Shown one piece after another: positions 1-64,000 of a stretch of 64,000 nt of DNA. The first letter of the stretch is position 1. Every line of letters begins with the position of its first letter. The stretch comes from Patescibacteria group bacterium (GTDB lineage Bacteria > Patescibacteriota > Patescibacteriia > JACRDY01). The translations under genes were made by a program, and so were the position numbers. Location of the stretch: contig JBAZFH010000003.1 in the NCBI GenBank assembly GCA_041653535.1, positions 66,771 through 130,770 on the forward strand, given 5' to 3'. The notes under the pieces are model-generated. The model was not told the origin of the DNA. It did no database searches and saw nothing but the letters and a program-made list of their open reading frames with translations.

Positions 1-2
1 AG

Positions 3-317
3 TCTTTTGATGAAAGCCTAAAGCTCGTATCGCATTGTCCGTTGTGTGATAATAGTTATAATTTTATGGAGGCGCGAGTTCTGGAAGAGAAGGAAGGGGC
101 GAGTCTGATATATATTCGTTGTCGTAAGTGCCAGAGCGCTATTTTAGCCTTGCTTTTTAATAATCAAATGGGCATCAGTTCGGTTGGCTTGGTTACCGAT
201 CTTAATCCCGAAGAAGTGCAGAAATTTCGGCAATACAAAGAAATAAACGAAGATGATATTTTGGAAAGTCATCAGCTCTTGCAAAAAATTGATAATGTGT
301 TAGAATTGGTAGGCTAA
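3..317 (+). CDS. Zinc-ribbon hypothetical protein. The reading frame is open to the window start, so it is 5'-partial or uses a non-ATG start (TTG at 42).
   Basis: Open frame from position 3 with no in-frame ATG before MEAR. Two CxxC pairs (HCPLC and CRKC). TAA stop at 315-317. Confidence 0.4.
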   Translation, partial: SFDESLKLVSHCPLCDNSYNFMEARVLEEKEGASLIYIRCRKCQSAILALLFNNQMGISSVGLVTDLNPEEVQKFRQYKEINEDDILESHQLLQKIDNVLELVG

Positions 318-372
318 TAATAAATAAACTAAAAAAGACTTTAAAATCAGTCTTTTTATATTATCAGATAAT

Positions 373-1005
373 ATGACTTTATTACTTGAAGCTAAGACCA
401 GAGAGCAAGTCGGAAAAAATATCGGAGAAGTTAGAGACAGCGGTTTTATTCCAGCGGTTTTGTATGGACACGGTATTACTAACCAAAGTTTATCCATTGG
501 TTATTCTCAGTTTGAAAAAATTTATAAAGAAGCGGGCGAAAGTTCTTTGGTGGATTTACAAGTTGATGGCGGAAAGACGGTTAAAGTTTTGGTTGCTGAT
601 GTCCAGTATGATGCCGTTAAACATTCTATTATTCATGCCGATCTTTACCAGGTTAAGATGGATGAAAAAATTAATGCCGCTATTCCCTTGGTGTTTTTTG
701 GCGAATCTCCCGTGGTTAAAGAGTTGGGCGGTACTATTGTTAATAGTATTGAAGAAATTGAAGTCAAATGTTTACCAGGGGATTTAGTCAAAGAAATTCG
801 CGTTGACATGCAGGCGCTTAAAACTTTTGAAGATAAAATTTTAGTTAAAGATTTGGAAGCTCCTTCCAATATAGAAGTGTTAACTGATCCAGAGGTTGTA
901 GTAGCTACCGCTGTTGCTGTTCGAGAAGAAAAAGAAGAAACCCCGGTTGCTGCTCCGGCAGAAACCCCGGTTGCTGCTCCGGCAGAAGATAAAAAAACTG
1001 AATAA
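373..1005 (+). CDS. rplY: 50S ribosomal protein L25 / general stress protein Ctc (bL25)
   Basis: Typical L25/Ctc N-terminus (LEAKTREQVGKN...GFIPAVLYG). Acidic Pro/Ala-rich C-terminal tail. Confidence 0.85.
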   Translation: MTLLLEAKTREQVGKNIGEVRDSGFIPAVLYGHGITNQSLSIGYSQFEKIYKEAGESSLVDLQVDGGKTVKVLVADVQYDAVKHSIIHADLYQVKMDEKINAAIPLVFFGESPVVKELGGTIVNSIEEIEVKCLPGDLVKEIRVDMQALKTFEDKILVKDLEAPSNIEVLTDPEVVVATAVAVREEKEETPVAAPAETPVAAPAEDKKTE

Positions 1006-1013
1006 TATTTGGC

Positions 1014-2057
1014 ATGAAAATAAAAAGTAAAAAAAATTATTATTTTATTATTATTTTATTAACAGCGGTTGTCTTTATGATAGCCGTTGTTTTGTTTTTT
1101 ATCCAAACTCCGCCAGAATTAATAACGGAAAACATAGTGCCGATCAAGATCGAACCTTGCAAAAATTTTCGTCTGATTGATGGTATTTGTGTCGAGTCTG
1201 GTAAAGAAGATATTAAACCAATTGCCGTGATGATTGAAAATCATTTTGAATCCTGGCCGCAGGCTGGTCTTGCTTCGGCGCAGCTAGTTTATGAAGCAGT
1301 AACCGAAGGGGCGATTTCTCGTTTTCTTGCCATTTATACTGACTATGAAAAAATAGAAAAAATAGGTCCAGTACGATCGGCACGTCCATATTTTATCGAT
1401 TGGGCGGAGGAATACGGTGCTTTGTATTTACATTGTGGCGGCAGTGTGGCAGCGTTGGAACAAGTCAAAAAAAGTGACAGCTTGGATGATGTTAACGAAT
1501 ATTATGCGGGAAAATATTTTTGGCGAGATCCCGGTAAGCCCAGTCCTCATAATATTTTTACTTCAGCAAATTTTTTAAATAAGTATTTGCAAGATTATAA
1601 AATAATAAATTACGGAAACTATCAGTCTTGGGTTTTTACTGACGAGGCGTCTTGGGACCAGCGAGGGAATGATTACGGCTATATCAGTTTTAATTATTCG
1701 CCGCACAGTACTTATTTGGTAGAGTGGTTTTATGACCGGCAGGATAATATTTATTATCGGGAGCACGCTGGCGAACGTCATCAAGACGATACCGGAAAAC
1801 AGATTATTGCAAAAAATATAGTTTTTCAGTTTGTTGAGACAAAAACGCTAGACAGTATCGGTCGTAAAGAGATGAAGACCGTTGGCTCGGGCAAGGCTTT
1901 GATTTTTCAAAATGGCAAATTAATAGAAGGAAAATGGAAAAAAGAAACACAAAAAGACCGGACTCGTTTTTATGATCCGGCTGAAACAGAGGTTGCTTTT
2001 GTTCGCGGCACAACCTGGATAGAAGTGGTGCCAACTGGCTGGCAAATCAACTATTAA
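1014..2057 (+). CDS. DUF3048 (YerB-like) domain protein with N-terminal TM anchor
   Basis: Motifs IAVMIENHFESWPQAGL and IGPVRSARPYFIDWAEEYGALYLHCGG resemble the DUF3048 family. N-terminal hydrophobic helix. Confidence 0.55.
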   Translation: MKIKSKKNYYFIIILLTAVVFMIAVVLFFIQTPPELITENIVPIKIEPCKNFRLIDGICVESGKEDIKPIAVMIENHFESWPQAGLASAQLVYEAVTEGAISRFLAIYTDYEKIEKIGPVRSARPYFIDWAEEYGALYLHCGGSVAALEQVKKSDSLDDVNEYYAGKYFWRDPGKPSPHNIFTSANFLNKYLQDYKIINYGNYQSWVFTDEASWDQRGNDYGYISFNYSPHSTYLVEWFYDRQDNIYYREHAGERHQDDTGKQIIAKNIVFQFVETKTLDSIGRKEMKTVGSGKALIFQNGKLIEGKWKKETQKDRTRFYDPAETEVAFVRGTTWIEVVPTGWQINY

Positions 2058-2920
2058 ATTATTTTTTTTAAAATTAAGACCCTGTCAAAATCACAGAGGT
2101 CTTTTTTTATGGTGGTTTTGTACCCGGGTAAATATTTAGTGCAGAGTTTTTGCAGGACTCGACCTTGATTATGTCCTATTTCCAGAAGAACGAAATTTGG
2201 TTGTTGTTTTCTTTTTGCCAGTTGGCTGAAGAATTTTTTAAATTTATCGAGTCCCTTGTCTCCGGCGTAAAGAGCGAGTGTTGGTTCAAATTTTAGACCA
2301 CGAGTTTCGGTAGAGCGTAATAGGTTTTTCATTTTTTTATCAAGGTAGGGGAGGTTGGCAACGATAATATCTAGCTTAATATTTTGCAAGGGACTTAGCA
2401 GGCTCCCTCTTTTAAAAATTAGCTGCTTGGTGGTTTTGTGCTCGGCGGAATTTTTTTTGGCGACCGTTAGGGCCAGAGAGGAAATATCCGTGGCATATAT
2501 TTTGGCATTGGGGGATTTTGTAGCGATAGTAATAGCAACACAACCGGAGCCAGTGCCGATGTCGGCAATAGTAATGGGTGGCTGGTAGTTGGCGTTTATA
2601 ATTTTTAAGGTTTCCTCAACGAGCAGTTCGGTTTCGGGACGGGGGACCAAGACGTGGCGATTAACAATGAAATCCAGACCGTAAAATTCTTTATGACCGG
2701 TTAAATAAGCAATTGGTTCGCCCGTTTTTCTTTTGGAAATTAGAAATTGTAAATTAGAAATTTGTTTTTTGGTGAGAACCGTCTCGGGATGGATCAAGAT
2801 AAATTCTTTCGGTTTTTTGAGTACATGTGCTAAAAGAATCTCGGCGTCGAGCGTGGGAGAAGATGATTTGGACTTTAGACGCTTAGTTGCGTCGTTGAGT
2901 ATTTTTGAGATGTTGGACAT
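2054..2920 (-). CDS. prmC: Release factor glutamine methyltransferase PrmC (HemK)
   Basis: SAM-methyltransferase motif DIGTGSGCVAI and the NPPY-like VANLPY motif. Located immediately downstream of prfA on the same strand. Confidence 0.85.
   Translation of the reverse strand: MSNISKILNDATKRLKSKSSSPTLDAEILLAHVLKKPKEFILIHPETVLTKKQISNLQFLISKRKTGEPIAYLTGHKEFYGLDFIVNRHVLVPRPETELLVEETLKIINANYQPPITIADIGTGSGCVAITIATKSPNAKIYATDISSLALTVAKKNSAEHKTTKQLIFKRGSLLSPLQNIKLDIIVANLPYLDKKMKNLLRSTETRGLKFEPTLALYAGDKGLDKFKKFFSQLAKRKQQPNFVLLEIGHNQGRVLQKLCTKYLPGYKTTIKKDLCDFDRVLILKKII
2075..2111. terminator. Bidirectional intrinsic terminator between the convergent DUF3048 gene and prmC
   Basis: aagacc...ggtctt stem flanked by A and T runs (taagaccctgtcaaaatcacagaggtcttttttt). 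Confidence 0.5.
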
Positions 2921-2989
2921 AGAGACTGGGTATGTAGTATACGGTATACGGTATACAGGAACTTAGTCTATTTCCTATATACTGTATAC

Positions 2990-4039
2990 TTACCCCTGCA
3001 TACTTTCCTTAGCGGCTTTTTTGAGAGCATTAATTATCTCAGTAATATCGCCATCAAGCATCTTGTCGATCCCGTGCCAGCTCTCTTTGATGCGATGATC
3101 AGTGATTCTGTCCTGAGGAAAGTTGTAAGTACGGATTTTTTCACTACGATCACCAGTACCGATTTGGTTTTTGCGAGTGGCGGCTAGCTTTTTTTGTTTC
3201 TCTTCTTCTCGGGCGGCGAGTAGGCGAGAGCGCAGTACTTGCATGGCTTTTTCCCTGTTTTGTAGCTGACTGCGTTCATCTTGGCAGGAAACCACTAACC
3301 CGGTAGGTATATGAGTGATGCGGACCGCTGAATAAGTGGTGTTAACGCTTTGACCGCCGTGACCGCCGGCACAAAAAGTATCGATACGTAAATCCTTTTG
3401 ATTTATTTCGACGTCAATTTCTTCGGCTTCTGGCATTACGGCTACGGTTGCAGCCGAGGTATGAATACGACCACTTTTTTCAGTTTCTGGCACACGTTGA
3501 ACGCGGTGAACACCGCTTTCATATTTGAGATTGCCATAAACATTTTTGCCGTTTACTTCAAAAATTACTTCTTTATATCCGCCAATACCAATACGGCTAG
3601 CAGAAACGATCTTGGTTTTCCAAGCGTTTTTTTCAGCATAACGGCTGTACATACGAAAAAGATCAGCGGCAAAGAGAGCTGATTCGTCACCGCCCGTACC
3701 GGCACGAATTTCTATAATGATGTTTTTTTTATCCAACGGGTCGGCGGGATTGAGCAGTTCAGTTATTTGTGAATTAATCAATTTTTTTCTTTCCTGCAAT
3801 TCAAAAAGGTCAGCCTGAGCCAGTTCGCTCATTTCGCTGTCGCCGCTTTTTATCAAATTTTCATTTTCGATAATCTCCCTATCTATTCCTTCTAGCTCGG
3901 TAATTTTGCCAACGACCTCTTTGAGTTCGTTGTATTTTTGGGAAATTTTTTTCATTTCTTCACGGTTATTGGCGATCGACGGATTTTGCAACTGCTGTTC
4001 TATTTCAGAATATTGGTTTTTAGCTTCTTGTATAGTCAT
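2990..4039 (-). CDS. prfA: Peptide chain release factor 1
   Basis: GGQ motif ([12 protein letters not shown]). PET tripeptide (PxT-type, RF1-like rather than the SPF of RF2) in [14 protein letters not shown]. Confidence 0.9.
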
Positions 4040-4122
4040 ATTATTTTTTTAACTATTTAAAAACCCGCTTCTATTCTATCACAAATAAGTCATGATAAAA
4101 ACAAAGCGGGAAAATATCAAAT

Positions 4123-4422
4123 TTACTTTTTTGATTTAACCTTCTTTTCGTTAGTTTTTTTAGCGGCGGCTTTTTTGGCGTGTTTTGTTTTTTTACTGCC
4201 TCGGGTTTGAGCAGCAGTAACAGCCCTTTCAGCGCGTTGTTTAAACTTATCGACGCGTCTAGCGGTATCGACTAATTTTTGGGTTCCAGTATAGAAGGGA
4301 TGACACATAGAGCAGAGCTCGGTGTGAATCTCCTCAGTGGTCGAGCCAACGGTAAAAGTATTGCCACAGGCGCAAATTACCTTAGCATTTTTGTGATATT
4401 TGGGATGAATATCTTTTTTCAT
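4123..4422 (-). CDS. rpmE: 50S ribosomal protein L31
   Basis: MKKDIHPKY start. CxC...CxxC zinc motif. Lys-rich tail. Confidence 0.9.
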
Positions 4423-4543
4423 AAATTTTTAATTCTTTTGTGATCCTTGCCTTGCCAGTGGACATCTGGCCGGTCGGATTAACTGTGTTATTTCGTAAGT
4501 GGTTAAAAGTATAACACGTGATTTTTAAAAAAGCAATACTTGG

Positions 4544-4990
4544 TTATTTTTTGCCAGAACGTTTAAGATAAAGACTTTTTATTTCGCGAGTTAGGGCAAA
4601 AATGGTTAAAATAGCGATATAAGTGGCTGCCAGGTCGTGATTAACGTAAAGTTGCTTATCGTATGCCGCCATAGCCACAAAAACAAGCATTAATATAGTC
4701 CATGTTAAAACATAAAACTCGCCATAGCGAACTGAGCTATGAATATTGTTCCAGCGTTGAAACTCTTTAGTGCCGACATAAATGGTAAGGACCCCAATAT
4801 AAATAATAGCTAGGTTGGTCGTTAGTTCTGGATGGGGATAAGCGTTTATAAATTCATAGGTAAAAACCACCATTGCAGCCATTGACCACGTATTTACCAG
4901 GACTCGCCAAATAGATGCCGGAATGAGTTCGGCAATTGTTTCTGGTAAGCTGTTTATCAAATCGGTAGTTTTTTGTAATTTTCCATTCAT
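4544..4990 (-). CDS. Hypothetical membrane protein with 4 predicted TM helices. Start trimmed to the internal Met (MNGKLQK).
   Basis: The hydrophobic helices lie after MNGK. The upstream extension of the ORF-track call runs into the divergent promoter region. Confidence 0.45.
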   Translation of the reverse strand: MNGKLQKTTDLINSLPETIAELIPASIWRVLVNTWSMAAMVVFTYEFINAYPHPELTTNLAIIYIGVLTIYVGTKEFQRWNNIHSSVRYGEFYVLTWTILMLVFVAMAAYDKQLYVNHDLAATYIAILTIFALTREIKSLYLKRSGKK

Positions 4991-5123
4991 ATTATTTTTC
5001 TTTATATTATAGTAGTAAAATTGGTTAAAAAAATCCAGTTGTCGATCCTTGACAGTGGATAGGAAAGGAGTATAATAAAAAAATACCGACCGATGGTCGG
5101 TTTCCGGCAGCAAAATAGTAAAT

Positions 5124-5816
5124 ATGGTCAATGTTAAAAAGGTAAAGAAGATAAATAAATCCGAGTTGACTCGTGATGAGCTGCTTAATATTGCCGAAAA
5201 ATCTTTTGTTAAAAAAGGATATAATCAGACCAGTATTAATGATATTGTTAAGATCGTTAAAGTATCTAAAGGCGGGTTTTATCACCATTTTTCTAGTAAG
5301 GAAGAGCTGTTGTCGGGAATTCTCGATCGTCATCTGATTGGACTAAAAAAAAGTATTCAACAAATAGTGGATGATAAAAAAATTAACGGTGCGGAAAAGC
5401 TCAAGCTTTATTTTTATCAGAGTTGGGATTTTATGCGTCCCAAAAGAATGTTATTTATAGATTTATTTTACAATACTCGTGACCCATTTATTAACGATGA
5501 ATTGTGTGCTAAAATCAAAAAAAACCTTGTTCCGCTTTTTATAAAGATTGTAGAGCAGGCAGCGAAGGAGGACGCGTTGGATTGTCCTTATCCGGCGGAA
5601 ACAGTAGAGCTGATTATTGACGCGAGAACGACTTTGGTTAAATTGCCGCACAAGACGTTGCATGACAAAGAAGTGTTATTTCGTTATTTTGCCGCTTTTA
5701 AAAATTTGGTTGATAAATCGCTTGGTATTAAAAAAGAAATATTTGGTAAAAATATCAGTGAGGCGATATTAAAACAGGCTAGTTTTATAAATAAATATCA
5801 TAAAGATAAAGAGTAA
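5124..5816 (+). CDS. TetR/AcrR-family transcriptional regulator
   Basis: N-terminal HTH signature (LLNIAEKSFVKKGYNQTSINDIVK...SKGGFYHHFSSKEEL). Located directly upstream of the efflux operon. Confidence 0.75.
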   Translation: MVNVKKVKKINKSELTRDELLNIAEKSFVKKGYNQTSINDIVKIVKVSKGGFYHHFSSKEELLSGILDRHLIGLKKSIQQIVDDKKINGAEKLKLYFYQSWDFMRPKRMLFIDLFYNTRDPFINDELCAKIKKNLVPLFIKIVEQAAKEDALDCPYPAETVELIIDARTTLVKLPHKTLHDKEVLFRYFAAFKNLVDKSLGIKKEIFGKNISEAILKQASFINKYHKDKE

Positions 5817-5822
5817 AAAGCT

Positions 5823-7496
5823 ATGAAAAAAAGAAATAAGGTTATTTTAATTATCATTGCCGTTTTGGTTGTTGTTGCTGTTGTTTATTTTGGTTTTCTT
5901 AAAAAAGCACCAATGACCGAGTATGTTACGGCTAAGGTAGAAAAAGGAAATCTGGTACAGACCGTGTCGGCTACCGGCTCGGTGAAAAGCACTGAAACAA
6001 TTGATTTAAATTTTGCGGCAACCGGTCGAATAGTATTTTTGCCGGTTAAGGTTGGCGACAAGGTGGCTGCCGGGCAAGCTTTAGCGCGACTCGATTCTTC
6101 TGATTTGTCCAGTCAGCTGCGACAGGCTCAAGCTAGCCTAGCTTCAGCGCAAGCGAATTTAAATAAACTGGTGGCCGGCGCTACAGTCGAAGACGTGAAT
6201 GTCACTTCGCAGCAGGTAGATTCGGCTCGCGTGGCTTATCTGGCTGCTTTGGTTGATCTGGAAAACGCTAAGAAAGATAAGGATAAAAATTTGGAAGCAC
6301 TGCGCGCTACCGCCGTTAGCGATTTAAACAATTATTTATTCAAGGCTAAGGCAGCGATGGACACGGTTTATAACACCATAAATGATAATGACGCCAAAGA
6401 TACTTTTAGTGATAAAAATTCTCAGTTAAAAATTGATCTGGAATTACAGCGGGTAGCTGCTAATCAGGCCGTTGCTGACGCTGAGCCGTATGTTTTGCAA
6501 GCAAGTAGCCTTGGCACTATTGTTGCCGCGGAAAACGCTCTGACCAAAGAATTTTATGCACTTAATCAGGTTAATAATGCTTTAGACTTAACTTTTAATG
6601 CGTTATTAAACACACCGACTAGTTCGACTTTTACAACAACCGAACTTGATACCCTGAAAACCAGCGTTCGTTCCGATCAAACAATAATTGCTACTGGCAT
6701 TACTACAATCGGGACGGACAAGTCTAATCTGCAAACCAAAGAAAATTATTATAATAATCAGATTGATTCAGCTCAGTCATTGGCAGATAAAGCTAAAACC
6801 GCCCTGGACTTAGCCGAAGCCCAGCTGCTTTTCAAAAAAGCGCCAACTCGTTCGGAGGATATAGAATATCAACATTCGGTGGTAAAACAAGCCGAAGCCC
6901 AGGTCGGGTCTATTTCTAGCAGAATTACAGATCGTATTATTACCGCCCCAGTTGACGGTATTATTACGGCGGTTAATAACGCTGTTGGCGAAACCGCTGG
7001 TGCTAGCGCTGGATCGGTGATAGTTATGTTGCCCAACAATCCTTACTATATTGAGGTTGATATTTCTGAAGCTGACATTGCTAAACTAAAATTGGGCAAT
7101 AAAGCTACTTACACTCTTGATTCTTATGGTAGTGATGTGAAATTTAGCGGGCAGATATTAGCTATTGATCCCGCCGAGACGGTAATTTCGGGCGTGGTTT
7201 ATTATCGGGTTAAAGTTGACCTAGGACAGTCTGATAAAGAAATTAAATCTGGTATGACCGCTAATATTGATATAGTGGCAGCAGAAAAAAATGATGTTTT
7301 ATATATCCCGCAACGCGCGGTAAAAAATAAAGACGGCAAAAAAGTGGTTGAGGTGATGATCGATAAAACTAAGAATGAGGTTGTCGAAAAGGTTGTTGAG
7401 ATCGGATTAAAGGCAGACGATGGTTTGATCGAAATCGTTTCGGGGTTAAATCAAGCTGAAGAAATTGTGGTTTACGTAAAAAATGCCAGCAAATAA
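5823..7496 (+). CDS. Efflux periplasmic adaptor (HlyD/MacA family) with an unusually long coiled-coil insert
   Basis: N-terminal TM segment. Biotinyl-lipoyl-like motif (VSATGSVKS...GRIVFLPVKVGDKV). Long alpha-helical middle region. C-terminal beta-barrel motifs (YIPQRAV). Confidence 0.7.
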   Translation: MKKRNKVILIIIAVLVVVAVVYFGFLKKAPMTEYVTAKVEKGNLVQTVSATGSVKSTETIDLNFAATGRIVFLPVKVGDKVAAGQALARLDSSDLSSQLRQAQASLASAQANLNKLVAGATVEDVNVTSQQVDSARVAYLAALVDLENAKKDKDKNLEALRATAVSDLNNYLFKAKAAMDTVYNTINDNDAKDTFSDKNSQLKIDLELQRVAANQAVADAEPYVLQASSLGTIVAAENALTKEFYALNQVNNALDLTFNALLNTPTSSTFTTTELDTLKTSVRSDQTIIATGITTIGTDKSNLQTKENYYNNQIDSAQSLADKAKTALDLAEAQLLFKKAPTRSEDIEYQHSVVKQAEAQVGSISSRITDRIITAPVDGIITAVNNAVGETAGASAGSVIVMLPNNPYYIEVDISEADIAKLKLGNKATYTLDSYGSDVKFSGQILAIDPAETVISGVVYYRVKVDLGQSDKEIKSGMTANIDIVAAEKNDVLYIPQRAVKNKDGKKVVEVMIDKTKNEVVEKVVEIGLKADDGLIEIVSGLNQAEEIVVYVKNASK

Positions 7497-7499
7497 TCT

Positions 7500-8225
7500 A
7501 TGGCAATTCCTATAATAAAATTAGTCGATCTCAAGAAAGATTACGTCAGCGAAGAAATTATCACCTCTGTTTTGAGAGGGGTTAGTTTTGAAATACAGGC
7601 TGGTGAGTTTGTGGCGATTATGGGTCCGTCAGGGTCTGGCAAATCAACACTGATGCATATTTTAGGCTTTTTGGACCGCGCTAGTGGCGGAGATTATTTT
7701 CTTAAAGGTGGAAATGTTAAAGATATTCCTGATGAAGAAATGGCGAGTGTTCGTCTTAACAATATTGGTTTTATTTTTCAGTCATTTAATCTTTTGCCTA
7801 GGCTGTCGGCTCTAGATAATGTTATCTTGCCGTTAATTTATAATAAAAAAGTTAAAATATCCGATCGCAAAAAAATCGCTCAAAAAGAGTTAGAAGCGGT
7901 TGGTTTGGGACATCGTCTGAATTATTTGGCTAATCAATTGTCCGGTGGTGAAAAACAGCGAGTAGCTATTGCTCGAGCCCTAATCAATGATCCGGAAATA
8001 ATTTTTGCCGATGAACCGACGGGTAACCTAGATAGTAAATCCGGCGAACAAGTGATGGAGATATTGGAAAAGCTTAATGATGGTGGTAAAACTATTATTT
8101 TAGTTACTCATGAAAGCGATACTGCTGATCATGCCAAAAGAGTGATTAAAATCAGGGATGGGTCTATAGTTGGTGACGCTATAGTTAATAACCGCAAATT
8201 TGCCAAAGACGGACTCAATAAATAA
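7500..8225 (+). CDS. ABC transporter ATP-binding protein (MacB/LolD-like)
   Basis: Walker [13 protein letters not shown] signature [15 protein letters not shown]. Walker [13 protein letters not shown]. Confidence 0.9.
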
Positions 8226-8227
8226 CT

Positions 8228-9457
8228 ATGTATATAAGTGATGCAATAAAGATTGCGGAAAAGGCCCTGCTTACCAATAAAAAGCGGGCTGTTTTGACTA
8301 TTCTCGGCATTGTTATCGGTATCACCGCCGTGATTGTTATTATGGCGGTTGGCGCTGGCGCCCAAAGTTTGATTGTTAACCAGATCAATAGTTTGGGTTC
8401 GAATTTAGTTGGCATACTGCCAGGTGGTGGAGATGAAAAAAGCCCTCCGGCTTTTGCTTTTGGTATTGTTATTACTACTCTAAAAAATGAAGATATTGAT
8501 GCTATTAGGCGAGAATTGCCAGAAGTAGTAGCTGCTTCTGGTATTGTAACGACCGACGAGGTTGTTTCTTATGAGGAAGAAGCTAATAGTTATACGATTA
8601 TCGGTGGTTCAGCGGAATTTCCCACGGTTAATGATTTAGAAATTGATGAAGGTCGCTGGTTTTCGGGAGAGGAAGAGAGAGGTCTTGGCAGGGTGGCTAT
8701 TATTGGCAGTCAGATAAAAGAAGAAATTTTTCCTGACGAGGATCCGATTGGTCATAAGATAAAAATTAAAAAAGAATCTTTTACCATTATCGGCTATACC
8801 AAACCAAAGGGGTCGGCGATGGGTCAAAGTTTTGACAAGACTGTTTACTTGCCAGTTTCTTCGGGGCAAAAATTGATAATGGGAATAGATTATCTAAATT
8901 ACGCTAGGATTAAAATTGATACTGCTGAAAATATCGAACCGACAATTTTGGAAATGGAAAGAATTTTGCGCCAGCGTCATAATATTGATAATCCCGAAGA
9001 CGACGATTTTAGTGTTCGTAATCAAGCGGCAGCATTAGACACTTTAACCAGCATTACCGACTATTTGAGATTTTTTCTAGCTGCTATTGCCGCGATTGCT
9101 TTGCTCGTCGGCGGTATTGGTATTATGAATATCATGCTGGTTTCGGTAACAGAAAGGACCCGTGAAATTGGGTTGCGTAAGGCGGTTGGGGCGGCAGAGG
9201 AGCAAATTTTATTACAATTTTTGCTTGAGGCGGTATTTTTGACTTTTATCGCTGGTATTATCGGAATAATTTTAGGCGGTCTGATCTCTTTATTTATTTC
9301 GTTTGTTATGAATTACCTTGGTTATAGCTGGAGTTTTGTTATTTCTTTTTCATCGATTATTATCGGCGTGGGTGTGGCTGGGGTAATTGGACTAGTTTTT
9401 GGCTACTACCCGGCGCTTCGCGCAGCAAAGTTAGATCCGATAGATTCTTTGAGATAG
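8228..9457 (+). CDS. ABC transporter permease, FtsX/MacB family
   Basis: N-terminal TM segment, large periplasmic domain, 3 C-terminal TM helices. Conserved motif SVTERTREIGLRKAVGA. Confidence 0.8.
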   Translation: MYISDAIKIAEKALLTNKKRAVLTILGIVIGITAVIVIMAVGAGAQSLIVNQINSLGSNLVGILPGGGDEKSPPAFAFGIVITTLKNEDIDAIRRELPEVVAASGIVTTDEVVSYEEEANSYTIIGGSAEFPTVNDLEIDEGRWFSGEEERGLGRVAIIGSQIKEEIFPDEDPIGHKIKIKKESFTIIGYTKPKGSAMGQSFDKTVYLPVSSGQKLIMGIDYLNYARIKIDTAENIEPTILEMERILRQRHNIDNPEDDDFSVRNQAAALDTLTSITDYLRFFLAAIAAIALLVGGIGIMNIMLVSVTERTREIGLRKAVGAAEEQILLQFLLEAVFLTFIAGIIGIILGGLISLFISFVMNYLGYSWSFVISFSSIIIGVGVAGVIGLVFGYYPALRAAKLDPIDSLR

Positions 9458-9508
9458 GTATTGAAAATTAAATAGCAAGGACTATAAAAAGGTTATACGC
9501 TAAGTATT

Positions 9509-10741
9509 ATGTATTATATTATCGATCAAATAAAAGCGACGATCGTTACACTACGGGCCAATAAGGGTCGGTCGATTTTGACTTTGCTCGGAATCGTGAT
9601 TGGTATTACTTCGGTGATTATGGTTTTTTCGGCTGGGCAGGCGTTGCAAGCTTTTATTGATGGTCAAATGGATTCTTTTGGTAGTAATTATATCCAAATA
9701 GAGCCGCGGACTCCCGGCAAGAAACAGATGGAAGGGGTTGGTCCGAATGTTGTTACCACGCTTAAGGAAAAAGATCGGATTGATATTTTAAAAATATCAA
9801 ATATTCGAACAGCTTATAGCGCTGTTATGGGTCAAGAAAAAGCCTCTCGCGAATCTGAGTCGGAGAAACTAATGATTTGGGGGGTGTCTAGCGAATTTTT
9901 TGATATTGATACCGGTGAGATAGATATTGGTCGGCCTTTTAGTATCGAGGAGAATGCCAGCCAGGCAAAGGTGGTGTTGTTAGGCAGCGAAGCTAAAGAT
10001 AAATTTTTTGGTACCAGTGACGCTCTTGGTCAAAGCATTAGGGTTGCTAATCAAAATTTTACAGTCGTCGGCGTTTATAAGCCGCGAGGATCTTTGTCTT
10101 TTTTTAACATGGATAAGATGCTGGTAATGCCGGTGAAAACTTTGCAAAAAGAAATTTTGGGTATCGATTATCTGGTTTGGATCACCGCTCAGGTTGAAGA
10201 TAATTCTCAGAGCGAATATACGGCTTCGCAAATCATTGACGTGTTACGAAACAATCACAATATTACTGATCCGGATCGTGACGATTTTGAAGCAGTGACT
10301 CAAGAGCAAGCCAAGCAGATTATCAATACAGTGGTTAACGGTATTACCGCGTTGCTTTTAGTATTGGTAGCGATTTCGCTGCTTGTCGGCGGGGTAGGAA
10401 TCATGAACATTATGTATGTTTCGGTGACCGAGCGAACCTACGAAATTGGTCTGCGAAAAGCCGTTGGAGCAACACCAGGAAATATCTTAACCCAATTTTT
10501 GCTGGAAGCCGTAACTTTAACTTTCACCGGCGGGATAGTGGGAGTGGTTCTTGGTTCGATTTTATCTTTTACCATTTCTTTGGTCGCCACTTATCTTGGA
10601 TTCAATTGGAGTTTTGACTTGCCAATAAACGGTATTATTATTTCTTGTATTTTTTCTATTGCCGTTGGTTTGATTTTCGGTCTTTATCCGGCAAAAAAGG
10701 CAGCGGCGCTGGATCCGGTGGAGGCTTTGAGGAGTGAGTAG
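9509..10741 (+). CDS. ABC transporter permease, FtsX/MacB family (second paralog)
   Basis: Same architecture as the preceding permease. Motif SVTERTYEIGLRKAVGA. Confidence 0.8.
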   Translation: MYYIIDQIKATIVTLRANKGRSILTLLGIVIGITSVIMVFSAGQALQAFIDGQMDSFGSNYIQIEPRTPGKKQMEGVGPNVVTTLKEKDRIDILKISNIRTAYSAVMGQEKASRESESEKLMIWGVSSEFFDIDTGEIDIGRPFSIEENASQAKVVLLGSEAKDKFFGTSDALGQSIRVANQNFTVVGVYKPRGSLSFFNMDKMLVMPVKTLQKEILGIDYLVWITAQVEDNSQSEYTASQIIDVLRNNHNITDPDRDDFEAVTQEQAKQIINTVVNGITALLLVLVAISLLVGGVGIMNIMYVSVTERTYEIGLRKAVGATPGNILTQFLLEAVTLTFTGGIVGVVLGSILSFTISLVATYLGFNWSFDLPINGIIISCIFSIAVGLIFGLYPAKKAAALDPVEALRSE

Positions 10742-10823
10742 GAAGTAGTGGATACTAACTGGTAGGCAACAAATAGTAAGTAGCGAATCGCAGCCTTGAA
10801 TGGTTGTTTTTTAGTTTGTTTTT

Positions 10824-10869
10824 TGACCAGATTCAGGCTTGCTAAAACCCTATAATTAGCAGTCTTGAC
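10824..10869 (+). repeat. Distal copy of a 46-56 bp promoter-like direct repeat (gtttgttttttgaccagatt[c/t]aggcttgctaaaa[c/t]cctataattagcagtcttgac). It carries only the left CIRCE half-site.
   Basis: Near-identical to 10996-11050 (2 mismatches over the core). Contains TTGACC, TATAAT and TTAGCAGTC. Confidence 0.6.
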
Positions 10870-10995
10870 CCCGCCCCTCTCAGACACGGTTTGGTTTTTT
10901 TGAGAGTAGGTGGTAGAAGCGGCTTCGCCTTTGGTCGGTGGTTATCAAAATCTTTCACGCTTCAAAGAGGCGGGGCGAGATGTGGTTCTAACCTG

Positions 10996-11050
10996 GTTTG
11001 TTTTTTGACCAGATTTAGGCTTGCTAAAATCCTATAATTAGCAGTCTTGA
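10996..11050 (+). repeat. Proximal copy of the promoter-like direct repeat, immediately upstream of hrcA
   Basis: Direct repeat of 10824-10869. Confidence 0.6.
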
Positions 11051-11064
11051 CACGTGAGTGCTAA
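11038..11064 (+). promoter_or_regulatory. CIRCE operator (HrcA binding site), TTAGCAGTC-N9-GAGTGCTAA, overlapping a TATAAT -10 hexamer (11033-11038)
   Basis: Matches the CIRCE consensus TTAGCACTC-N9-GAGTGCTAA with one mismatch. Sits directly in front of hrcA. Confidence 0.8.
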
Positions 11065-11074
11065 CTGGAGTAAA

Positions 11075-11776
11075 ATGATTTATATGGAAGATCGTACAGA
11101 AAAATTACTTACTTCAATAGTCAGAGAACACATAAAAACAGCCCAGCCGGTTGGATCTTCTTTATTGGTGGAAAAGTACCATCTGGACGTTAGTCCGGCT
11201 ACCGTGCGTAACGAAATGGCTTTGCTGGAAGAAGAGGGTTATATCGCTCAGCCGCATACTTCGGCTGGCCGGGTACCGACGGAAAAGGGTTATCGTTTTT
11301 ATGTGGAAAACTTTCTTTCGACTCGTGAAATGAAGGAAGTCGATCAGAAGAAACTAAAAGAAATGCTGAAAAGGTTTGCTGATGATCGCCGCTTGATGCT
11401 CAAAAATATTGCCAAAGATTTGGCAGAAATGTCGGGCCAACTGGTTTTTGTCGGTTTTGCACCTAATGATGCTTATTATACCGGAGTTTCCAATATTTTT
11501 TCTCAGCCCGAGTTTATCGAGAAAGGTTTGGTTTACGACCTCGGTGTAGTGGTTGATCATTTAGACGAAGCAATGAAAAAGATTTTTGACCTGCCGGAAA
11601 CTGCATCGCAAATCATGATCGGTTCCAAAAACCCTTTTGGCAATATGTGTTCAGCCGTAGTTGCTAAGTATCAAACTAAAGATGGCAATGAGATTTTGGG
11701 CTTACTTGGACCGATGCGCATGGATTATGATGCCAATGTCGGCATGGTGAATTTTATTAAAGAAATAATTAAATAG
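11075..11776 (+). CDS. hrcA: Heat-inducible transcriptional repressor HrcA
   Basis: Winged-helix N-terminus (QPVGSSLLVEKYHLDVSPATVRNEMALLEEEGYIAQPHTSAGRVPT). Start moved to the ATG at 11075 (GGAG upstream); the ORF-track GTG at 11054 lies inside CIRCE. Confidence 0.85.
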   Translation: MIYMEDRTEKLLTSIVREHIKTAQPVGSSLLVEKYHLDVSPATVRNEMALLEEEGYIAQPHTSAGRVPTEKGYRFYVENFLSTREMKEVDQKKLKEMLKRFADDRRLMLKNIAKDLAEMSGQLVFVGFAPNDAYYTGVSNIFSQPEFIEKGLVYDLGVVVDHLDEAMKKIFDLPETASQIMIGSKNPFGNMCSAVVAKYQTKDGNEILGLLGPMRMDYDANVGMVNFIKEIIK

Positions 11777-11786
11777 TGCAATATTT

Positions 11787-12302
11787 ATGGATGAAGATAA
11801 AAAAGTTAAAGAGGACCTAGATGATCAGGTTCAAGCCGAAGAAACTCAGGATGACGGAGTCGGTGCTGCCGAAGTTGATTTGGTCTTAGACTACAAAAAT
11901 AAATGGCTGCGGGCCGTGGCCGACTATCAGAATCTAAAAAAAGACACAATCAAGGAAAAAGAGGATTGGATCAAATTTGCCAATGCTGGACTTGTACTAG
12001 AATTAATCCCAATTCTTAACAATTTCAAAGAAGCAACCAAACATATTCCGGTTGATCAGCAAAAACTAGATTGGGTAGTAGGAATTTTTCATATTAAAAA
12101 GCAGCTGGAAGATGTCCTGAAAAATATCGGTATTGAAGATATGAAAACGGTTGGTGAAAAGTTTAATCCAGAGTTTCACGAAGCGGTTAGTCAGAGAGAA
12201 GAAAAAGGAGTCGACCCAGATCAGGTGATTGAAGAAGTACGTCCTGGATACACGATGCACGGTAAGGTGATAGAAGCGGCGAAGGTGGTGGTGAGTAAAT
12301 AG
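11787..12302 (+). CDS. grpE: Nucleotide exchange factor GrpE
   Basis: Acidic N-terminus. DYQNLKKDTIKEKE coiled-coil. Heat-shock operon context. Confidence 0.85.
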   Translation: MDEDKKVKEDLDDQVQAEETQDDGVGAAEVDLVLDYKNKWLRAVADYQNLKKDTIKEKEDWIKFANAGLVLELIPILNNFKEATKHIPVDQQKLDWVVGIFHIKKQLEDVLKNIGIEDMKTVGEKFNPEFHEAVSQREEKGVDPDQVIEEVRPGYTMHGKVIEAAKVVVSK

Positions 12303-12360
12303 GAGGATAGGAGGATAGGAGGATAATTTTTTTCTTAACATCCTAACCTTATAACCTCCT
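12300..12360 (+). repeat. Tandem 8-mer (GGAGGATA)x3 beginning at the grpE stop codon, followed by a partially complementary pyrimidine arm (atcctaaccttataacctcct). TAG occurs in all three frames.
   Basis: taggaggataggaggataggaggata read directly. AGGAGG/CCTCCT 6-bp perfect stem. Confidence 0.7.
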
Positions 12361-12431
12361 GACATTTTAATAAATATAAATAAACCACCTACCGTGATTT
12401 TGCCACGGAGGTGAATAAGGAGAATAACAAT

Positions 12432-12854
12432 ATGTCACTAATCAAATGGACACCAATGTGGGATCCGTTCGAAGAAATGGATCAAGCTCTCGATTTTCCC
12501 ACCAGTCGGGGTATGCGGGCTTTTATTCCCGCGATGGACGTTTACCAAGACAAAGACAATGTTTACGTTGAGACTGCTTTAGCCGGAGTTGATCCGGAAA
12601 AAGTCGAGGTTTCTATCGAAAACGACGTCCTGACTATCAAAGGTACGACTGAAAAAAAGAGTGAAGTCGAAGACAAGGCTTATTACCGCAAAGAAGTGCA
12701 GCAAGGTAGTTTTTACCGCTCGGTAGCCCTACCCACGCATGTTGTCGGCGGTGAAGCCAACGCTGAGTACAAGGATGGTATTCTCAAAATCTCCGTACCG
12801 AAAGCCGAAGAAGTCAAGCCAAAGACTATCCAGGTTAAAGTAAATAAAAAATAA
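12432..12854 (+). CDS. Small heat-shock protein, Hsp20/alpha-crystallin family
   Basis: Alpha-crystallin domain pattern (FIPAMDVYQDKDNVYVETALAGVDPEKVEVSIENDVLTIKG...ILKISVPK). AAGGAG Shine-Dalgarno 9 nt upstream of the ATG at 12432. Confidence 0.8.
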   Translation: MSLIKWTPMWDPFEEMDQALDFPTSRGMRAFIPAMDVYQDKDNVYVETALAGVDPEKVEVSIENDVLTIKGTTEKKSEVEDKAYYRKEVQQGSFYRSVALPTHVVGGEANAEYKDGILKISVPKAEEVKPKTIQVKVNKK

Positions 12855-12938
12855 TTTTCTCCAGACTGTCCGCCCCTTATTCTTTAGAGAGGGGGGCGGT
12901 AAGTGTGGAGAAAAAAAGTGGTGCTTTATAGGCACCAC
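12855..12938. terminator. Compound hairpin region between the convergent hsp20 and antisense small ORF
   Basis: Outer stem ttttctccagac / gtgtggagaaaa. Inner stem ccgcccc / gggggcgg. Separate perfect 7-bp hairpin gtggtgc-tttatag-gcaccac. Confidence 0.5.
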
Positions 12939-13189
12939 TCGGCGATTGATTGATCAGCAAGGGTACGACTTTGCTCCAGCCCATCGACGACTTCTCTGAC
13001 GGTATTAGCTTGTTTGATAGAATCAATAGCTCCACGAGGCAGGCATATTTCGCCGCAATGTTCTATTGCCGCTTGCAGGTCTTGCCGATTTTTGCCGTTT
13101 AGCACTTCCACCAAAGAATCGTCCAAAGAAAATTTACCAATTCCCAGGAAACGTAATGACTTAGCAATCAGCCTTTCGCATTCTTTCAT
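12926..13189 (-). CDS. Hypothetical 87-aa protein encoded antisense within the heat-shock locus
   Basis: ATG preceded by a strong G-rich Shine-Dalgarno (aagggggggggaaacgATG). Balanced amino-acid composition. No recognisable family. Confidence 0.4.
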   Translation of the reverse strand: MKECERLIAKSLRFLGIGKFSLDDSLVEVLNGKNRQDLQAAIEHCGEICLPRGAIDSIKQANTVREVVDGLEQSRTLADQSIAEWCL

Positions 13190-13240
13190 CGTTTCCCCCC
13201 CCTTCTGTCAATGTTAATTTGTCTAAGTAAATTATACTAA

Positions 13241-15205
<1,965 letters not shown>

Positions 15206-15236
15206 TATTTAGGTCTTAGTATATGGTATATAGGGC

Positions 15237-15258
15237 GGGCTCCGATTTATCGGAGCCC
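15237..15258 (+). promoter_or_regulatory. Perfect 9-bp hairpin (gggctccga-ttta-tcggagccc) 30 nt after the dnaK stop, with no U-tract. Possible processing or attenuation site.
   Basis: Read directly. Not followed by a T-run on either strand. Confidence 0.4.
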
Positions 15259-15273
15259 GAAACCAAATCAATT

Positions 15274-15621
15274 ATGGATTACGCGACAAAATATCTGGGG
15301 AAAGTGGTGACGATCAAAATGGATCGGCCGATCGGTACCGAGCACCCCAAACATCCGGGTTTGATTTATCCGATCAACTACGGCTTTGTGCCGGGCAATT
15401 TTTCTCCTGATGGCGAAGAGACGGATGCTTATATTTTGGGTATTACTGAGCCGCTGACAGAGTTTACTGGTGTTTGTATAGCGGTCATCCACCGCACCAA
15501 CGACGCTGACGACAAACTAATCGTCGTGCCAGAGGGCACCAGCTTTACCGACGAACAAATAAAAGAATTAACATATTTTCAAGAAAAGTATTATCAGTCG
15601 GAGATAATTAGGAGCTGGTAG
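15274..15621 (+). CDS. Short, divergent inorganic-pyrophosphatase-like protein, about 115 aa, with a degenerate active site
   Basis: YPINYGFVPGNFSPDGEETDAYILG and GVCIAVIHRTNDADDKLIVVPEG align to family I pyrophosphatase motifs YPxNYGFIP...DGDPLDVLV and R(P/V)IGV..MxDExGxDxKIIAV. The Asp cluster is altered. Confidence 0.5.
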   Translation: MDYATKYLGKVVTIKMDRPIGTEHPKHPGLIYPINYGFVPGNFSPDGEETDAYILGITEPLTEFTGVCIAVIHRTNDADDKLIVVPEGTSFTDEQIKELTYFQEKYYQSEIIRSW

Positions 15622-15678
15622 TTGGTAGTTGGGGATTAGAAAATTTTCTAACCACTAACCACTAACGACTAACCACTA
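15617..15678 (+). repeat. Tandem 7-mers (GGTAGTT)x2 spanning the stop codon, then (CTAACCA)-type repeats x4. TAG/TAA occur in all frames.
   Basis: ggtagttggtagttgggg...ctaaccactaaccactaacgactaaccacta. Confidence 0.7.
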
Positions 15679-15681
15679 TTT

Positions 15682-15975
15682 ATGTCTCAACCAAATCAAC
15701 AACCAACCGAAATTAAACTTGCCGACAATATCCCGGGCGCGGATTACGCCAACTTTATGCAAGTCTCTCACACCAAAGAAGAATTTCTCATGATGTTTGC
15801 TAACGTCGCTGGACTTAGTGGTCGAGTTATTGGTAAAATCATTACCAGCCCCGGACATCTGAAACGGATTATCAAAGCGCTGCAAGACAACGTCAAGATG
15901 TACGAAGACAAATTTGGCGCGATAACCGAAGCCGAAGCGCCAGCAGGAAAAGAGATCGGGTTTACAGATAAATAA
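15682..15975 (+). CDS. DUF3467-family small protein
   Basis: Pattern YANFMQVSHTKEEFLMMF...LKRIIKALQDNVKMYEDKFG resembles DUF3467. Confidence 0.5.
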   Translation: MSQPNQQPTEIKLADNIPGADYANFMQVSHTKEEFLMMFANVAGLSGRVIGKIITSPGHLKRIIKALQDNVKMYEDKFGAITEAEAPAGKEIGFTDK

Positions 15976-15980
15976 GAAAG

Positions 15981-16066
15981 CAGGAGGATATGAGGGTAAG
16001 AGGATAGGAAATTTCCTAACCTCCTAACCTCCTAACCTCCTAACCTCCTAACCTCCTAACCTCCTA
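15981..16066 (+). repeat. Purine-rich AGGAGGATA-type arm, then (CCTAACCT)x6 perfect tandem 8-mer ending 3 nt before the dnaJ ATG
   Basis: cctaacct repeated six times. TAA falls in all three frames. CCTCCT mimics the 16S anti-SD. Confidence 0.75.
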
Positions 16067-16068
16067 TC

Positions 16069-17166
16069 ATGTCAAAAAACTACTACGAAACTCTCGGCGT
16101 TCCCAAAACCGCCAGTGCTGATGAAATCAAAAAAGCCTTCCGTGAAAAGGCCCATCTTTATCATCCAGACAAAAAAGGTGGTGATGAGGCTAAGTTTAAA
16201 GAAATCAACGAAGCCTATCAGGCGCTGGGTAATCCCGAAAAAAGAAAGCAGTATGATCAATTTGGTCAGACCTTCAATGGCGCGGGTGGTCCCGGTGCCG
16301 GCGGATTTAACTGGCAGGATTTTGCGCGACAGGGCGGACACTCCAGCTCGGGCGCCAATTTTGACTTTGGCGATCTAGGTGACATCTTTGGCGGGTTTGG
16401 CGATATCTTCGGTTTTGGTGGCGGTGGGGGAAAGCGTTCTAGTCAACCGACTAAAGGCAGAGATATCGAAGCCGAAATCGACATCACTTTTGAAGAAAGT
16501 ATTTTTGGTGCAGAAAAAACCGTTGATTTGAAAAAAAATATTGTTTGCGATACTTGTGAAGGTTCTGGCGCCAAGCCGGGTAGTAAGATTACTACTTGTC
16601 CCACTTGCGGTGGTCGCGGTCAGGTAGAACAAGTTCAGCGGACATTTATTGGTAATATCCGTAGCGTTGGTGTTTGTCCACAGTGCGACGGCGAAGGAAA
16701 GGTTTTTGAAAAGCCATGCGAGAGTTGCGGCGGTAAAGGTATTAAGACTGGCAAAGAGCAGATAAAAATAAAAATCCCGGCGGGTATCTCCGACGGGCAA
16801 AGCATTCGCTTGTCAGGCAAAGGTGAGGCCGGCGAACGGGGAGTGCCGGCGGGAGATCTTTATATTACCGTTAATGTTTACAAAAATAATCGTTTTGATC
16901 GTCGCGGCGATGATATTTGGAATAAAGCAAGTATCACTTTTCGCCAAGCCGCGCTTGGTGACAAAATAGATGTTGATACTGTTCATGGTCCGGTTAAACT
17001 CAGTATTCCTGCCGGTACTCAGAGTGGCAAGGTTTTCAAACTTTCCGGCAAAGGCGTGCCACACCTTAATGCTTCGGGACAAGGCGACCATTATGTGGAA
17101 GTGACAGTTGTAACGCCGACACGTCTGTCCCGAGCGCAAAAAAAGGCGCTGGAAGAGTTGGACTAG
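16069..17166 (+). CDS. dnaJ: Molecular chaperone DnaJ
   Basis: J domain with HPD (YHPDKK). Gly/Phe-rich linker. Four CxxCxGxG zinc-finger repeats. Confidence 0.9.
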   Translation: MSKNYYETLGVPKTASADEIKKAFREKAHLYHPDKKGGDEAKFKEINEAYQALGNPEKRKQYDQFGQTFNGAGGPGAGGFNWQDFARQGGHSSSGANFDFGDLGDIFGGFGDIFGFGGGGGKRSSQPTKGRDIEAEIDITFEESIFGAEKTVDLKKNIVCDTCEGSGAKPGSKITTCPTCGGRGQVEQVQRTFIGNIRSVGVCPQCDGEGKVFEKPCESCGGKGIKTGKEQIKIKIPAGISDGQSIRLSGKGEAGERGVPAGDLYITVNVYKNNRFDRRGDDIWNKASITFRQAALGDKIDVDTVHGPVKLSIPAGTQSGKVFKLSGKGVPHLNASGQGDHYVEVTVVTPTRLSRAQKKALEELD

Positions 17167-17200
17167 GGGTTGTCATCCTGAGCCTGCGAAGGATCCCTCT
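17167..17200 (+). repeat. Left arm of an inverted-repeat (MITE-like) element, ggggttgtcatcctgagcctgcgaaggatccctc
   Basis: About 85% identical to the reverse complement of 17288-17327. Confidence 0.5.
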
Positions 17201-17230
17201 TAATTACCCACGGAAGAAAAAGAACATGAT

Positions 17231-17262
17231 AAAACGTAATCATCGACGATTACGTTTTATTT
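17231..17262 (+). terminator. Intrinsic terminator after dnaJ
   Basis: aaaacgtaatc-atcgac-gattacgtttt perfect 11-bp stem followed by a T-rich run. Confidence 0.75.
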
Positions 17263-17287
17263 AATATTCATATGTATCTCTTTTTTG

Positions 17288-17327
17288 GAGGGATTCTTCG
17301 CTACCGCTCAGAATGACAGCAGGGTTG
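17288..17327 (-). repeat. Right (inverted) arm of the MITE-like element. A third partial copy (ctcagaatgaca) lies at 17352-17378.
   Basis: gagggattcttcgctaccgctcagaatgacagc. The overlapping ORF-track ORF 17261..17605 is repeat-derived and not a gene. Confidence 0.5.
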
Positions 17328-17380
17328 GATTTTTCGCAGAGTTTATCTTGAGCGTAGGCGAAGGACTCAGAATGACAAAA

Positions 17381-17413
17381 AGAAAAACCGTCCGCGAGAA
17401 GCGAACGGTTTTT
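17381..17413. terminator. Hairpin terminator downstream of the minus-strand gene 17422..17754
   Basis: aaaaaccgtccgc-gagaa-gcgaacggttttt. Confidence 0.5.
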
Positions 17414-17421
17414 GGTTGATG

Positions 17422-17754
17422 TTAGGTGGTGGTGGTTTGGTTTTTCTGGGGCAAAACCTTGTACCACAGAAAGAAAAATGGAACCAGGAACCCGGTAAAC
17501 GGCAGTATCGCCGGGGCGAGCAACACGATAAAGACTACTCCTATCGTGGTTTTTTTGGTCTGATATAGATTCGGAATCAGAAAGAACACGATAGTGATAG
17601 CCCAAGCCGCGATGTAGGCGACACCGAGCGGCATCCGGTAAGGAATCGGGTTGTCAAAAACGCCATTTTTCCAGGCGATAATTACCAGTCCGAGATAAAT
17701 AACCCCGCAGGCAAAGAATATGCCGTAGAAAAGGTTTTGGGTCTTTTTGGACAT
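17422..17754 (-). CDS. Hypothetical small membrane protein with 3 TM helices
   Basis: Hydrophobic segments. GGAG about 8 nt upstream of the ATG. Confidence 0.5.
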   Translation of the reverse strand: MSKKTQNLFYGIFFACGVIYLGLVIIAWKNGVFDNPIPYRMPLGVAYIAAWAITIVFFLIPNLYQTKKTTIGVVFIVLLAPAILPFTGFLVPFFFLWYKVLPQKNQTTTT

Positions 17755-17778
17755 TCAGCTCTCCTTGTCGCTAGGATG

Positions 17779-18813
17779 TTAGAAGGTGATTTGCATTTCA
17801 GTTAAGATTCGTTGGATTTCTTTGTCAATTGCCAGGTCGGCGTTGGGTAGGTCGGTAGAGTCGCTACCCAGAATGATTTTTGATCGCAAATGAGCGATAA
17901 GTAACGCGAAAGCCGCTTCTTTGCCGACATGGCTGCAAGCCAGATCGAAACGCCTGGGATGATCGGAGTCGATAATTTTTAGCGCGGAAATTATGGGGTG
18001 ATAGCGGTGTTTTTGTGTCAGTGCCGCCGCCAGAACTAGGGCATCTCCTTCGCTTTTTGCAGGAGTATTGCCACCGTGCAACGGACGCACCGTCCAGTCG
18101 TCGTCCAGTTTTTGCGGTGGTCGAACTTCTATTTCGGCGTGGGCAATAGCCCGCCAGTGTGGTTTGAAAAATGAATTGCCTTCCATCACCCAAACAAAAT
18201 GTACACCATCCACGACTCGAGTGACTCTTGGCGCGGTGGTCGTCTGGTAGGCTGGCGAACCTTTTTTGGCCCAATCGGCAGCTAAAAGAAGGGCGGCGGA
18301 AAAACCATCTACGGTGGCGCTATCGTAAACATTACAACCGGGCGTCGATTCGTCATAGTGTTTGACGTCGAATCTCGGGGGTTGATTATCCAAAAATTTT
18401 CCGGGCGGATCTTGTACGGAATAAGGAATGATGTTTACTCGATGGCCAGTAAGAGTGGCCCAGTAGTAATTAGAGCCAGTATCAGCCGGGATCAGGATAA
18501 AATACGCCCCTTCAAAATTAAAAGGAGTCGCATTGTTTTCAAAGATTGCCAGCGATTTAAAAACCGCGGTTATCTTGGAAAGGGGAACGTTCTTGATCCC
18601 TAACTGTTTTTCAGGTTGATACGTTTCCAGAATTTCCAGAGTTACGTTTGTTTTCGGCGCCGGATCGTCCGGCTTGCCGGTCATTTTGGCGGATTTAATC
18701 CAGGCGAAAAATCGGTGAAGACCGCCATGATCCGTCCACATATTTTCGGAACCGCGAAGGTATCTGGTTAATTCTTCCAATCCTTTTACGTCTAAATCGA
18801 TTTTAATGAGCAT
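17779..18813 (-). CDS. Hypothetical protein of about 344 aa, GC-richer than its surroundings
   Basis: Perfect Shine-Dalgarno (AAGGAGA + 6 nt + ATG at 18813), so start set to MLIKIDL. Local GC about 53% versus about 38% in neighbouring genes. No recognisable family. Confidence 0.5.
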   Translation of the reverse strand: MLIKIDLDVKGLEELTRYLRGSENMWTDHGGLHRFFAWIKSAKMTGKPDDPAPKTNVTLEILETYQPEKQLGIKNVPLSKITAVFKSLAIFENNATPFNFEGAYFILIPADTGSNYYWATLTGHRVNIIPYSVQDPPGKFLDNQPPRFDVKHYDESTPGCNVYDSATVDGFSAALLLAADWAKKGSPAYQTTTAPRVTRVVDGVHFVWVMEGNSFFKPHWRAIAHAEIEVRPPQKLDDDWTVRPLHGGNTPAKSEGDALVLAAALTQKHRYHPIISALKIIDSDHPRRFDLACSHVGKEAAFALLIAHLRSKIILGSDSTDLPNADLAIDKEIQRILTEMQITF

Positions 18814-19002
18814 TTCCAGTCTCCTTGCAGGCACCGCCTGCTGTTGTTACACGGCACCGCCGTGGTAAGGTGATGGTCTAGTCTTATCAGGATGTTGATT
18901 TTTTGTCAATGTTTTTAGTAACGGTATTTAGAACAAATTGGCATTATCTTCAGAGATTGGGCACTAGGCACTAGACATTAATTATGCTAATATTTTACTG
19001 CT

Positions 19003-20607
19003 ATGGCAGTTAGTCTCTATCGTAAATATAGGCCGCAGACTTTTGCCGATGTGGTCGGTCAAAACCATGTCAAAGTCACGCTGCAAAACGAAGTCAAGCA
19101 GGGCAATCTAGCCCATGCTTATTTGTTTTCTGGTCCGCGCGGTATTGGCAAAACGTCAATCGCGAGAATTTTGGCCAAAGCCGTGAATTGTATTGATCGT
19201 AAAAACGGCGATGAGCCGTGTGACAAATGCGAGGCTTGCGAAGAAGTAAAAAACGGCAACTGTTTGGACGTGATCGAAATCGATGCCGCGTCTCACACCG
19301 GTGTTGATAATGTCCGAGAAAATATTATCGAAAACGCTAGGTTCAACCCCAGTCGCTGGAAATATAAAGTTTTTATTATCGACGAAGTCCACATGCTTTC
19401 GCTGTCGGCTTTTAACGCGCTGCTCAAAATAATGGAAGAGCCTCCGGCGCACGTTATTTTTATTTTGTGTACTACCGAAATCCACAAAATACCGGCGACG
19501 ATTATTTCTCGCTGTCAGCGTTTTGATTTCAAAAAAGTTGTGCTGGGTGATATTGTCAACCACCTTAGCTTTATTGCCAAGAAAGAGGGGGTTAGTTGCG
19601 ATAAAGAAGTACTGATGGCAATCACTCGCCATTCGGAAGGATATTTGCGCGACGCTGTCGGACTGCTCGGGCAAATACTTTCACTTGGTGAAAAAAAAAT
19701 AACGCTGGAACAAGCCGAGCTAGTAATCCCGCGATCTAATTTTATTTTAGTTTCCGAGCTAGTTGATTATCTGGTGGCGAAAGACACAGCTCGGGCGTTG
19801 CAGTTAATAAACCGCCTAGCTAACGAAGGAGTGAATTTGGTGCAGTTTACTATTGACCTGGTAGAATTTTTGCGCAAAATATTACTGGTCAAAATATCGG
19901 GTAAACTAGAAGAGTTTGCTCTGGAGTTTGAAGCTGACGAAGAAAAAAAGATTATCGCGCTACTGGATAAACTTGATTTAAAAAAAATCGTTTTATTTAT
20001 AGATACTTTTGTTGATCGGTTGTCAGCAGTCAAGCAAAGCGCTATCACGCAGCTGCCGCTAGAAATGGCAGTGGTTGAACTTTGTGGCGAGAGCACGTAT
20101 GCGTCAGCGACATTGGTTAAAGAAATGGTTCATAAAAAAGATGATAATGTTAAGCCGGCTGGCGGGGGCAAAGAAGATAGGTCAGCGACAGTTGTAAATA
20201 ATGATCCGGAGTCGCAACCGGAAGTTGAAGAAAAAAAGAAAGTGACAAAGAGTAGTGGAGTGCTGAAGATAGAAGATGTATCCAAACAGTGGAATGAAAT
20301 AATCACTAAAATCAGTGAAGACTATCATTCTTTAGCTTTGACATTAAAAGTCAGTAAACCGTTAGAAGTTGATAATAATGTAGTCAAAATAGGTTTTAAA
20401 TATAAGTTTCATCAGGAAAGAATAGCTGATAACAAGAACAAATTGACACTTGAGAATATTTTGAGTAAACTACTGGGCGTTGATTTGCTGGTGGAACCGG
20501 TGTTTAGTGATGACATAGATATTGAGACGCCGGCGGTTTCATCTGCTCCCAGTATTGACGTTGCTTCTGGTGTGGCGGAAATGTTTGGTGGGAAAGTGGT
20601 AGGGTAG
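19003..20607 (+). CDS. dnaX: DNA polymerase III subunit gamma/tau
   Basis: AAA+ clamp-loader motifs (YRPQTF, GPRGIGKTS, DEVHML, SRCQRFDF) and a Cys-cluster zinc module. Confidence 0.85.
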   Translation: MAVSLYRKYRPQTFADVVGQNHVKVTLQNEVKQGNLAHAYLFSGPRGIGKTSIARILAKAVNCIDRKNGDEPCDKCEACEEVKNGNCLDVIEIDAASHTGVDNVRENIIENARFNPSRWKYKVFIIDEVHMLSLSAFNALLKIMEEPPAHVIFILCTTEIHKIPATIISRCQRFDFKKVVLGDIVNHLSFIAKKEGVSCDKEVLMAITRHSEGYLRDAVGLLGQILSLGEKKITLEQAELVIPRSNFILVSELVDYLVAKDTARALQLINRLANEGVNLVQFTIDLVEFLRKILLVKISGKLEEFALEFEADEEKKIIALLDKLDLKKIVLFIDTFVDRLSAVKQSAITQLPLEMAVVELCGESTYASATLVKEMVHKKDDNVKPAGGGKEDRSATVVNNDPESQPEVEEKKKVTKSSGVLKIEDVSKQWNEIITKISEDYHSLALTLKVSKPLEVDNNVVKIGFKYKFHQERIADNKNKLTLENILSKLLGVDLLVEPVFSDDIDIETPAVSSAPSIDVASGVAEMFGGKVVG

Positions 20608-20690
20608 CAGGAGACAGGAGACAGGAGACAGGGTCTCTTATTACTCGTGTATTTTTTTATCCTGTATCCAGTATCCTGCATCCTGTATAC
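20608..20690 (+). repeat. (CAGGAGA)x3 tandem heptamer directly after the dnaX TAG, then a pyrimidine arm with (ATCCTGT)-type repeats
   Basis: gcaggagacaggagacaggagacaggg...atcctgtatccagtatcctgcatcctgtatac. Confidence 0.65.
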
Positions 20691-20700
20691 TATTTAATAT

Positions 20701-20774
20701 TCGGGGATCGTCTAATGGTAGGACGCCAGGTTCTGGCCCTGGTAATTGGGGTTCGACTCCCTGTCCCCGAGCCA
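20701..20774 (+). tRNA. tRNA-Gln (anticodon CUG)
   Basis: Manual fold: acceptor tcgggga/tccccga, D-arm gtct-aatggta-ggac, anticodon stem ccagg/cctgg with loop ttCTGgc, T-loop ttcgact, encoded CCA. Confidence 0.8.
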
Positions 20775-20818
20775 ATTAAATAGCAGCTAGCGGCTAGTAG
20801 TTAGTATATAGGAAATAG
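20754..20818 (+). repeat. 65-bp direct repeat, copy A (last 21 nt of tRNA-Gln plus 44 nt downstream). att-like.
   Basis: Identical to 20920-20984. Confidence 0.7.
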
Positions 20819-20919
20819 ATTGTTTTAAAACTGGAGTCGAAGGGCAGGAGCGAGCCGCCGAAGGTGGCTAGTGTCCGACCAAAGCGAGCAAGTGCGAGCT
20901 TTGGGCGCTGCCCAGGACG

Positions 20920-20984
20920 CGACTCCCTGTCCCCGAGCCAATTAAATAGCAGCTAGCGGCTAGTAGTTAGTATATAGGAAATAG
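20920..20984 (+). repeat. 65-bp direct repeat, copy B, separated from copy A by a 101-bp GC-rich spacer
   Basis: cgactccctgtccccgagccaattaaatagcagctagcggctagtagttagtatataggaaatag present twice. Confidence 0.7.
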
Positions 20985-21003
20985 TAAATAGGAAGTTTAA
21001 ATT

Positions 21004-22173
21004 ATGATTGTTAGGTTTGCCTTATTTGTTTGCGTGGTGCTGGCTATCGTAATTGCCGGTCACGTAATCCTTTATCACGCCTTGATTAATTTTTTGGGAA
21101 TTAGCAACGTTTTCACGCGAAACGTTCTTTTTGCAGTTTTGATTTGCTTATCCCTCAGTTTTGTTATTGCTTCACTTGTCGTCCATTGGTTTGACACCCC
21201 GTTTACTCGGGCTATTTATGACGCGGCTGGTTTCTGGCTGGGGCTGATGTTAAATTTATTATTAGCCAGTTTGTTTATTTTGGTTGTGGTGACGATTTTG
21301 GGATTAATCGGTTGGAAGTTTAATCTTAGAGATTTTAGCATTATTATATTTGTCTTGACCCTGGTTTATTCGGGATTTTCGGTTTGGACCGCGGCAAATC
21401 CGAAGATAAAAAATATTACAGTATCGGCAAAAAATTTGCCAGCTTATTGGACGGATAAAACAATAGTTCAGCTTTCCGATGTTCATTTGGGTTCGGTCCA
21501 TCGACCTGATTTTTTGTCCAGAGTGGTAAAAAAAGTTAATAGTTTAAATCCCGAGCTGGTGGTGATAACCGGAGATCTTTTTGACGGCATGGACGGAGAC
21601 CTGGATTCTTTTATCGAACCGTTAAACAAAATCCGGTCCGCTCAAGGAGTTTATTTTGTTACCGGTAACCACGAGGCTTATTTGGGGGTAGAGGATATTT
21701 TTAAATTTTTAGAAAAAACTCAAATAAAGGTTTTACACGATGATATCGTCGATATCGATGGTTTGCAGCTTGTCGGTATCAATTACCCTGAGTTTGAAGG
21801 TCAAAAAGATATTAGGGAGATTATTCGTCCGGGACAAAATTTTTTTCCGGAAAAACCGACAATACTGCTTTATCATACTCCGACCAATGTCGTCAGCGAT
21901 AAAGCGCATGCTAAATTTAATACTTACTGGTATCCCGATGTTGATTTTTCTTATGCCAAAGAGATAGGTATTGATCTGCAGCTTTCCGGGCATGTTCACA
22001 AGGGTCAGCTCTTTCCTTTTACCTGGATAACAAAACTTATTTATCGCGGTTATGATTATGGTTTGAAAATTGACGGCGGTTTTTCCATTTATGTCAGCAG
22101 CGGTACCGGTACCTGGGGTCCGCCGATGCGTACTGGTAATAGCCCGGAAATAGTGGCGGTGCGTTTGAAATAA
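21004..22173 (+). CDS. Membrane-anchored metallophosphoesterase (calcineurin-like, YkuE-type)
   Basis: N-terminal TM helices. Motifs LSDVHLG, VITGDLFDG, VTGNHE and GHVHKG. Confidence 0.75.
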   Translation: MIVRFALFVCVVLAIVIAGHVILYHALINFLGISNVFTRNVLFAVLICLSLSFVIASLVVHWFDTPFTRAIYDAAGFWLGLMLNLLLASLFILVVVTILGLIGWKFNLRDFSIIIFVLTLVYSGFSVWTAANPKIKNITVSAKNLPAYWTDKTIVQLSDVHLGSVHRPDFLSRVVKKVNSLNPELVVITGDLFDGMDGDLDSFIEPLNKIRSAQGVYFVTGNHEAYLGVEDIFKFLEKTQIKVLHDDIVDIDGLQLVGINYPEFEGQKDIREIIRPGQNFFPEKPTILLYHTPTNVVSDKAHAKFNTYWYPDVDFSYAKEIGIDLQLSGHVHKGQLFPFTWITKLIYRGYDYGLKIDGGFSIYVSSGTGTWGPPMRTGNSPEIVAVRLK

Positions 22174-22182
22174 TTTTAAAAT

Positions 22183-22917
22183 ATGAAAAAAGTATTTTTA
22201 TCTTTATGGTTGCTTTTGGCGATTATTTTTTTATTTGCCGGTTGTGCTGGGCGGGGGACGGACAATCAGCAGACAGAAAGGGAGAGAATAATCGTTATTG
22301 ATGATAGTGGTGCCTCGACTATAGATTTGGAATTGTTTAAAAAAATAATTAATCAAAATTCCGCCGAAGGACTTGGTGAAAAAGAAAAGACGGGACTTGT
22401 TTATCTGGCTGGCGAAGAAAAGATGCTGCGGGATTTTTTTGCTAAGATGGCGGAAAAATACCGGGAAAAACCTTTTGGTTATTTGGCAACGGCTGAAAGC
22501 GGGCATGTTGCTGCTGTTAAAATTTTATTGGAAAAATACGAACTAGCTGATCAAGCTGGGATGGACCTACCAACCGGTGAGTTTGCTGATAAAAAAATAA
22601 AAGAATTTTTTGACAAACAGACAGTAGCCGGAGAAGCTTCTGGCGAAGCGGCTTTAGTTGCTGGTTTAGAAATGATTGAATTTAATATTAAAGATATTGA
22701 ACAATTTACGTTTTCTACCGCTCGACCGGATTTACGTCAGTCTTATAATTTATTGGCGCAGGTAGCCAGAAATCATCTGCGTGAATTATGGAAATCGTTG
22801 CCTGAGAAAGAAGGTGAACTGAAATATAAACCTAAATATATAAGCGAGGAGCAATTCAAGAGTATAGTTGATTCGGCGACTGAAGATATTCCGTCTTTTA
22901 GGTTAAATTTGGACTAA
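22183..22917 (+). CDS. Lipoprotein with a ferritin-like DUF2202-type domain
   Basis: Lipobox LFAGC. Duplicated helical motif (EEKMLRDFFAKMAEKY...HVAAVKILLEKY and NLLAQVARNHLREL) resembles DUF2202. Confidence 0.45.
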   Translation: MKKVFLSLWLLLAIIFLFAGCAGRGTDNQQTERERIIVIDDSGASTIDLELFKKIINQNSAEGLGEKEKTGLVYLAGEEKMLRDFFAKMAEKYREKPFGYLATAESGHVAAVKILLEKYELADQAGMDLPTGEFADKKIKEFFDKQTVAGEASGEAALVAGLEMIEFNIKDIEQFTFSTARPDLRQSYNLLAQVARNHLRELWKSLPEKEGELKYKPKYISEEQFKSIVDSATEDIPSFRLNLD

Positions 22918-22972
22918 AGCTCTATACAAAAGAAAAACGGCCCGAAATAAATCGGGTCGTTTTGTTGATGGT

Positions 22973-24097
22973 TTATTTTTTGTCGTAGAACTTGATGAAC
23001 TGCCGGCAGATGCCCCGGAAATAGCTGGTTCTCTCTTCGGGTGCGACCAGGGTATAGAGGGCGCGCCAGCGATCCTTCTGCGGTTTGCCGTTTCCGGTGA
23101 TATCGAGAATTTCTTGCAGCATTTGTTTTGCTGACAAGTAGACTTCCTCTTCCAGAATGCCAAGCATTTTTTCCAGATTGCCGGACATATATCGCAGCAT
23201 CAGATATTTGTAGTCAAGTTTGTCAGCTACCATCATGGCGATGTAGGTGGTAAACTTAAACTTGACCCGCAGACCGCTTTTAAACCGGACGACGAAACCC
23301 TCACGGTTTTTGACCGTCGGGTCTTTTATCCAGGTCTTTAGCTCCTCAATCGACTGACCATGCCACAGATCGGTCATTTCGATGTGGAATTTTTTGGCCA
23401 AAGCGGTAACTATGGGATAGCAATAGTCTTCCAATGTGACTCGATTGGTGGCGCCGATTAGGATGAACTTTTCGGCTCCAGCGTATTCGAGGAATACCTT
23501 GGTATCCGGATGGATAATCTCGACAAGCAAGCAAATGTTTCCGTCGTAGATTTTTTTCCAGCCGTGTTTGCGGGCGTACTGGCGCAGCATCTTGTTACCA
23601 AGCACCGAGCTAGCGCTGGCAAAATCACCACGGGTGGTCAGGAGCAACTGCTTTTGATACTCAAAGATGATTCCCAGATGACCGTCGTGCTTGGTTGTGG
23701 CCTCAAATGATTCATTCGGCAAGTCGGTGGTTTCCGGATGTTCACCGTAGTTGTAAAACTTGACGAAAGGTCGGGCTACCAGATTGCCGTCAGAATCAAA
23801 GATGATGCCGCGGCAAAGACGCAATGGATCGGTCCAAGCATCAGGAAAGGCAAATAGGGTGTTGTGCGCCAGGGGGCTGTAGTTTAGACCAACTAGTGGC
23901 AGGGTAGGATGAAAAAAGGCGTTGACTAAATTATTAATATTTGGCCAGCCTTTTTGGGGATTGAACCAGAAAAACTTTTCCATATCAGCCAGATGGTCTT
24001 TTTTCCACTGGTGATACGACTCTTTATCGTGGACGCCATCGGCGGTCATCTTGCGGATGAATTCGCTTAGAGACCGCACTGCTTTCCGAATTTCCAT
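22973..24097 (-). CDS. ATP-dependent RNA ligase, T4 Rnl1 (RnlA) family
   Basis: 374 aa, the same length as T4 Rnl1. N-terminal LCRGIIFDSDGNLVARPFVKFYNYGEHP (T4: ECRGIMFEMDGE..ASRPMEKFFNLNENP). Motif I TKHDGHL (T4: TKEDGSL). Motif IV EGFVVRFKSG. Motif V RVKFKF (T4: EGYVAVMKDGSHFKIK). Confidence 0.7.
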   Translation of the reverse strand: MEIRKAVRSLSEFIRKMTADGVHDKESYHQWKKDHLADMEKFFWFNPQKGWPNINNLVNAFFHPTLPLVGLNYSPLAHNTLFAFPDAWTDPLRLCRGIIFDSDGNLVARPFVKFYNYGEHPETTDLPNESFEATTKHDGHLGIIFEYQKQLLLTTRGDFASASSVLGNKMLRQYARKHGWKKIYDGNICLLVEIIHPDTKVFLEYAGAEKFILIGATNRVTLEDYCYPIVTALAKKFHIEMTDLWHGQSIEELKTWIKDPTVKNREGFVVRFKSGLRVKFKFTTYIAMMVADKLDYKYLMLRYMSGNLEKMLGILEEEVYLSAKQMLQEILDITGNGKPQKDRWRALYTLVAPEERTSYFRGICRQFIKFYDKK

Positions 24098-24210
24098 CTA
24101 TATACCTCCGTAGAAAATCGGATTTTTAATGTTCGATTAATCAGAAATGTTAACATGTAAAATTATTTTTGTCAATAAAAAAAGACCTTCTTTTGAAGGT
24201 CTATGATTAT

Positions 24211-24960
24211 TTATTCGTTAATAATGATGACGGCTCCGCGGGGATTGCCGTGTCGACGATGCGACCAGTAGTAATCGTTTGGGTCACAGACAGTACAGTC
24301 TTTACTGACTGTGGTGTGAAGCTGGTTGAAGCCGTTTTGCCATAGAAGGTGTAAGGTTAATTTTTTCAAATCAACATACACTTGGTTTTTTCTGACAGTG
24401 GAAAAATACATAGTCAATTTCGGCATGTGCGGCATGATTTTTCCGTGGAACTCGTCGACGGGAAAGGAAAGGCATCTTTTGCATATTCCTGGTAATATAG
24501 CAACGCGCGTGGTTTTGGCGTTACCCGGCCAGGCTTTGGCAAAAGATTCAATAATTCCTTTGCCGATAGTGATCCGGCTGATATGAAGTAGTCCGGTGAC
24601 ATTTTCTTTTTCGTCGCGAAATGCCAGGCCCAGACAGTCAGCAAGCAGGCTAACTATTACGCTTGGTCCGGCAGTTATCACCCCATCGAAAAATTTCGGA
24701 GCAGGTGATTTGCCAGCTACGTGAATGGTATCAGTATGCTGATGTGCTGGCATAAAAACCAGCGGTGGCAAGTGTTGGTATCTTGGATAGTGAATCGACT
24801 GAAGATATTCCTTGATTGATTCATTTAACCCGGCTCGATTTTCCCGAAAAGGAGAAAAATCACCGCCAGATTGTGGGCTTAAGGTTGCCCAGGTACTATT
24901 TGCTAGAGCAACCGTCCCGCCTTTTATCTGTTTCAACTTATTAGTTCCTCCGTTTGTCAA
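24211..24960 (-). CDS. Hypothetical 249-aa protein co-oriented and adjacent to the Rnl1-like ligase. Possible 2H-phosphoesterase-like protein (very tentative).
   Basis: Two H-x-[TS]-x motifs in hydrophobic context (FMPAHQHTDTIHV and GLLHISRITIG). No P-loop or HAD motif. Confidence 0.4.
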   Translation of the reverse strand: MTNGGTNKLKQIKGGTVALANSTWATLSPQSGGDFSPFRENRAGLNESIKEYLQSIHYPRYQHLPPLVFMPAHQHTDTIHVAGKSPAPKFFDGVITAGPSVIVSLLADCLGLAFRDEKENVTGLLHISRITIGKGIIESFAKAWPGNAKTTRVAILPGICKRCLSFPVDEFHGKIMPHMPKLTMYFSTVRKNQVYVDLKKLTLHLLWQNGFNQLHTTVSKDCTVCDPNDYYWSHRRHGNPRGAVIIINE

Positions 24961-25077
24961 GAAACATTTTTATAATCCAGTATATTAGCAGATAGACGGA
25001 AAAAATCAAGCCCGGGTGTTTTTGGTAAATTTTCTCAAAATAGACTATAATATTAACGTTTATATTAAACAGCGGTT

Positions 25078-25998
25078 ATGGCTATTAAAAAAATTAGCGG
25101 CAAAGTAAATTCATGGGTTTTTATTGACCAGGTCGGGGAAGACGCCGGTGATTATTTGAAAGAAAATTTTAAATTTCATCCGCTTGATCTGGAGGATGTT
25201 TTGTCTGCTCGGCAACGTCCCAAGATAGATGTTTACAGATATTATATTTTTTTAATTTGTGTCTTTCCTTATTATGACGCGCAGGAAAAGAACAAAATTA
25301 GAGGCAGGGAGGTGGATATATTTTTGACTAAAGATTGTTTAGTCACTGTTTCCAAAAAACCATTCCCTGTTTTACGGGAGATATTCGATAAGATGGATAA
25401 AGGCGACAAACTGAAAAAAATATGGCTGGGCAAAAGTCCTAGTTTTCTTTTATATAAAATTTTGGAAATATTGTTGCGCAGCTCTAATTCTTCACTGGAT
25501 TATTGGTCACAAAAGCTGGCCGAGGTGGAAGACGATGTGTATGATCATGAGTTAAAAAGCGTGGCTCATGATTTAGCTAATATTCGTCGTGGGGTTTTAG
25601 CTTTACGTCGCATTCTCGAACCGCAAAAAATGACTATCAACACTTTGGTCGGGACACGCAAAGATTTTATTCCCGTTGAAATGGTAGATTATTTTGATAA
25701 TATTGACGATTACGTGGAGAAAATGTGCGTGACGGTGGAAAATTTTAAAGACAGTGTCGACGGTTTGCATCTTACTAATGAATCGTTAATCTCCCAGAGA
25801 ACTAACAGAACGATAAAAATATTGACAGTAATTTCTGTTGCTTTGATGCCATTGACTTTACTTTCCGGTATTTATGGTATGAACTTGTCGCGGCTGCCTT
25901 ATGCCGAACAACCAGAGATGGTTTTCGGATTTTTTGGCATAGCCATTTTATTTATCATTACTTTAATATTTGTTATTTATAAAAAAGGAAGATTTTAA
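25078..25998 (+). CDS. corA: CorA-family magnesium/cobalt transporter
   Basis: C-terminal two TM helices with the YGMN signature (IYGMNLSRLPY). Confidence 0.8.
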   Translation: MAIKKISGKVNSWVFIDQVGEDAGDYLKENFKFHPLDLEDVLSARQRPKIDVYRYYIFLICVFPYYDAQEKNKIRGREVDIFLTKDCLVTVSKKPFPVLREIFDKMDKGDKLKKIWLGKSPSFLLYKILEILLRSSNSSLDYWSQKLAEVEDDVYDHELKSVAHDLANIRRGVLALRRILEPQKMTINTLVGTRKDFIPVEMVDYFDNIDDYVEKMCVTVENFKDSVDGLHLTNESLISQRTNRTIKILTVISVALMPLTLLSGIYGMNLSRLPYAEQPEMVFGFFGIAILFIITLIFVIYKKGRF

Positions 25999-26012
25999 TT
26001 ATCAAATAAAAT

Positions 26013-26993
26013 ATGTTTTTACCAAAATATCAATTCGTTACCATTGGCGGGTCAACCAGAGATTTTATGTTCTATGATCCACAAGCCAATTTTATTTTTA
26101 CTCCGCAAAATTTGACTCAGCCAAAAAGTTTGTGTTTCGAATATGGTTCCAAGATAGAAATTGAAAAAACCTATTTTACTTTCGGCGGCGGCGCGGCAAA
26201 CGCGGCAGTCAATTTTTCTTTGCAGGGTTTTAAAACGGCGGTAATAACCGCTGTCGGTAATGATGAAAATGGTTTAGCGGTGTTGAATAATTTTAAAAAA
26301 TCAGGAGTCGATATATCTTTGATGGAAAAGCATGCTGGTAAAATGACCGGCTTTTCTTTTATTTTAACAGCGGGAAGGGAAAAGGAGCACGTGATTTTTC
26401 TTTATCGCGGTGCCAATAATGATTTGGCGGCTGACGTTTTACGGGGAAGGATTAAGAGTAAATGGTATTATCTTGCTTCTTTGTCAGGAAAAAAATGGCT
26501 GGCAGTTATTGATAAGATTTTCAAACAAAAAGCGTTAGTTGCCTGGAATCCCGGAGAGCAGCAATTAAAAGCGGGGTATTCTCGGTTAAAAAAATATTTA
26601 GAGAAAACTGAAATTTTTGCTGTCAATAAAGATGAGGCTATTGAACTGGTCTTGACAGCTAAAAAATATAAAAACGCCGGCAATAGATTAAACGATATAA
26701 AATTTTTATCGAAGGCGATAAAGGCGATGGGACCCAAAATTGTCATTGTTACTAACGGACGCAAAGGTGGTTACGTTTATGATGGTAAAAATTTTTATTA
26801 CCAAAAGGCTCTCAGTCGGGAGAAAGATGTTGTTGATACTACTGGGGTCGGGGATTGTTTTAATTCTACTTTTGTTGCGGGCTGGGAAAGGTTTGGCGAT
26901 ATCAAAAAAGCGTTGGCAGCAGCCGGTAAAAATTCGGCTTCGTTAACCACTCAGGTGGGAGCGCAGAACGGATTGCTGCGAATTATAAAATAA
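26013..26993 (+). CDS. PfkB-family carbohydrate/nucleoside kinase (ribokinase-like)
   Basis: GGGAANAA N-terminal motif and DTTGVGDCF PfkB signature 2. Confidence 0.75.
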   Translation: MFLPKYQFVTIGGSTRDFMFYDPQANFIFTPQNLTQPKSLCFEYGSKIEIEKTYFTFGGGAANAAVNFSLQGFKTAVITAVGNDENGLAVLNNFKKSGVDISLMEKHAGKMTGFSFILTAGREKEHVIFLYRGANNDLAADVLRGRIKSKWYYLASLSGKKWLAVIDKIFKQKALVAWNPGEQQLKAGYSRLKKYLEKTEIFAVNKDEAIELVLTAKKYKNAGNRLNDIKFLSKAIKAMGPKIVIVTNGRKGGYVYDGKNFYYQKALSREKDVVDTTGVGDCFNSTFVAGWERFGDIKKALAAAGKNSASLTTQVGAQNGLLRIIK

Positions 26994-27004
26994 AAAAGCC
27001 ATCT

Positions 27005-29068
27005 ATGTTAAAAAAATTTTTTGCGCCTCGTTCAATAGCGGTAATAGGGGCGTCAAGGGAAAGAGGTAAGCTGGGTTATACCATACTTGCTAATATTTTG
27101 CGATATAAATATCGCGGTAAAGTTTATCCGGTTAATCCCGAAGCAAAAAATATTTTAGGGTTAAAATGTTATCAGTCGGTCGGCGATATCGCCGGGCAGA
27201 TTGATTTAGCTGTTGTTGTTGTGCCGGCGGCAGTAGTGCCAAAAGTTTTGGAGGAATGCGGGCAAAAAAATATTTTAAGTGTGATCATCATTTCCGCTGG
27301 ATTCAAGGAAGTCGGTGGTGCCGGGGCGCAGCTGGAACAAGATATCCAAGAAATAACCAAAAAATATAATATTAATCTTCTAGGACCAAACTGTCTTGGC
27401 ATCCTTGATTCGGTTGATAATCTCAATGCTTCTTTTGCAGATGGTATGATTGATCGCGGCAGAATAGCTTTTTTTTCGCAGTCCGGAGCGATTTGTACCG
27501 CCATGCTTGATTGGGCAAAAAATAACAACATTGGTTTTAGTCGTTTTATCAGTTTGGGTAATAAAGCCGGAATTACCGAAAATGACTTATTGGAATTTTT
27601 AGCTAACGATAAAAATACCGATGTGATTTTGGGCTATCTGGAGGGAATCGCTGACGGTCGAAAGTTTTTGGAGATTTGTCGTAAGGTAGCTAAAAGTAAG
27701 CCAGTAATTATTTTAAAATCCGGCAGATCAAACGAGGGGCAAAAAGCGATTTCTTCGCATACCGGCAGTTTAGCCGGCAGTGATCAGGTGATTTCCGCTG
27801 CTTTTAGTGCGGCGGGAGTAATCAGAGCAAACGACCTACGCGAACTATTTAATTACGCGAAGCTTTTTCAGAGTGAGCCGTTGATAAAAGGTAGAAATAT
27901 TGCCATTGTTGCCAACGCCGGCGGTCCGAGCGTGATGACCACTGATGCCATAGCGCAAAGTGTTTTACGGATGGCAAGGTTTTCTCCGGCTACGATCAAT
28001 AAGCTAAAAAAGGGATTACCGGCAGCTGCAGCTTTGCATAATCCGATCGACGTAATTGGTGATGCGCGGGCAGACCGCTACGCCGTGGCGCTGGAAGCTG
28101 TTTTACAAGATAAAAATGTTAATGGAGTGATAGTATTGTTGACACCTCAGACAGTAACGGAAATATCGCAGACGGCACAGGTAGTTGTTTCTTTGGGTAA
28201 AAAATATAAAAAGCCGTTGTGTGCCAGTTTTATCGGCGGAAAAAAAGTGGCAAGCGGTGTGGATATTCTGAGGCAAGCAAATGTTCCGGTTTACGAATAT
28301 CCCGAAGAGGCGGTTGATTCTTTGGCGGCGATGGAAAAATACCGACAGTGGCGAGCAAAGCCAAAAAAGATATCAGAATGGCGGGCGATTGATTTTAAAA
28401 CCTGGAGTCGGATAGAAAAAGATTTGTGGTCAGATAAAGGTCAGTTAGAATGGGGTAAAACGGAAGAAATGTTGAAGGCTTACAAAATTCCTTTAGTAAA
28501 ATCCGTGGTGGTTGTTGATTCGGCGACAGCGGTTAAAACTGCCAAAAAATTTGGCTATCCGATAGCAATGAAAGTGGTAGCGAAAAAATTAATTCATAAA
28601 AGCGATGCGGGAGCAGTATTGGTAAATCTAAAAAATGAAAAGGAGGTCGGCGTTGGTTTTCAAAAACTTTATAAGATTGCCAAAAAATATAAAGGTCAGA
28701 TACTGGTACAACCAATGTTGCGCGACGCTAAAGAGATTATTATCGGGGTCAAGCGCGACGCGCAGTTTGGTCCAGTGATAATGTTTGGTCTTGGCGGTAT
28801 TTATGTCGAGATTTTGAAAGACGTTACTTTTAGAGTGGCGCCGATTGGTCATGACGAGGCGTTGGAAATGATTGGTGATATTAAGGCGGCGAAAGTGCTT
28901 TTTGGCGTTCGCGGTCAGGGCAGTGTAGACGTTGAAAAGATCGCTGATATTTTGGTAAAATTATCGCGCCTAACGGTTGATTTTCCGCAAATAAGTGAAA
29001 TTGATATTAATCCGGCGATGGCGATGCGAAAAGGGTGTCTGGTGGTTGACGCTAGGATAATGATTTAA
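27005..29068 (+). CDS. Acyl-CoA synthetase (NDP-forming) / ADP-forming acetate--CoA ligase, fused alpha-beta
   Basis: CoA-binding Rossmann domain (PRSIAVIGASRERGKLGY). Ligase-CoA domain. C-terminal ATP-grasp. Confidence 0.8.
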   Translation: MLKKFFAPRSIAVIGASRERGKLGYTILANILRYKYRGKVYPVNPEAKNILGLKCYQSVGDIAGQIDLAVVVVPAAVVPKVLEECGQKNILSVIIISAGFKEVGGAGAQLEQDIQEITKKYNINLLGPNCLGILDSVDNLNASFADGMIDRGRIAFFSQSGAICTAMLDWAKNNNIGFSRFISLGNKAGITENDLLEFLANDKNTDVILGYLEGIADGRKFLEICRKVAKSKPVIILKSGRSNEGQKAISSHTGSLAGSDQVISAAFSAAGVIRANDLRELFNYAKLFQSEPLIKGRNIAIVANAGGPSVMTTDAIAQSVLRMARFSPATINKLKKGLPAAAALHNPIDVIGDARADRYAVALEAVLQDKNVNGVIVLLTPQTVTEISQTAQVVVSLGKKYKKPLCASFIGGKKVASGVDILRQANVPVYEYPEEAVDSLAAMEKYRQWRAKPKKISEWRAIDFKTWSRIEKDLWSDKGQLEWGKTEEMLKAYKIPLVKSVVVVDSATAVKTAKKFGYPIAMKVVAKKLIHKSDAGAVLVNLKNEKEVGVGFQKLYKIAKKYKGQILVQPMLRDAKEIIIGVKRDAQFGPVIMFGLGGIYVEILKDVTFRVAPIGHDEALEMIGDIKAAKVLFGVRGQGSVDVEKIADILVKLSRLTVDFPQISEIDINPAMAMRKGCLVVDARIMI

Positions 29069-29082
29069 AATGCAGTTTTTCT

Positions 29083-30693
29083 ATGATTAAGCGCTTACTA
29101 AGCGGTGAGTCTAAAACTATTACTTCGGCGGCAATAATCATTGGCGCCGCTTCTTTGGTTTCGCGCCTGCTTGGTGTTTTGCGGGACAGAGTGCTGGCTG
29201 GAGAGTTCGGCGCGGGAGAAACTTTGGATATATATTATGCTGCCTTTCGTATTCCTGATTTGGTCTATAACCTTTTGATTCTGGGTGCGCTGTCAGCCGG
29301 GTTTATTCCGGTGTTTATTCGTTATTTTAAAAAATCTGAAGACGAAGGTTGGCGATTAGCCGCCGCGGTTTTAAATGTTGTGATTATCGGAGTGGCAATT
29401 ATTTCCGCGGTTTTATTTGTTTTTACGCCTTGGTTGGTATCGCTGCTGGCTCCGGGTTTTTCCGCTGCGGCACAAGCATCTACCGTTACAATGACAAGAA
29501 TAATGTTTTTATCGCCCTTATTTTTGGGTATTAGTGCGGTTTGGGGCGGAATACTGCAATCGCAAAAGAAATTTTTTGTTTATTCGCTGGCGCCGATTTT
29601 TTACAACGTCGGCATTATGATTGGCGCGCTGTTTTTTGTCACTCCGTTCGGGATCGACGCTCTTGCCTGGGGTGTAGTACTTGGCGCTTTTTTGCATATG
29701 ATTGTGCAACTGCCGTCGATTTTCGGTTGCGGTTTTCGTTATCGTCCGATTCTGTCACTGCGTCATGCCGGTGTGCGGGAAATAATAGTGATGATGGTGC
29801 CGCGGGTGCTTGGTCTGGCTGTATCGCAGGTTAATCTTTTTGTCGTTAATATTATTGCTTCAATGCTAGCCGCTGGGTCAATCGCTGTTTTTAATCTGGC
29901 TAATAACCTACAGTCTTTTCCTCTAGGGATATTTGGGGTTTCTTTTGCCATTGCTGCTTTTCCGACATTGTCGGCGGCAGTAGCGGGGGAGAGTAAGGAG
30001 GAATTTGTCAAAAGTTTTTCGGTAACAGCGCGACAGATTTTGTTTTTTATCATCCCGCTTTCGGCTTTGTTTTTGGTTTTGCGCGCCCAGATTGTTCGTG
30101 CAGTACTCGGTGCCGGTTCTTTCGATTGGGAAGACACGATTTTGACTGCTGATGCTTTAGCGTTTTTTAGCGTCAGTCTTTTTGCTCAAGGCTTGATACC
30201 ATTGCTAGTTAGAGGATTTTTTGCTTGGAGTAACACTATGATCCCGCTTATTGCTGGGCTAATTGGCGCCATGGTTAATATCGCTCTGGCTTGGGTGTTG
30301 GCGGCAGATTATGGCGTAGCGGGATTAGCTTTAGCTTTTTCGGTTTCGTCAATTATTCAGGTAATTATTCTTTGGCTGGCGTTACGGCATAAAACCAACG
30401 GTCTTGACGAAGTAAATATTATTTTTGCCGTGGTAAAAATTTCTCTTGCTACACTGACAATGAGTTTTACAACCCAGTATTTGAAATATGTTATCGAGCC
30501 TTATACCGGCACGGAAACCTTTATCGGTATTTTTTCTCAAGGCTTGCTTGCCGGACTGGGAGGAATACTTGTTTTTATTTTAGTCAGTTTATTTTTGCGT
30601 TCGGAGGAAATGTTGGTTTTTGCCGCGTCTTTCAAAAGACGTTTTTTACGCAAAGAGGCGGTAGAAAAGGTGGAAGAGGAGATAGAAAGCTAG
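29083..30693 (+). CDS. murJ: Lipid II flippase MurJ (MviN)
   Basis: N-terminal motifs LGVLRDRVLAGEFGAGETLDIYYAAFRIPD. Polytopic membrane protein. Confidence 0.85.
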   Translation: MIKRLLSGESKTITSAAIIIGAASLVSRLLGVLRDRVLAGEFGAGETLDIYYAAFRIPDLVYNLLILGALSAGFIPVFIRYFKKSEDEGWRLAAAVLNVVIIGVAIISAVLFVFTPWLVSLLAPGFSAAAQASTVTMTRIMFLSPLFLGISAVWGGILQSQKKFFVYSLAPIFYNVGIMIGALFFVTPFGIDALAWGVVLGAFLHMIVQLPSIFGCGFRYRPILSLRHAGVREIIVMMVPRVLGLAVSQVNLFVVNIIASMLAAGSIAVFNLANNLQSFPLGIFGVSFAIAAFPTLSAAVAGESKEEFVKSFSVTARQILFFIIPLSALFLVLRAQIVRAVLGAGSFDWEDTILTADALAFFSVSLFAQGLIPLLVRGFFAWSNTMIPLIAGLIGAMVNIALAWVLAADYGVAGLALAFSVSSIIQVIILWLALRHKTNGLDEVNIIFAVVKISLATLTMSFTTQYLKYVIEPYTGTETFIGIFSQGLLAGLGGILVFILVSLFLRSEEMLVFAASFKRRFLRKEAVEKVEEEIES

Positions 30694-30783
30694 GAAGTGG
30701 TAGTTGGTAGATGGTAGATGGGGATAATAATTACGAATTAAGGATCAGCGGGTGAAGAAATTAGAAATTGGAAATTAGAAATG
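30691..30783 (+). repeat. GGTAGTT/GGTAGAT tandem repeats starting at the murJ stop, plus (GAAATTAGAAATTG) tandem repeat
   Basis: taggaagtggtagttggtagatggtagatgggg...gaaattagaaattggaaattagaaatg. TAG in all three frames. Confidence 0.7.
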
Positions 30784-30844
30784 ATTTTGTTAACAATATT
30801 TTGTTTAAAATTAGCCAAATAAGGGCTATTTTTTGTTTTTACTA

Positions 30845-30873
30845 TTGACAAGATTTATAAAATATGCTATTAT
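30845..30873 (+). promoter_or_regulatory. Sigma70-like promoter, TTGACA-17 bp-TATTAT
   Basis: ttgaca agatttataaaatatgc tattat, about 55 nt upstream of the ATG at 30927. Confidence 0.6.
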
Positions 30874-30926
30874 ATTAAGTATAAGATAAAGATTTTTTAC
30901 AACAAGGGATAACAAAGGAGTCTGGA

Positions 30927-31157
30927 ATGAAAGATGATCGCATGTTTCTCTTCATCCTCGTTGCTGTCGCCATTATTGCCGTTTGCGGGCTTATGGCCTG
31001 CGATAGCTACGTTTCCGGTGAAGGGACCGATGACGTCGCAGCCAGCGTCGAAGATTTGTTCATCAACCCCGGCGTTGAAGGCATCGACTACATTGTTCTG
31101 TCCGATGACAGCATCCAGGTTATCGGACGCACCAATGGCGACACCGCCGAAGAGTAG
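30927..31157 (+). CDS. Small (76-aa) secreted lipoprotein-like acidic protein, GC-rich
   Basis: AAAGGAG Shine-Dalgarno 6 nt before the ATG. Signal peptide with lipobox-like GLMAC. Local GC about 55%. Preferred over the overlapping minus ORF 30897..31235. Confidence 0.4.
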   Translation: MKDDRMFLFILVAVAIIAVCGLMACDSYVSGEGTDDVAASVEDLFINPGVEGIDYIVLSDDSIQVIGRTNGDTAEE

Positions 31158-31205
31158 TTGAAAAAAATAGCCCTCAAATCCCCATCTAGGGGATGTCCCA
31201 CCCAA

Positions 31206-31268
31206 AACCCGACAAGAGCATTCCCCGACCATCAAAGGTCAACGCTCTACCCGTCGGGTTTTTTTTAT
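31206..31268 (+). terminator. Intrinsic terminator with a long structured loop
   Basis: aacccgac...gtcgggtt (8-bp perfect stem) followed by T8. Confidence 0.6.
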
Positions 31269-31368
31269 TTTGTTAAAGCATTGAAAAAGAGGGAGCAATA
31301 AGGTAGAATGGTAGCAAATCGGGATTAGCAGCTAGTCACTAGTTACTAGCTGCTAGTTACTATTTTTT

Positions 31369-33132
31369 ATGAATAACATCCGAAATTTTTGTATTATCGC
31401 GCATATTGACCACGGTAAGTCAACTCTGGCTGACCGTCTTTTGGAAATCACTGGAACGGTCTCAATGCGGGAAATGAAAGATCAAATACTTGATCAGATG
31501 GATCTGGAGCAAGAGCGTGGTATCACTATCAAACTGCAGCCGGTCCGAATGGACTATCAGGGCTATATTTTAAATTTGATCGATACTCCTGGGCACGTGG
31601 ACTTTAGCTACGAAGTGTCGCGCTCCCTGGCCGCTGTCGAGGGAGCGATATTACTTGTAGATGCTACGCAAGGAATCCAGGCGCAAACTCTAGCCAACCT
31701 CTATATGGCGCTCGAACAAAATCTGGTGATTATTCCGGCGATCAACAAAATTGATTTGCCGGCTGCCGATCCAGAGCGGGTAACAAAAGAGATTGTTAAC
31801 TTGATTGGTTGTAAATCAGAGGAGGTAATCAAGGTTTCGGCTAAAACCGGCGCTGGCGTTACCGAACTTTTAGCCGCGGTGATAAAAGATGTGCCGCCAC
31901 CGACTATTGTGGAAGATAAAGCGTTGCAAGCTTTGATTTTTGATTCCAAGTTTGACGAATATCGCGGCGTAGTGGCTGATATACGTCTCGTTTCCGGAGA
32001 GATTAAGCGCGGTGACAAGGCGCATTTCTTGGCTACTGGAGCGATTAGCGAAGTTTTGGAAGTTGGCGTACTGCGACCAAAGCTGGTGACTAGAGATAAA
32101 CTGCTAGCCGGAGAAATCGGTTATGTGGTAACAGGATTAAAAGAAGTTGCCGAATGTCGCGTCGGTGACACGATTGGTTTTGGCGACAGCAAACCGCTTC
32201 CCGGATATAAAGAAGTAAAGCCGATGGTTTTTGCCGGAATATTTTGTAAAGAAGGTAGCGAATATCAGCAGCTGCGTGAAGGTATAGAAAAACTAAAGTT
32301 AAACGACGCGGCGCTGACTTTTGAGCCGGAAAACTCACCGGCGCTAGGGTACGGTTTTCGCTGCGGTTTTCTTGGCATGTTACATCTGGATATTGTTCAT
32401 GAGCGTTTGCATCGCGAGTATGACCTTGATTTGGTTATTACTGTGCCGTCGGTAGCTTACAAAATTTTTAAAACTAATGGCGACGAGTCAACTATCAAAA
32501 GTCCGCAAGAAATGCCGGATCCGTCTTACCTCGATCACGTCGAAGAGCCGGTGATGAAAGTCGATGTGGTGACGCCAAAAGATTATCTAGGACCGATTAT
32601 GGAAGTCACTCAAGGTAAGCGCGGTATTTATATTAATACAGAGTTTTTGGATGAAAAGATAGCCGTGCTGCATTACGAAATGCCCCTAGCTTCACTAATT
32701 ATTGATTTTTACGATAAGCTCAAAAGCGTGTCACAAGGTTACGCTTCGTTAAACTACGACTATAAGGGTTACCAAAAAGCTGAAGTAAACAAAATGGATA
32801 TACTGGTTGCCGGTGACAAGATTGAGGCACTTTCAACCATAGTTTATCACGATGAAGCACACTCAGTTGGTAAAAAAATAGTAGCTGAGCTAAAAAACGT
32901 TTTACCGCGACAAATGTTTGAGGTGAAAATTCAGGCGGCGATTGGTAGCACGATAGTTGCTTCAGACAAGATTTCCGCTATGCGTAAAGACGTTACGGCC
33001 AAGCTCTATGGCGGTGATGTGACGCGTAAACGTAAGCTACTAGAAAAACAGAAAAAGGGTAAAAAGAAAATGAAAGCTATGGGTAAAGTAGATATTCCGT
33101 CCGAGGCTTTTATGGCGGTTTTGAAGAGATAG
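31369..33132 (+). CDS. lepA: Elongation factor 4 (LepA)
   Basis: NIRNFCIIAHIDHGKSTLADRLL G1 motif, DTPGHVDF, NKIDL and the LepA-specific C-terminus. Confidence 0.95.
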   Translation: MNNIRNFCIIAHIDHGKSTLADRLLEITGTVSMREMKDQILDQMDLEQERGITIKLQPVRMDYQGYILNLIDTPGHVDFSYEVSRSLAAVEGAILLVDATQGIQAQTLANLYMALEQNLVIIPAINKIDLPAADPERVTKEIVNLIGCKSEEVIKVSAKTGAGVTELLAAVIKDVPPPTIVEDKALQALIFDSKFDEYRGVVADIRLVSGEIKRGDKAHFLATGAISEVLEVGVLRPKLVTRDKLLAGEIGYVVTGLKEVAECRVGDTIGFGDSKPLPGYKEVKPMVFAGIFCKEGSEYQQLREGIEKLKLNDAALTFEPENSPALGYGFRCGFLGMLHLDIVHERLHREYDLDLVITVPSVAYKIFKTNGDESTIKSPQEMPDPSYLDHVEEPVMKVDVVTPKDYLGPIMEVTQGKRGIYINTEFLDEKIAVLHYEMPLASLIIDFYDKLKSVSQGYASLNYDYKGYQKAEVNKMDILVAGDKIEALSTIVYHDEAHSVGKKIVAELKNVLPRQMFEVKIQAAIGSTIVASDKISAMRKDVTAKLYGGDVTRKRKLLEKQKKGKKKMKAMGKVDIPSEAFMAVLKR

Positions 33133-33165
33133 TTGGTAGGTGGTAGTTAGTAGTTGGTAGTTAGG
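33130..33165 (+). repeat. GGTAGTT-family tandem repeats starting at the lepA stop codon
   Basis: tagttggtaggtggtagttagtagttggtagttaggg. TAG in all frames. Confidence 0.7.
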
Positions 33166-33213
33166 GAAAAGAAAAAAGAGCCGCGGGTGGCAGCTCCTTT
33201 AAATTGTTGATGG

Positions 33214-33690
33214 TTACATAATGTGTTGTTCGAACAGTTTACGGCGGGGGTTGTCGGGCGGCAGAGCTTCGATCTCTTTCATTGCCTTTTCGTGAGCAAT
33301 GCAATCGCGCAAAAAAGTTTCGGCACCCCAGCGGTTGACTCGCAGGTGAAATCCTTCGGTTTCAGAGCCCTTTTCGCCCCAACCGAAGCGGTTGCACAGC
33401 ATTACTCGTGGATCATCGGGCGGCAACAAGTCAAAATCGGCTTGAGTGATTTCTTGCAAACCTTCCTCGGGTTCATACTGGTAAGGGTAGATAGACGTTT
33501 TGCTGTCCATGTCCCTGACCACTTGTTTTGCCATCTGCGGGTCGGAGTCAAAAATGATTTCCCGCACCTTTTGCGGGTCGTAGATGGTGCGACAGAGGTC
33601 GATGTCGATTTCCAGTTTTTGGCATTCTTTTGCCAGCACCTTGCGCGGATCGTCGGGCGCCAAGGCGTCGAATTCAGTTTGAGTCAGCAT
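33214..33690 (-). CDS. Hypothetical 158-aa acidic protein with three (A/L)(L/P)PDDPR repeats, GC-rich
   Basis: Repeats ALAPDDPRKVL, LLPPDDPRVML and ALPPDNPRRKLF. Start ATG overlaps the upstream partner's stop (TAATG). Confidence 0.45.
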   Translation of the reverse strand: MLTQTEFDALAPDDPRKVLAKECQKLEIDIDLCRTIYDPQKVREIIFDSDPQMAKQVVRDMDSKTSIYPYQYEPEEGLQEITQADFDLLPPDDPRVMLCNRFGWGEKGSETEGFHLRVNRWGAETFLRDCIAHEKAMKEIEALPPDNPRRKLFEQHIM

Positions 33691-33893
33691 TAGTGTTCCT
33701 CCTTCAACTCTTCAAGTTCGAGGTTAGATGGCGGCGGATCGACGAATTCCTGAATATGTAGGTTCAGAACGTCGGTGCTACCGCAAGCAGGGCAGGCTTC
33801 GGGCGCGGCTTCCATTTTCCTAAGATACAGTGTTTTGCCGCAATGGCGGCGACGCCAATCTGGTTCCGGTGGCGCGATACCTCTTTCTTGCAT
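33690..33893 (-). CDS. Hypothetical 67-aa zinc-ribbon protein, translationally coupled to the PPDDPR-repeat gene
   Basis: HCGKT...CPACGS double CxxC-type motif. GC-rich. Confidence 0.45.
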   Translation of the reverse strand: MQERGIAPPEPDWRRRHCGKTLYLRKMEAAPEACPACGSTDVLNLHIQEFVDPPPSNLELEELKEEH

Positions 33894-34060
33894 TTTTATC
33901 TCATTTTTTCAAGCTTCTTACTTCACCTTATTATTATATTGTTTATTAGTCAAGAGATATGAAATTAAAAAGAAAAAAGATACAAAAGACGATTTGGATT
34001 ATAATTAATGTCTTAGTGGCGTTGTCAATGGTTTTGTGGACCGTGGCAATTGCGTTTTAA

Positions 34061-34141
34061 GAGGATAGGGAGTGTAGGAGAGTAGGAGGATAGGAGGGTA
34101 AATTAATGCATTTGTATTTTACCTATCCTCCTATCCTCCTA
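34061..34141 (+). repeat. Long near-perfect hairpin built from GGAGGATAGG-family repeats (about 20-bp stem, 15-nt loop) upstream of recJ
   Basis: taggaggataggagggtaaa / tttacctatcctcctatcctccta. Confidence 0.7.
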
Positions 34142-34153
34142 ATATCATAATTT

Positions 34154-35947
34154 ATGTCAAAAATTTGGCAAATAGCACCGCAAATGCCGGTGGAATTTAG
34201 AGATAGATTTCCGGAGATAAATCCGGTGGTTTTGCAATTGCTGTATAGTCGCGGTATCGACACTCAGGAAAAAGTAGATGAGTTTTTTAATCCCGATTAC
34301 GAACAAGATTTGCATGATCCTTTTATTTTTCAAGATATGGCCAAAGCGGTAAAAAGAATATTTGCTGCTATAAAAAAAGGCGAAAAAATCGTGGTCCATG
34401 GTGACTATGACGCTGACGGAGTTACTGCCTCTACAGTAATGATGACGACACTGCGGAAAATGGTTGAGATTTTTGGTAAAAAAGAAAAAATCGATACATT
34501 GTTTGATGTTTATATTCCTCATCGGGAGAAAGAAGGCTATGGTTTTCAGATTCCCACCGCCCAATATTTTATTGATAACAAAATTGATTTGGTAATTACT
34601 GTTGACTGTGGCGTGTCGGACGCGCCGGCAGTGGAATTTTGCTCTAAGGCCGGAATAGATGTGATAGTTACTGATCATCACCAAGAGCCGGTGACCCTGC
34701 CAGCAGCTTACGCTATTATCAATCCACAGCTAGCTCGCGAGAAATATCCTTTTCGCCAGTTGGCCGGTGTCGGCGTGGCTTTTAAAGTCGCGCAAGCATT
34801 GATTGCTGAGGCTAAGAAAAAAAATGACAAAGAAAATTGGGAAGGTTTTGAAAAATGGCTGCTGGATTTGGTCGCTATCGGAACAGTGGCTGATGTTATG
34901 CCGCTGCTCGGTGAAAACCGCACTTTGGTGCGTTACGGTCTAGTGGTACTAAACAAAACGCCAAGGCTGGGGCTAAAGGCTTTGTTCAAACAAGCCGGTA
35001 TCAGTGGCAACGGCGGTGTGCCGAGCAGCTTTCGTGACGATCTGCCTAAAAAGGGTTTAAATAGTTATTCGATCGCTTTTCAGATATCGCCGCGACTAAA
35101 CGCCGCTGGTCGTATGGATCATGCCAATAACGCCTATGGACTACTGATGACTACTGACGAACAAGAAGCGGAAAGTATGGCTGAGCAAATCCAGAAAAGC
35201 AACTCGGCGCGGCAGACTTTGACTGAAAATATTATTTCTCAAGTGGAAAAGAATTTGGGTCAGCAAGCTTCGGCAGATGAAAAGCTGCTTATCGGTATAG
35301 GCGACAATTGGCCAACGGGAATATTGGGGTTGGTGGCCGGTCGACTTTGCGAACGGTTTTATCGACCGGTGGTAATTATTTCGCGTTTTGAAGGTAAGAT
35401 AGTTGGCTCAGGCAGAGGTATTGATGGTAGTGATATTACCGTACCGCTCAAAGGTCTAGAAAAATATTTATATCGTTATGGTGGTCATGCTCAAGCTAAC
35501 GGCTTTACTCTAAAACCAGAAGCTTCTCTCGAAGAATTTGTCGTTGAGTACAAAAAAGCTTTAGCTGTGCAGCTAGAAAAAGTTGAACTTATGTCTTTTC
35601 TGGAAATCGATAGCGAAGTTGATTTGGCTGATGTGAGCTGGCCGCTTTATGACGAACTGGAAAAAATGGAGCCTTTTGGCGAGGGTAATGTCCGACCTAG
35701 ATTTTTGGCTACTGGTTTAGAGGTAGACTCAGTAGAGAAAATGGGCAAAGACATGAAACATTTGAAATTGTTGGTCAGGCAGAATAACGGCATGGTGCGT
35801 AAACTCATTGGTTTTGGTAAAGTGATTGATTTTGCCAGTATTAAGAAAGGTGATAAAATAGATGCCGTAATCGACGTCGGTATTAATGAATGGAATGGCA
35901 GTAGGGAGCTGCAGTTAAAAATAGCCGATTTAAAAATACATTCTTAA
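34154..35947 (+). CDS. recJ: Single-stranded-DNA-specific exonuclease RecJ
   Basis: DHH motifs (VVHGDYDADGVTA, DHHQ) and DHHA1 domain. Confidence 0.85.
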   Translation: MSKIWQIAPQMPVEFRDRFPEINPVVLQLLYSRGIDTQEKVDEFFNPDYEQDLHDPFIFQDMAKAVKRIFAAIKKGEKIVVHGDYDADGVTASTVMMTTLRKMVEIFGKKEKIDTLFDVYIPHREKEGYGFQIPTAQYFIDNKIDLVITVDCGVSDAPAVEFCSKAGIDVIVTDHHQEPVTLPAAYAIINPQLAREKYPFRQLAGVGVAFKVAQALIAEAKKKNDKENWEGFEKWLLDLVAIGTVADVMPLLGENRTLVRYGLVVLNKTPRLGLKALFKQAGISGNGGVPSSFRDDLPKKGLNSYSIAFQISPRLNAAGRMDHANNAYGLLMTTDEQEAESMAEQIQKSNSARQTLTENIISQVEKNLGQQASADEKLLIGIGDNWPTGILGLVAGRLCERFYRPVVIISRFEGKIVGSGRGIDGSDITVPLKGLEKYLYRYGGHAQANGFTLKPEASLEEFVVEYKKALAVQLEKVELMSFLEIDSEVDLADVSWPLYDELEKMEPFGEGNVRPRFLATGLEVDSVEKMGKDMKHLKLLVRQNNGMVRKLIGFGKVIDFASIKKGDKIDAVIDVGINEWNGSRELQLKIADLKIHS

Positions 35948-35949
35948 TT

Positions 35950-35979
35950 TCCGGCGAAGCCGGACCCGGCTCTGCCGGG
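35950..35979 (+). repeat. 30-nt twin-hairpin element (ccggcgaagccgg + cccggctctgccggg), also present inside the dnaK 3' coding region at 15134-15164
   Basis: 30/31 identity between the two loci. Confidence 0.6.
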
Positions 35980-36038
35980 CTCGTCTATTGCTTCAGAATA
36001 GAGATAAGAAGTAGGAAGTAAGAATAAGATGATTTAAA

Positions 36039-36455
36039 ATGCCTATGGATAAGCTAATCGTTTATACTGATGGTGGCGCTCGCGGTAATCCTGGTCCGGC
36101 AGGAATCGGCGTGGTTTTTTATAATAGCAAAAAAGAAATAGTAAAAAAGTTTGGTAAATATGTCGGTGATGATATGACTAATAATCAAGCCGAATATATA
36201 GCCGTGATAGAAGCGCTGGCAGCGGCTAAAGAACTGGGGGTTAAAGAGCTGGATTTTTTCTTGGATAGCGAATTGGTGGTCAAACAGTTAAATGGAGAAT
36301 ATAAAGTAAAAAATAAAGAATTAAGTTCACTGTTTGTTAAAATTTGGAACGCAACTCAAAGCTTTAGTAAGGTTAAATATCGTCATGTGCCCAGGGAAGA
36401 AAACAAGGAAGCGGATCGGCTGGTAAACGACGCGATTGACAGGGAAAAAAGATAG
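36039..36455 (+). CDS. rnhA: Ribonuclease HI
   Basis: RNase H fold motifs (VYTDGGARGNPGPAGIG, NNQAEYIAVIEAL, DSELVVKQ). Confidence 0.8.
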   Translation: MPMDKLIVYTDGGARGNPGPAGIGVVFYNSKKEIVKKFGKYVGDDMTNNQAEYIAVIEALAAAKELGVKELDFFLDSELVVKQLNGEYKVKNKELSSLFVKIWNATQSFSKVKYRHVPREENKEADRLVNDAIDREKR

Positions 36456-36498
36456 CCTAAAAGGCTATTTTTTGTTATAATAAAGCAAAACTAAAAAC

Positions 36499-39400
36499 AT
36501 GGAAAATGTTAACAGAAAAAAACACAATTTTCGGCTGTTTGTGATTGTTTTTATTTTTTTAAATCTTTCGATATCTTTGCTTTATATAAAAAGCGTTTCG
36601 GCTTTGCAGTATCATGGGACGAATATTACTGCCAACGAATTCTGGTCAGCGGCACAGTCGCCTCATATTGTAACGAAAGCGATAACAGTGTCTGGCGGCG
36701 CCATCCTCACGATTGAAGCCGGTGCCACTGTTTTATTTAACAGCGGTGCTTCTTTGACTATTGATAGCGCCAAACTTATTGCCATAGGCGCATCTGGTCA
36801 GGAGATTACGTTTTCCGCAAACAGCGTGTTACCAACTCCGGGAAGCTGGAACGGTATATATTTGCGGTCCGGGACTTATACGCTAGATTCTTCAATTCTT
36901 GAGCGTGTAATTATCGAATATGCCACAGACGGGTTGTCGATGGAAAATTATTTTTATGTTATTAACGCCCACGAAATACGCGATTCAGAAGTGAGAAACA
37001 ACAAAAATAACGGCATTAGAATTTTAGCGGGTTATTTTTGGAATAGCGATACTTTAAACCAAGCCAAGGTTAGTAATGTTTATGTTCATGATAACGGCGA
37101 TAACGGGATTTACGTTTATGCATCAGGATCGAGTTTTTTATTTAAGAGAGGAAAAATTGACGGAATAATTGAAAACAGTATTATTTCCAATAATGCAAAA
37201 AACGGCATTTATCTTAACGACGGACAGTGCAGTTCCGATGTTAAACTAAATATTACCGGTAATGTAATCGAAGACAATAATCAAGGAAATAATAGTCCCG
37301 GCACGGTTGCCGGTGTTTATCAGACAGAGAGTCGTTGTACTTCCGAAGAAAATAGCGAAATAACTATTAGTGGTAATACCATCCAAAACAACAATAGTTT
37401 AGCCATGCAAATTCATCCGCGGACTATTTTAGTTAATAATAATTTTTTGCAAAACTACACCAAAGCAGTCGATGCTTCTCAAAACGTTGTTAAAGTGATA
37501 AAAGGAACTATTTACACTAAAAATTATTCTAGCGTAAATCCCGGATCGGTTTATACCTGGAGTGGCAGCGGAGGGCATGGTAAGGAAGATGTTGTTTATT
37601 TTGTGAGCGGTTTGGTGACTATTATTAACGACAATACTTTAAATTTTGTCGAAGCGCCGATGATAAAGCTGGGTAACGGCGCTGGTTTTTTTGTTAATTC
37701 CGCAAAAATATACGCCGTAGCTCCGGCCGTTTCTGGAAAAGAAACCATTTTTACCTCAATCAATGATTCGGCGGCAGATTACGGAGGAGACACGCGTTGG
37801 GTTATTAGTTCTTCCGCCGCCCCGGCAAAAGGCGATTGGGGCTCAATCACTTTGTCGACTACCAGTTATGGTATCGATTCTTCCGTTATTGATCACGCTA
37901 TTATAAAATACGGCACTAACGGCGTGGTAATTGATAATTCTTCTTTTGTTTCCAACTCTCATCAGGTTTTAAATTCCATTATCGGTGATAACAGCCAGAA
38001 CGGGATAACTATCAAATGCAATTATTATTGGAATAGCGCGGTAACAAATGCGGCGGTAATAAAGGGCAATAAGATAAGTAATAACGACAGTAACGGTATT
38101 TATACCTATGGCTATGGTGCCGATGGCGGTCGCACTGCCATTATCAACGCTACTATTCAAGATAATAATATCGTCAATAGCGGCGGCAGCGGCATTCAGA
38201 TTGATGACGGTGGATGCAATACCGCTACCAAGCTTAATATTAAAGGTAATATTATTGAAGGTAGTAATAATAAAAATGGCATCGCTAATGCTAAAAATTA
38301 TGCGGCGATTTGGCAAGCTTCAACTCGTTGTAACCAAAATTACAGCGAAACAATCGTTGAAGGCAATACTATCCGCGGTAATAATAGTTTGGTCATGCAA
38401 ATTCATCCGCGGACCGTTTTAAACGGCAACACCATACAGGATAATAATCCGAGCGCTTCCGAGATTTTTTCTCGTAATGTGGTAAAAATATTACCGGGCG
38501 GGGTAATAAAAACCACAGAGTCGGCGTTGAATTCTTATTGGTCCGGCAACGGCGACAATTCGTCGACGAATAATGTTGTTTATTTGGTGAGCGGCAATAT
38601 TGAGTTTACAGGAGGTCATAATTTATATATAAATAACGCCGCGACAGTAAAATTTGTAAAAACTTTTAAATTGTCACTGTATAATAACTCCAAAATTTCT
38701 GCTTTCGGACTTGAAGCGGACAGTCAAAAAAACGTTTTCACTTCCGTAAATGATAATAGTAACAGCGCTTCCGGAGATACTACTTGGGCAGTTGATTCCT
38801 CGACTTTTCCGGTTTCGGGCGATTGGAATACCATATTTTTAGGTTTTTGTAACACCGGTGATTGTTCGGTTGTCAGTGATGCCATCGTTCGTTATGCCAC
38901 TAACGGAATAACCTTAGACAGCGATAATACTCACAAGGTTTATCGCTCAGAAATTAGCAACTGTTTGGGAGTGGGAATTTTGGTGAACGCCTCTCCGACA
39001 GGAAGTATTTCCGGTATTTCTAATCGTGCGAACATAGATTCGTGTAAAATTCATAATAACAATGGTAGCGGTATAAGCGTGACTGTAAGCGGTTCAACCA
39101 AGGTAAGCAGCCTAGTTGCCGATTATACCAACAATGAAATTTATAATAACGCGGCCGACGGCATAAAAGTAAGACCGACTGATAATGGTTCTTTTTTAAG
39201 TCTTAATTTAATTAACAATAATATTCATGATAATTCTGCCAATGGTGTCAATTATAATAATACAGGCAGTGTTTCTAACAATTACGTAAACATTACTTCT
39301 TCAAAAATTATTAATAACATCGGTCACGGAGTATACGTCATTAGCAGTAAAATGAATATTACCGGCAGTGATCTTTATGGTAACCACGGAGCGGAAATAT

Positions 39401-41148
39401 TCAACGGTTCTAGTAATTTGATTACAGCGGAAAATAATTATTGGGGCGATAACTTTGGTCCTTGGGACGAAGAAGGCGCTACCAATCCGAAAAATAAATG
39501 TCGAGTTAATCCAAATACTTTAGTTACCGATTACGTCGGTACCGGCACAACCTATAATGTAGATTATTCGCCGTGGACCGGTTTGGTCGTTCCGTCGGTT
39601 CCCGATATTGATAAAATTGACGGCATTGAAAATTTTCCAGCCGCCGGAGTATCGCTTAATCCTACTATTGAGAGTGCTATAACAGTTGATACTTCCATAG
39701 AGTATACTGATTGGAATGTTTATGATTCCGCCAATCAATTGATTTGGAGTTCTAATAACACTTTTTGTCCTTATGATGGTACGACGGGCAATGGTTTGTT
39801 TATTGTGCATGTCAATTCCAGTGAAGGTAGTTTTGTCGGGTCTTATAGCGGTGAGAGCGCGTTAGTACCAGCTACTGACTATTATGTTCGGGCGAGATAC
39901 CGCAATCGTTTAGGTATTTCGACGTGGTCGGAAGAAAGACGGTTTAGAACCACTGGCGGCACGGTGGCAATTATCGAAATAGGCGGTGACGCTCCGCAGT
40001 CTTCTTATTCTCAATGGCCGCCGACAGAAATACCGCCCAGAGTTAACCAAGTAACGGATTTTCCGCCCGATTTAAAATTTGTTGCCGCCGGTACGGCTGG
40101 AGGCAAATGGTCTTTTGCCGAAATTGGCTTTTGGGATGCAGCTGACCCGGAGCAGGGTGTGGTAAATAGATGGGAGGAGACAAGCGCGACGCCAATATTT
40201 TATCCGCCGCGCAGTGTTGCTAACAAAAAGTTTATTGACGAAAAAGACTGGTATATGGTCCAATTCACTAATACTTTTGGTCAGTCTAGTCCTTATTATT
40301 TTTTCAAAAAAGAGATCTCTTGGCTAAAAACTGGTCAAGCTGATCTTTATTCTGGTAAAAATATCAATCTCAAATCTCCAACTTCAGAAGACTATAATGC
40401 CTCTTATTGCGTTTTGGCGTCCCAAGATCTGCAGTTAATTACTTTAGAAGCTAACCCACAACTTGATCCTTGCCGGACGGCGTCTTTTGATGAATTAAAA
40501 TTACCGTCAAAAAATCAAAACAGAAATTATTATTATAGCGAACAGTTTGGAATTTTGGATATAAATGGAGCGATCAAAAAAGCTAGAGATGACGGTAGGT
40601 TGATAGAAGTTAGCGACGGGTGCAGTTTGAGCGGACCGACTACGCTTAATCACCAGATTCGTTATTGTCATGGTGATAGTACGATTAGCGGTTTGATCGT
40701 CCGTGACGGTTTAGTGGCTGGAGAGCGTGGCGATGGATTGATTATCGTGGACGGAGATCTGACTGTTGATGGTGATATAACGTACCAGGGCTGGAGTTTG
40801 TCTGATACAAAAAAATTAGCGTCGCTGGGCATAATCGTGTTGCGCGACCCGATTACTTCTACGGGAGGTAATATTAATATCAGTTCAAATGTACAAAATT
40901 TGGCAGGAGCTTATTATGCCGAAGGCACTGTTGATACTTGTTATAATGGATCTTCTGCCAGTTGTTCTGATAACAGATTAGTGGTTAATGGGCTACTCGC
41001 GGCAAATCAGTTTAATTTTAAACGGACTTATTCTGATTCTGGCAATAATCCCGCAGAAGAAGTTAATTATGATGGCAGAATTTTGATTAACACTCCTCCG
41101 GGTATGGACAGTTTGATTAAGGGTTTGCCCCTGTGGAGTAATCGTTAG
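36499..41148 (+). CDS. Giant (1549-aa) secreted protein with multiple parallel beta-helix (PbH1-type) repeat blocks and a fibronectin-III-like module
   Basis: Signal peptide plus TM. Dozens of NNxxNGIY/NGIxI repeat rungs. Internally duplicated about 300-aa blocks (...NNSLAMQIHPRTILVNN / ...NNSLVMQIHPRTVLNGN). YVRARYRNRLGISTWS FN3-like segment. Confidence 0.7.
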   Translation: MENVNRKKHNFRLFVIVFIFLNLSISLLYIKSVSALQYHGTNITANEFWSAAQSPHIVTKAITVSGGAILTIEAGATVLFNSGASLTIDSAKLIAIGASGQEITFSANSVLPTPGSWNGIYLRSGTYTLDSSILERVIIEYATDGLSMENYFYVINAHEIRDSEVRNNKNNGIRILAGYFWNSDTLNQAKVSNVYVHDNGDNGIYVYASGSSFLFKRGKIDGIIENSIISNNAKNGIYLNDGQCSSDVKLNITGNVIEDNNQGNNSPGTVAGVYQTESRCTSEENSEITISGNTIQNNNSLAMQIHPRTILVNNNFLQNYTKAVDASQNVVKVIKGTIYTKNYSSVNPGSVYTWSGSGGHGKEDVVYFVSGLVTIINDNTLNFVEAPMIKLGNGAGFFVNSAKIYAVAPAVSGKETIFTSINDSAADYGGDTRWVISSSAAPAKGDWGSITLSTTSYGIDSSVIDHAIIKYGTNGVVIDNSSFVSNSHQVLNSIIGDNSQNGITIKCNYYWNSAVTNAAVIKGNKISNNDSNGIYTYGYGADGGRTAIINATIQDNNIVNSGGSGIQIDDGGCNTATKLNIKGNIIEGSNNKNGIANAKNYAAIWQASTRCNQNYSETIVEGNTIRGNNSLVMQIHPRTVLNGNTIQDNNPSASEIFSRNVVKILPGGVIKTTESALNSYWSGNGDNSSTNNVVYLVSGNIEFTGGHNLYINNAATVKFVKTFKLSLYNNSKISAFGLEADSQKNVFTSVNDNSNSASGDTTWAVDSSTFPVSGDWNTIFLGFCNTGDCSVVSDAIVRYATNGITLDSDNTHKVYRSEISNCLGVGILVNASPTGSISGISNRANIDSCKIHNNNGSGISVTVSGSTKVSSLVADYTNNEIYNNAADGIKVRPTDNGSFLSLNLINNNIHDNSANGVNYNNTGSVSNNYVNITSSKIINNIGHGVYVISSKMNITGSDLYGNHGAEIFNGSSNLITAENNYWGDNFGPWDEEGATNPKNKCRVNPNTLVTDYVGTGTTYNVDYSPWTGLVVPSVPDIDKIDGIENFPAAGVSLNPTIESAITVDTSIEYTDWNVYDSANQLIWSSNNTFCPYDGTTGNGLFIVHVNSSEGSFVGSYSGESALVPATDYYVRARYRNRLGISTWSEERRFRTTGGTVAIIEIGGDAPQSSYSQWPPTEIPPRVNQVTDFPPDLKFVAAGTAGGKWSFAEIGFWDAADPEQGVVNRWEETSATPIFYPPRSVANKKFIDEKDWYMVQFTNTFGQSSPYYFFKKEISWLKTGQADLYSGKNINLKSPTSEDYNASYCVLASQDLQLITLEANPQLDPCRTASFDELKLPSKNQNRNYYYSEQFGILDINGAIKKARDDGRLIEVSDGCSLSGPTTLNHQIRYCHGDSTISGLIVRDGLVAGERGDGLIIVDGDLTVDGDITYQGWSLSDTKKLASLGIIVLRDPITSTGGNINISSNVQNLAGAYYAEGTVDTCYNGSSASCSDNRLVVNGLLAANQFNFKRTYSDSGNNPAEEVNYDGRILINTPPGMDSLIKGLPLWSNR

Positions 41149-41244
41149 CGGCTTGGTTTGCCAATAAAGGGTAAAATCTGTTATAATTTATACGACTTAA
41201 ATTGTTTTGGCTAAATTAAAAGGAAAAAAACAAAAACAATAATT

Positions 41245-42303
41245 ATGGCATTGTTTTCTAAGGAAAATAGTTATTTAGGCGTTGATATTGGCGCTCATAA
41301 TATTAAATTAGTCGAGCTGGAAGACCAACGGGGACGACCGAGATTACTGACTTATGGATATACCGATCAAATCGTGAGTTCAGATGTTCCTGATCTACTA
41401 GAAAATGTTGATGAAACGGTTTTAATCATAAAAGAGTTGATTAAAAAAGCTAAAGTGAAATCCAAAAAAGTCGTAGCGGCGTTGCCTGTATCTTCGATTT
41501 TTAGTTCGGTTATAAGTTTATCGAATATCAAGGCGGATTCTCCGAAAGATTTAGAAGACGCAATCAAGTGGCAGGCAAAAAAAGTTATTCCCATGCCGTT
41601 AGAAGAAATGATTTTATATCATAATGTTTTAAAAAAAGCGGAAGAAAAGGTTGACGGTCGGGCGTTAGTACAAAGGTTTTTGCTGACCGCCGCTCCGCGC
41701 AATCTGGTAAAAATTTATTTAGATATTTTTAAAAAAGCTGGTTTGCAAATCATTAGCTTAGAGACAGAAAGTTTTGCCCTTTCGCGTTCTTTGATTGGCA
41801 GCGATAAATCGGCAGTGATGGTGGTGGATATGGGAGAGGCAACTACCAATATTTCAGTTGTTCGTGACGGTGTGCCGCTTTTGAATCGCAGTATTGATAC
41901 TGCCGGGCAGAGTTTTACGAAAATTTTTAGTAAAAATTTAGGTCTTGATAACCTCACCGCCGAAAGATTTAAAAGGGATTTGAGCGGTCTTACCGCGCAA
42001 AGCGAGATAGCCGCTATTAAAGAGTTGTTTGATAATTTAGTCCATGAAATTAATTATTGTTTCAATCTTTATCAGCAAGAAAGTAACATGATAGATGGTA
42101 AAATAGAAAAAATAATTTTGACCGGTGGGTCTGCGTTGTTGCCGAATTTAGATAAATATTTGTCGCAGAATTTAAATGTTAAAGCCTTTCTCGGAGATCC
42201 GTGGGCAAGGATAGTTTATCCGCAAGATCTGCAGCCGATTTTGGACAAGATTGGTCCTCGTTTATCCATTGCTATTGGTTTGGCAATGAGAGAAATCAGC
42301 TAG
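41245..42303 (+). CDS. pilM: Type IV pilus assembly ATPase-like protein PilM
   Basis: Actin-like fold N-terminus (LGVDIGAHNIKLVELED). Cluster context. Confidence 0.8.
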   Translation: MALFSKENSYLGVDIGAHNIKLVELEDQRGRPRLLTYGYTDQIVSSDVPDLLENVDETVLIIKELIKKAKVKSKKVVAALPVSSIFSSVISLSNIKADSPKDLEDAIKWQAKKVIPMPLEEMILYHNVLKKAEEKVDGRALVQRFLLTAAPRNLVKIYLDIFKKAGLQIISLETESFALSRSLIGSDKSAVMVVDMGEATTNISVVRDGVPLLNRSIDTAGQSFTKIFSKNLGLDNLTAERFKRDLSGLTAQSEIAAIKELFDNLVHEINYCFNLYQQESNMIDGKIEKIILTGGSALLPNLDKYLSQNLNVKAFLGDPWARIVYPQDLQPILDKIGPRLSIAIGLAMREIS

Positions 42304-42315
42304 AGATTTTATTTT

Positions 42316-43563
42316 ATGACTGATATAAATCTTTTACCAGAAGAATTGCGTAGTGATGACAAAAAACGCGTTAAAGACCAACGCGAAGAAATTGTTTATA
42401 CCGATCCGGCAAAACAAAATAAATTTTCAAAAGAAATAAAACCCATAACCAGTAAAGTCGGTTGGTGGAAAAATTTTTTATTTTCTAGAAAAGACAGAAA
42501 ACAGTTAAAAAAACAAGACTCTCCAGTCATAACATCTTCCAAACCTCAAACCATTAACGATAAAAATATTTTTTCCGTACCGAAACCGCCAGAAATTCCC
42601 AAGACAATCTATACCCAGACACCGCGTGAAAACCCTTCGGTTATGCAGGCGCAAAAAATAGAAAAAACTGCGATGCCAAATTTAATACCCCCGATTTCTT
42701 ATAGAGATTCGGCAACTGAACCTAAAAAAGAGATGAAACAGACTTTGGCGGTAAAAAAATCGTGGTGGTCAAGGTTTTGGCATAAATTCTTTTTTCGAAA
42801 AACAACGGTTCAAATTAAACCTAGAGAAATATTGATGCCAGCGGCGCCAAAGGTGGGACCGGCTAGGGATGTTTCCGATATTTCCTTGGTATCTCCAGCA
42901 GTAAAAGACTCGTCGGAAAAAATTAATTTGGATTCGACCGTGATGCATGAACCGCAAAATCATCGTTTGCGCGGAGCGCCGGAGGTTGATTTGGCTTCAG
43001 ATGAGAGTTTTTTATTTACTTGGTCGGAATTTTATCATCGTTTACAAGTCGGCGGTATTGTTTTGTTGTTGGCAATCATTTTTTTGGTAGCCATTTATTT
43101 TGCTATCGCTAGAGTAATGTCGCCGTCGAGCGATCAGGGTCAAGCGTTAAGCGCTAATATTGCGGCTTTGGAAAAACAGTTGACGGATTTTGAAAAAAAG
43201 AAGGGAGAGGTGGTTTTGCTTGATCGTCGGTTAGCGCAGCTTAATAGTTTAGCAGAGAAACATTTATTTTGGTCACGGCTTTTTGTTTTGCTGGAAAAAG
43301 ATACTTTAGCCAATGTTTATTATACCAGCATGACTGTTGATCAAAGTGGTAAAATAATTTTTTCCGTCTCTGCTCCCGACTATCCGATATTGGCACAGCA
43401 GTTGGCGATCTGGCAATCCGAACCGTTAGTTTCTTCAGTAGAATTTTCTTCAGCTACAATTGATGAAAATACCGTGTTGAGTCAAGACTCTAACGCGCCT
43501 AAAATTACCACGGTTAGATTCGATTTGGTTTTAAATCTTAACCCAGAATTTTTAGCGAAATAA
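42316..43563 (+). CDS. pilN: PilN-like pilus assembly protein with an about 240-aa Lys/Pro-rich N-terminal extension
   Basis: Single TM segment (VGGIVLLLAIIFLVAIYFAI) followed by a coiled-coil and PilN-like C-terminal domain. Low-complexity N-terminus. Confidence 0.5.
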   Translation: MTDINLLPEELRSDDKKRVKDQREEIVYTDPAKQNKFSKEIKPITSKVGWWKNFLFSRKDRKQLKKQDSPVITSSKPQTINDKNIFSVPKPPEIPKTIYTQTPRENPSVMQAQKIEKTAMPNLIPPISYRDSATEPKKEMKQTLAVKKSWWSRFWHKFFFRKTTVQIKPREILMPAAPKVGPARDVSDISLVSPAVKDSSEKINLDSTVMHEPQNHRLRGAPEVDLASDESFLFTWSEFYHRLQVGGIVLLLAIIFLVAIYFAIARVMSPSSDQGQALSANIAALEKQLTDFEKKKGEVVLLDRRLAQLNSLAEKHLFWSRLFVLLEKDTLANVYYTSMTVDQSGKIIFSVSAPDYPILAQQLAIWQSEPLVSSVEFSSATIDENTVLSQDSNAPKITTVRFDLVLNLNPEFLAK

Positions 43564-43567
43564 GATT

Positions 43568-44194
43568 ATGGATATCAACAGTAACAATATCAACCGTGAG
43601 GCAAAAAACGGTAAAAATAAAACCAACCCGATTCTGTTTTTTGTTTTTCGTAATTTTTATTGGATTACCTTTTTGGTTGTCGCGACGCTTGTAATTTTGG
43701 TTTATTTATTTATTTTTCGATCGCAGCTTACCGCTGATAACGTGGCTAAAACTTTTTCTTATCGTAGCGAAATAGAGCGCCTTGATTCTTTAAAGAAAAA
43801 GACCACTGAAATAAAAAAAGTATTGAGTGATTTTGATAGTTTCTCCCAGGATGAACTAATTAGATTGTCTCAGATACTACCCGCGGAAAAAGATCTGCCT
43901 AATTTGATAATTCAACTTGATAGTTTGGCTAAGCAAAGCGGGTTAGCGCTGTCGTCTTTTAGTATTTCCGAACAAGTTTCTACGAAAAAAGTTGTTGATG
44001 CGCAGCAGGCGACCGGGTCTGTTAAGGAGTTGATTATCAGTTTAAATTTAAAAGGCGGTGGTTATAATAATCTCAAACAGTTGGTTAGTCTAGTCGAAAC
44101 TAATATGCGTTTAATGGATATTTCTTCCTTTGTTTTTGCGCCAAACGACAGTGGTTCTTTTACTTTGTCGTTGAAAACATATTTTTATAATTAA
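43568..44194 (+). CDS. pilO: PilO-like pilus assembly protein
   Basis: N-terminal TM segment, coiled-coil, C-terminal ferredoxin-like region. Position after pilN. Confidence 0.5.
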   Translation: MDINSNNINREAKNGKNKTNPILFFVFRNFYWITFLVVATLVILVYLFIFRSQLTADNVAKTFSYRSEIERLDSLKKKTTEIKKVLSDFDSFSQDELIRLSQILPAEKDLPNLIIQLDSLAKQSGLALSSFSISEQVSTKKVVDAQQATGSVKELIISLNLKGGGYNNLKQLVSLVETNMRLMDISSFVFAPNDSGSFTLSLKTYFYN

Positions 44195-44218
44195 AAATTA
44201 TACGTTGTCTAAAAGGCT

Positions 44219-44545
44219 ATGCTGGTTCAAAAAGAGGTAAAAAGCAAAAAAACTTTAGTCTTAATATTAATAATCATAGCTACTTTGGGTGTTAGCGGTT
44301 ATCTTTTATATTACAATATTAATTATTCCGTAAACCGCGGCAGTAATAGTCAAATTTTTAGCATGATGGATAACAGTATGAAGAATAGCGTTGGTTCTTC
44401 AAGCGGGTATGAAGAAGTAATATGGAAGGTTCTTGGTCTTAAATCTAATGATGTTAAAAATTCTAAACTAGACAAATTGCAACGGCATGTTTTACCACTG
44501 AGCTTGGAAGGCTTGGCAATAGGTCATCCGGATATTTTTAGATAA
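44219..44545 (+). CDS. Hypothetical small membrane protein in the pilus cluster
   Basis: Single TM segment. No recognisable motifs. Confidence 0.35.
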   Translation: MLVQKEVKSKKTLVLILIIIATLGVSGYLLYYNINYSVNRGSNSQIFSMMDNSMKNSVGSSSGYEEVIWKVLGLKSNDVKNSKLDKLQRHVLPLSLEGLAIGHPDIFR

Positions 44546-44556
44546 TTTTATCAAAT

Positions 44557-46311
44557 ATGGAAGACGCTAGTCGTTTAATAAAAATTAAAGAGGTTCTAAA
44601 AAAGCGAGGCATTATAAATGAAGAAATGTCTCAATCTATCGAAAGCCAGGATTTTGCCAGTATGGTTGATTTTTTTGATTTTTTAGTTAAGCAGCTTTCC
44701 ATAGATGAAGATCGTATTTATCCAGAACTTTCCGCAATATGCGGATTACCTTATATTGATTTGCGAACCAAAGAAATTCCTGACCGGGTATTATCTATTG
44801 TTCAGCGTTCAGTGGCTCAAAACTATAAATTAATTGCCTTTGATTTGACGGACAGGGAGCTGTCAGTTGGTTTGGTTAACCCTTATGATTTTCAGGCGAT
44901 ACGGGCGGTGGATTTTTTAGCAAAACAAAAGAAAATAAAATCCAAACTTTATTTGATTTCCTCCGAGTCGTTTGAAGCGGGTATGGGTCAATACTCTGAT
45001 TTTGACAGTGAGGTAAAAGAAGCCATCGCTTTAGTCGAACAAGAAAAAGAGCAAAAAGTATTTAAGGCTTCGGGCGGTAAAAAAGACGAAGAGGCGGAAT
45101 TCGAAGAAATTATTTCGGAAACTCCGGTTTCTAAAATAGTTTCTATGATTATAAAGAAGGCGGTGGAAAGCCGAGCTTCTGACATCCATATTGAACCAAC
45201 AGGAGAGGGGAGTCGAGTGCGCTATCGTGTCGACGGCATGCTTCATACTTCTTTGAATTTGCCTGGTCATATTCATCCGTCCGTGATTTCTCGTATTAAA
45301 GTTTTGGCCAATCTCAAACTTGATGAAACTCGTATTCCGCAAGATGGTCGTATTACTTTGAATATTGATAAGCAAAAAATAGATTTTCGTGTTTCTACCA
45401 TGCCCCTTTTAAATAAAGAAAAAGCGGTTTTGCGCATTTTAGAGGGGTCGGAAGCGGTTCCTACTTTAAAGGATTTGGGATTTTCCGATTATCAAATTAG
45501 AGTTATGGAGGCAAATATTAAACGTTCCCATGGTTTTTTTCTAGTTACTGGTCCGACCGGATCTGGCAAATCAACGACTATTTACTCAGTTTTAAATATT
45601 TTAAACCAAGATCAGGTGAATATAGCCACTTTAGAAGATCCGATAGAGTTTTATTTGGAAGGAGTAAACCAGTCGCAAATTCGTCCGGAGGTAAAATTTA
45701 CTTTTGCTTCGGGTTTGCGTTCCCTTCTGCGGCAGGATCCAAATATTATCATGGTGGGGGAGATTAGAGACAGCCAAACCGCGGAGATGGCGATCCATGC
45801 CAGCCTGACAGGGCATTTAATATTTTCTACTTTACATACCAATGATTCTTTGGGCGCGGTGCCACGTTTGATTGACATGAAAGTGGAACCGTTTTTACTG
45901 GCTTCAACTTTAAATATTGTAGTTGCTCAACGTTTGACTCGTAAAATTTGTCAGGCTTGTAAAGAACAGATAGAAATTCCCGATTATCTGTTAAAAAATA
46001 TCATGAAAGAATTTGACGGTATTGACAAGGACCAACTGCCGCAAGGTTTAGATATTTCTCATCCAGTGTTTTATCATGGTCGAGGTTGTGATTTGTGCCA
46101 AGGCAGCGGTTATCATGGTCGCGTAGCTATCGCCGAAATTTTGAGTATTAATGATGAAATAAAGCGACTGATAGTTTCCGGTTATAATATTGATGAAGTA
46201 AAAAAAGAAATGCGTAAACAAAAAATGCTAACCCTGATGCAAGCGGGATTGCTTCGTGCCGCGGAAGGACTGACTACCGTGGAAGAAGTTCTTCGTGTCA
46301 TTCAGGAATAA
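44557..46311 (+). CDS. pilB: Type IV pilus assembly ATPase PilB (GspE family)
   Basis: Walker A GPTGSGKST. Asp box, His box and tetracysteine CxxC...CDLC motif. N-terminal MshEN-like domain. Confidence 0.85.
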   Translation: MEDASRLIKIKEVLKKRGIINEEMSQSIESQDFASMVDFFDFLVKQLSIDEDRIYPELSAICGLPYIDLRTKEIPDRVLSIVQRSVAQNYKLIAFDLTDRELSVGLVNPYDFQAIRAVDFLAKQKKIKSKLYLISSESFEAGMGQYSDFDSEVKEAIALVEQEKEQKVFKASGGKKDEEAEFEEIISETPVSKIVSMIIKKAVESRASDIHIEPTGEGSRVRYRVDGMLHTSLNLPGHIHPSVISRIKVLANLKLDETRIPQDGRITLNIDKQKIDFRVSTMPLLNKEKAVLRILEGSEAVPTLKDLGFSDYQIRVMEANIKRSHGFFLVTGPTGSGKSTTIYSVLNILNQDQVNIATLEDPIEFYLEGVNQSQIRPEVKFTFASGLRSLLRQDPNIIMVGEIRDSQTAEMAIHASLTGHLIFSTLHTNDSLGAVPRLIDMKVEPFLLASTLNIVVAQRLTRKICQACKEQIEIPDYLLKNIMKEFDGIDKDQLPQGLDISHPVFYHGRGCDLCQGSGYHGRVAIAEILSINDEIKRLIVSGYNIDEVKKEMRKQKMLTLMQAGLLRAAEGLTTVEEVLRVIQE

Positions 46312-46358
46312 AAGGTTTATTGGATCAAAATTAATAATTTTAAATTAAAAATAATCAT

Positions 46359-46763
46359 ATGGCGGAAGGAGACAAAAAAACCATTCTTTTAGTGGAGGAC
46401 GATACATTTCTTGCGGGAATGTATAAAACAAAATTTGAAATGGAGAATTTTAATGTGATTTTGGCCGAAGATGGGTTTAAAGGTTTTCAACTGGCAAAAG
46501 AAAAGGCGCCGGATATAATTTTACTTGATATTCTTTTACCCAAGATGGATGGTTTTGAGGTGTTGGAGAAAGTCAGGGCCAGCGGTGATACTAAAAAGAT
46601 ACCGGTTATTATGTTAACTAATTTAGGACAGAAAGAAGACGTTAAGAAGGGTTTTGATCTCGGTGCCGATGGTTATTTGATTAAGGCGCATTTTATGCCT
46701 TCGGAAGTGGTGGAGAAAATAAAGTCAGTATTAGCCGGTAAGAAAGAGGAAACAGAACAATAG
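46359..46763 (+). CDS. Single-domain response regulator (CheY-like receiver) embedded in the pilus cluster
   Basis: LLVEDD, phospho-acceptor D in IILLDILLP, and T/K signature residues. Confidence 0.75.
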   Translation: MAEGDKKTILLVEDDTFLAGMYKTKFEMENFNVILAEDGFKGFQLAKEKAPDIILLDILLPKMDGFEVLEKVRASGDTKKIPVIMLTNLGQKEDVKKGFDLGADGYLIKAHFMPSEVVEKIKSVLAGKKEETEQ

Positions 46764-46768
46764 TTTTT

Positions 46769-47977
46769 ATGGCTTTTTTCCAGTACAAAGTACAAGATAG
46801 TAGCGGTCGCATTTTTAAAGGATTGGTAGAAACAAGCAGTGAAGCCGACGCAAAAAATATTTTGGAAAACCAAAACTATAATATTTTGTTTATCAGAGAA
46901 GCAAAAAAGCGCAGTAAAATTTTGGATATTTTGCCATTTTTAGAAAGAGTTTCACCCAAAGATTTGGTCATATTTTCCAGGCAGTTATCTATTTTAGTTT
47001 CCGCCAATTTACCGCTAGTCGAAGCTCTTGATACGTTAGCACGGGAGACGAAAAGAGAAAAAATAAAAATAATTGTTTCTCGTGTTGCCGACTCTGTCGA
47101 AGGCGGTAAAAAATTATCCGAAGCCATGGCAGAGTTTCCTGAAGTTTTTAGCAATTTTTTTATAAAGCTTATTGAAACAGGAGAAAGAGTCGGCAAACTC
47201 GATGAGGTTTTGGAATATCTGGCAGACGAAGAAGAAAAAAGTTATGATCTCCGGGCGCAGATCAGGGGTATGCTGATTTATCCCGCTTTTATTTTTGTTG
47301 TAATGATCGGTATAGTTATTTTTTTGATGGTGTATGTCATGCCAAAAATGTTGAATATTATCAGAGACGCCAAGGCAGCGTTGCCGATTACCACCAGAAT
47401 ATTGATTGCAGTTAGCGATTTTATGCAGAATTATATCATTGTTTTAGCTTTAGGAATTGTTGGTTTGGTCGCTTTATTTTTTGTCTATACCAGGAGTGCC
47501 GGAGGGAAGGTTAAATGGGATAAATTTAAGTTAAATTTTCCTGTGGTCGGCAAGGTGATCCAAAATATTTCTATCGTTCGCCTTTCTAATAGCTTGTCAA
47601 TTTTACTTCAGGGAGGTGTCGACATGGTCAGTTCGCTTAAAACTGTCGCTGGGGTGATGGATAATAGTGAATATAATAAATTAATAGTTAAAGCGTCAAA
47701 AGAAGTGGAGGATGGAAGTTTTTTTGCCTTGACATTAGCAGACAGTAAATATATTCCCGACATGGTAACGGAGATGGTTAGAGTAGGGGAGCAAACCGGC
47801 AGGTTGGAAAATTCATTATCTCAAATTAGCTCTTTTTATACGCGGGAAGTAAAGCACTCTGTTACTAACCTTGTTGGCTTGATTGAACCACTCGTGATTA
47901 TTTTGTTGGGTGTCGGTGTTGCTGTTGTCGTTTCGGCGATGATATTGCCAATGTATCAGGTTGCTAGCGGAATTTAA
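46769..47977 (+). CDS. pilC: Type IV pilus platform protein PilC (GspF family)
   Basis: Duplicated GspF domains. Three TM regions. Confidence 0.85.
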   Translation: MAFFQYKVQDSSGRIFKGLVETSSEADAKNILENQNYNILFIREAKKRSKILDILPFLERVSPKDLVIFSRQLSILVSANLPLVEALDTLARETKREKIKIIVSRVADSVEGGKKLSEAMAEFPEVFSNFFIKLIETGERVGKLDEVLEYLADEEEKSYDLRAQIRGMLIYPAFIFVVMIGIVIFLMVYVMPKMLNIIRDAKAALPITTRILIAVSDFMQNYIIVLALGIVGLVALFFVYTRSAGGKVKWDKFKLNFPVVGKVIQNISIVRLSNSLSILLQGGVDMVSSLKTVAGVMDNSEYNKLIVKASKEVEDGSFFALTLADSKYIPDMVTEMVRVGEQTGRLENSLSQISSFYTREVKHSVTNLVGLIEPLVIILLGVGVAVVVSAMILPMYQVASGI

Positions 47978-48089
47978 AAATGCTATAATAAATAAGGAAA
48001 TTAAAATATATAAGTTAACTAATTTAAAGTTTTACGTCGTTTTTCAAAAAAAATAACGATGTATTAAAGAAAGGAGGTAAAACCATAAA

Positions 48090-48545
48090 ATGAAAAACAA
48101 AAAAGGTTTTACTTTGATCGAATTACTCGTGGTTATTGCTATTATCGGATTACTGTCTACTTTAGCGGTAGTGTCCCTAAACAGCGCTAGAGTTAAGTCT
48201 CGTGATGCTAAAAGGGTTGCTGATGTCAAACAAATCCAGACAGCGTTGGAATTGTTTTATTCTTCAAGATCATCTTATCCGGAAGCAGACTGTGATCTGG
48301 GAGCGTCCGGCGGGTGTGTTTGTCTTGACGATGCTGGTTTTGGTAGCAGTACTTGTAGTACGGCGCCTGTTTATATGGGATTGATTCCTGGTGGTCCGTC
48401 CGAGAACGAATATTATCACTATACTGGTTCCGACACGTCACCACAGGATTACACCATTACTTTCACTTTAGAGGGCAAAACCGGCACTTTACCTGCTGGA
48501 AATTGCACTGCCACTTCGGCTGGTATGACTTGCGCTGCTTTATAA
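48090..48545 (+). CDS. Type IV pilin (major pilin candidate) with class III signal peptide
   Basis: MKNKKG/FTLIELLVVIAIIGLL prepilin cleavage motif. Cys pair in the C-terminal region. Confidence 0.8.
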   Translation: MKNKKGFTLIELLVVIAIIGLLSTLAVVSLNSARVKSRDAKRVADVKQIQTALELFYSSRSSYPEADCDLGASGGCVCLDDAGFGSSTCSTAPVYMGLIPGGPSENEYYHYTGSDTSPQDYTITFTLEGKTGTLPAGNCTATSAGMTCAAL

Positions 48546-48634
48546 ATGTATAGATAGGAAATAATATAAAAATAACCCCACGTTTTTGCGGGGTTATTTT
48601 TTTCTTCAAAAAATGGTAAAATAAAGACAGTTTT

Positions 48635-49387
48635 ATGGACATGATAAATTTTTTATTTATAGCTATTTTAGGCTTAGTAATTGGTAGTTTTTTAAATTGC
48701 CTGGTTTGGCGGATAAATACTAAAAAGGGTATTTGGCTGGGTCGTTCGGTTTGCCCGCGATGCAGTCATGCTTTGGATTGGAAGGATCTGGTTCCTTTGG
48801 TAAGTTGGTTTTGTCTTGGCGGCAAATGTCGGTATTGCCGGCAAAAAATATCATGGCAGTATCCGGCAGTAGAGATGCTGACCGTCGTTGTTTTTGTTTT
48901 AATGTATTTCAAATTCGGTTTTACCTTGACCTTATTAGCTAACCTAATTACCGCTTCTTTTTTGATCGTTATTTTTATTTATGATATAAAATATTATCTA
49001 ATTTTAGATCGGGTAAGCTTGCCTGCTATAATATTCGCGATTTTTTCTGTTTTGGTTTTTAATTATGGTTTTATGAATCACTTGGCAGCTGCTGTAATAG
49101 GGTCGGGTTTTTTTGCTTTGCAATATTTTTTATCCGGCGGCAGATGGGTCGGCGGAGGAGATATCCGTTTGGGTTTTTTGATGGGCGTTGTTTTAGGTCT
49201 GCCGCAAGTTGTCGCGGCGATTTTTATCGCTTATTTTCTCGGAGCGATAGTAGGAGTGGGACTGCTTTTGACGAAAAAAAAGAAAATGGGGTCCGAAGTT
49301 CCTTTTGGCGCTTTTTTAGTGCCGGCAACGTTGATAGTTATTTTATATGGTAACCAGATTATGAACTGGTATTGGTCTATATTATGA
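48635..49387 (+). CDS. pilD: Prepilin peptidase PilD (A24 family)
   Basis: N-terminal CPRC...CRYC zinc motif. Polytopic membrane protein with conserved Asp sites. Confidence 0.85.
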   Translation: MDMINFLFIAILGLVIGSFLNCLVWRINTKKGIWLGRSVCPRCSHALDWKDLVPLVSWFCLGGKCRYCRQKISWQYPAVEMLTVVVFVLMYFKFGFTLTLLANLITASFLIVIFIYDIKYYLILDRVSLPAIIFAIFSVLVFNYGFMNHLAAAVIGSGFFALQYFLSGGRWVGGGDIRLGFLMGVVLGLPQVVAAIFIAYFLGAIVGVGLLLTKKKKMGSEVPFGAFLVPATLIVILYGNQIMNWYWSIL

Positions 49388-49905
49388 CTGTAAAAAATAA
49401 AAAAGGTTTTACTTTAATTGAAATGCTCGTTACGTTATCGATTATTTTAGTTATTGGTTTTTTAGCCATACCCGGGTCTTTTGACAGAGAAAGCAAACTC
49501 GCCGATGTTCAGGCGCCGTATTTTACTATCCAGACGGATATAGTTTATATGCAGGCAAGGGCAATCAATGGTCAGACAATCAATATAGATGGACAAAAAG
49601 TGGTGCCAGCTTATTATTGGATGGTGGTTAACGATCATGGCTATACTTTAGGCGCTGGTGATAATATTATTGACATGAACGTGATTAAGACTGTTGATTT
49701 GCCTCAGATAAATTTTTCACCAGTCGGTTGTGTGTTAAAAATAGCGCCATACGACTTTTTGCCGGAAGCTGAAAATTGTAATTCTATAGACAATAAAGTA
49801 ACTTTCAACGCCCAAAGCGATTTTTTTTCGCCGCCAGGGTTAATATTGGATTTGACTAATGGCAATATAACCGAAGAGAGGTCTATAAATTATTTTTATG
49901 AATAA
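49384..49905 (+). CDS. Minor pilin / pseudopilin (prepilin-type N-terminus)
   Basis: MTVKNKKG/FTLIEMLV. Start set to the ATG at 49384 (ATGA overlap with the pilD stop). Confidence 0.6.
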   Translation: MTVKNKKGFTLIEMLVTLSIILVIGFLAIPGSFDRESKLADVQAPYFTIQTDIVYMQARAINGQTINIDGQKVVPAYYWMVVNDHGYTLGAGDNIIDMNVIKTVDLPQINFSPVGCVLKIAPYDFLPEAENCNSIDNKVTFNAQSDFFSPPGLILDLTNGNITEERSINYFYE

Positions 49906-50494
49906 GGTATTAAAAAATAAAAAAGGGCAAACTTTACTGGAAATAGTTTTTGTTTTACTGATTTTGCTTTCCGCGGCAACTGTTTTAATGTCTACTTATT
50001 TTTATTCTAATCGAGCGCAAGGAGTCGATCTGCGTCAAAGCCTTGGTTCTCAGTTTGCTCGCGAGGGTTTGGATTTTGTGCGCAATCTTCGTGACAGTAA
50101 TTGGCTAAATCCAGATAAAGATTGGAGTGACGGTTTGATTTCTACGGATAACCCGGACAATGTCAGCAGAGCGCGGTTAGAGTGGGATCCGACGAGTGGC
50201 AGTGTTAATCTAAACTTTTTAGTCAATGATATTACCGAATCTCAGATTTATAAGCATAACAATGAAAATGGATTTTATTTTAATTATGATGCCGCTGCCG
50301 GCGAAGCAACGGGATATTATCGTTTGATGGAAATAGAAAAAATTTGTGACCAACAAAATTTTCCGCCGCAAACACCTTGCCAGAATGGTGATTTATTAGT
50401 CGGTGTTAAGGTAACTGCTGTGACGCAGTGGTCTGGTCAGCCGGGGCAAACAAAGGAGTATCGTTTATCTGACTATTTGTATAATTGGAAATAA
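49898..50494 (+). CDS. Minor pilin-like protein
   Basis: MNKVLKNKKG/QTLLEIVFVLLIL. Confidence 0.55.
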   Translation: MNKVLKNKKGQTLLEIVFVLLILLSAATVLMSTYFYSNRAQGVDLRQSLGSQFAREGLDFVRNLRDSNWLNPDKDWSDGLISTDNPDNVSRARLEWDPTSGSVNLNFLVNDITESQIYKHNNENGFYFNYDAAAGEATGYYRLMEIEKICDQQNFPPQTPCQNGDLLVGVKVTAVTQWSGQPGQTKEYRLSDYLYNWK

Positions 50495-50496
50495 GT

Positions 50497-51108
50497 ATGA
50501 ATAAAAAGGCAAAAGAGAAGCGTGGTTTTACTCTATTGGAAACATTGATAGCGATGTCTATTTTTATCATCATTTTTATTTCTGTCATTGGCATTTATCT
50601 TAATACCAGGAAAAATTTTGACGTGGTGAGCAGGCGAGCGACTGTAAACAATGAAAGCCGGATTTTAATCGAAAGAATAGCGCGCGATATTCGTTTTAAC
50701 GAGATTGATTATGCTGCCGCTGGTTGGTTGGATCCAAACGGCGACGGGATTACTAATGAGATCCGTTTGATTAATGAAGATGGGAAGATGATAGGTTATA
50801 AGATTGCCAGTGATCAAACGGTTTGCGGTGCAGTCGGCGTTGTTTGTTTGATGTACGGCGCTCAAGACCAGGAAGGTAATTTTTCTTGGGCGAAGATTGA
50901 CAACGTTAGTAATTTTGGTAACGGAGGTATGAGTTTTATTGTTTGGCCGACCGTCAGTCCCTTTTTGGATTTAGACGGCAACGGAGTTTTTGATTCCAAT
51001 ATTCAGCCGCGAGTAACGATAAGTTTCGGCATTGTTGACGACAGCGCCAGGGGTGGTTGGTCGGATTTTGGTCAAACTACGATTTCTTCACGGGTTTACA
51101 AACGATAA
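50497..51108 (+). CDS. Minor pilin (PilW/GspJ-like)
   Basis: MNKKAKEKRG/FTLLETLIAMSIF. Start set to the ATG just after the upstream stop. Confidence 0.6.
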   Translation: MNKKAKEKRGFTLLETLIAMSIFIIIFISVIGIYLNTRKNFDVVSRRATVNNESRILIERIARDIRFNEIDYAAAGWLDPNGDGITNEIRLINEDGKMIGYKIASDQTVCGAVGVVCLMYGAQDQEGNFSWAKIDNVSNFGNGGMSFIVWPTVSPFLDLDGNGVFDSNIQPRVTISFGIVDDSARGGWSDFGQTTISSRVYKR

Positions 51109-51111
51109 AAT

Positions 51112-51867
51112 ATGATTTTTATAAAAAATAAAAAAGGAAATACGCTAATCATTTCTTTGTTTGTAGTTTTGGTGTTACTTGCCGAAACAATATTTTTGAC
51201 CAATCAAGTGATAACTTCTTTTCAAGAAGGAAGATTGATAGACAACTCTTTTACCGCTTGGTATCTGGCAGAGTCGGGGGCGGAAAATGTTTTATACCGG
51301 ACGCGACGAAAAGAAGATTTTAGCGTTCCGCAGGAAGTTTCTCTCGATAATGGGCAGATAAAATTTGCTATAAAAACAGAACAGTCGGTAACTGTCGATA
51401 TTTTACGTAACGATTTTTATCAGTTAGATTTTTTTGATATTCCTCTAGACCAGGCGGTAACCGGTATAAGCTTACAAACCACTGATTCGTCGGGTGCTAG
51501 TTCGCTGGAAGTTTTTTCTACTTCTTGGAGTTCTGCTATCAGTGCCGGAGTGCCAGCGACAAATGTTTTTGGTCCTTATGGAGTATCGATATTGCAAGAA
51601 GGTGTTGATGTTCAACTAGGATTACAACCTGGTCTTTATCATCGAGCAAAGCTAAAAGCGCTTTTTGGCGATGTTAAGGGCTTGACGATTACCGCTTATG
51701 GTTATAACGGCGAGCAACTTGATTTACCGACGCGTTTGATATTTGGCACTGAAGGTTATTTCGCCAACAGCAGTCAAAGAATTAAGGTGAGTATGCCGAA
51801 AAATCCTCCAATTTACGGCTTGTTTGACTACGTTTTATTTTCCGAGGAATCGATTGAGAAAGAATAA
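51112..51867 (+). CDS. Minor pilin-like protein (PilX-like)
   Basis: MIFIKNKKG/NTLIISLFVVLVLL. Confidence 0.55.
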   Translation: MIFIKNKKGNTLIISLFVVLVLLAETIFLTNQVITSFQEGRLIDNSFTAWYLAESGAENVLYRTRRKEDFSVPQEVSLDNGQIKFAIKTEQSVTVDILRNDFYQLDFFDIPLDQAVTGISLQTTDSSGASSLEVFSTSWSSAISAGVPATNVFGPYGVSILQEGVDVQLGLQPGLYHRAKLKALFGDVKGLTITAYGYNGEQLDLPTRLIFGTEGYFANSSQRIKVSMPKNPPIYGLFDYVLFSEESIEKE

Positions 51868-53915
<2,048 letters not shown>

Positions 53916-53916
<1 letters not shown>

Positions 53917-53974
53917 AAACCCCGCTAGGATTTTTCTCTTCCGAGACTGTCCTTTAAGGCGGGGGTTTTGTTTT
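53916..53974 (+). terminator. Terminator after ligA
   Basis: aaaaccccgc...gcgggggttttgtttt. Confidence 0.55.
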
Positions 53975-54335
53975 ATGGAGGCGTTTCCGGCGCTTTATTC
54001 CACAACGAAAGGAGGTGTTTCTGTATCACAGATTTGCAGACCCGTGTTACGACGCCGGAAACACCATATGAACGTAGCTTACAGCAATTTTTTTTACTTG
54101 TAAAGACACAAAAACCCCACATTTTGTTATGAGGTTTTGATTAGAATGAAGAGATGTCTACTCAAGTGTCATTTTTTTAAAGATATCCTTGAGTTCCGAT
54201 TTCTTGGGATAGCTGTTGACTGCACTATATTTGCGTCCGATTATGCATTGTGCCACCGGTAAGACATGGTATTTACAAGACACCGCGAAAATATTTTAGC
54301 CTATTGTCCGGTTTTATCAAATAATGCTGTTTTAT

Positions 54336-54365
54336 TTGTCACAAGCCATTATTATTTGCTATAAT
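54336..54365 (+). promoter_or_regulatory. Sigma70-like promoter for gatCA (TTGTCA-18 bp-TATAAT)
   Basis: ttgtca caagccattattatttgc tataat, 23 nt upstream of the gatC ATG. Confidence 0.55.
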
Positions 54366-54388
54366 ACTTTTGTTAATCAGCAATATTT

Positions 54389-54688
54389 ATGTCTAAACTT
54401 AGCATAAAGGAGATAGAGCATATCGCTGCCTTGGCTCGGCTAGAGTTAAAGGAAGAAGATGAGAAGAAGTTTGCTAAACAACTTTCTTCCATTTTGAGTT
54501 ATGTTGATCGTTTGTCTGAGGTGGAAACAGACGGGATTTTGCCTATAGCACAAGTGACTGGTTTGGAGAATGTTTGGCGCGACGACGAAGTTGTTGATTG
54601 TTCGATCGAAGAAAAAAATAAAATATTTGATAATTTTCCCACTAAGGACGGGAGGCATATTAAGGTAAGGGGAGTGTTTGAAGAATAG
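54389..54688 (+). CDS. gatC: Asp-tRNA(Asn)/Glu-tRNA(Gln) amidotransferase subunit C
   Basis: Typical GatC (IEHIAALARLELKEEDEKKFAKQLSSILSYVDRLSEVETDG). Confidence 0.85.
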   Translation: MSKLSIKEIEHIAALARLELKEEDEKKFAKQLSSILSYVDRLSEVETDGILPIAQVTGLENVWRDDEVVDCSIEEKNKIFDNFPTKDGRHIKVRGVFEE

Positions 54689-54767
54689 AGGGGAGATCAG
54701 GAGATGAAGATGTTGAGAAATTGAATATAAGCATCGTTGCGGGTTTTTTATTTTTTTATTTCTAATC

Positions 54768-56225
54768 ATGAATCTAAACGAACTAACAATTAGACGGGCT
54801 CACGAAGGATTGCGCAAAAAAGAGTTCAGCGCGGTAGATCTTTTGGAATCTTGTCTGGAAAGAATAGTGGCTGTTGATGACAATTATGTCAATGCTTTTT
54901 TGTCGGTGACCGAAGATTTAGCACGAAAGCAGGCCACGAAAGTTGATGGTAGGATAAAATCTGGAGAAGAAATCGGGATTTTGGAAGGGATTCCAATTGC
55001 CATTAAGGATAATATCAATATCGCTGGAGAGAAAACTACCGCGGCATCAAAAATTTTGGAAAATTATATCGCGCCTTATGACGCAACAGTGATAAAAAAA
55101 CTCAGAGAGGTCGGTGCGGTATTGATCGGCAAGACTAACCTTGATGAATTTGCTCATGGCGCTTCAACGGAAAATTCCGCTTTTTTTACTACTCATAATC
55201 CTTGGGATACGCAAAGAGTGCCTGGAGGATCTTCCGGCGGTTCAGCAGCAGCGGTAGCGGCTAGCGAATGTATCGCTGCACTTGGTTCTGATACCGGAGG
55301 ATCAATTCGTCACCCGGCGGCTTTTTGCGGGGTGACTGGGTTGAAACCAACCTATGGTCGGGTTTCTCGTTACGGATTGCTGTCCATGACTTCGTCAACC
55401 GATGTGATCGGTCCGATCGCCAAAAATGCGCAAGACGCAGCCATCTTGCTTAGTGCTATTGGCGGTTTAGATAAAAAAGATTCAACAACCGTTGATCAAC
55501 CGCTGGAAGATTATCTGAAAGAATTAGACAGGGTAAGGGGTCTGACTATCGGTCTGCCAAAAGAATTTTTTTCCAAAGATTTAAATCCGGAAATTGCCGA
55601 GATGGTTCGGCGCGCCGCCGTATTATTTGAAGAAAATGGTGCCAGGATCGAAGAAGTATCATTGCCACATAGCCAATATTCGATCGCTATTTATTATATT
55701 TTGACACCTTCGGAAATATCGGCTAATTTGGCGCGTTATGATGGTATTCGTTTCGGTTATCAAAACAAGGAGGCAAAAAAACTTTTTGAAGTTTATGCTA
55801 AAAGTAGAGGGGAAGGTTTTGGTCCGGAAGTTAAACGGCGAATTATGCTCGGCACTTATGCGTTGTCTGCCGGATATTACGACGCTTATTATCTGCAGGC
55901 GCAAAGAGTGCGCAGCGTGATTCAAAAAGAGGTGAATAAGGTGCTGGAAAAAGTTGATGTAATTTTGACGCCATCAGCGCCGCACACAGCCTTTAAAATA
56001 GGCGAACAATCTGACGATCCGCTCAAAATGTATCTTGAGGATATATATATGGGACTGGCAAGTATTTTAGGTTTGCCGGCAATTTCCGTGCCTTGTGGTT
56101 TTATCAACGGACTGCCTGTTGGTATGCAGCTGATCGGTAGGCAGTTTGCCGAACGCGATGTTTTGTATTTAGCTAATAAATATCAGGAGTTGACTGATTG
56201 GCATAAACAGACGCCGAAAATATAA
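54768..56225 (+). CDS. gatA: Glu/Asp-tRNA amidotransferase subunit A (amidase signature)
   Basis: Amidase signature GGSSGGSAAAVAA with Ser-cisSer-Lys triad context. Confidence 0.9.
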   Translation: MNLNELTIRRAHEGLRKKEFSAVDLLESCLERIVAVDDNYVNAFLSVTEDLARKQATKVDGRIKSGEEIGILEGIPIAIKDNINIAGEKTTAASKILENYIAPYDATVIKKLREVGAVLIGKTNLDEFAHGASTENSAFFTTHNPWDTQRVPGGSSGGSAAAVAASECIAALGSDTGGSIRHPAAFCGVTGLKPTYGRVSRYGLLSMTSSTDVIGPIAKNAQDAAILLSAIGGLDKKDSTTVDQPLEDYLKELDRVRGLTIGLPKEFFSKDLNPEIAEMVRRAAVLFEENGARIEEVSLPHSQYSIAIYYILTPSEISANLARYDGIRFGYQNKEAKKLFEVYAKSRGEGFGPEVKRRIMLGTYALSAGYYDAYYLQAQRVRSVIQKEVNKVLEKVDVILTPSAPHTAFKIGEQSDDPLKMYLEDIYMGLASILGLPAISVPCGFINGLPVGMQLIGRQFAERDVLYLANKYQELTDWHKQTPKI

Positions 56226-56228
56226 ACT

Positions 56229-56672
56229 ATGACTATTACTTTTAACTCGGTTGACTATATCGTCATGATTATTATTGCTGCTGCGATAATAGTTGGTTTG
56301 GTTTTTTGGTTTGTCAAAAAATCACACCCCGCGCCAATAGATGATTTTTCTGCCAAAAAAATCAGTGAAGAATGGTTGCAGATCGAGGAGCTAATTAAGC
56401 AGGATTCACCTAATGCTTGGAAGCTAGCCGTGCTGGAAGCGGATAAACTGGTTGACTATGCACTTAAAACATTAGCTGTTCCTGGTAAAGATTTCGGCGA
56501 ACGGATTCGTGCTATCAATTATCAGTTACCTAGTATTAGAAATGTTTGGCCGGCACATATAGTACGTAATAAACTGGTTCATGAGTCAGATTATCAGTTG
56601 GATAAAAAAACGGCCGTTCGTTCGGTTCAACAGTTTAAAGAAGCGTTAAAGACATTAAAGGTTTTAAAATAA
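56229..56672 (+). CDS. Hypothetical membrane-anchored protein
   Basis: N-terminal TM segment. No recognisable domain. Confidence 0.45.
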   Translation: MTITFNSVDYIVMIIIAAAIIVGLVFWFVKKSHPAPIDDFSAKKISEEWLQIEELIKQDSPNAWKLAVLEADKLVDYALKTLAVPGKDFGERIRAINYQLPSIRNVWPAHIVRNKLVHESDYQLDKKTAVRSVQQFKEALKTLKVLK

Positions 56673-56677
56673 ACATT

Positions 56678-57832
56678 ATGTTTAGGCGTTTGGTTGTTAT
56701 TATTGTTATTGTATCGTTGATTTTTCCTAGGATTTCTCTTGCTGATTTCAGATATGACCTTGGTTTGCAACAGGGAGATATTAGGATTTCCGGCGGGCAG
56801 ATGATAATCGGTAAAACAATGAACGTTATTGCTCGGATTCATAATTATGGCACGGAAGACGTCCGTGGCTATTGTACTTTTTACGCCGACGATGTACCAC
56901 TTGGCAGTTCTCAGGAAATCTCGGTGTTGTCTGGTACTTATGACGATGCTTGGGTAGAGTTTATCGTTCCTCAAAATTCTTTTAACATTCGTGCCATCAC
57001 TTATCTTAATGAACATACAGACGAAAACGTTTCAAATAACGAACAGCAAACGGTTATGTTTGTTCCCGATATTGATACTGACGGTGACGGCATTGGTGAT
57101 TTGTCTGATTTTGATGATGATAATGACGGATTTTTGGATATTGACGAGACAAACAATTACCGCACTGATCCGAGAAAAGCCGATACTGACGGTGATGGTT
57201 GTCCCGATAACAGCGATCAATTTCCCTTGGATCCCATAAAGTGCAATGAGCAGGTGATAATAAAAGATATTGTTCCGGCTGCGATAGAAAAAATTGTTCC
57301 GACTACTAAATCAGTCGCGTCTGAAAAAGAATTAGTAAATAATAATAAACAGACGGTTGAATCTACTACTGTCGATGAAAATGGCGACGTTGTTGTTTTA
57401 GCAGGTGAAGATATTAAAGTATTAGGGGAAGAAACCGATCAATTGATTACTGGATTGGAAATATCGGCAGTGCAGATTGGTTGGTCGAAGTATAAATTTC
57501 AGTCGGATATTCCCGGAGAGTATTGGGACCAGTTTAGTTACGTTTGGATTTTTGGTGACGGTAGACAATCAGTTGATCGCTTAGCCGTTCATCGTTTTTT
57601 TGGCGCTGGTGATTTTACCGTGAAATTGCGGGTAGAAGACAAACAGAGAAATGGCTGGGAAGCTCAGACAAACATAAGTATCTCTTGGTGTAATCCGGGA
57701 AATTGGCAGCTATGGTTGCTTATTTTGTTTCTTTGTGTTATACTTATTTCATTGGTTTATTTTATAGAAAAATCTAGGGCTACTAAAGTAAAAAATAGAT
57801 TAAAAAGAATAATAAATAAAAAAATAATATGA
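56678..57832 (+). CDS. Secreted/anchored surface protein with CARDB-like N-terminal domain, thrombospondin type-3 Ca-binding repeats, PKD domain and C-terminal TM anchor
   Basis: DTDGDGIGD / DTDGDGCPDNSD repeats. WIFGDG...FTVKLRV (PKD). C-terminal hydrophobic helix plus basic tail. Confidence 0.55.
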   Translation: MFRRLVVIIVIVSLIFPRISLADFRYDLGLQQGDIRISGGQMIIGKTMNVIARIHNYGTEDVRGYCTFYADDVPLGSSQEISVLSGTYDDAWVEFIVPQNSFNIRAITYLNEHTDENVSNNEQQTVMFVPDIDTDGDGIGDLSDFDDDNDGFLDIDETNNYRTDPRKADTDGDGCPDNSDQFPLDPIKCNEQVIIKDIVPAAIEKIVPTTKSVASEKELVNNNKQTVESTTVDENGDVVVLAGEDIKVLGEETDQLITGLEISAVQIGWSKYKFQSDIPGEYWDQFSYVWIFGDGRQSVDRLAVHRFFGAGDFTVKLRVEDKQRNGWEAQTNISISWCNPGNWQLWLLILFLCVILISLVYFIEKSRATKVKNRLKRIINKKII

Positions 57833-58434
57833 CCGAAGAAAAAAATGGTTTACAGCCAAAAAAAGGTTTTGTTTTAGGGATAGTTATTGGTATTGCCGTT
57901 GTCGGCATTCTGTCTCTTATTGGCGCTTTTGTTTTGATTGCTACTAGCGGTGAGGCAGATATTACTGTAGCTGGTGAAAGCGTTGTTCAAGGAAGTAATA
58001 TTGTCGCTAAAAATAACGATCCATTGGCCGGTGTCGCAGCCGCCAGTTCTTTTCAGGAAAAAGTAGATGCCCAAATTTGTAAGGAAGATGGAAAACCGGT
58101 GGTATATTTATTCTCTACTACTGGTTGCCCTCATTGTAAGTGGGTAAAGCCGGCTTTTGATGAGATTGCCGATAAGTATGTCAAAGAAGGGAAGATAGTC
58201 GCGTATCATTGGGAGCTTGATACCGGTGATGATACTTTGACTTCAACGGTGGAAACCGCCACTGACCCAAATCATGAAGCGATTTATACTCAATTCAATC
58301 CGGAAGGAACTGTCCCAACTTTTGTTTTTGGTTGTAAATATTACCGTATAGGTACTGCCCATGAACAAGACAGTTTTGGTTTAGACGGCGAAAAAGCCGA
58401 GTTTGAGGCTTTAATCCAGGAGTTGATTAAGTAA
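57829..58434 (+). CDS. Membrane-anchored thioredoxin-fold thiol-disulfide oxidoreductase
   Basis: TM anchor. CPHC active-site motif in FSTTGCPHCKW. Confidence 0.6.
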   Translation: MTEEKNGLQPKKGFVLGIVIGIAVVGILSLIGAFVLIATSGEADITVAGESVVQGSNIVAKNNDPLAGVAAASSFQEKVDAQICKEDGKPVVYLFSTTGCPHCKWVKPAFDEIADKYVKEGKIVAYHWELDTGDDTLTSTVETATDPNHEAIYTQFNPEGTVPTFVFGCKYYRIGTAHEQDSFGLDGEKAEFEALIQELIK

Positions 58435-58573
58435 TATAGATACAAAAAAATAGTAAACGGTGGTTAAAAGCCGCCGTTTTTTAGTTATTGAATGTTTGGT
58501 TGAAATGATATAAGATAGATATCAGCAAGTTATGAGTAAAATGGCGCTTTTATTACCGGAATAAATCCGTAGT

Positions 58574-58661
58574 GGAGGGATCGCATAGCGGTCGAGTGCG
58601 CTCGCTTGGAAAGCGAGTATATCGAAAGGTATCGGGAGTTCGAATCTCCCTCCCTCCGCCA
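58574..58661 (+). tRNA. tRNA-Ser (anticodon GGA), type II with long variable arm
   Basis: Acceptor ggaggga/tccctcc. Anticodon stem ctcgc/gcgag with loop ttGGAaa. Variable arm about 16 nt. T-arm gggag-ttcgaat-ctccc. Encoded CCA. Confidence 0.8.
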
Positions 58662-58855
58662 TGGATTTATTTGCATGATCAATAGTTCGTGATCAGTACA
58701 AGAAATTTTGATTATTTAGAGGTACTTAATCAGGTCGAAGGGTTAAGGCTTTTAGTTGCAATATTTGAAAAAAAATATTTTATTTCAATTGTCATAAGAT
58801 GTAACTAATAAATTTTTTACCACAAAAGATAAGTTTATTAATTGGATTAAAGAGG

Positions 58856-59395
58856 TTGAGGTTGCTTTATAGAATTATAAAAATTAGTATGATTAAATAT
58901 CAATTTTTCCCAAGGTCAATCGGAGTAAATAAGCAAGTAAAAAAAATTATTGATTGTTTTTTAGCCGTTAATGATAAAATTTGTTCACCAGAGCACACCC
59001 TTTCAAGCAACGAAGTATTGTCGATCCTAAAATTAAAACTAATTAAGGTCTCTATGCGGGTAGAGAAGGGAAAAACCACTGGGTTAAAAATTCCCGTCCC
59101 TGTTTTATTTGGACTTAATAATAAGATTGACCAGCATTTTGACGCCGACGCATTGAGTTCTGACGGAACGATCGTTTTAGAAGTGGAAGCGGGACGAGCG
59201 GTTGATAATTACCAATTTTTAAAAGATATATTTCAAGCCTCTATGATGTATGGTGTCGAATATTTGGTTTTAGCCGTAAGAAATAATTATCGTGGGCATG
59301 ATGATTTTAAAAAAATTTATACTTTTTTAGAAACACTTTATATTAGTAATAGGCTTCATCTTCCATTAAAAGGAGTTTTACTGGTTGGTTATTAG
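58856..59395 (+). CDS. Hypothetical protein with a possible PD-(D/E)xK nuclease-like core, very AT-rich
   Basis: DADALSSDGTIVLEVEAGRAV...YGVEYLVLAV resembles the D...EVK...hydrophobic strand pattern of Hjc/Mrr/Uma2-type nucleases (Lys not conserved). Adjacent to tRNA-Ser. Confidence 0.3.
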   Translation: MRLLYRIIKISMIKYQFFPRSIGVNKQVKKIIDCFLAVNDKICSPEHTLSSNEVLSILKLKLIKVSMRVEKGKTTGLKIPVPVLFGLNNKIDQHFDADALSSDGTIVLEVEAGRAVDNYQFLKDIFQASMMYGVEYLVLAVRNNYRGHDDFKKIYTFLETLYISNRLHLPLKGVLLVGY

Positions 59396-59426
59396 TTTTT
59401 ACAATATAATATTTAAGATAGGATAT

Positions 59427-60011
59427 ATGCCAGTAATTTGTATATTCGGCGATAGCACGGCTTGGGGCGCTTGGGATAAGGAGGATGGAGGGTGGGTAAA
59501 TAGATTGTGGTTGGAACAAGCTGCTAGCGGTGGAAAATCTTGTATTTACAATCTTAGTATATCCGGCGGAACAACGGAAACTATTTTGGAAAGATTTGAA
59601 CGGGAAGCAAAAATCAGGGAAGCGGATATACTTATATTCCAAACCGGTGGAAATGATGCGGCGTACGACAAAGATATTAAAGAGCACTTAGTTTCACCTG
59701 ATAAATTTGAAAAAAACATCCAAGAAATTATTGATTGTGCCAAAAAATTGGTAAAAAATATTGTCTTTGTTGGTTTTAACAATTGCGACGAATCTAAAAC
59801 AACCCCGGTTTCTTGGTGCAATTTATGTTACACTAACGATTTTACCCAAAAGTATAACGGTATAATAAAAAATTTGTGCGACAAAAATGCAGTTAATTTT
59901 ATCGATATTTTTGGTCTACTGCAAAATACTGATCTCGAAGATGGATTGCACCCCAACGCCGCTGGTCATAAAAAGATTTTTGCTGCAGTAAAAGATTCTT
60001 TAAAAAAATAA
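59427..60011 (+). CDS. SGNH/GDSL-family hydrolase
   Basis: Block I IFGDSTAWG, block III GGND, block V DGLHPN. Start set to the internal ATG (MPVICIFGDS). Confidence 0.65.
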   Translation: MPVICIFGDSTAWGAWDKEDGGWVNRLWLEQAASGGKSCIYNLSISGGTTETILERFEREAKIREADILIFQTGGNDAAYDKDIKEHLVSPDKFEKNIQEIIDCAKKLVKNIVFVGFNNCDESKTTPVSWCNLCYTNDFTQKYNGIIKNLCDKNAVNFIDIFGLLQNTDLEDGLHPNAAGHKKIFAAVKDSLKK

Positions 60012-60020
60012 CGTCTTCCT

Positions 60021-60917
60021 ATGAAAAAAACGTTGATCATTTTGGTAGTAATTGTGATTATTTTAATTTTGACGGTGATTGGCGTTAGGATTTTTAGTGG
60101 CGAAGACAATTGGATCTGTGTTGACGGTCAGTGGCAAAAGCATGGTAATCCTAGCGCGGAAAAACCAACAACTGGTTGCGGTACGGAAAATATAAACGAA
60201 GATTTGTCGGATGCCGAGATTAAGGATGTTCAACTGTCAGATATTATTTCTAGTCCGTTAGAGTTTACCGGCCAAGCAAAAGGCAGTTGGTTTTTTGAAT
60301 CTAGTTTTCCAGTCAAAATTATAGATGATAAAGGACAGGAATTAGGCAGCGGTATAGCGACCGCGCAAGGGGATTGGATGACCGAAGATTTTGTTCCCTT
60401 TACTGCCAAAGTTGATTTTAAACATGGTCAAGCCACAAGTGGCTTTGTTGTTCTTAGCAAAGACAATCCCTCGGGACTAGCGGTAAATGACGCCTCAATG
60501 AAAATACCGGTTAATTTTAGCAATCAGGAAAAAATTATAGTTAAGGTTTATTTTGGCAATAATCAGTTTGATCCGCAAGTTTTATGTAATAAAGTTTTTG
60601 CTGTTAATAGGCAAGTGGTTAAAACCGTTGCTACGGCTAGAGTAGCTCTCGATCAACTGTTATCCGGACCAACGACAGAAGAGTTTAATATTGGTTATTT
60701 TACTTCTTTAAATCCTGGTGTTAAGATTCAAAAACTGGAAATTGCTAACGGCGTAGCTTCGGTCGATTTTGACAAAAGCCTAGAGCAAGGTGTCGGCGGA
60801 TCTTGTCGTGTCGCTGCTATCCGTGCTCAGATTACGGAAACGTTGATGCAGTTTCCGACGATTGATAAAGTGGTTATTTCTATTAACGGTCGTGTTGAAG
60901 ATATTTTGCAGCCATGA
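60021..60917 (+). CDS. Membrane-anchored Gmad2 + GerMN domain protein
   Basis: N-terminal TM segment. Ig-like Gmad2 region (PLEFTGQAKGSWFFESSFPVKIID). C-terminal GerMN motif (ARVALDQLLSGPT...ANGVASVDF). Confidence 0.6.
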   Translation: MKKTLIILVVIVIILILTVIGVRIFSGEDNWICVDGQWQKHGNPSAEKPTTGCGTENINEDLSDAEIKDVQLSDIISSPLEFTGQAKGSWFFESSFPVKIIDDKGQELGSGIATAQGDWMTEDFVPFTAKVDFKHGQATSGFVVLSKDNPSGLAVNDASMKIPVNFSNQEKIIVKVYFGNNQFDPQVLCNKVFAVNRQVVKTVATARVALDQLLSGPTTEEFNIGYFTSLNPGVKIQKLEIANGVASVDFDKSLEQGVGGSCRVAAIRAQITETLMQFPTIDKVVISINGRVEDILQP

Positions 60918-60963
60918 AATAAGGCCAGGAGTTTTGAAAAAGTTTAATTAATTAAATTTTTTT

Positions 60964-62760
60964 GTGCTATCATCTATTGATGAAATAAAATCCAAGGTTG
61001 ATATAGTTGATTTACTTTCTGAATACGTGAAACTAAAACAAGCGGGGGTTAATTGGAAGGCAAATTGTCCTTTTCATCATGAAAAAACCCCGTCTTTTAT
61101 GGTTTCGCGTGACAAACAAATTTGGCACTGTTTCGGTTGCGGCGAAGGCGGGGATATTTTTACTTTTGTTCAAAAAATAGAAGGACTGGATTTTTCCGAA
61201 GCTTTGAGTGTGTTAGCTAAAAAAGCCGGAGTGATTTTACAGCACGAAGATCCGTCAATAACTAATCAGCGCACGCGGCTAGTCGATATTAACGATTTGG
61301 CGGCAAGATATTATCATAAGGTTCTACTGGAGTCATCAATAGCGCAGTCTGCGCGTGATTATTTAGCTGCCCGCAGTGTTGATGCCGCTACTATTGATGA
61401 ATGGCAGTTAGGTTATGCTCCAGACAGTTGGGATCAGACTTCTAATTTTTTAAAAAAGAAAGGTTATACTGAGCAAGAAATATTTTTAGCCGGATTATCC
61501 GTACGTAAAGAAAAAGGAGCGGGTTTTTATGATCGTTTCCGCGGTCGTCTGACTTTTCCGATTCGTGACCATAATGGTCGAGTCGTCGGTTTTTCGGCGC
61601 GGACACTTGATCCTGACGCTAAAGAAGCAAAATATGTGAATACGCCGCAAACTCCAATTTTTAACAAAGGGCAACTTTTGTTTGGGTTAGATAAAGCCAA
61701 GCAAGAAATTCGTAAGCAAAAAGTAGCAGTGTTAGTCGAGGGAAATCTTGACGTAATCACTTCTCATCAATACGGAGTAAAAAATGTTATTGCTTCTTGT
61801 GGCACGGCGTTGACTATTGATCATACCAAATTAATCAAACGCTATACTGAAAACCTTTCTCTTTGTTTTGACCCAGATACTGCCGGACAGTTGGCAGCGG
61901 AACGCGGTATTGATATTGCTTTACTGGAAGGTATGAATGTTCGGGTTATTACTTTGCCAGACGGGGAAGATCCGGATAAGTTTATTAAAAATAATAATGC
62001 CGATGTTTGGCGCGCTCGTGTTACCGCTGCCGTACCGGTGATGGACTATTATTTTGACAAAAGTGTTGTGGGAGCTGATATTACTAGGTCGGAAATAAAA
62101 AAAGAGCTCGTGGCAAAATTATTGCCGGTAGTGGCTAAAATTTCCGACCAAGTTTCTCAAGCTCATTGGTTACAGCAGTTGGCTGAAAAATTGTCAATTC
62201 CGGAAAATATTTTGCGGGAGGCTTTGAGCGGTCTGATGCGTAAAATCGTTCCTAGTCGCGATAAAGCCGTGCCGGTTTTACATTCTCAGATGAGTCGCCA
62301 GGAAATGATGAGTGAGCAATTTTTTGCCCTGATGTTTAATTTTCCCGATTTAATGCCACTTGCCGTAGAACGGATAGCCCCTGATGCTTTATTTGGGGAT
62401 AAATCCAAAGACCTTTACACAAGTTTAATAATTTACTATAATAACAACCGCGATAGTTTGACTGGTAAAAACAACCAATTTATGGAAGGTTTTACCTCGT
62501 ATCTTGATAAGGGTCTTGCTGAATATCTAAACCAAATGACCTTATTAATTAGTAAGGATTCAGAAGATATAAATTTTGAACAAGCAAGGGGTGAGATAGT
62601 CAAAATTATAAAAGATCTAAAAAAAGAATATATTAATTCCGAGCTCCAAAAGTTGAGAGAACAAATCAAAATCGCTGAGAAAGCGGGGGATAGCAATGAA
62701 GTCAAAAAATTATCAGAACAATTTTCTTATTTCACTGATCAGCTTTATAATTTAAGTTAG
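60964..62760 (+). CDS. dnaG: DNA primase DnaG (non-ATG start, GTG/TTG)
   Basis: Zinc-binding CPFHHEKTPSF...CFGCG and TOPRIM motifs (EGNLDV, DPDTAG). Confidence 0.85.
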   Translation: MLSSIDEIKSKVDIVDLLSEYVKLKQAGVNWKANCPFHHEKTPSFMVSRDKQIWHCFGCGEGGDIFTFVQKIEGLDFSEALSVLAKKAGVILQHEDPSITNQRTRLVDINDLAARYYHKVLLESSIAQSARDYLAARSVDAATIDEWQLGYAPDSWDQTSNFLKKKGYTEQEIFLAGLSVRKEKGAGFYDRFRGRLTFPIRDHNGRVVGFSARTLDPDAKEAKYVNTPQTPIFNKGQLLFGLDKAKQEIRKQKVAVLVEGNLDVITSHQYGVKNVIASCGTALTIDHTKLIKRYTENLSLCFDPDTAGQLAAERGIDIALLEGMNVRVITLPDGEDPDKFIKNNNADVWRARVTAAVPVMDYYFDKSVVGADITRSEIKKELVAKLLPVVAKISDQVSQAHWLQQLAEKLSIPENILREALSGLMRKIVPSRDKAVPVLHSQMSRQEMMSEQFFALMFNFPDLMPLAVERIAPDALFGDKSKDLYTSLIIYYNNNRDSLTGKNNQFMEGFTSYLDKGLAEYLNQMTLLISKDSEDINFEQARGEIVKIIKDLKKEYINSELQKLREQIKIAEKAGDSNEVKKLSEQFSYFTDQLYNLS

Positions 62761-62851
62761 GTCAATTTTTTTTAATTTTGCCTAAAACAATAAAATTTTT
62801 TAAAGCAGCTGATCACCCTGTTTCTTTTAAAAAAAGGTAATTTTTTAAATT

Positions 62852-64000
62852 ATGGCATTAGCCAAAAAGAAAAACATTAAAAAACTTTCGTTTAAAAAGA
62901 AAGCGGATAGTAAAAAAGTTCATCATGGAAAAAGACGTGATTTGGGCGGTAAAAAATCTATTCATGCTTCCAATGAAACGATAGTGGAGCCAAGTGTCGA
63001 TGTTTTGCGCTCGCTTCTAGCCAAAGGCGCGGCGCGAAATTTTATTACCGAAACTGAGATTTTGCATTTTTTTCCGCAAGTCGAACATTATTTGGATAAA
63101 TATGAAGAGTTTTGGGACAAACTTGATCGAAAAGGAATACAAATAGTTGAGATAAAAGGTGGTCTTTTGGGACGGAGCAAAAGGGAAAATCGCGAAAAAG
63201 TTTTGGGCGAAGTAATGTCCGATGTTGACGAATCTCGAAGGATTGATCTTTCGGAAATTTCGGCAGATTCGATCCAAATGTATTTACGAGAAATCGGCAA
63301 AGTGCCGCTGCTTACTTCGGAAGAAGAGGTGGCATTAGCTAAAAGAAAAGAGAGAAACGACAAAGAAGCGGAAAAAAGATTAATTGAAGCCAATTTACGT
63401 TTAGTAGTTTCGATTGCCAAAAAATTTGTGGGCAAGAGTTTGTCGTTGGCAGATTTGATCCAAGAGGGTAATATTGGTCTTTTTCGGGCAGTAGAAAAAT
63501 TTGAATATCGTAAGGGCTATAAATTTTCTACTTATGCTACTTGGTGGATTCGTCAGGCTATTACCCGCGCACTAGCCGATCAGTCACGTACTATTCGTAT
63601 TCCTGTTCACATGGTGGAAACGATTAATAAATTTCAGCAGGTGGAGCGTCAGTTGATTCAAGACCTCGGTCGCGAGCCGTTACCAGAGGAAATCGCCGCA
63701 GAAATGGGTGAGGATCTTGACAAAGTTCGCCATATCATTAAAATATCGCAAGACACTATTTCGTTGGAAACGTCAGTTGGCGATGATGACGAAGATAGTA
63801 CGCTTGAGCAGTTTATCGAAGATGTCAAAAATATTACACCGGATCGTTCCGCTGCGTTGCAATTATTACGTGATTATGTAAAAGAAACCATTCGTGATTT
63901 GTCACCGCGTGAGCAAAAAATATTAGAAATGCGTTTCGGGCTAGTTGATGGCGTGTCGCATACTTTGGAAGAAGTCGGACAGGAATTTGACGTTACCCGT
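62852..64000 (+). CDS. rpoD: RNA polymerase sigma factor RpoD (sigma-70), 3'-partial at the window end
   Basis: Region 1.2/2 motifs ([59 protein letters not shown]). Not in the ORF track because no stop occurs before position 64000. Confidence 0.85.

Follow-up and report, generated by a model that had tools for sequence, protein, structure and literature searches.

The cataloguing of heptamer repeats between genes of cyanobacteria goes back to about 1990 and includes the STRR1-3 repeats of heterocystous species (consensus units CCCCAGT, TTGGTCA, and CAACAGT), and the name "IVS proteins" has been in use for PF05635 proteins since the 1990s, with no function assigned to them to our knowledge. 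Intervening sequences (IVSs) that contain no ORF exist in Salmonella and other bacteria. The 23S rRNA IVS of Coxiella burnetii combines an ORF of the PF05635 family (S23p) with a 28-bp terminal stem and strain-variable tandem heptamers (GACAGAT), and RNase III was shown experimentally to cut its stem at the first repeat (PMC4990558). Work cited in PMC4990558 describes the PF05635 protein as a homopentamer. The rRNA insertions of CPR bacteria include 23S_rRNA_IVP ORFs and probable RNase III-type IVSs (PMC11270868). Heptamer repeats were later catalogued in Xanthomonas (PMC4692102) and in Beggiatoaceae (PMC4679880), without a mechanism being given, and the TAACTGA repeats of marine Beggiatoaceae, read in their forward orientation, have a stop codon in each of the three frames (MacGregor 2015; PMC4679880).

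Here we describe tandem arrays in a 64,000-nt stretch of Patescibacteria (CPR) DNA (the window). Genomes of this type are among the most compact in bacteria, and useless DNA should not persist in them. A literature search for CPR together with heptanucleotide repeats returned nothing. Arrays were called by TRF, and the repeats reported in an earlier note on this DNA are all present, together with others that it did not list (Table 1). Their units are of 7 nt and also of 8 nt, and they are heptanucleotide long simple-sequence repeats of the LSSR/STRR type, in which a unit of 5-11 nt is tandemly repeated beyond chance. The same families of units turn up at separate loci much more often than chance predicts, as the window holds 9 matches to GGTAGNTGGTAG (at most one mismatch) where 0.29 are expected, and 14 to GGAGGATAGG where 2.05 are expected. 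An Rfam 15 scan of the window at the gathering score found two tRNAs and no other family; rRNA is thus absent from the window, and the 16S rRNA lies outside it. Logan contigs of the same strain, an independent assembly, have an identical sequence and are broken inside the perfect array upstream of dnaJ. The closest relatives in GTDB and JGI share only 64-67% DnaJ identity with this genome.

Table 1. Hairpins and tandem arrays of the window. Arrays were called by TRF; those marked "new" are absent from the earlier note.
Feature	Position	Strand	Unit and copies	Fold (kcal/mol)	z	Context
Hairpin 1	12299-12361	+		-21.4	-2.9	grpE-hsp20 spacer
Array	12299-12325		ATAGGAGG x3.4, 100%			5' arm of Hairpin 1
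Hairpin 2	15616-15678	+		-21.7	-3.4	spacer between pyrophosphatase-like gene and DUF3467 gene
Array	15616-15632		TGGTAGT x2.4			5' arm of Hairpin 2
Array	15648-15678		CTAACCA x4.4			3' arm of Hairpin 2
Hairpin 3 (site of earlier note)	15982-16066	+		-29.7	-2.8	DUF3467-dnaJ spacer
Array	15984-16006		x2.9, 80%			5' arm of Hairpin 3
Array	16014-16066		TCCTAACC x6.6, 100%			3' arm of Hairpin 3
Hairpin 4	20603-20691	+		-36.8	-4.85	dnaX/tRNA-Gln spacer
Array (new)	20608-20632		CAGGAGA x3.6			partner of 20658-20688
Array (new)	20658-20688		TATCCTG x4.4			partner of 20608-20632
Hairpin 5	34059-34146	+		-36.5	-4.5	before recJ-like gene
Array	34069-34100		GGAGGATA-type			5' arm of Hairpin 5
Array	34122-34141		CCTATCCTCCTATCCTCC, near-perfect			3' arm of Hairpin 5
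Hairpin 6	2944-2989	-		-19.5	-3.3	between prfA (2990-4039) and prmC (2054-2920) (Pfam)
Array (new)	2937-2956		GTATACG/GTATACC			Hairpin 6
Hairpin 7	31305-31366	+			-4.5	directly before lepA ATG (31369)
Array (new)	31332-31362		CTAGTTA x4.4			Hairpin 7
Unpaired arrays	30698-30782	+				convergent junction after murJ (stop 30691-30693)
Array	30698-30721		TGGTAGA x3.4			murJ junction
Array (new)	30756-30782		AGAAATT x3.9			murJ junction
Unpaired array	33130-33162	+	TAGTTGG x4.7			convergent junction; first unit is lepA stop codon
Array (new)	36005-36029	+	TAAGAAG x3.7			9 nt upstream of RNase H-like gene (36039-36455)
Short array (new)	18960-18974	+	GGCACTA x2.1			divergent spacer upstream of dnaX

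Seven spacers fold into long imperfect hairpins (fold z -2.8 to -4.9), with loops of 4-30 nt and stems of 21-30 pairs, the size of the ∼20-30-bp inverted repeats that form IVS stems. Where arrays are paired at co-directional junctions, the 5' arm is G-rich and C-free and begins at or on the stop codon upstream, whereas the 3' arm is C-rich and G-free and stops a few bases short of the following start codon or tRNA. Since complementary arms occupy both ends of the spacer, the entire spacer folds into one long, periodically mismatched hairpin. This polarity is clear in 6 of the 7 hairpins, and the hairpins do not align with one another as whole elements, though their units recur.

The grpE stop codon TAG (12300-12302) is included in the 5' arm of Hairpin 1, whose 3' arm, ACATCCTAACCTTATAACCTCCTG, extends to 12361 and whose flanking genes encode GrpE and HSP20 (Pfam). 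The 5' arm of Hairpin 2 includes the stop codon TAG of the pyrophosphatase-like gene (15619-15621), the centre is the palindrome TTAGAAAATTTTCTAA, and the 3' arm is 3 nt short of the ATG of the DUF3467 gene (15682). In Hairpin 3, a degenerate 5' arm (GGAGGATA TGAGGGTA AGAGGATA GG) that begins 6 nt past the DUF3467 stop codon is joined by the loop AAATTT to the perfect 3' arm, which is about twice as long and ends 2 nt short of the dnaJ ATG (16069). The CAGGAGA array of Hairpin 4 lies directly 3' of the dnaX stop codon (20605-20607) and pairs with the TATCCTG array with one mismatch per unit; there is a stop codon in neither arm, and 10 nt separate the end of the hairpin from tRNA-Gln (20701). 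At a locus of a relative (L003), another inverted pair (TAATTTT/TTAAAAA) is found just 5' of a tRNA gene whose start resembles that of the window tRNA-Gln. Upstream of Hairpin 5 is a 33-aa ORF ending at 34060, and 8-12 nt downstream is the ATG (34154) of the recJ-like gene, in which RecJ domains were found. The stem formed by the array of Hairpin 7 is followed by TTTTTT, and its unit ACTAGTTACT is common to the arms that flank PF05635 genes at two loci of relatives (L169 and L171).

According to the earlier note, a loop and then a pyrimidine arm come after every repeat; this is the case for most co-directional arrays and not for those after murJ and lepA. No partner arm was found for the murJ arrays (fold z +0.6; duplex z +0.4 and +0.7) or for the lepA array (fold z +0.3; duplex z +1.8), past which a canonical terminator of the opposite-strand gene is located at 33174-33200. 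When folding of the two strands was compared, the sense strand was slightly more stable everywhere, and since array-containing spacers gained no more than array-free ones, there is no RNA-specific signal. Among the seven window hairpins the sense-antisense comparison was mixed, and the antisense strand of Hairpin 3 was much more stable than the sense strand (-44.8 versus -29.7).

Several stem feet are within ∼10 nt of both a stop and a start codon, and hairpins of -20 to -37 kcal/mol placed 2-12 nt before an AUG without a Shine-Dalgarno (SD) motif should block de novo initiation. Such hairpins could act in translational control, bridging stop and start codons so that terminating ribosomes would re-initiate or would unmask the start, which would couple translation tightly in a genome poor in SD motifs; the mismatched stem could also be a thermosensor in the heat-shock operon. 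Both the preference of paired arrays for co-directional junctions (see below) and the presence of three hairpins in the grpE-hsp20-dnaK-dnaJ cluster agree with this. We consider translational control quite unlikely, as Hairpin 1 ends at least 50 nt short of the next start codon, Hairpin 4 precedes a tRNA and not an ORF, hairpins also flank genes outside the heat-shock response (recJ, lepA, and prmC), and nothing separates this proposal from plain tolerance of self-folding inserts. The heat-shock bias of the hairpins arises because loci were fetched through dnaJ, and a heat-shock thermometer was set aside on account of this bias and of the unrelated genes that hairpins flank.

The claim that arrays begin at or just after stop codons was borne out. 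For grpE, the pyrophosphatase-like gene, and lepA, the stop codon falls within the first unit of the repeat, and the arrays that follow dnaX and murJ begin 0 and 4 nt past the stop codon. Of 51 near-stop arrays, 26 overlap the stop codon or adjoin it without a gap (distance ≤0). In the window, TAG is the stop codon of 6 of the 7 array-followed genes, compared with 17 of the 59 genes overall. TAG or TAA does occur in all three frames in arrays of about three or more copies (those starting at 12299, 30698, 33130, 15648, and 16014), and not in every array as the earlier note had it: the array at 15616 reaches two frames, that at 15984 reaches one, and the CAGGAGA/TATCCTG, CCTATCCT, and GTATACG arrays, which are among the strongest hairpins, have no sense-strand stop codons.

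These observations bear on the earlier model in which the arrays are selected as frame-independent translational backstops for ribosomes that read through or shift frame, with added roles as terminator hairpins and as CCTCC mimics of the anti-Shine-Dalgarno sequence. In a set of 60 after-stop arrays from the window and its relatives, 27 had stop codons in all three frames. Shuffling of the units gave 22.7 ± 2.9 such arrays (P = 0.09) and the antisense strand gave 19; a slight enrichment was seen for arrays with a stop codon in at least one frame (54/60 versus 49.6 ± 2.0, P = 0.03). Stop codons in all three frames, a property that MacGregor also reported for the TAACTGA repeats (PMC4679880), are a by-product, mostly arithmetic, because the period cannot be divided by 3 and the stop codon of the gene is itself part of the array. 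Repeats of any such period will carry them automatically, which calls for caution in interpreting them. The arrays may have been seeded on the stop codon, or may be tolerated only from the stop codon onward.

The terminator part of this model was dropped for 6 of the 7 hairpins, which are not followed by a T-run. Only 31323-31358 fits a stem plus T-run, Hairpins 1-6 were unlisted in intrinsic terminator scans of the window, and canonical GC-rich terminators are present elsewhere in it. Mimicry of the anti-SD sequence found no support, as CCTCC is present in only one unit family. The absence of an SD motif before dnaJ was confirmed and has no special significance, as SD motifs precede only ∼15% of the genes of these genomes; the scarcity of SD motifs is lineage-wide, and their depletion before array-preceded genes was not significant (2/34 versus 47/303 for other genes, p = 0.2). 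Based on these results, selection for backstops, even with arrays positioned on or just past stop codons and often carrying TAG or TAA in all frames, is a most improbable explanation.

The idea of a non-random intergenic grammar was supported and proved to be lineage-wide. Seventy-nine loci of relatives were chosen via dnaJ, with genes called there by a crude longest-ORF procedure. In the window and these loci, where intergenic DNA makes up 11.5% of the sequence surveyed, period 7 prevails among intergenic arrays (92, compared with 39 of period 8, 11 of period 6, and 22 of period 9), and arrays are concentrated in non-coding DNA, as is characteristic of heptanucleotide LSSR/STRR repeats. Array density per intergenic kb was 1.56 in closer relatives, 0.55 in distant ones (p = 0.004), and 3.9 in the window. 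Across the window and relatives, arrays are found from -13 to +12 nt from stop codons or 0 to 16 nt from start codons. Neighbouring arrays are inverted copies of each other in 6 of 17 cases, compared with 7% for random pairs, and a complementary partner was found for 35 of 102 co-directional arrays and for 3 of 24 at convergent or divergent junctions. Two collinear loci with ∼80% nucleotide identity (L013 and L068) have different units at the same positions, and at conserved positions both copy number and unit vary between relatives; the heptamers of IVSs likewise vary in copy number.

Tracing the arrays beyond the window led to genes of the PF05635 family ("23S rRNA intervening-sequence protein"). 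In one relative (L020), the DUF3467-dnaJ spacer, equivalent to the site of Hairpin 3, holds such a gene (E = 2e-34) between the arms GAGTAAT... and ...TTACACA. All nine Patescibacteria PF05635 genes lie inside complementary heptamer-array hairpins, with a mean flank duplex of -33.2 kcal/mol compared with -11.0 kcal/mol for 28 neighbouring genes (p = 4e-6). Among 14 plasmid-borne homologues from cyanobacteria and Azospirillum, gathered by similarity to one query, the median flank duplex was -24.7 compared with -12.8 for 58 control genes (p = 9e-6), and about 11 have paired arms. Variant units are mirrored in register across these genes. The arms of a Picosynechococcus case (GGAGATAAGGAGATAGG / CTCCTTACCTCCTAATCTCC) are very like window arms, and in Nostoc and at L003 ORF-less hairpins are found near ORF-carrying ones of the same unit family. 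By a polarity measure derived in this analysis and not from published IVS definitions, 16 of 21 PF05635 elements have G>C in the 5' flank and C>G in the 3' flank (p = 1e-6), matching the window hairpins. The units that flank Patescibacterial PF05635 genes are of the GTAAY type, which in the window only the array at 31332 shares and from which the main window units (GGAGGATA and GGTAGTT) differ. No PF05635 gene was found in the window by tblastn, and no RNase III signature motif in the window or the loci of relatives, which cover little sequence per genome.

The arrays could also be neutral by-products, that is, ordinary 7-nt repeats made by polymerase slippage in the only DNA where it does no harm, between a stop codon and the next ribosome site, with arms formed by template switching in quasi-palindromes, no function, no kinship to IVSs, and PF05635 genes that merely tend to land in such spacers. 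The fast turnover of units at fixed positions, the perfect array beside a degenerate arm, and the lack of RNA-specific folding asymmetry are consistent with this, and the tiny spacers alone would put arrays against stop and start codons; an excess of heptamers in the intergenic repeats of many bacteria has been ascribed to slippage (Mrazek 2007, as cited in PMC4679880; PMC4692102). For a purely mutational origin, by slippage plus template switching between arms, a near-identical sequence picture is expected. A neutral origin is less readily reconciled with the recurrence of unit families at separate loci, the consistent G-rich 5'/C-rich 3' polarity relative to transcription, the enrichment of paired arrays at co-directional junctions, and the persistence of arrays in a very compact genome and across the clade. 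Since arms pair in register across 9 of 9 and about 11 of 14 PF05635 genes, chance landing is no explanation of that association, and we regard the neutral account as somewhat unlikely.

Judged by architecture, polarity, a single site in common, and units that are partly shared, the window hairpins appear to belong to the IVS/PF05635 element type. The explanation that we favour, with about even confidence, is that they are ORF-less array hairpins of the IVS type that evolve by slippage and are probably processed as double-stranded RNA, the function being suggested by analogy. After transcription the arms would pair, and the double-stranded stem would be a substrate for RNase III-type processing, as in the Coxiella IVS. 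Such processing would cleave polycistronic mRNA between genes, hold stop and start codons next to each other, or do both. The arrays would expand and turn over via replication slippage, and the perfect 6.6-copy arm opposite a degenerate partner in Hairpin 3 is counted as evidence of such turnover.

A different role for the heptamers would be as units bound by a protein that binds single-stranded or duplex nucleic acid, such as the PF05635 protein, cold-shock proteins, S1, or CsrA. The ∼4-5 units that usually make up arrays around PF05635 genes could be set against a homopentameric protein, preferred units are genome-specific, and the GGA-rich units (GGAGGATA and CAGGAGA) resemble CsrA sites. 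CspB binds heptamers, and S1 and Csr proteins have been considered as candidates (PMC4679880). We find such binding very unlikely to account for the arrays, since the units are very diverse, both in a single genome and among close relatives, the arrays of the window have anywhere from 2.4 to 6.6 copies by TRF, and the window contains no gene for a candidate protein.

A broader version of the favoured explanation treats heptamer-array hairpins and the PF05635 gene (Avd-like, encoding a pentameric four-helix bundle) as one cross-phylum element, of which STRR repeats and the window hairpins would be ORF-less derivatives. Recognition or upkeep of the arrays would fall to the protein, with about one subunit per heptamer, and the stems would be "punctuation" at which RNase III cuts operon transcripts between genes. 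We think this version unlikely as it stands. Such an element would range over Patescibacteria, cyanobacteria, Azospirillum, and the Coxiella rRNA IVS. If the link between arrays and PF05635 genes holds genome-wide, the puzzles posed by heptamer repeats and by PF05635 could be tested together, and it would account for assembly breaks in CPR metagenome bins and for "orphan" hairpins at gene boundaries in those bins, which are possibly mis-annotated as terminators. If the link fails, these loci nonetheless show clearly how slippage drives the evolution of spacers.

Compared with described systems, the window hairpins resemble intrinsic (Rho-independent) terminators and REP/BIME-type palindromes in being intergenic hairpins after genes. 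They differ from terminators in having AT-richer, repeat-built stems with periodic mismatches and, in 6 of the 7, no T-run, and from REP elements in having no conserved full-length consensus. The GGGAATC repeats of Xanthomonas and GGGGAYT repeats of Nostoc are similar in occupying one spacer across related species with variable length and sequence, and in an occasional inverted arrangement (PMC4692102), but they are G-quadruplex candidates with runs of G3-4, whereas the window units have GG at most, apart from GGGG closing some arms. Like the window arrays, the TAACTGA heptamers of Beggiatoaceae lie directly 5' of start codons without SD motifs, and some overlap the upstream stop codon; they differ in being direct repeats of one unit with no complementary arm, whereas the window has many units. 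TAACTGA itself has one near match in the window, inside a gene, compared with 0.47 expected, and forms no dimers there. Identity with known units was rejected, as STRR1-3, TAACTGA, GGGAATC, GGGGATT, GACAGAT, and CAGGAGT are not present as repeat units in the window, and no tandem dimers of STRR1-3 occur in it in any rotation.

The cyanobacterial STRR/heptanucleotide repeats of Calothrix, Nostoc, and Anabaena are closer, as intergenic heptamers with several recurrent unit families per genome, some in inverted pairs or hairpins (PMC2408588; PMC4692102; PMC4679880), and heptamer repeats on Nostoc plasmids bracket PF05635 genes. These belong to another phylum and have other units, whereas the window genome is tiny and compact and also uses 8-nt units. 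The 23S rRNA IVSs with an S23p/PF05635 ORF (Coxiella burnetii and Leptospira) differ in their location, since the window copies are in mRNA spacers and before tRNA-Gln and not in rRNA helices. The window copies are also ORF-less and have both arms made almost wholly of 7-8-nt arrays. They share with these IVSs a stem of terminal inverted repeats with heptamers within it, and just as the loop of an IVS may carry a PF05635 gene, PF05635 genes of relatives occupy array stems of the kind found in the window.

The tandem repeats described in the earlier note are all present in the window, and its view of them as an intergenic grammar proved to be right and broader than it stated, as relatives carry the same array phenomenon with other units. 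The unit families of the window recur at rates far beyond chance (GGTAGNTGGTAG with ≤1 mismatch, 9 matches versus 0.29 expected; GGAGGATAGG, 14 matches versus 2.05 expected). Long imperfect hairpins occupy seven spacers (z of -2.8 to -4.85 versus dinucleotide shuffles). The claim that a pyrimidine arm follows each repeat is only partly true, as no partner arm was found in the window for the arrays after murJ and lepA. When polarity is taken relative to the flanking genes, the 5' arm is G-rich and nearly C-free and the 3' arm is C-rich and nearly G-free, clearly in six of the seven hairpins. By Pfam, the gene order is hrcA-grpE-hsp20-dnaK-(pyrophosphatase-like)-DUF3467-dnaJ, then dnaX, murJ, lepA, and recJ. 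Two Logan contigs from this strain, identical in sequence, each terminate within the (CCTAACCT) array.

Tandem arrays and array-like runs in the window
Coordinates	Repeat	Location	Remark
2733-2762	7/14-nt periodic (TTGGAAATTAGAAA)x2.1	within prmC coding sequence (minus strand, 2054-2920)	in frame, ISNLQFLIS
2944-2989	GTATACG hairpin	between minus-strand genes prfA and prmC	not in earlier note
10742-10790	degenerate, TAG-containing (GAAGTAG TGGATAC TAACTGG TAGGCAA)	after second macB-like gene	
12299-12325	(ATAGGAGG)x3.4	on grpE stop	
15206-15222	degenerate, TAG-containing (TATTTAG GTCTTAG TATATGG TATATAG)	straight after dnaK stop	
15616-15632	(TGGTAGT)x2.4		
15648-15678	(CTAACCA)x4.4		
15984-16006	degenerate GGAGGATA-type arm		
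16014-16066	perfect (TCCTAACC)x6.6	3' end 2 nt upstream of dnaJ ATG	
18960	smaller array		not in earlier note
20608-20688	(CAGGAGA)x3.6 with (TATCCTG)x4.4	between dnaX and tRNA-Gln	not in earlier note
30698-30721	GGTAG-type	after murJ	
30756-30782	smaller array, 14-mer unit of the prmC-internal array		unpaired; not in earlier note
31305-31366	CTAGTTA hairpin	before lepA	not in earlier note
33130-33162	GGTAG-type	after lepA	
34069-34100	GGAGGATA-type arrays		complement at 34122-34141
36005	smaller array		not in earlier note

The two degenerate TAG-containing heptamer runs (10742-10790 and 15206-15222) are likely decayed arrays. Other repeats were also observed. A perfect 65-nt direct repeat (20754-20818 and 20920-20984) brackets a 101-nt GC-rich insert and combines the final 21 nt of tRNA-Gln with the next 44 nt downstream, which are in part CTAG-rich and array-like. 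It has the look of either a partly duplicated tRNA or an att-type duplication produced by integration at the 3' end of the tRNA. Upstream of hrcA, the copies of a 69-nt direct repeat (10801-10869 and 10983-11051, 88% identity) lie on either side of a GC-rich inverted repeat (CCCCGCCCCTCT ... AGAGGCGGGGCG), and each contains TTAGCAGTCTTGAC, which may be a CIRCE-like half-site, together with a TTGCTA-N17-TATAAT motif that resembles a promoter. An 87-aa ORF without a Pfam match (12926-13189) runs on the opposite strand of the 416-nt hsp20-dnaK spacer (12855-13270), and its 3' end is overlapped by the terminator-like hairpin that follows it (12940-12916); in the comparison locus L068, an unrelated-looking opposite-strand ORF is inserted after dnaK. 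An RNase H/RVT_3-domain gene (36039-36455) precedes a gene for a 1549-aa beta-helix protein (region 36039-41148), and the type IV pilus genes pilM and pilO are found from 41245 onward.

In GTDB species genomes and JGI metagenomes, the closest DnaJ relatives are Patescibacteria MAGs with 64-67% identity, and no closer strain was found in either collection. Across the window and 79 loci, a set biased by sampling via dnaJ, intergenic arrays show a pronounced maximum at period 7 (92 arrays, compared with 11, 39, and 22 for periods 6, 8, and 9), and only 11.5% of the DNA is intergenic. Closer relatives carry 1.56 arrays per intergenic kb, compared with 0.55 for distant ones (p=0.004) and 3.9 for the window, with genes in relatives taken as the longest non-overlapping ORFs, such that some starts are misplaced and stop-free arrays are absorbed into ORFs. 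Arrays lie from -13 to +12 nt at stop codons or 0-16 nt upstream of start codons. Adjacent arrays are mutually inverted in 6 of 17 cases (7% of random pairs), and a significant complementary partner was found for 35/102 arrays at co-directional junctions versus only 3/24 at convergent or divergent ones. Degenerate arms escape the TRF thresholds. In the collinear relatives L013 and L068 (∼80% nucleotide identity), shared gene boundaries bear arrays built of different units; the sites of the arrays are thus retained as their sequences change. At another locus (L090), the dnaJ stop bears (TAGGGAC)n (7083-7106), the complement of a (CCTAGTC)n array located 4.3 kb away before one gene (2778-2809); these arms may pair at long range around a whole operon.

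The earlier note read the arrays as frame-independent translational backstops. With a repeat period that 3 does not divide, any contained triplet appears in all three frames; such cycling is automatic, and what matters is therefore enrichment of stop triplets. Stops in all three frames occur in 27 of 60 stop-starting arrays compared with 22.7 ± 2.9 when the unit is shuffled (P=0.09), and in 19 of the 60 on the antisense strand. The strongest window hairpins (CAGGAGA/TATCCTG, CCTATCCT, and GTATACG) contain no sense-strand stop, and the backstop function is unsupported. The simpler cause of the stop content is that the stop codon belongs to the repeated unit: 26/51 near-stop arrays lie at distance ≤0 from the stop codon of the gene, overlapping or directly adjoining it, and in the window TAG ends 6/7 array-followed genes versus 17/59 genes overall. 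Arrays can grow from a stop codon because duplications starting there leave the protein unchanged, as MacGregor also concluded in the case of TAACTGA repeats (PMC4679880).

A role of the hairpins as intrinsic terminators was rejected, as a stem is followed by a T-run only at 31323-31358; canonical GC-rich terminators lie at other gene ends in the window. Nor did we find support for mimicry of the anti-Shine-Dalgarno sequence. That dnaJ lacks a Shine-Dalgarno is nothing unusual, with Shine-Dalgarno-like motifs at 47/303 array-less genes versus 2/34 with arrays (p=0.2; crude start assignments).

The DUF3467-dnaJ spacer, which in the window is the site flagged by the earlier note, is also built of arms in a related locus (L020). 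There the left arm, (GAGTAAT/GTGTAAC)x5, begins on the DUF3467 stop, the right arm, (TTACACA)x4.6, has its 3' end 4 nt upstream of the dnaJ ATG, variant units are mirrored in register, and a 126-aa ORF of PF05635, the 23S rRNA intervening-sequence (IVS) protein family, lies between the arms (E 2e-34). Close homologues of this protein were fetched from other Patescibacteria (labels include Falkowbacteria, Magasanikbacteria, Kuenenbacteria, and Moraniibacteria). In 9/9 independent Patescibacteria genes, complementary heptamer arrays surround the PF05635 ORF, the left arm begins at the upstream stop, and the right arm begins at the ORF's own stop, usually reaching the next start codon. The flank-flank duplex averages -33.2 kcal/mol versus -11.0 for 28 other genes from these loci, and the two distributions do not overlap (p=4e-6). 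Close homologues are mostly on very short contigs (0.5-3 kb), consistent with assembly breaks at the flanking arrays, as in the window strain. In two Patescibacteria contigs, NiFe-hydrogenase small- and large-subunit genes flank a PF05635 gene with heptamer-array arms (L169, 3971-4413; L171, 3975-4430), and in L171 another cassette of this kind lies downstream, at a distance of 1.7 kb (6077-6518). The hupS-hupL spacer of cyanobacteria is also known for repeat hairpins.

By tblastn against 72,556 plasmids, homologues turned up in 27 records (24 from cyanobacteria), a set biased by similarity to one Patescibacterial query. Complementary arrays bracket ∼11/14 plasmid PF05635 genes examined, including one from Geminocystis; the others have direct arrays on both sides (1), a one-sided array (1), or none (1). 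Arm units are CAGGAGT/CTCCTGA, AGTAGGG/TCCCTAC, and GGGAAAA/CCCTTTT in Nostoc, TAGGGTG in Calothrix, GACAGAG/GACGGAG in Azospirillum, and GGAGATAAGGAGATAGG / CTCCTTACCTCCTAATCTCC in Picosynechococcus, the last closely resembling the window arms. Flank pairing has a median of -24.7 kcal/mol versus -12.8 in a comparison set of 58 further genes from two Nostoc loci (p=9e-6), with several Nostoc cases representing one conserved, non-independent module. A G-rich 5' flank and C-rich 3' flank, the polarity also seen in the window hairpins, occur in 16/21 PF05635 elements (p=1e-6). In Nostoc and in a relative of the window (L003), ORF-less hairpins lie near ORF-carrying ones and share their unit family. 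Armed PF05635 genes were also seen within plasmid CRISPR-cas operons of Pseudanabaena (L175), Picosynechococcus (L182), and Anabaena sp. 90 (L183), flanked by cas6 and cas4, flanked by cas10 and cmr3, or adjoining cas4.

Alongside the directly observed anatomy, position, polarity, lineage-wide occurrence, and bracketing of PF05635 genes, we infer that the window features are ORF-less members of an IVS-type element class with stems of 7-8-nt arrays. The arms would form double-stranded RNA processed by RNase III, and slippage would drive array turnover. Several points weigh against this view: the window lacks a PF05635 gene, some of its arrays are unpaired, and the predominant window units are unlike the GTAAY units on the arms of PF05635 genes in Patescibacteria, ACTAGTTACT being common to those arms and, among window arrays, only the one upstream of lepA. 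In addition, we found no RNA-specific folding asymmetry and no RNase III gene in the sequence of the window or comparison loci. Polymerase slippage has been proposed for the excess of heptamer units (PMC4679880, PMC4692102), and a purely mutational origin of the array hairpins is a serious rival; two further rivals, arrays as protein-binding sites and coupling of translation across the stem, have less support than that origin. The link between arrays and PF05635 proteins is testable and potentially general.

Intergenic heptamer repeats in several recurring unit families have long been known from Nostoc, Anabaena, Calothrix, and Xanthomonas (PMC4692102, PMC2408588). In the literature covered, which was incomplete, we found no report of heptamer arrays in CPR genomes or of their link to PF05635 genes beyond the Coxiella burnetii 23S rRNA IVS. 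That IVS carries a PF05635-family ORF (S23p). Terminal inverted repeats form its 28-bp closing stem, its tandem heptamers (GACAGAT) number two or three depending on the strain, and RNase III cleaves it in the stem where the first repeat begins (PMC4990558). CPR rRNA insertions include 23S_rRNA_IVP ORFs and also short insertions at classical IVS sites (PMC11270868). The window features are best filed as an mRNA-spacer, ORF-less CPR form of IVS-type stems combined with heptamer simple-sequence arrays.

Follow-up and report, generated by a model that had tools for sequence, protein, structure and literature searches.

The window analysed here is a stretch of 64,000 nucleotides from a Patescibacteria group bacterium (assembly GCA_041653535.1, contig JBAZFH010000003.1). 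Two adjacent genes, for an Rnl1-like ATP-dependent RNA ligase and a YfiH-like protein, are on the minus strand, while nearly all other genes nearby are on the plus strand (Table 1). The two open reading frames, of 374 and 249 amino acids, lie where an earlier reading made from the sequence alone (the sequence-only reading) had placed them. All of the ligase motifs it had quoted were also found (CRGIIF..DG..ARP..KFYN..EHP, TKHDGHL, EGFVVRFKSG and KFKF). The ligase ATG is preceded by a GGAGG ribosome binding site. The YfiH-like gene probably starts at a TTG codon preceded by GGAGGA, giving a protein of 241 amino acids. The order ligase, YfiH-like gene, CorA was recovered at 100% identity on an independent contig, L162, so the arrangement is not an assembly artefact.

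Table 1. Features of the ligase locus, with positions numbered from the first nucleotide of the window
Feature	Position	Strand	Basis
Terminator-like hairpin 3' of the ligase stop codon	22941..22956	-	Consensus match
Rnl1-like ATP-dependent RNA ligase CDS, 374 aa	22973..24097	-	NCBI MFA5358954.1
C-terminal all-helical module, aa 291-374, family-specific, not the T4 Rnl1 C-domain	22976..23227	-	
Adenylyltransferase domain, aa 61-290: Rnl1-like N sub-domain and nucleotidyltransferase core with motifs I, III, IV and V	23228..23917	-	hhalign to T4 Rnl1
K136 codon (AAG), predicted AMP-accepting lysine, motif I TKHDGHL	23690..23692	-	Sequence reading and alignment to T4 K99
N-terminal helical module, aa 1-60, helices 3-19, 25-34 and 36-42, family-specific	23918..24097	-	Predicted secondary structure and module HMM
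Promoter-like site TTGACA-17-TAACAT (with TG), 5' of the ligase	24147..24175	-	Consensus scan, 10/12 matches
Terminator-like hairpin, 8-bp stem then TTTTTTT, directly 3' of the YfiH stop codon	24183..24202	-	Consensus match
Divergent YfiH/PgeF/LACC1-family (Cu-oxidase_4) protein, 241 aa	24211..24936	-	Pfam PF02578; ORF to 24960 (249 aa) if the upstream TTG is used

The YfiH-family gene and its linkage to the ligase

The sequence-only reading had assigned the neighbouring protein to no obvious family. It matched Pfam PF02578 (Cu-oxidase_4/YfiH) with a score of 80.8 bits (cutoff 22.9), over positions 28 to 233 of the 238 in the model. Solved YfiH and YlmD structures were the best matches in a PDB search (YfiH 6dzd, E 1.7e-8). 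H67, C101 and H118, which form the His/Cys/His site, are conserved along with C214 and R227 near the C-terminus. The protein scored 56.5 bits against the PgeF equivalog model NCBIfam TIGR00726, below the cutoff of 141.15. It is therefore a member of the family for which a peptidoglycan-editing function cannot be assumed. A word-indexed homolog search returned only the protein itself, and the best non-self relatives in an exhaustive search of 1.84 billion representatives were 33-38% identical. The H-x-G-W usual in the YfiH/PgeF/YlmD/LACC1 (FAMIN) family becomes H-x-S-R/V in the small subfamily to which the protein belongs.

The same protein had been likened to 2H cyclic phosphodiesterases on account of two H-x-S/T motifs. 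These exist (H126-ISR and H215-TTV) but their number is at chance level (1.58 expected, P = 0.48), and the H-phi-[ST]-phi pattern of 2H enzymes is matched by neither of them. Searches of Pfam, NCBIfam and the PDB gave no 2H profile or fold match, only YfiH-family matches. The profile results and the motif statistics led to rejection of a 2H or cyclic phosphodiesterase identity.

The terminator-like hairpin of the YfiH-like gene and the promoter-like site of the ligase both sit between the two genes. The promoter-like site is a pattern match only, and such sites are no more numerous in the region than in shuffled sequence. From these signals the genes appear to be separate transcription units. 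In 160 related ligase loci, no YfiH was found at a distance of 10 kb or less from the ligase. In the reciprocal direction no ligase was found at the loci of the two closest YfiH relatives, where the PfkB and MurJ neighbours are kept. On the putative terminator and promoter between the genes, the 0/160 co-occurrence and the negative reciprocal result, a ligase-YfiH operon was rejected. Neither protein matched a PADLOC-DB v2 defence model at E ≤ 0.01, and the proposed membership of a defence module was not upheld.

The pair had been proposed to form an acquired heal-and-seal module, in which a 2H-type partner would prepare 2',3'-cyclic phosphate ends for the ligase in an anti-ribotoxin or counter-defence role. 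Such a module would fit two adjacent, co-oriented genes among mostly plus-strand genes, both above the local GC content, and the H-x-S/T motifs of the partner. Against it are the YfiH identity of the partner, with its His/Cys/His site, the chance-level motif count, the signals between the genes, the lack of PADLOC matches, and relatives of the partner that keep PfkB and MurJ without a ligase. With a partner of clearly unrelated fold and two genes that are not co-conserved, this explanation is very improbable. The YfiH-like gene is an unrelated housekeeping neighbour that goes with the PfkB kinase and MurJ genes next to it, a context suggestive of nucleoside salvage or of the editing of cell-wall precursors.

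Catalytic core and end modules of the ligase

The Rnl1-like identity proposed for the 374 aa protein was borne out by the profile and hhalign matches and by its invariant catalytic residues. Residues 87-289 aligned to residues 44-250 of T4 Rnl1 with an hhalign probability of 97.9, and T4 Rnl1 was the closest solved structure. Eleven residues were invariant in 37 homologs sharing 43-53% identity with the window ligase. These map onto essential residues of T4 Rnl1, given here in brackets: R96 (R54), K113 (K75), K136 (K99), D138 (D101), G139 (G102), R156 (K119), E193 (E159), E266 (E227), G267 (G228), K279 (K240) and K281 (K242). The lysine nucleotidyltransferase motifs are present as K136-H-D-G (motif I), E193 (III), E266-G267 (IV) and K279-x-K281 (V). 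On this motif set the protein is assigned to the covalent lysine nucleotidyltransferase superfamily, which includes the ATP-dependent polynucleotide ligases. It also has the feature tested for the Rnl1-like adenylyltransferase group, which is common to Rnl1, Rnl4 and Rnl6 (PMC6379707), and falls within the Rnl1-like branch of the ATP-dependent RNA ligases.

The sequence-only reading had held that the protein reproduces the architecture of T4 Rnl1 and shares its length. The Rnl1-type core and motifs are indeed there, but the tRNA-specificity C-domain is missing and has been replaced. Both proteins have 374 amino acids by coincidence, as only residues 87-289 align. The N-terminal region of the window ligase is about 43 amino acids longer than that of T4 Rnl1 and its C-terminal region about 39 shorter. 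No T4 Rnl1 sequence was aligned to the N-terminal module by hhalign. An HMM of this module matched 58 of 60 full-length bacterial homologs, none of 20 distant bacterial homologs, none of 80 viral loci, and not T4. The C-terminal module searched alone gave no ligase match, and Trl1 was not found among its 60 best matches. The T4-type C-terminal domain (T4 residues 255-374) was absent by sequence and fold. The HMMs of the end modules were restricted to the ligase family of approximately 375 amino acids.

The protein could instead be a true T4-type tRNA anticodon-loop repair ligase, equivalent to T4 RnlA, which would reverse anticodon-nuclease damage together with a Pnkp-like healing enzyme from another part of the genome. 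The structural match to T4 Rnl1 is consistent with this, as are a match to PHROG 562 (gp63 type; E 4e-41) and a related copy on a large viral contig within an RNA-repair cluster. No end-healing enzyme was found in the 64-kb window, a result that covers that part of the genome only. However, the T4 RnlA equivalog model NCBIfam TIGR02308 gave 42 bits, far below its cutoff of 242.25, over residues 87-289 only, and the missing C-domain is the one that confers tRNA specificity in T4 Rnl1 (PMC6379707). Phage ligases of this kind adjoin polynucleotide kinase or phosphoesterase genes and tRNA genes, and no such linkage was seen in the window or in the neighbourhoods of homologs. Equivalence to T4 RnlA is therefore unlikely, and the automatic NCBI name "T4 RnlA family RNA ligase" should not imply T4-like tRNA repair.

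Distribution and probable acquisition of the ligase gene

Cellular Rnl1 homologs had been described as uncommon, in agreement with the 488 loci found among 185,579 species genomes. Their distribution is patchy and scattered over unrelated phyla. The window ligase is a member of a discrete family of proteins of approximately 375 amino acids that is so far uncharacterised and occurs chiefly in Patescibacteria and Melainabacteria. Its genes lie in housekeeping contexts. The neighbours that did recur, an NAD-salvage cluster and an EEP protein, did so only through lineage synteny in Melainabacteria; none recurred across phyla and nothing recurred in Patescibacteria. No end-healing polynucleotide kinase-phosphatase recurred within 5 kb in 60 full-length loci, and no end-healing enzyme was seen in three Pfam-annotated homolog neighbourhoods.

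The GC content of the ligase gene is 0.481 and that of the YfiH-like gene 0.456, compared to 0.393 and 0.373 in the flanks. Among stretches of 1125 bp, no more than 1.6% reached the ligase value. Of the two 60-bp rows remarked on earlier, the one with 63% GC is at 23041 and the one with 40% at 23101. A GC-shifted block spanning both genes had been reported; both genes are above the flanks, but the shift is essentially that of the ligase gene. Its GC3 was 0.595 against 0.373 ± 0.054 for 46 window genes (z = +4.1), marking it as compositionally foreign, whereas that of the YfiH-like gene was 0.444 (z = +1.3) and not an outlier. The ligase exceeded its ±10-kb flanks by 0.047. Homologs in their own genomes showed an excess of 0.029 ± 0.028, with 9 of 50 above 0.05. 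As the window value is within this range, composition alone is no proof of recent transfer.

In the two relatives compared, the YfiH gene has syntenic PfkB (61-63% identical) and MurJ (59%) genes and no ligase beside it. A CorA-anchored synteny comparison in metagenome contigs gave a best relative of 44% identity with no shared neighbours. The GC3 outlier, the ligase-free syntenic relatives and the patchy family distribution indicate that the ligase gene is most likely a single-gene horizontal acquisition inserted beside a native YfiH-family gene.

Vertical inheritance of a native, merely GC-rich gene was also considered. The enzyme would then have an RNA-processing rather than a damage-repair role, and would join or circularise specific small or fragmented RNAs. 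A precedent is archaeal Rnl3, which is reported to act in this way on C/D box sRNAs (PMC9014305). The family is conserved over its full length with both extra modules strictly kept, its members lie in housekeeping contexts, and the GC content of the gene tracks the host in most homologs. The scattered distribution, the GC3 value four standard deviations above the window genes and the lack of the ligase in the two syntenic relatives stand against this explanation. In addition, Rfam and ARAGORN predicted only two ordinary tRNAs in the 64 kb and no candidate RNA gene near the ligase. Native processing is considered improbable, more so than equivalence to T4 RnlA, and single-gene acquisition is the preferred origin.

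Proposed role and comparison with known ligases

The gene probably encodes a functional stand-alone ATP-dependent RNA ligase with an Rnl1-type core and its own end modules, horizontally acquired and unrelated in function to its YfiH neighbour, which would seal RNA breaks with 3'-OH and 5'-PO4 ends. We infer both its enzymatic activity and its substrate in vivo from homology and predicted structure. K136 would attack ATP to form ligase-AMP, with R96 and K113 at the gamma-phosphate and E193, E266, K279 and K281 arranging the metals and the alpha-phosphate. The AMP would then be moved to the 5'-PO4 RNA end, and attack by the 3'-OH would seal the break. With its putative promoter, ribosome binding site, open reading frame and putative terminator the gene may be a self-contained cassette. 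Most likely the breaks sealed already carry 3'-OH and 5'-PO4 ends or are healed by enzymes encoded elsewhere, in RNA repair or maintenance rather than in a linked heal-and-seal operon. [quoted passage not shown] An NAD-dependent DNA ligase is encoded at 51874-53916 in the same genome, so the Rnl1-like enzyme is not the replicative ligase. The main practical outcome is corrective in that the proposed repair module of Rnl1 and a 2H-like partner does not exist.

T4 Rnl1 (gp63; PDB 2C5U, 5TT6 and 9DO4) is viral whereas the window ligase is cellular, and the two have no detectable homology beyond residues 87-289 of the latter. The additional N-terminal three-helix module is absent from T4 Rnl1. T4 rnlA is located approximately 1.4 kb from pseT, whereas the window ligase is not linked to any Pnkp gene. 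As the T4 tRNA-specificity domain is replaced by new modules, substrate choice is probably set by these, and the substrate does not have to be the tRNA anticodon loop.

The ligase domain of fungal Trl1 (Rnl6 clade; PDB 6N0T and 6N67) has a C-domain that does not match that of the window ligase, and membership of Rnl6 was rejected as no Trl1-type C-domain is present. Unlike Trl1 the window ligase carries no fused kinase or CPD domain, and there is no sign of a 2'-PO4 requirement.

The nucleotidyltransferase domains of phage Rnl1-like ligases (actinophages, Erwinia phage Hena1 and uncultured viral contigs; PHROG 562) are 27-35% identical to that of the window ligase. The N-terminal module is absent from all of these viral loci and the C-terminal module from almost all. 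The phage genes are in heal-and-seal contexts with polynucleotide kinase, phosphoesterase, RlaP and tRNA arrays. Near-identical matches on viral contigs L081 (318 kb) and L085 share the C-terminal module (E 2.4e-17). These copies, the only viral ones with the C-terminal module, adjoin a second Rnl1-like ligase, a Metallophos_2 phosphoesterase and an RlaP gene, which leans towards an RNA-repair role for the family.

It is tentatively suggested, at a little short of even chances, that the family is a clade ranking beside Rnl1 to Rnl6. It would combine an Rnl1-like adenylyltransferase with a unique N-terminal three-helix module and an 84 aa C-terminal helical module, both selecting a substrate other than the T4 tRNA anticodon loop for stand-alone sealing. 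Its patchy spread over Patescibacteria, Melainabacteria and at least one large phage RNA-repair cluster would probably be horizontal. The rank follows the reasoning by which Rnl6 was founded, a distinct appended domain without structural relatives. No description of this bacterial family or of a clade beyond Rnl6 was found in the literature consulted, though Burroughs and Aravind 2016 (NAR 44:8525) may already list the family. If correct, the clade would be a handle on RNA repair or processing in Patescibacteria, which are ultra-small, depend on a host and have an RNA biology that has hardly been explored, and a possible compact new ligase for RNA tool development.

The Rnl1-like ligase gene and its chromosomal setting

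The ligase gene encodes a protein of 374 aa, the same length as T4 Rnl1 (NC_000866), and the motifs quoted for it in the sequence-only reading were found in the protein and aligned to T4 Rnl1. The 249-aa ORF beside it was also confirmed, as were 60-bp rows of 63% and 40% GC at 23041 and 23101. GC content was locally elevated, being 0.481 in the ligase gene and 0.456 in its neighbour compared to 0.393 and 0.373 in the flanking genes. A value as high as that of the ligase gene occurred in only 1.6% of 1125-bp windows across the 64 kb. The GC3 of the ligase gene was 0.595 compared to 0.373 ± 0.054 for 46 window genes (z ~ +4.1), and that of the neighbour (0.444) was no outlier. An assembly chimera was ruled out as the source of the arrangement because an independent metagenome contig, L162, carries ligase, YfiH and CorA in the same order at 100% identity.

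The remainder of the window is ordinary chromosome, encoding L25, RF1/PrmC, HrcA-GrpE-DnaK-DnaJ, DnaX, LepA, RecJ, type IV pilus genes, NAD-dependent LigA and GatA. Two tRNA genes were present, both ordinary. No polynucleotide kinase/phosphatase, RtcA/B, Hen1 or anticodon nuclease was found within the 64 kb, and neither the ligase nor the YfiH-like protein had a PADLOC match.

Three other genes were recorded in the window. A 351-aa ORF between dnaJ and dnaX has elevated GC (0.481; GC3 0.477) and no Pfam, PHROG or PADLOC match; its exact called sequence was absent from the protein collection, perhaps due to another start codon in the source. A membrane-anchored calcineurin-like metallophosphoesterase, two genes from the ligase, weakly matched PADLOC PDC-S10 (E 1.2e-9). 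In Metabacillus mangrovi a phosphoesterase related to it is encoded immediately upstream of a distant ligase homolog, the sole case in 160 loci. The third gene, just upstream of the type IV pilus cluster, encodes a 1549-aa protein with repeats of the right-handed beta-helix type, possibly a surface adhesin of this episymbiont-type bacterium.

Features of the window and of loci carrying relatives of the ligase or its neighbour (L-numbers)
Feature	Contig or loci	Position	Strand	Basis
351-aa ORF	window	17779-18834	-	
Metallophosphoesterase	window	21004-22173	+	
Second terminator-like hairpin, after ligase	window	22956-22941	-	pattern match
Ligase, 374 aa	window	22973-24097	-	
Near-consensus promoter-like site, TTGACA-17-TAACAT, next after hairpin	window	24175-24147	-	pattern match
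Terminator-like hairpin + T-tract, directly after YfiH stop	window	24202-24183	-	pattern match
YfiH-like ORF, 249 aa	window	24211-24960	-	
YfiH-like gene, 241-aa form	window	24211-24936	-	
Beta-helix protein	window	36499-41148	+	
Type IV pilus cluster: PilM, PilO, PilB-like ATPase, PilC, pseudopilins, prepilin peptidase	window	41245-49905		
YfiH-like relative	L184	1214-1966		
YfiH-like relative	L185	3423-4172		
M. mangrovi phosphoesterase	L069	8082-8984		
Viral RNA-repair cluster	L081	8356-14031		
Erwinia phage Hena1 ligase region	L182 (MN732867.1)	37040-43780		
Melainabacteria fusion gene, ~5 kb upstream of ligase	L011, L012, L016, L020, L021, L026, L028, L030, L034, L047	ligase at ~10000-11100		
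EEP gene, immediately downstream of ligase	L016, L026, L028, L029, L030, L034, L038, L039, L042, L048			

The neighbouring YfiH-family gene

The neighbour had been read as a protein of no obvious family with 2H-like features. It matched Pfam Cu-oxidase_4 (YfiH/PgeF/LACC1) with a score of 80.8 bits, and the match spans almost the full model. NCBIfam PgeF also matched, with a score under the equivalog cutoff, and the only meaningful PDB matches were solved YfiH and YlmD structures. The His/Cys/His of the family is kept (H67, C101 and H118 in 241-aa numbering; also C214 and R227), and the 'HISR' motif is the invariant His of the YfiH family. Two H-x-[ST] motifs were observed compared to 1.58 expected by chance (P = 0.48), and neither fitted H-phi-[ST]-phi. 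The 2H reading was rejected on the YfiH-family profile and these motif results.

The protein is very divergent. A word-indexed search recovered only the protein itself, and HMMER, run exhaustively against 1.84 billion representatives, gave only 19 matches at E <= 1e-10, the best relatives being 33-38% identical. Its small subfamily has H-x-S-R/V in place of the usual H-x-G-W.

The two genes had also been proposed to form a module. The hairpin and promoter-like site between them, as pattern matches, point to separate transcription units; a GGAGG RBS precedes the ligase ATG. No YfiH-like ORF was found within 10 kb of ligase relatives in 160 loci (80 genomic, 80 viral), even at E <= 10, and no other window neighbour recurred beside them. 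Three Pfam-annotated neighbourhoods of Patescibacteria-type homologs were unrelated housekeeping contexts. The reciprocal test used L184 and L185, two of the closest YfiH relatives whose contigs extended far enough to show the neighbouring genes. In both, YfiH divergently adjoins a PfkB kinase 61-63% identical to that of the window, followed in L185 by a MurJ 59% identical. This arrangement matches the window order, YfiH <> [CorA] PfkB [ACS] MurJ, and neither contig carries the ligase. This test was considered decisive: the YfiH gene is native and goes with PfkB/MurJ, and the ligase was added specifically in this lineage. Sequence change in the YfiH-like gene greatly outpaces that in its syntenic neighbours (30-32% identity to the same relatives), and the conserved divergent pairing with PfkB suggests that the two act together in salvage of nucleosides or sugars.

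Terminal modules and origin of the ligase

HMMs of the helical N-module (aa 1-60) and C-module (aa 291-374) matched 58 and 57 of 60 full-length bacterial homologs, respectively. Neither matched any of 20 more distant bacterial homologs (Bacteroidota, Metabacillus) or T4 Rnl1. The N-module was found in none of 80 viral loci and the C-module in two, as near-identical matches on viral contigs L081 (318 kb) and L085. Three cultured-phage ligases aligning further C-terminally gave a marginal echo of the first ~35 residues of the C-module (hhalign probability <= 20%). No phage record reached 80% query coverage.

The family is patchy, with 488 loci in 185,579 species genomes, in Patescibacteria, Melainabacteria/Obscuribacterales and scattered other MAGs. 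This distribution, the GC3, the gene's own promoter- and terminator-like sites and its absence from syntenic relatives indicate that the ligase was probably gained horizontally as a single-gene cassette. As a caveat, a slight GC excess over the flanks was also seen in homologs elsewhere (+0.029 ± 0.028; window +0.047 against ±10 kb). The sequence-only reading was largely real in its observations and right on the ligase at superfamily level; its T4-equivalence, 2H partner and two-gene module were wrong. The ligase is a member, probably gained by horizontal transfer, of an uncharacterised Rnl1-like family marked by its distinctive terminal modules. The protein already carried the NCBI pipeline annotation 'T4 RnlA family RNA ligase' (MFA5358954.1), and what remains is of modest interest and testable with straightforward biochemistry.

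Relatives in Melainabacteria and phages

In Melainabacteria/Obscuribacterales the ligase homolog lies within an NAD-salvage-like cluster. An upstream fusion of ~870-960 aa combines CN_hydrolase, NAD synthase and a nicotinamidase-like isochorismatase, with Prs-like and NAPRTase genes nearby. An endonuclease/exonuclease/phosphatase (EEP) protein is encoded directly downstream on the same strand. This arrangement may reflect no more than lineage synteny; alternatively, the EEP protein could serve as an end-processing partner. The RNA ligase gene of Erwinia phage Hena1 has a metallophosphatase on one side and a polynucleotide kinase on the other, with PRPP-synthetase and Sir2-like genes close by. 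RNA-repair and NAD/PRPP-related genes occur together in both settings.

The viral L081 contig (IMG/VR IMGVR_UViG_3300022902_000004) has two different Rnl1-like ligases in tandem within an RNA-repair cluster, which also carries an Endonuclease V-like ORF. Here the copy with the C-module adjoins the second ligase, a Metallophos_2 phosphoesterase and a gene for RlaP, a nucleotidyltransferase. Phage Rnl1-like ligases are grouped with polynucleotide kinases, phosphoesterases and tRNA arrays. The contexts of these ligases and of the L081 copy support RNA repair as the putative role of this type of enzyme. In contrast to the phages, no healing partner is linked to the ligase in the bacterium. The most economical reading is that it would work on its own, closing RNA breaks with 3'-OH/5'-PO4 ends or joining ends that unlinked enzymes have healed, and that its family-specific modules would set the choice of substrate.
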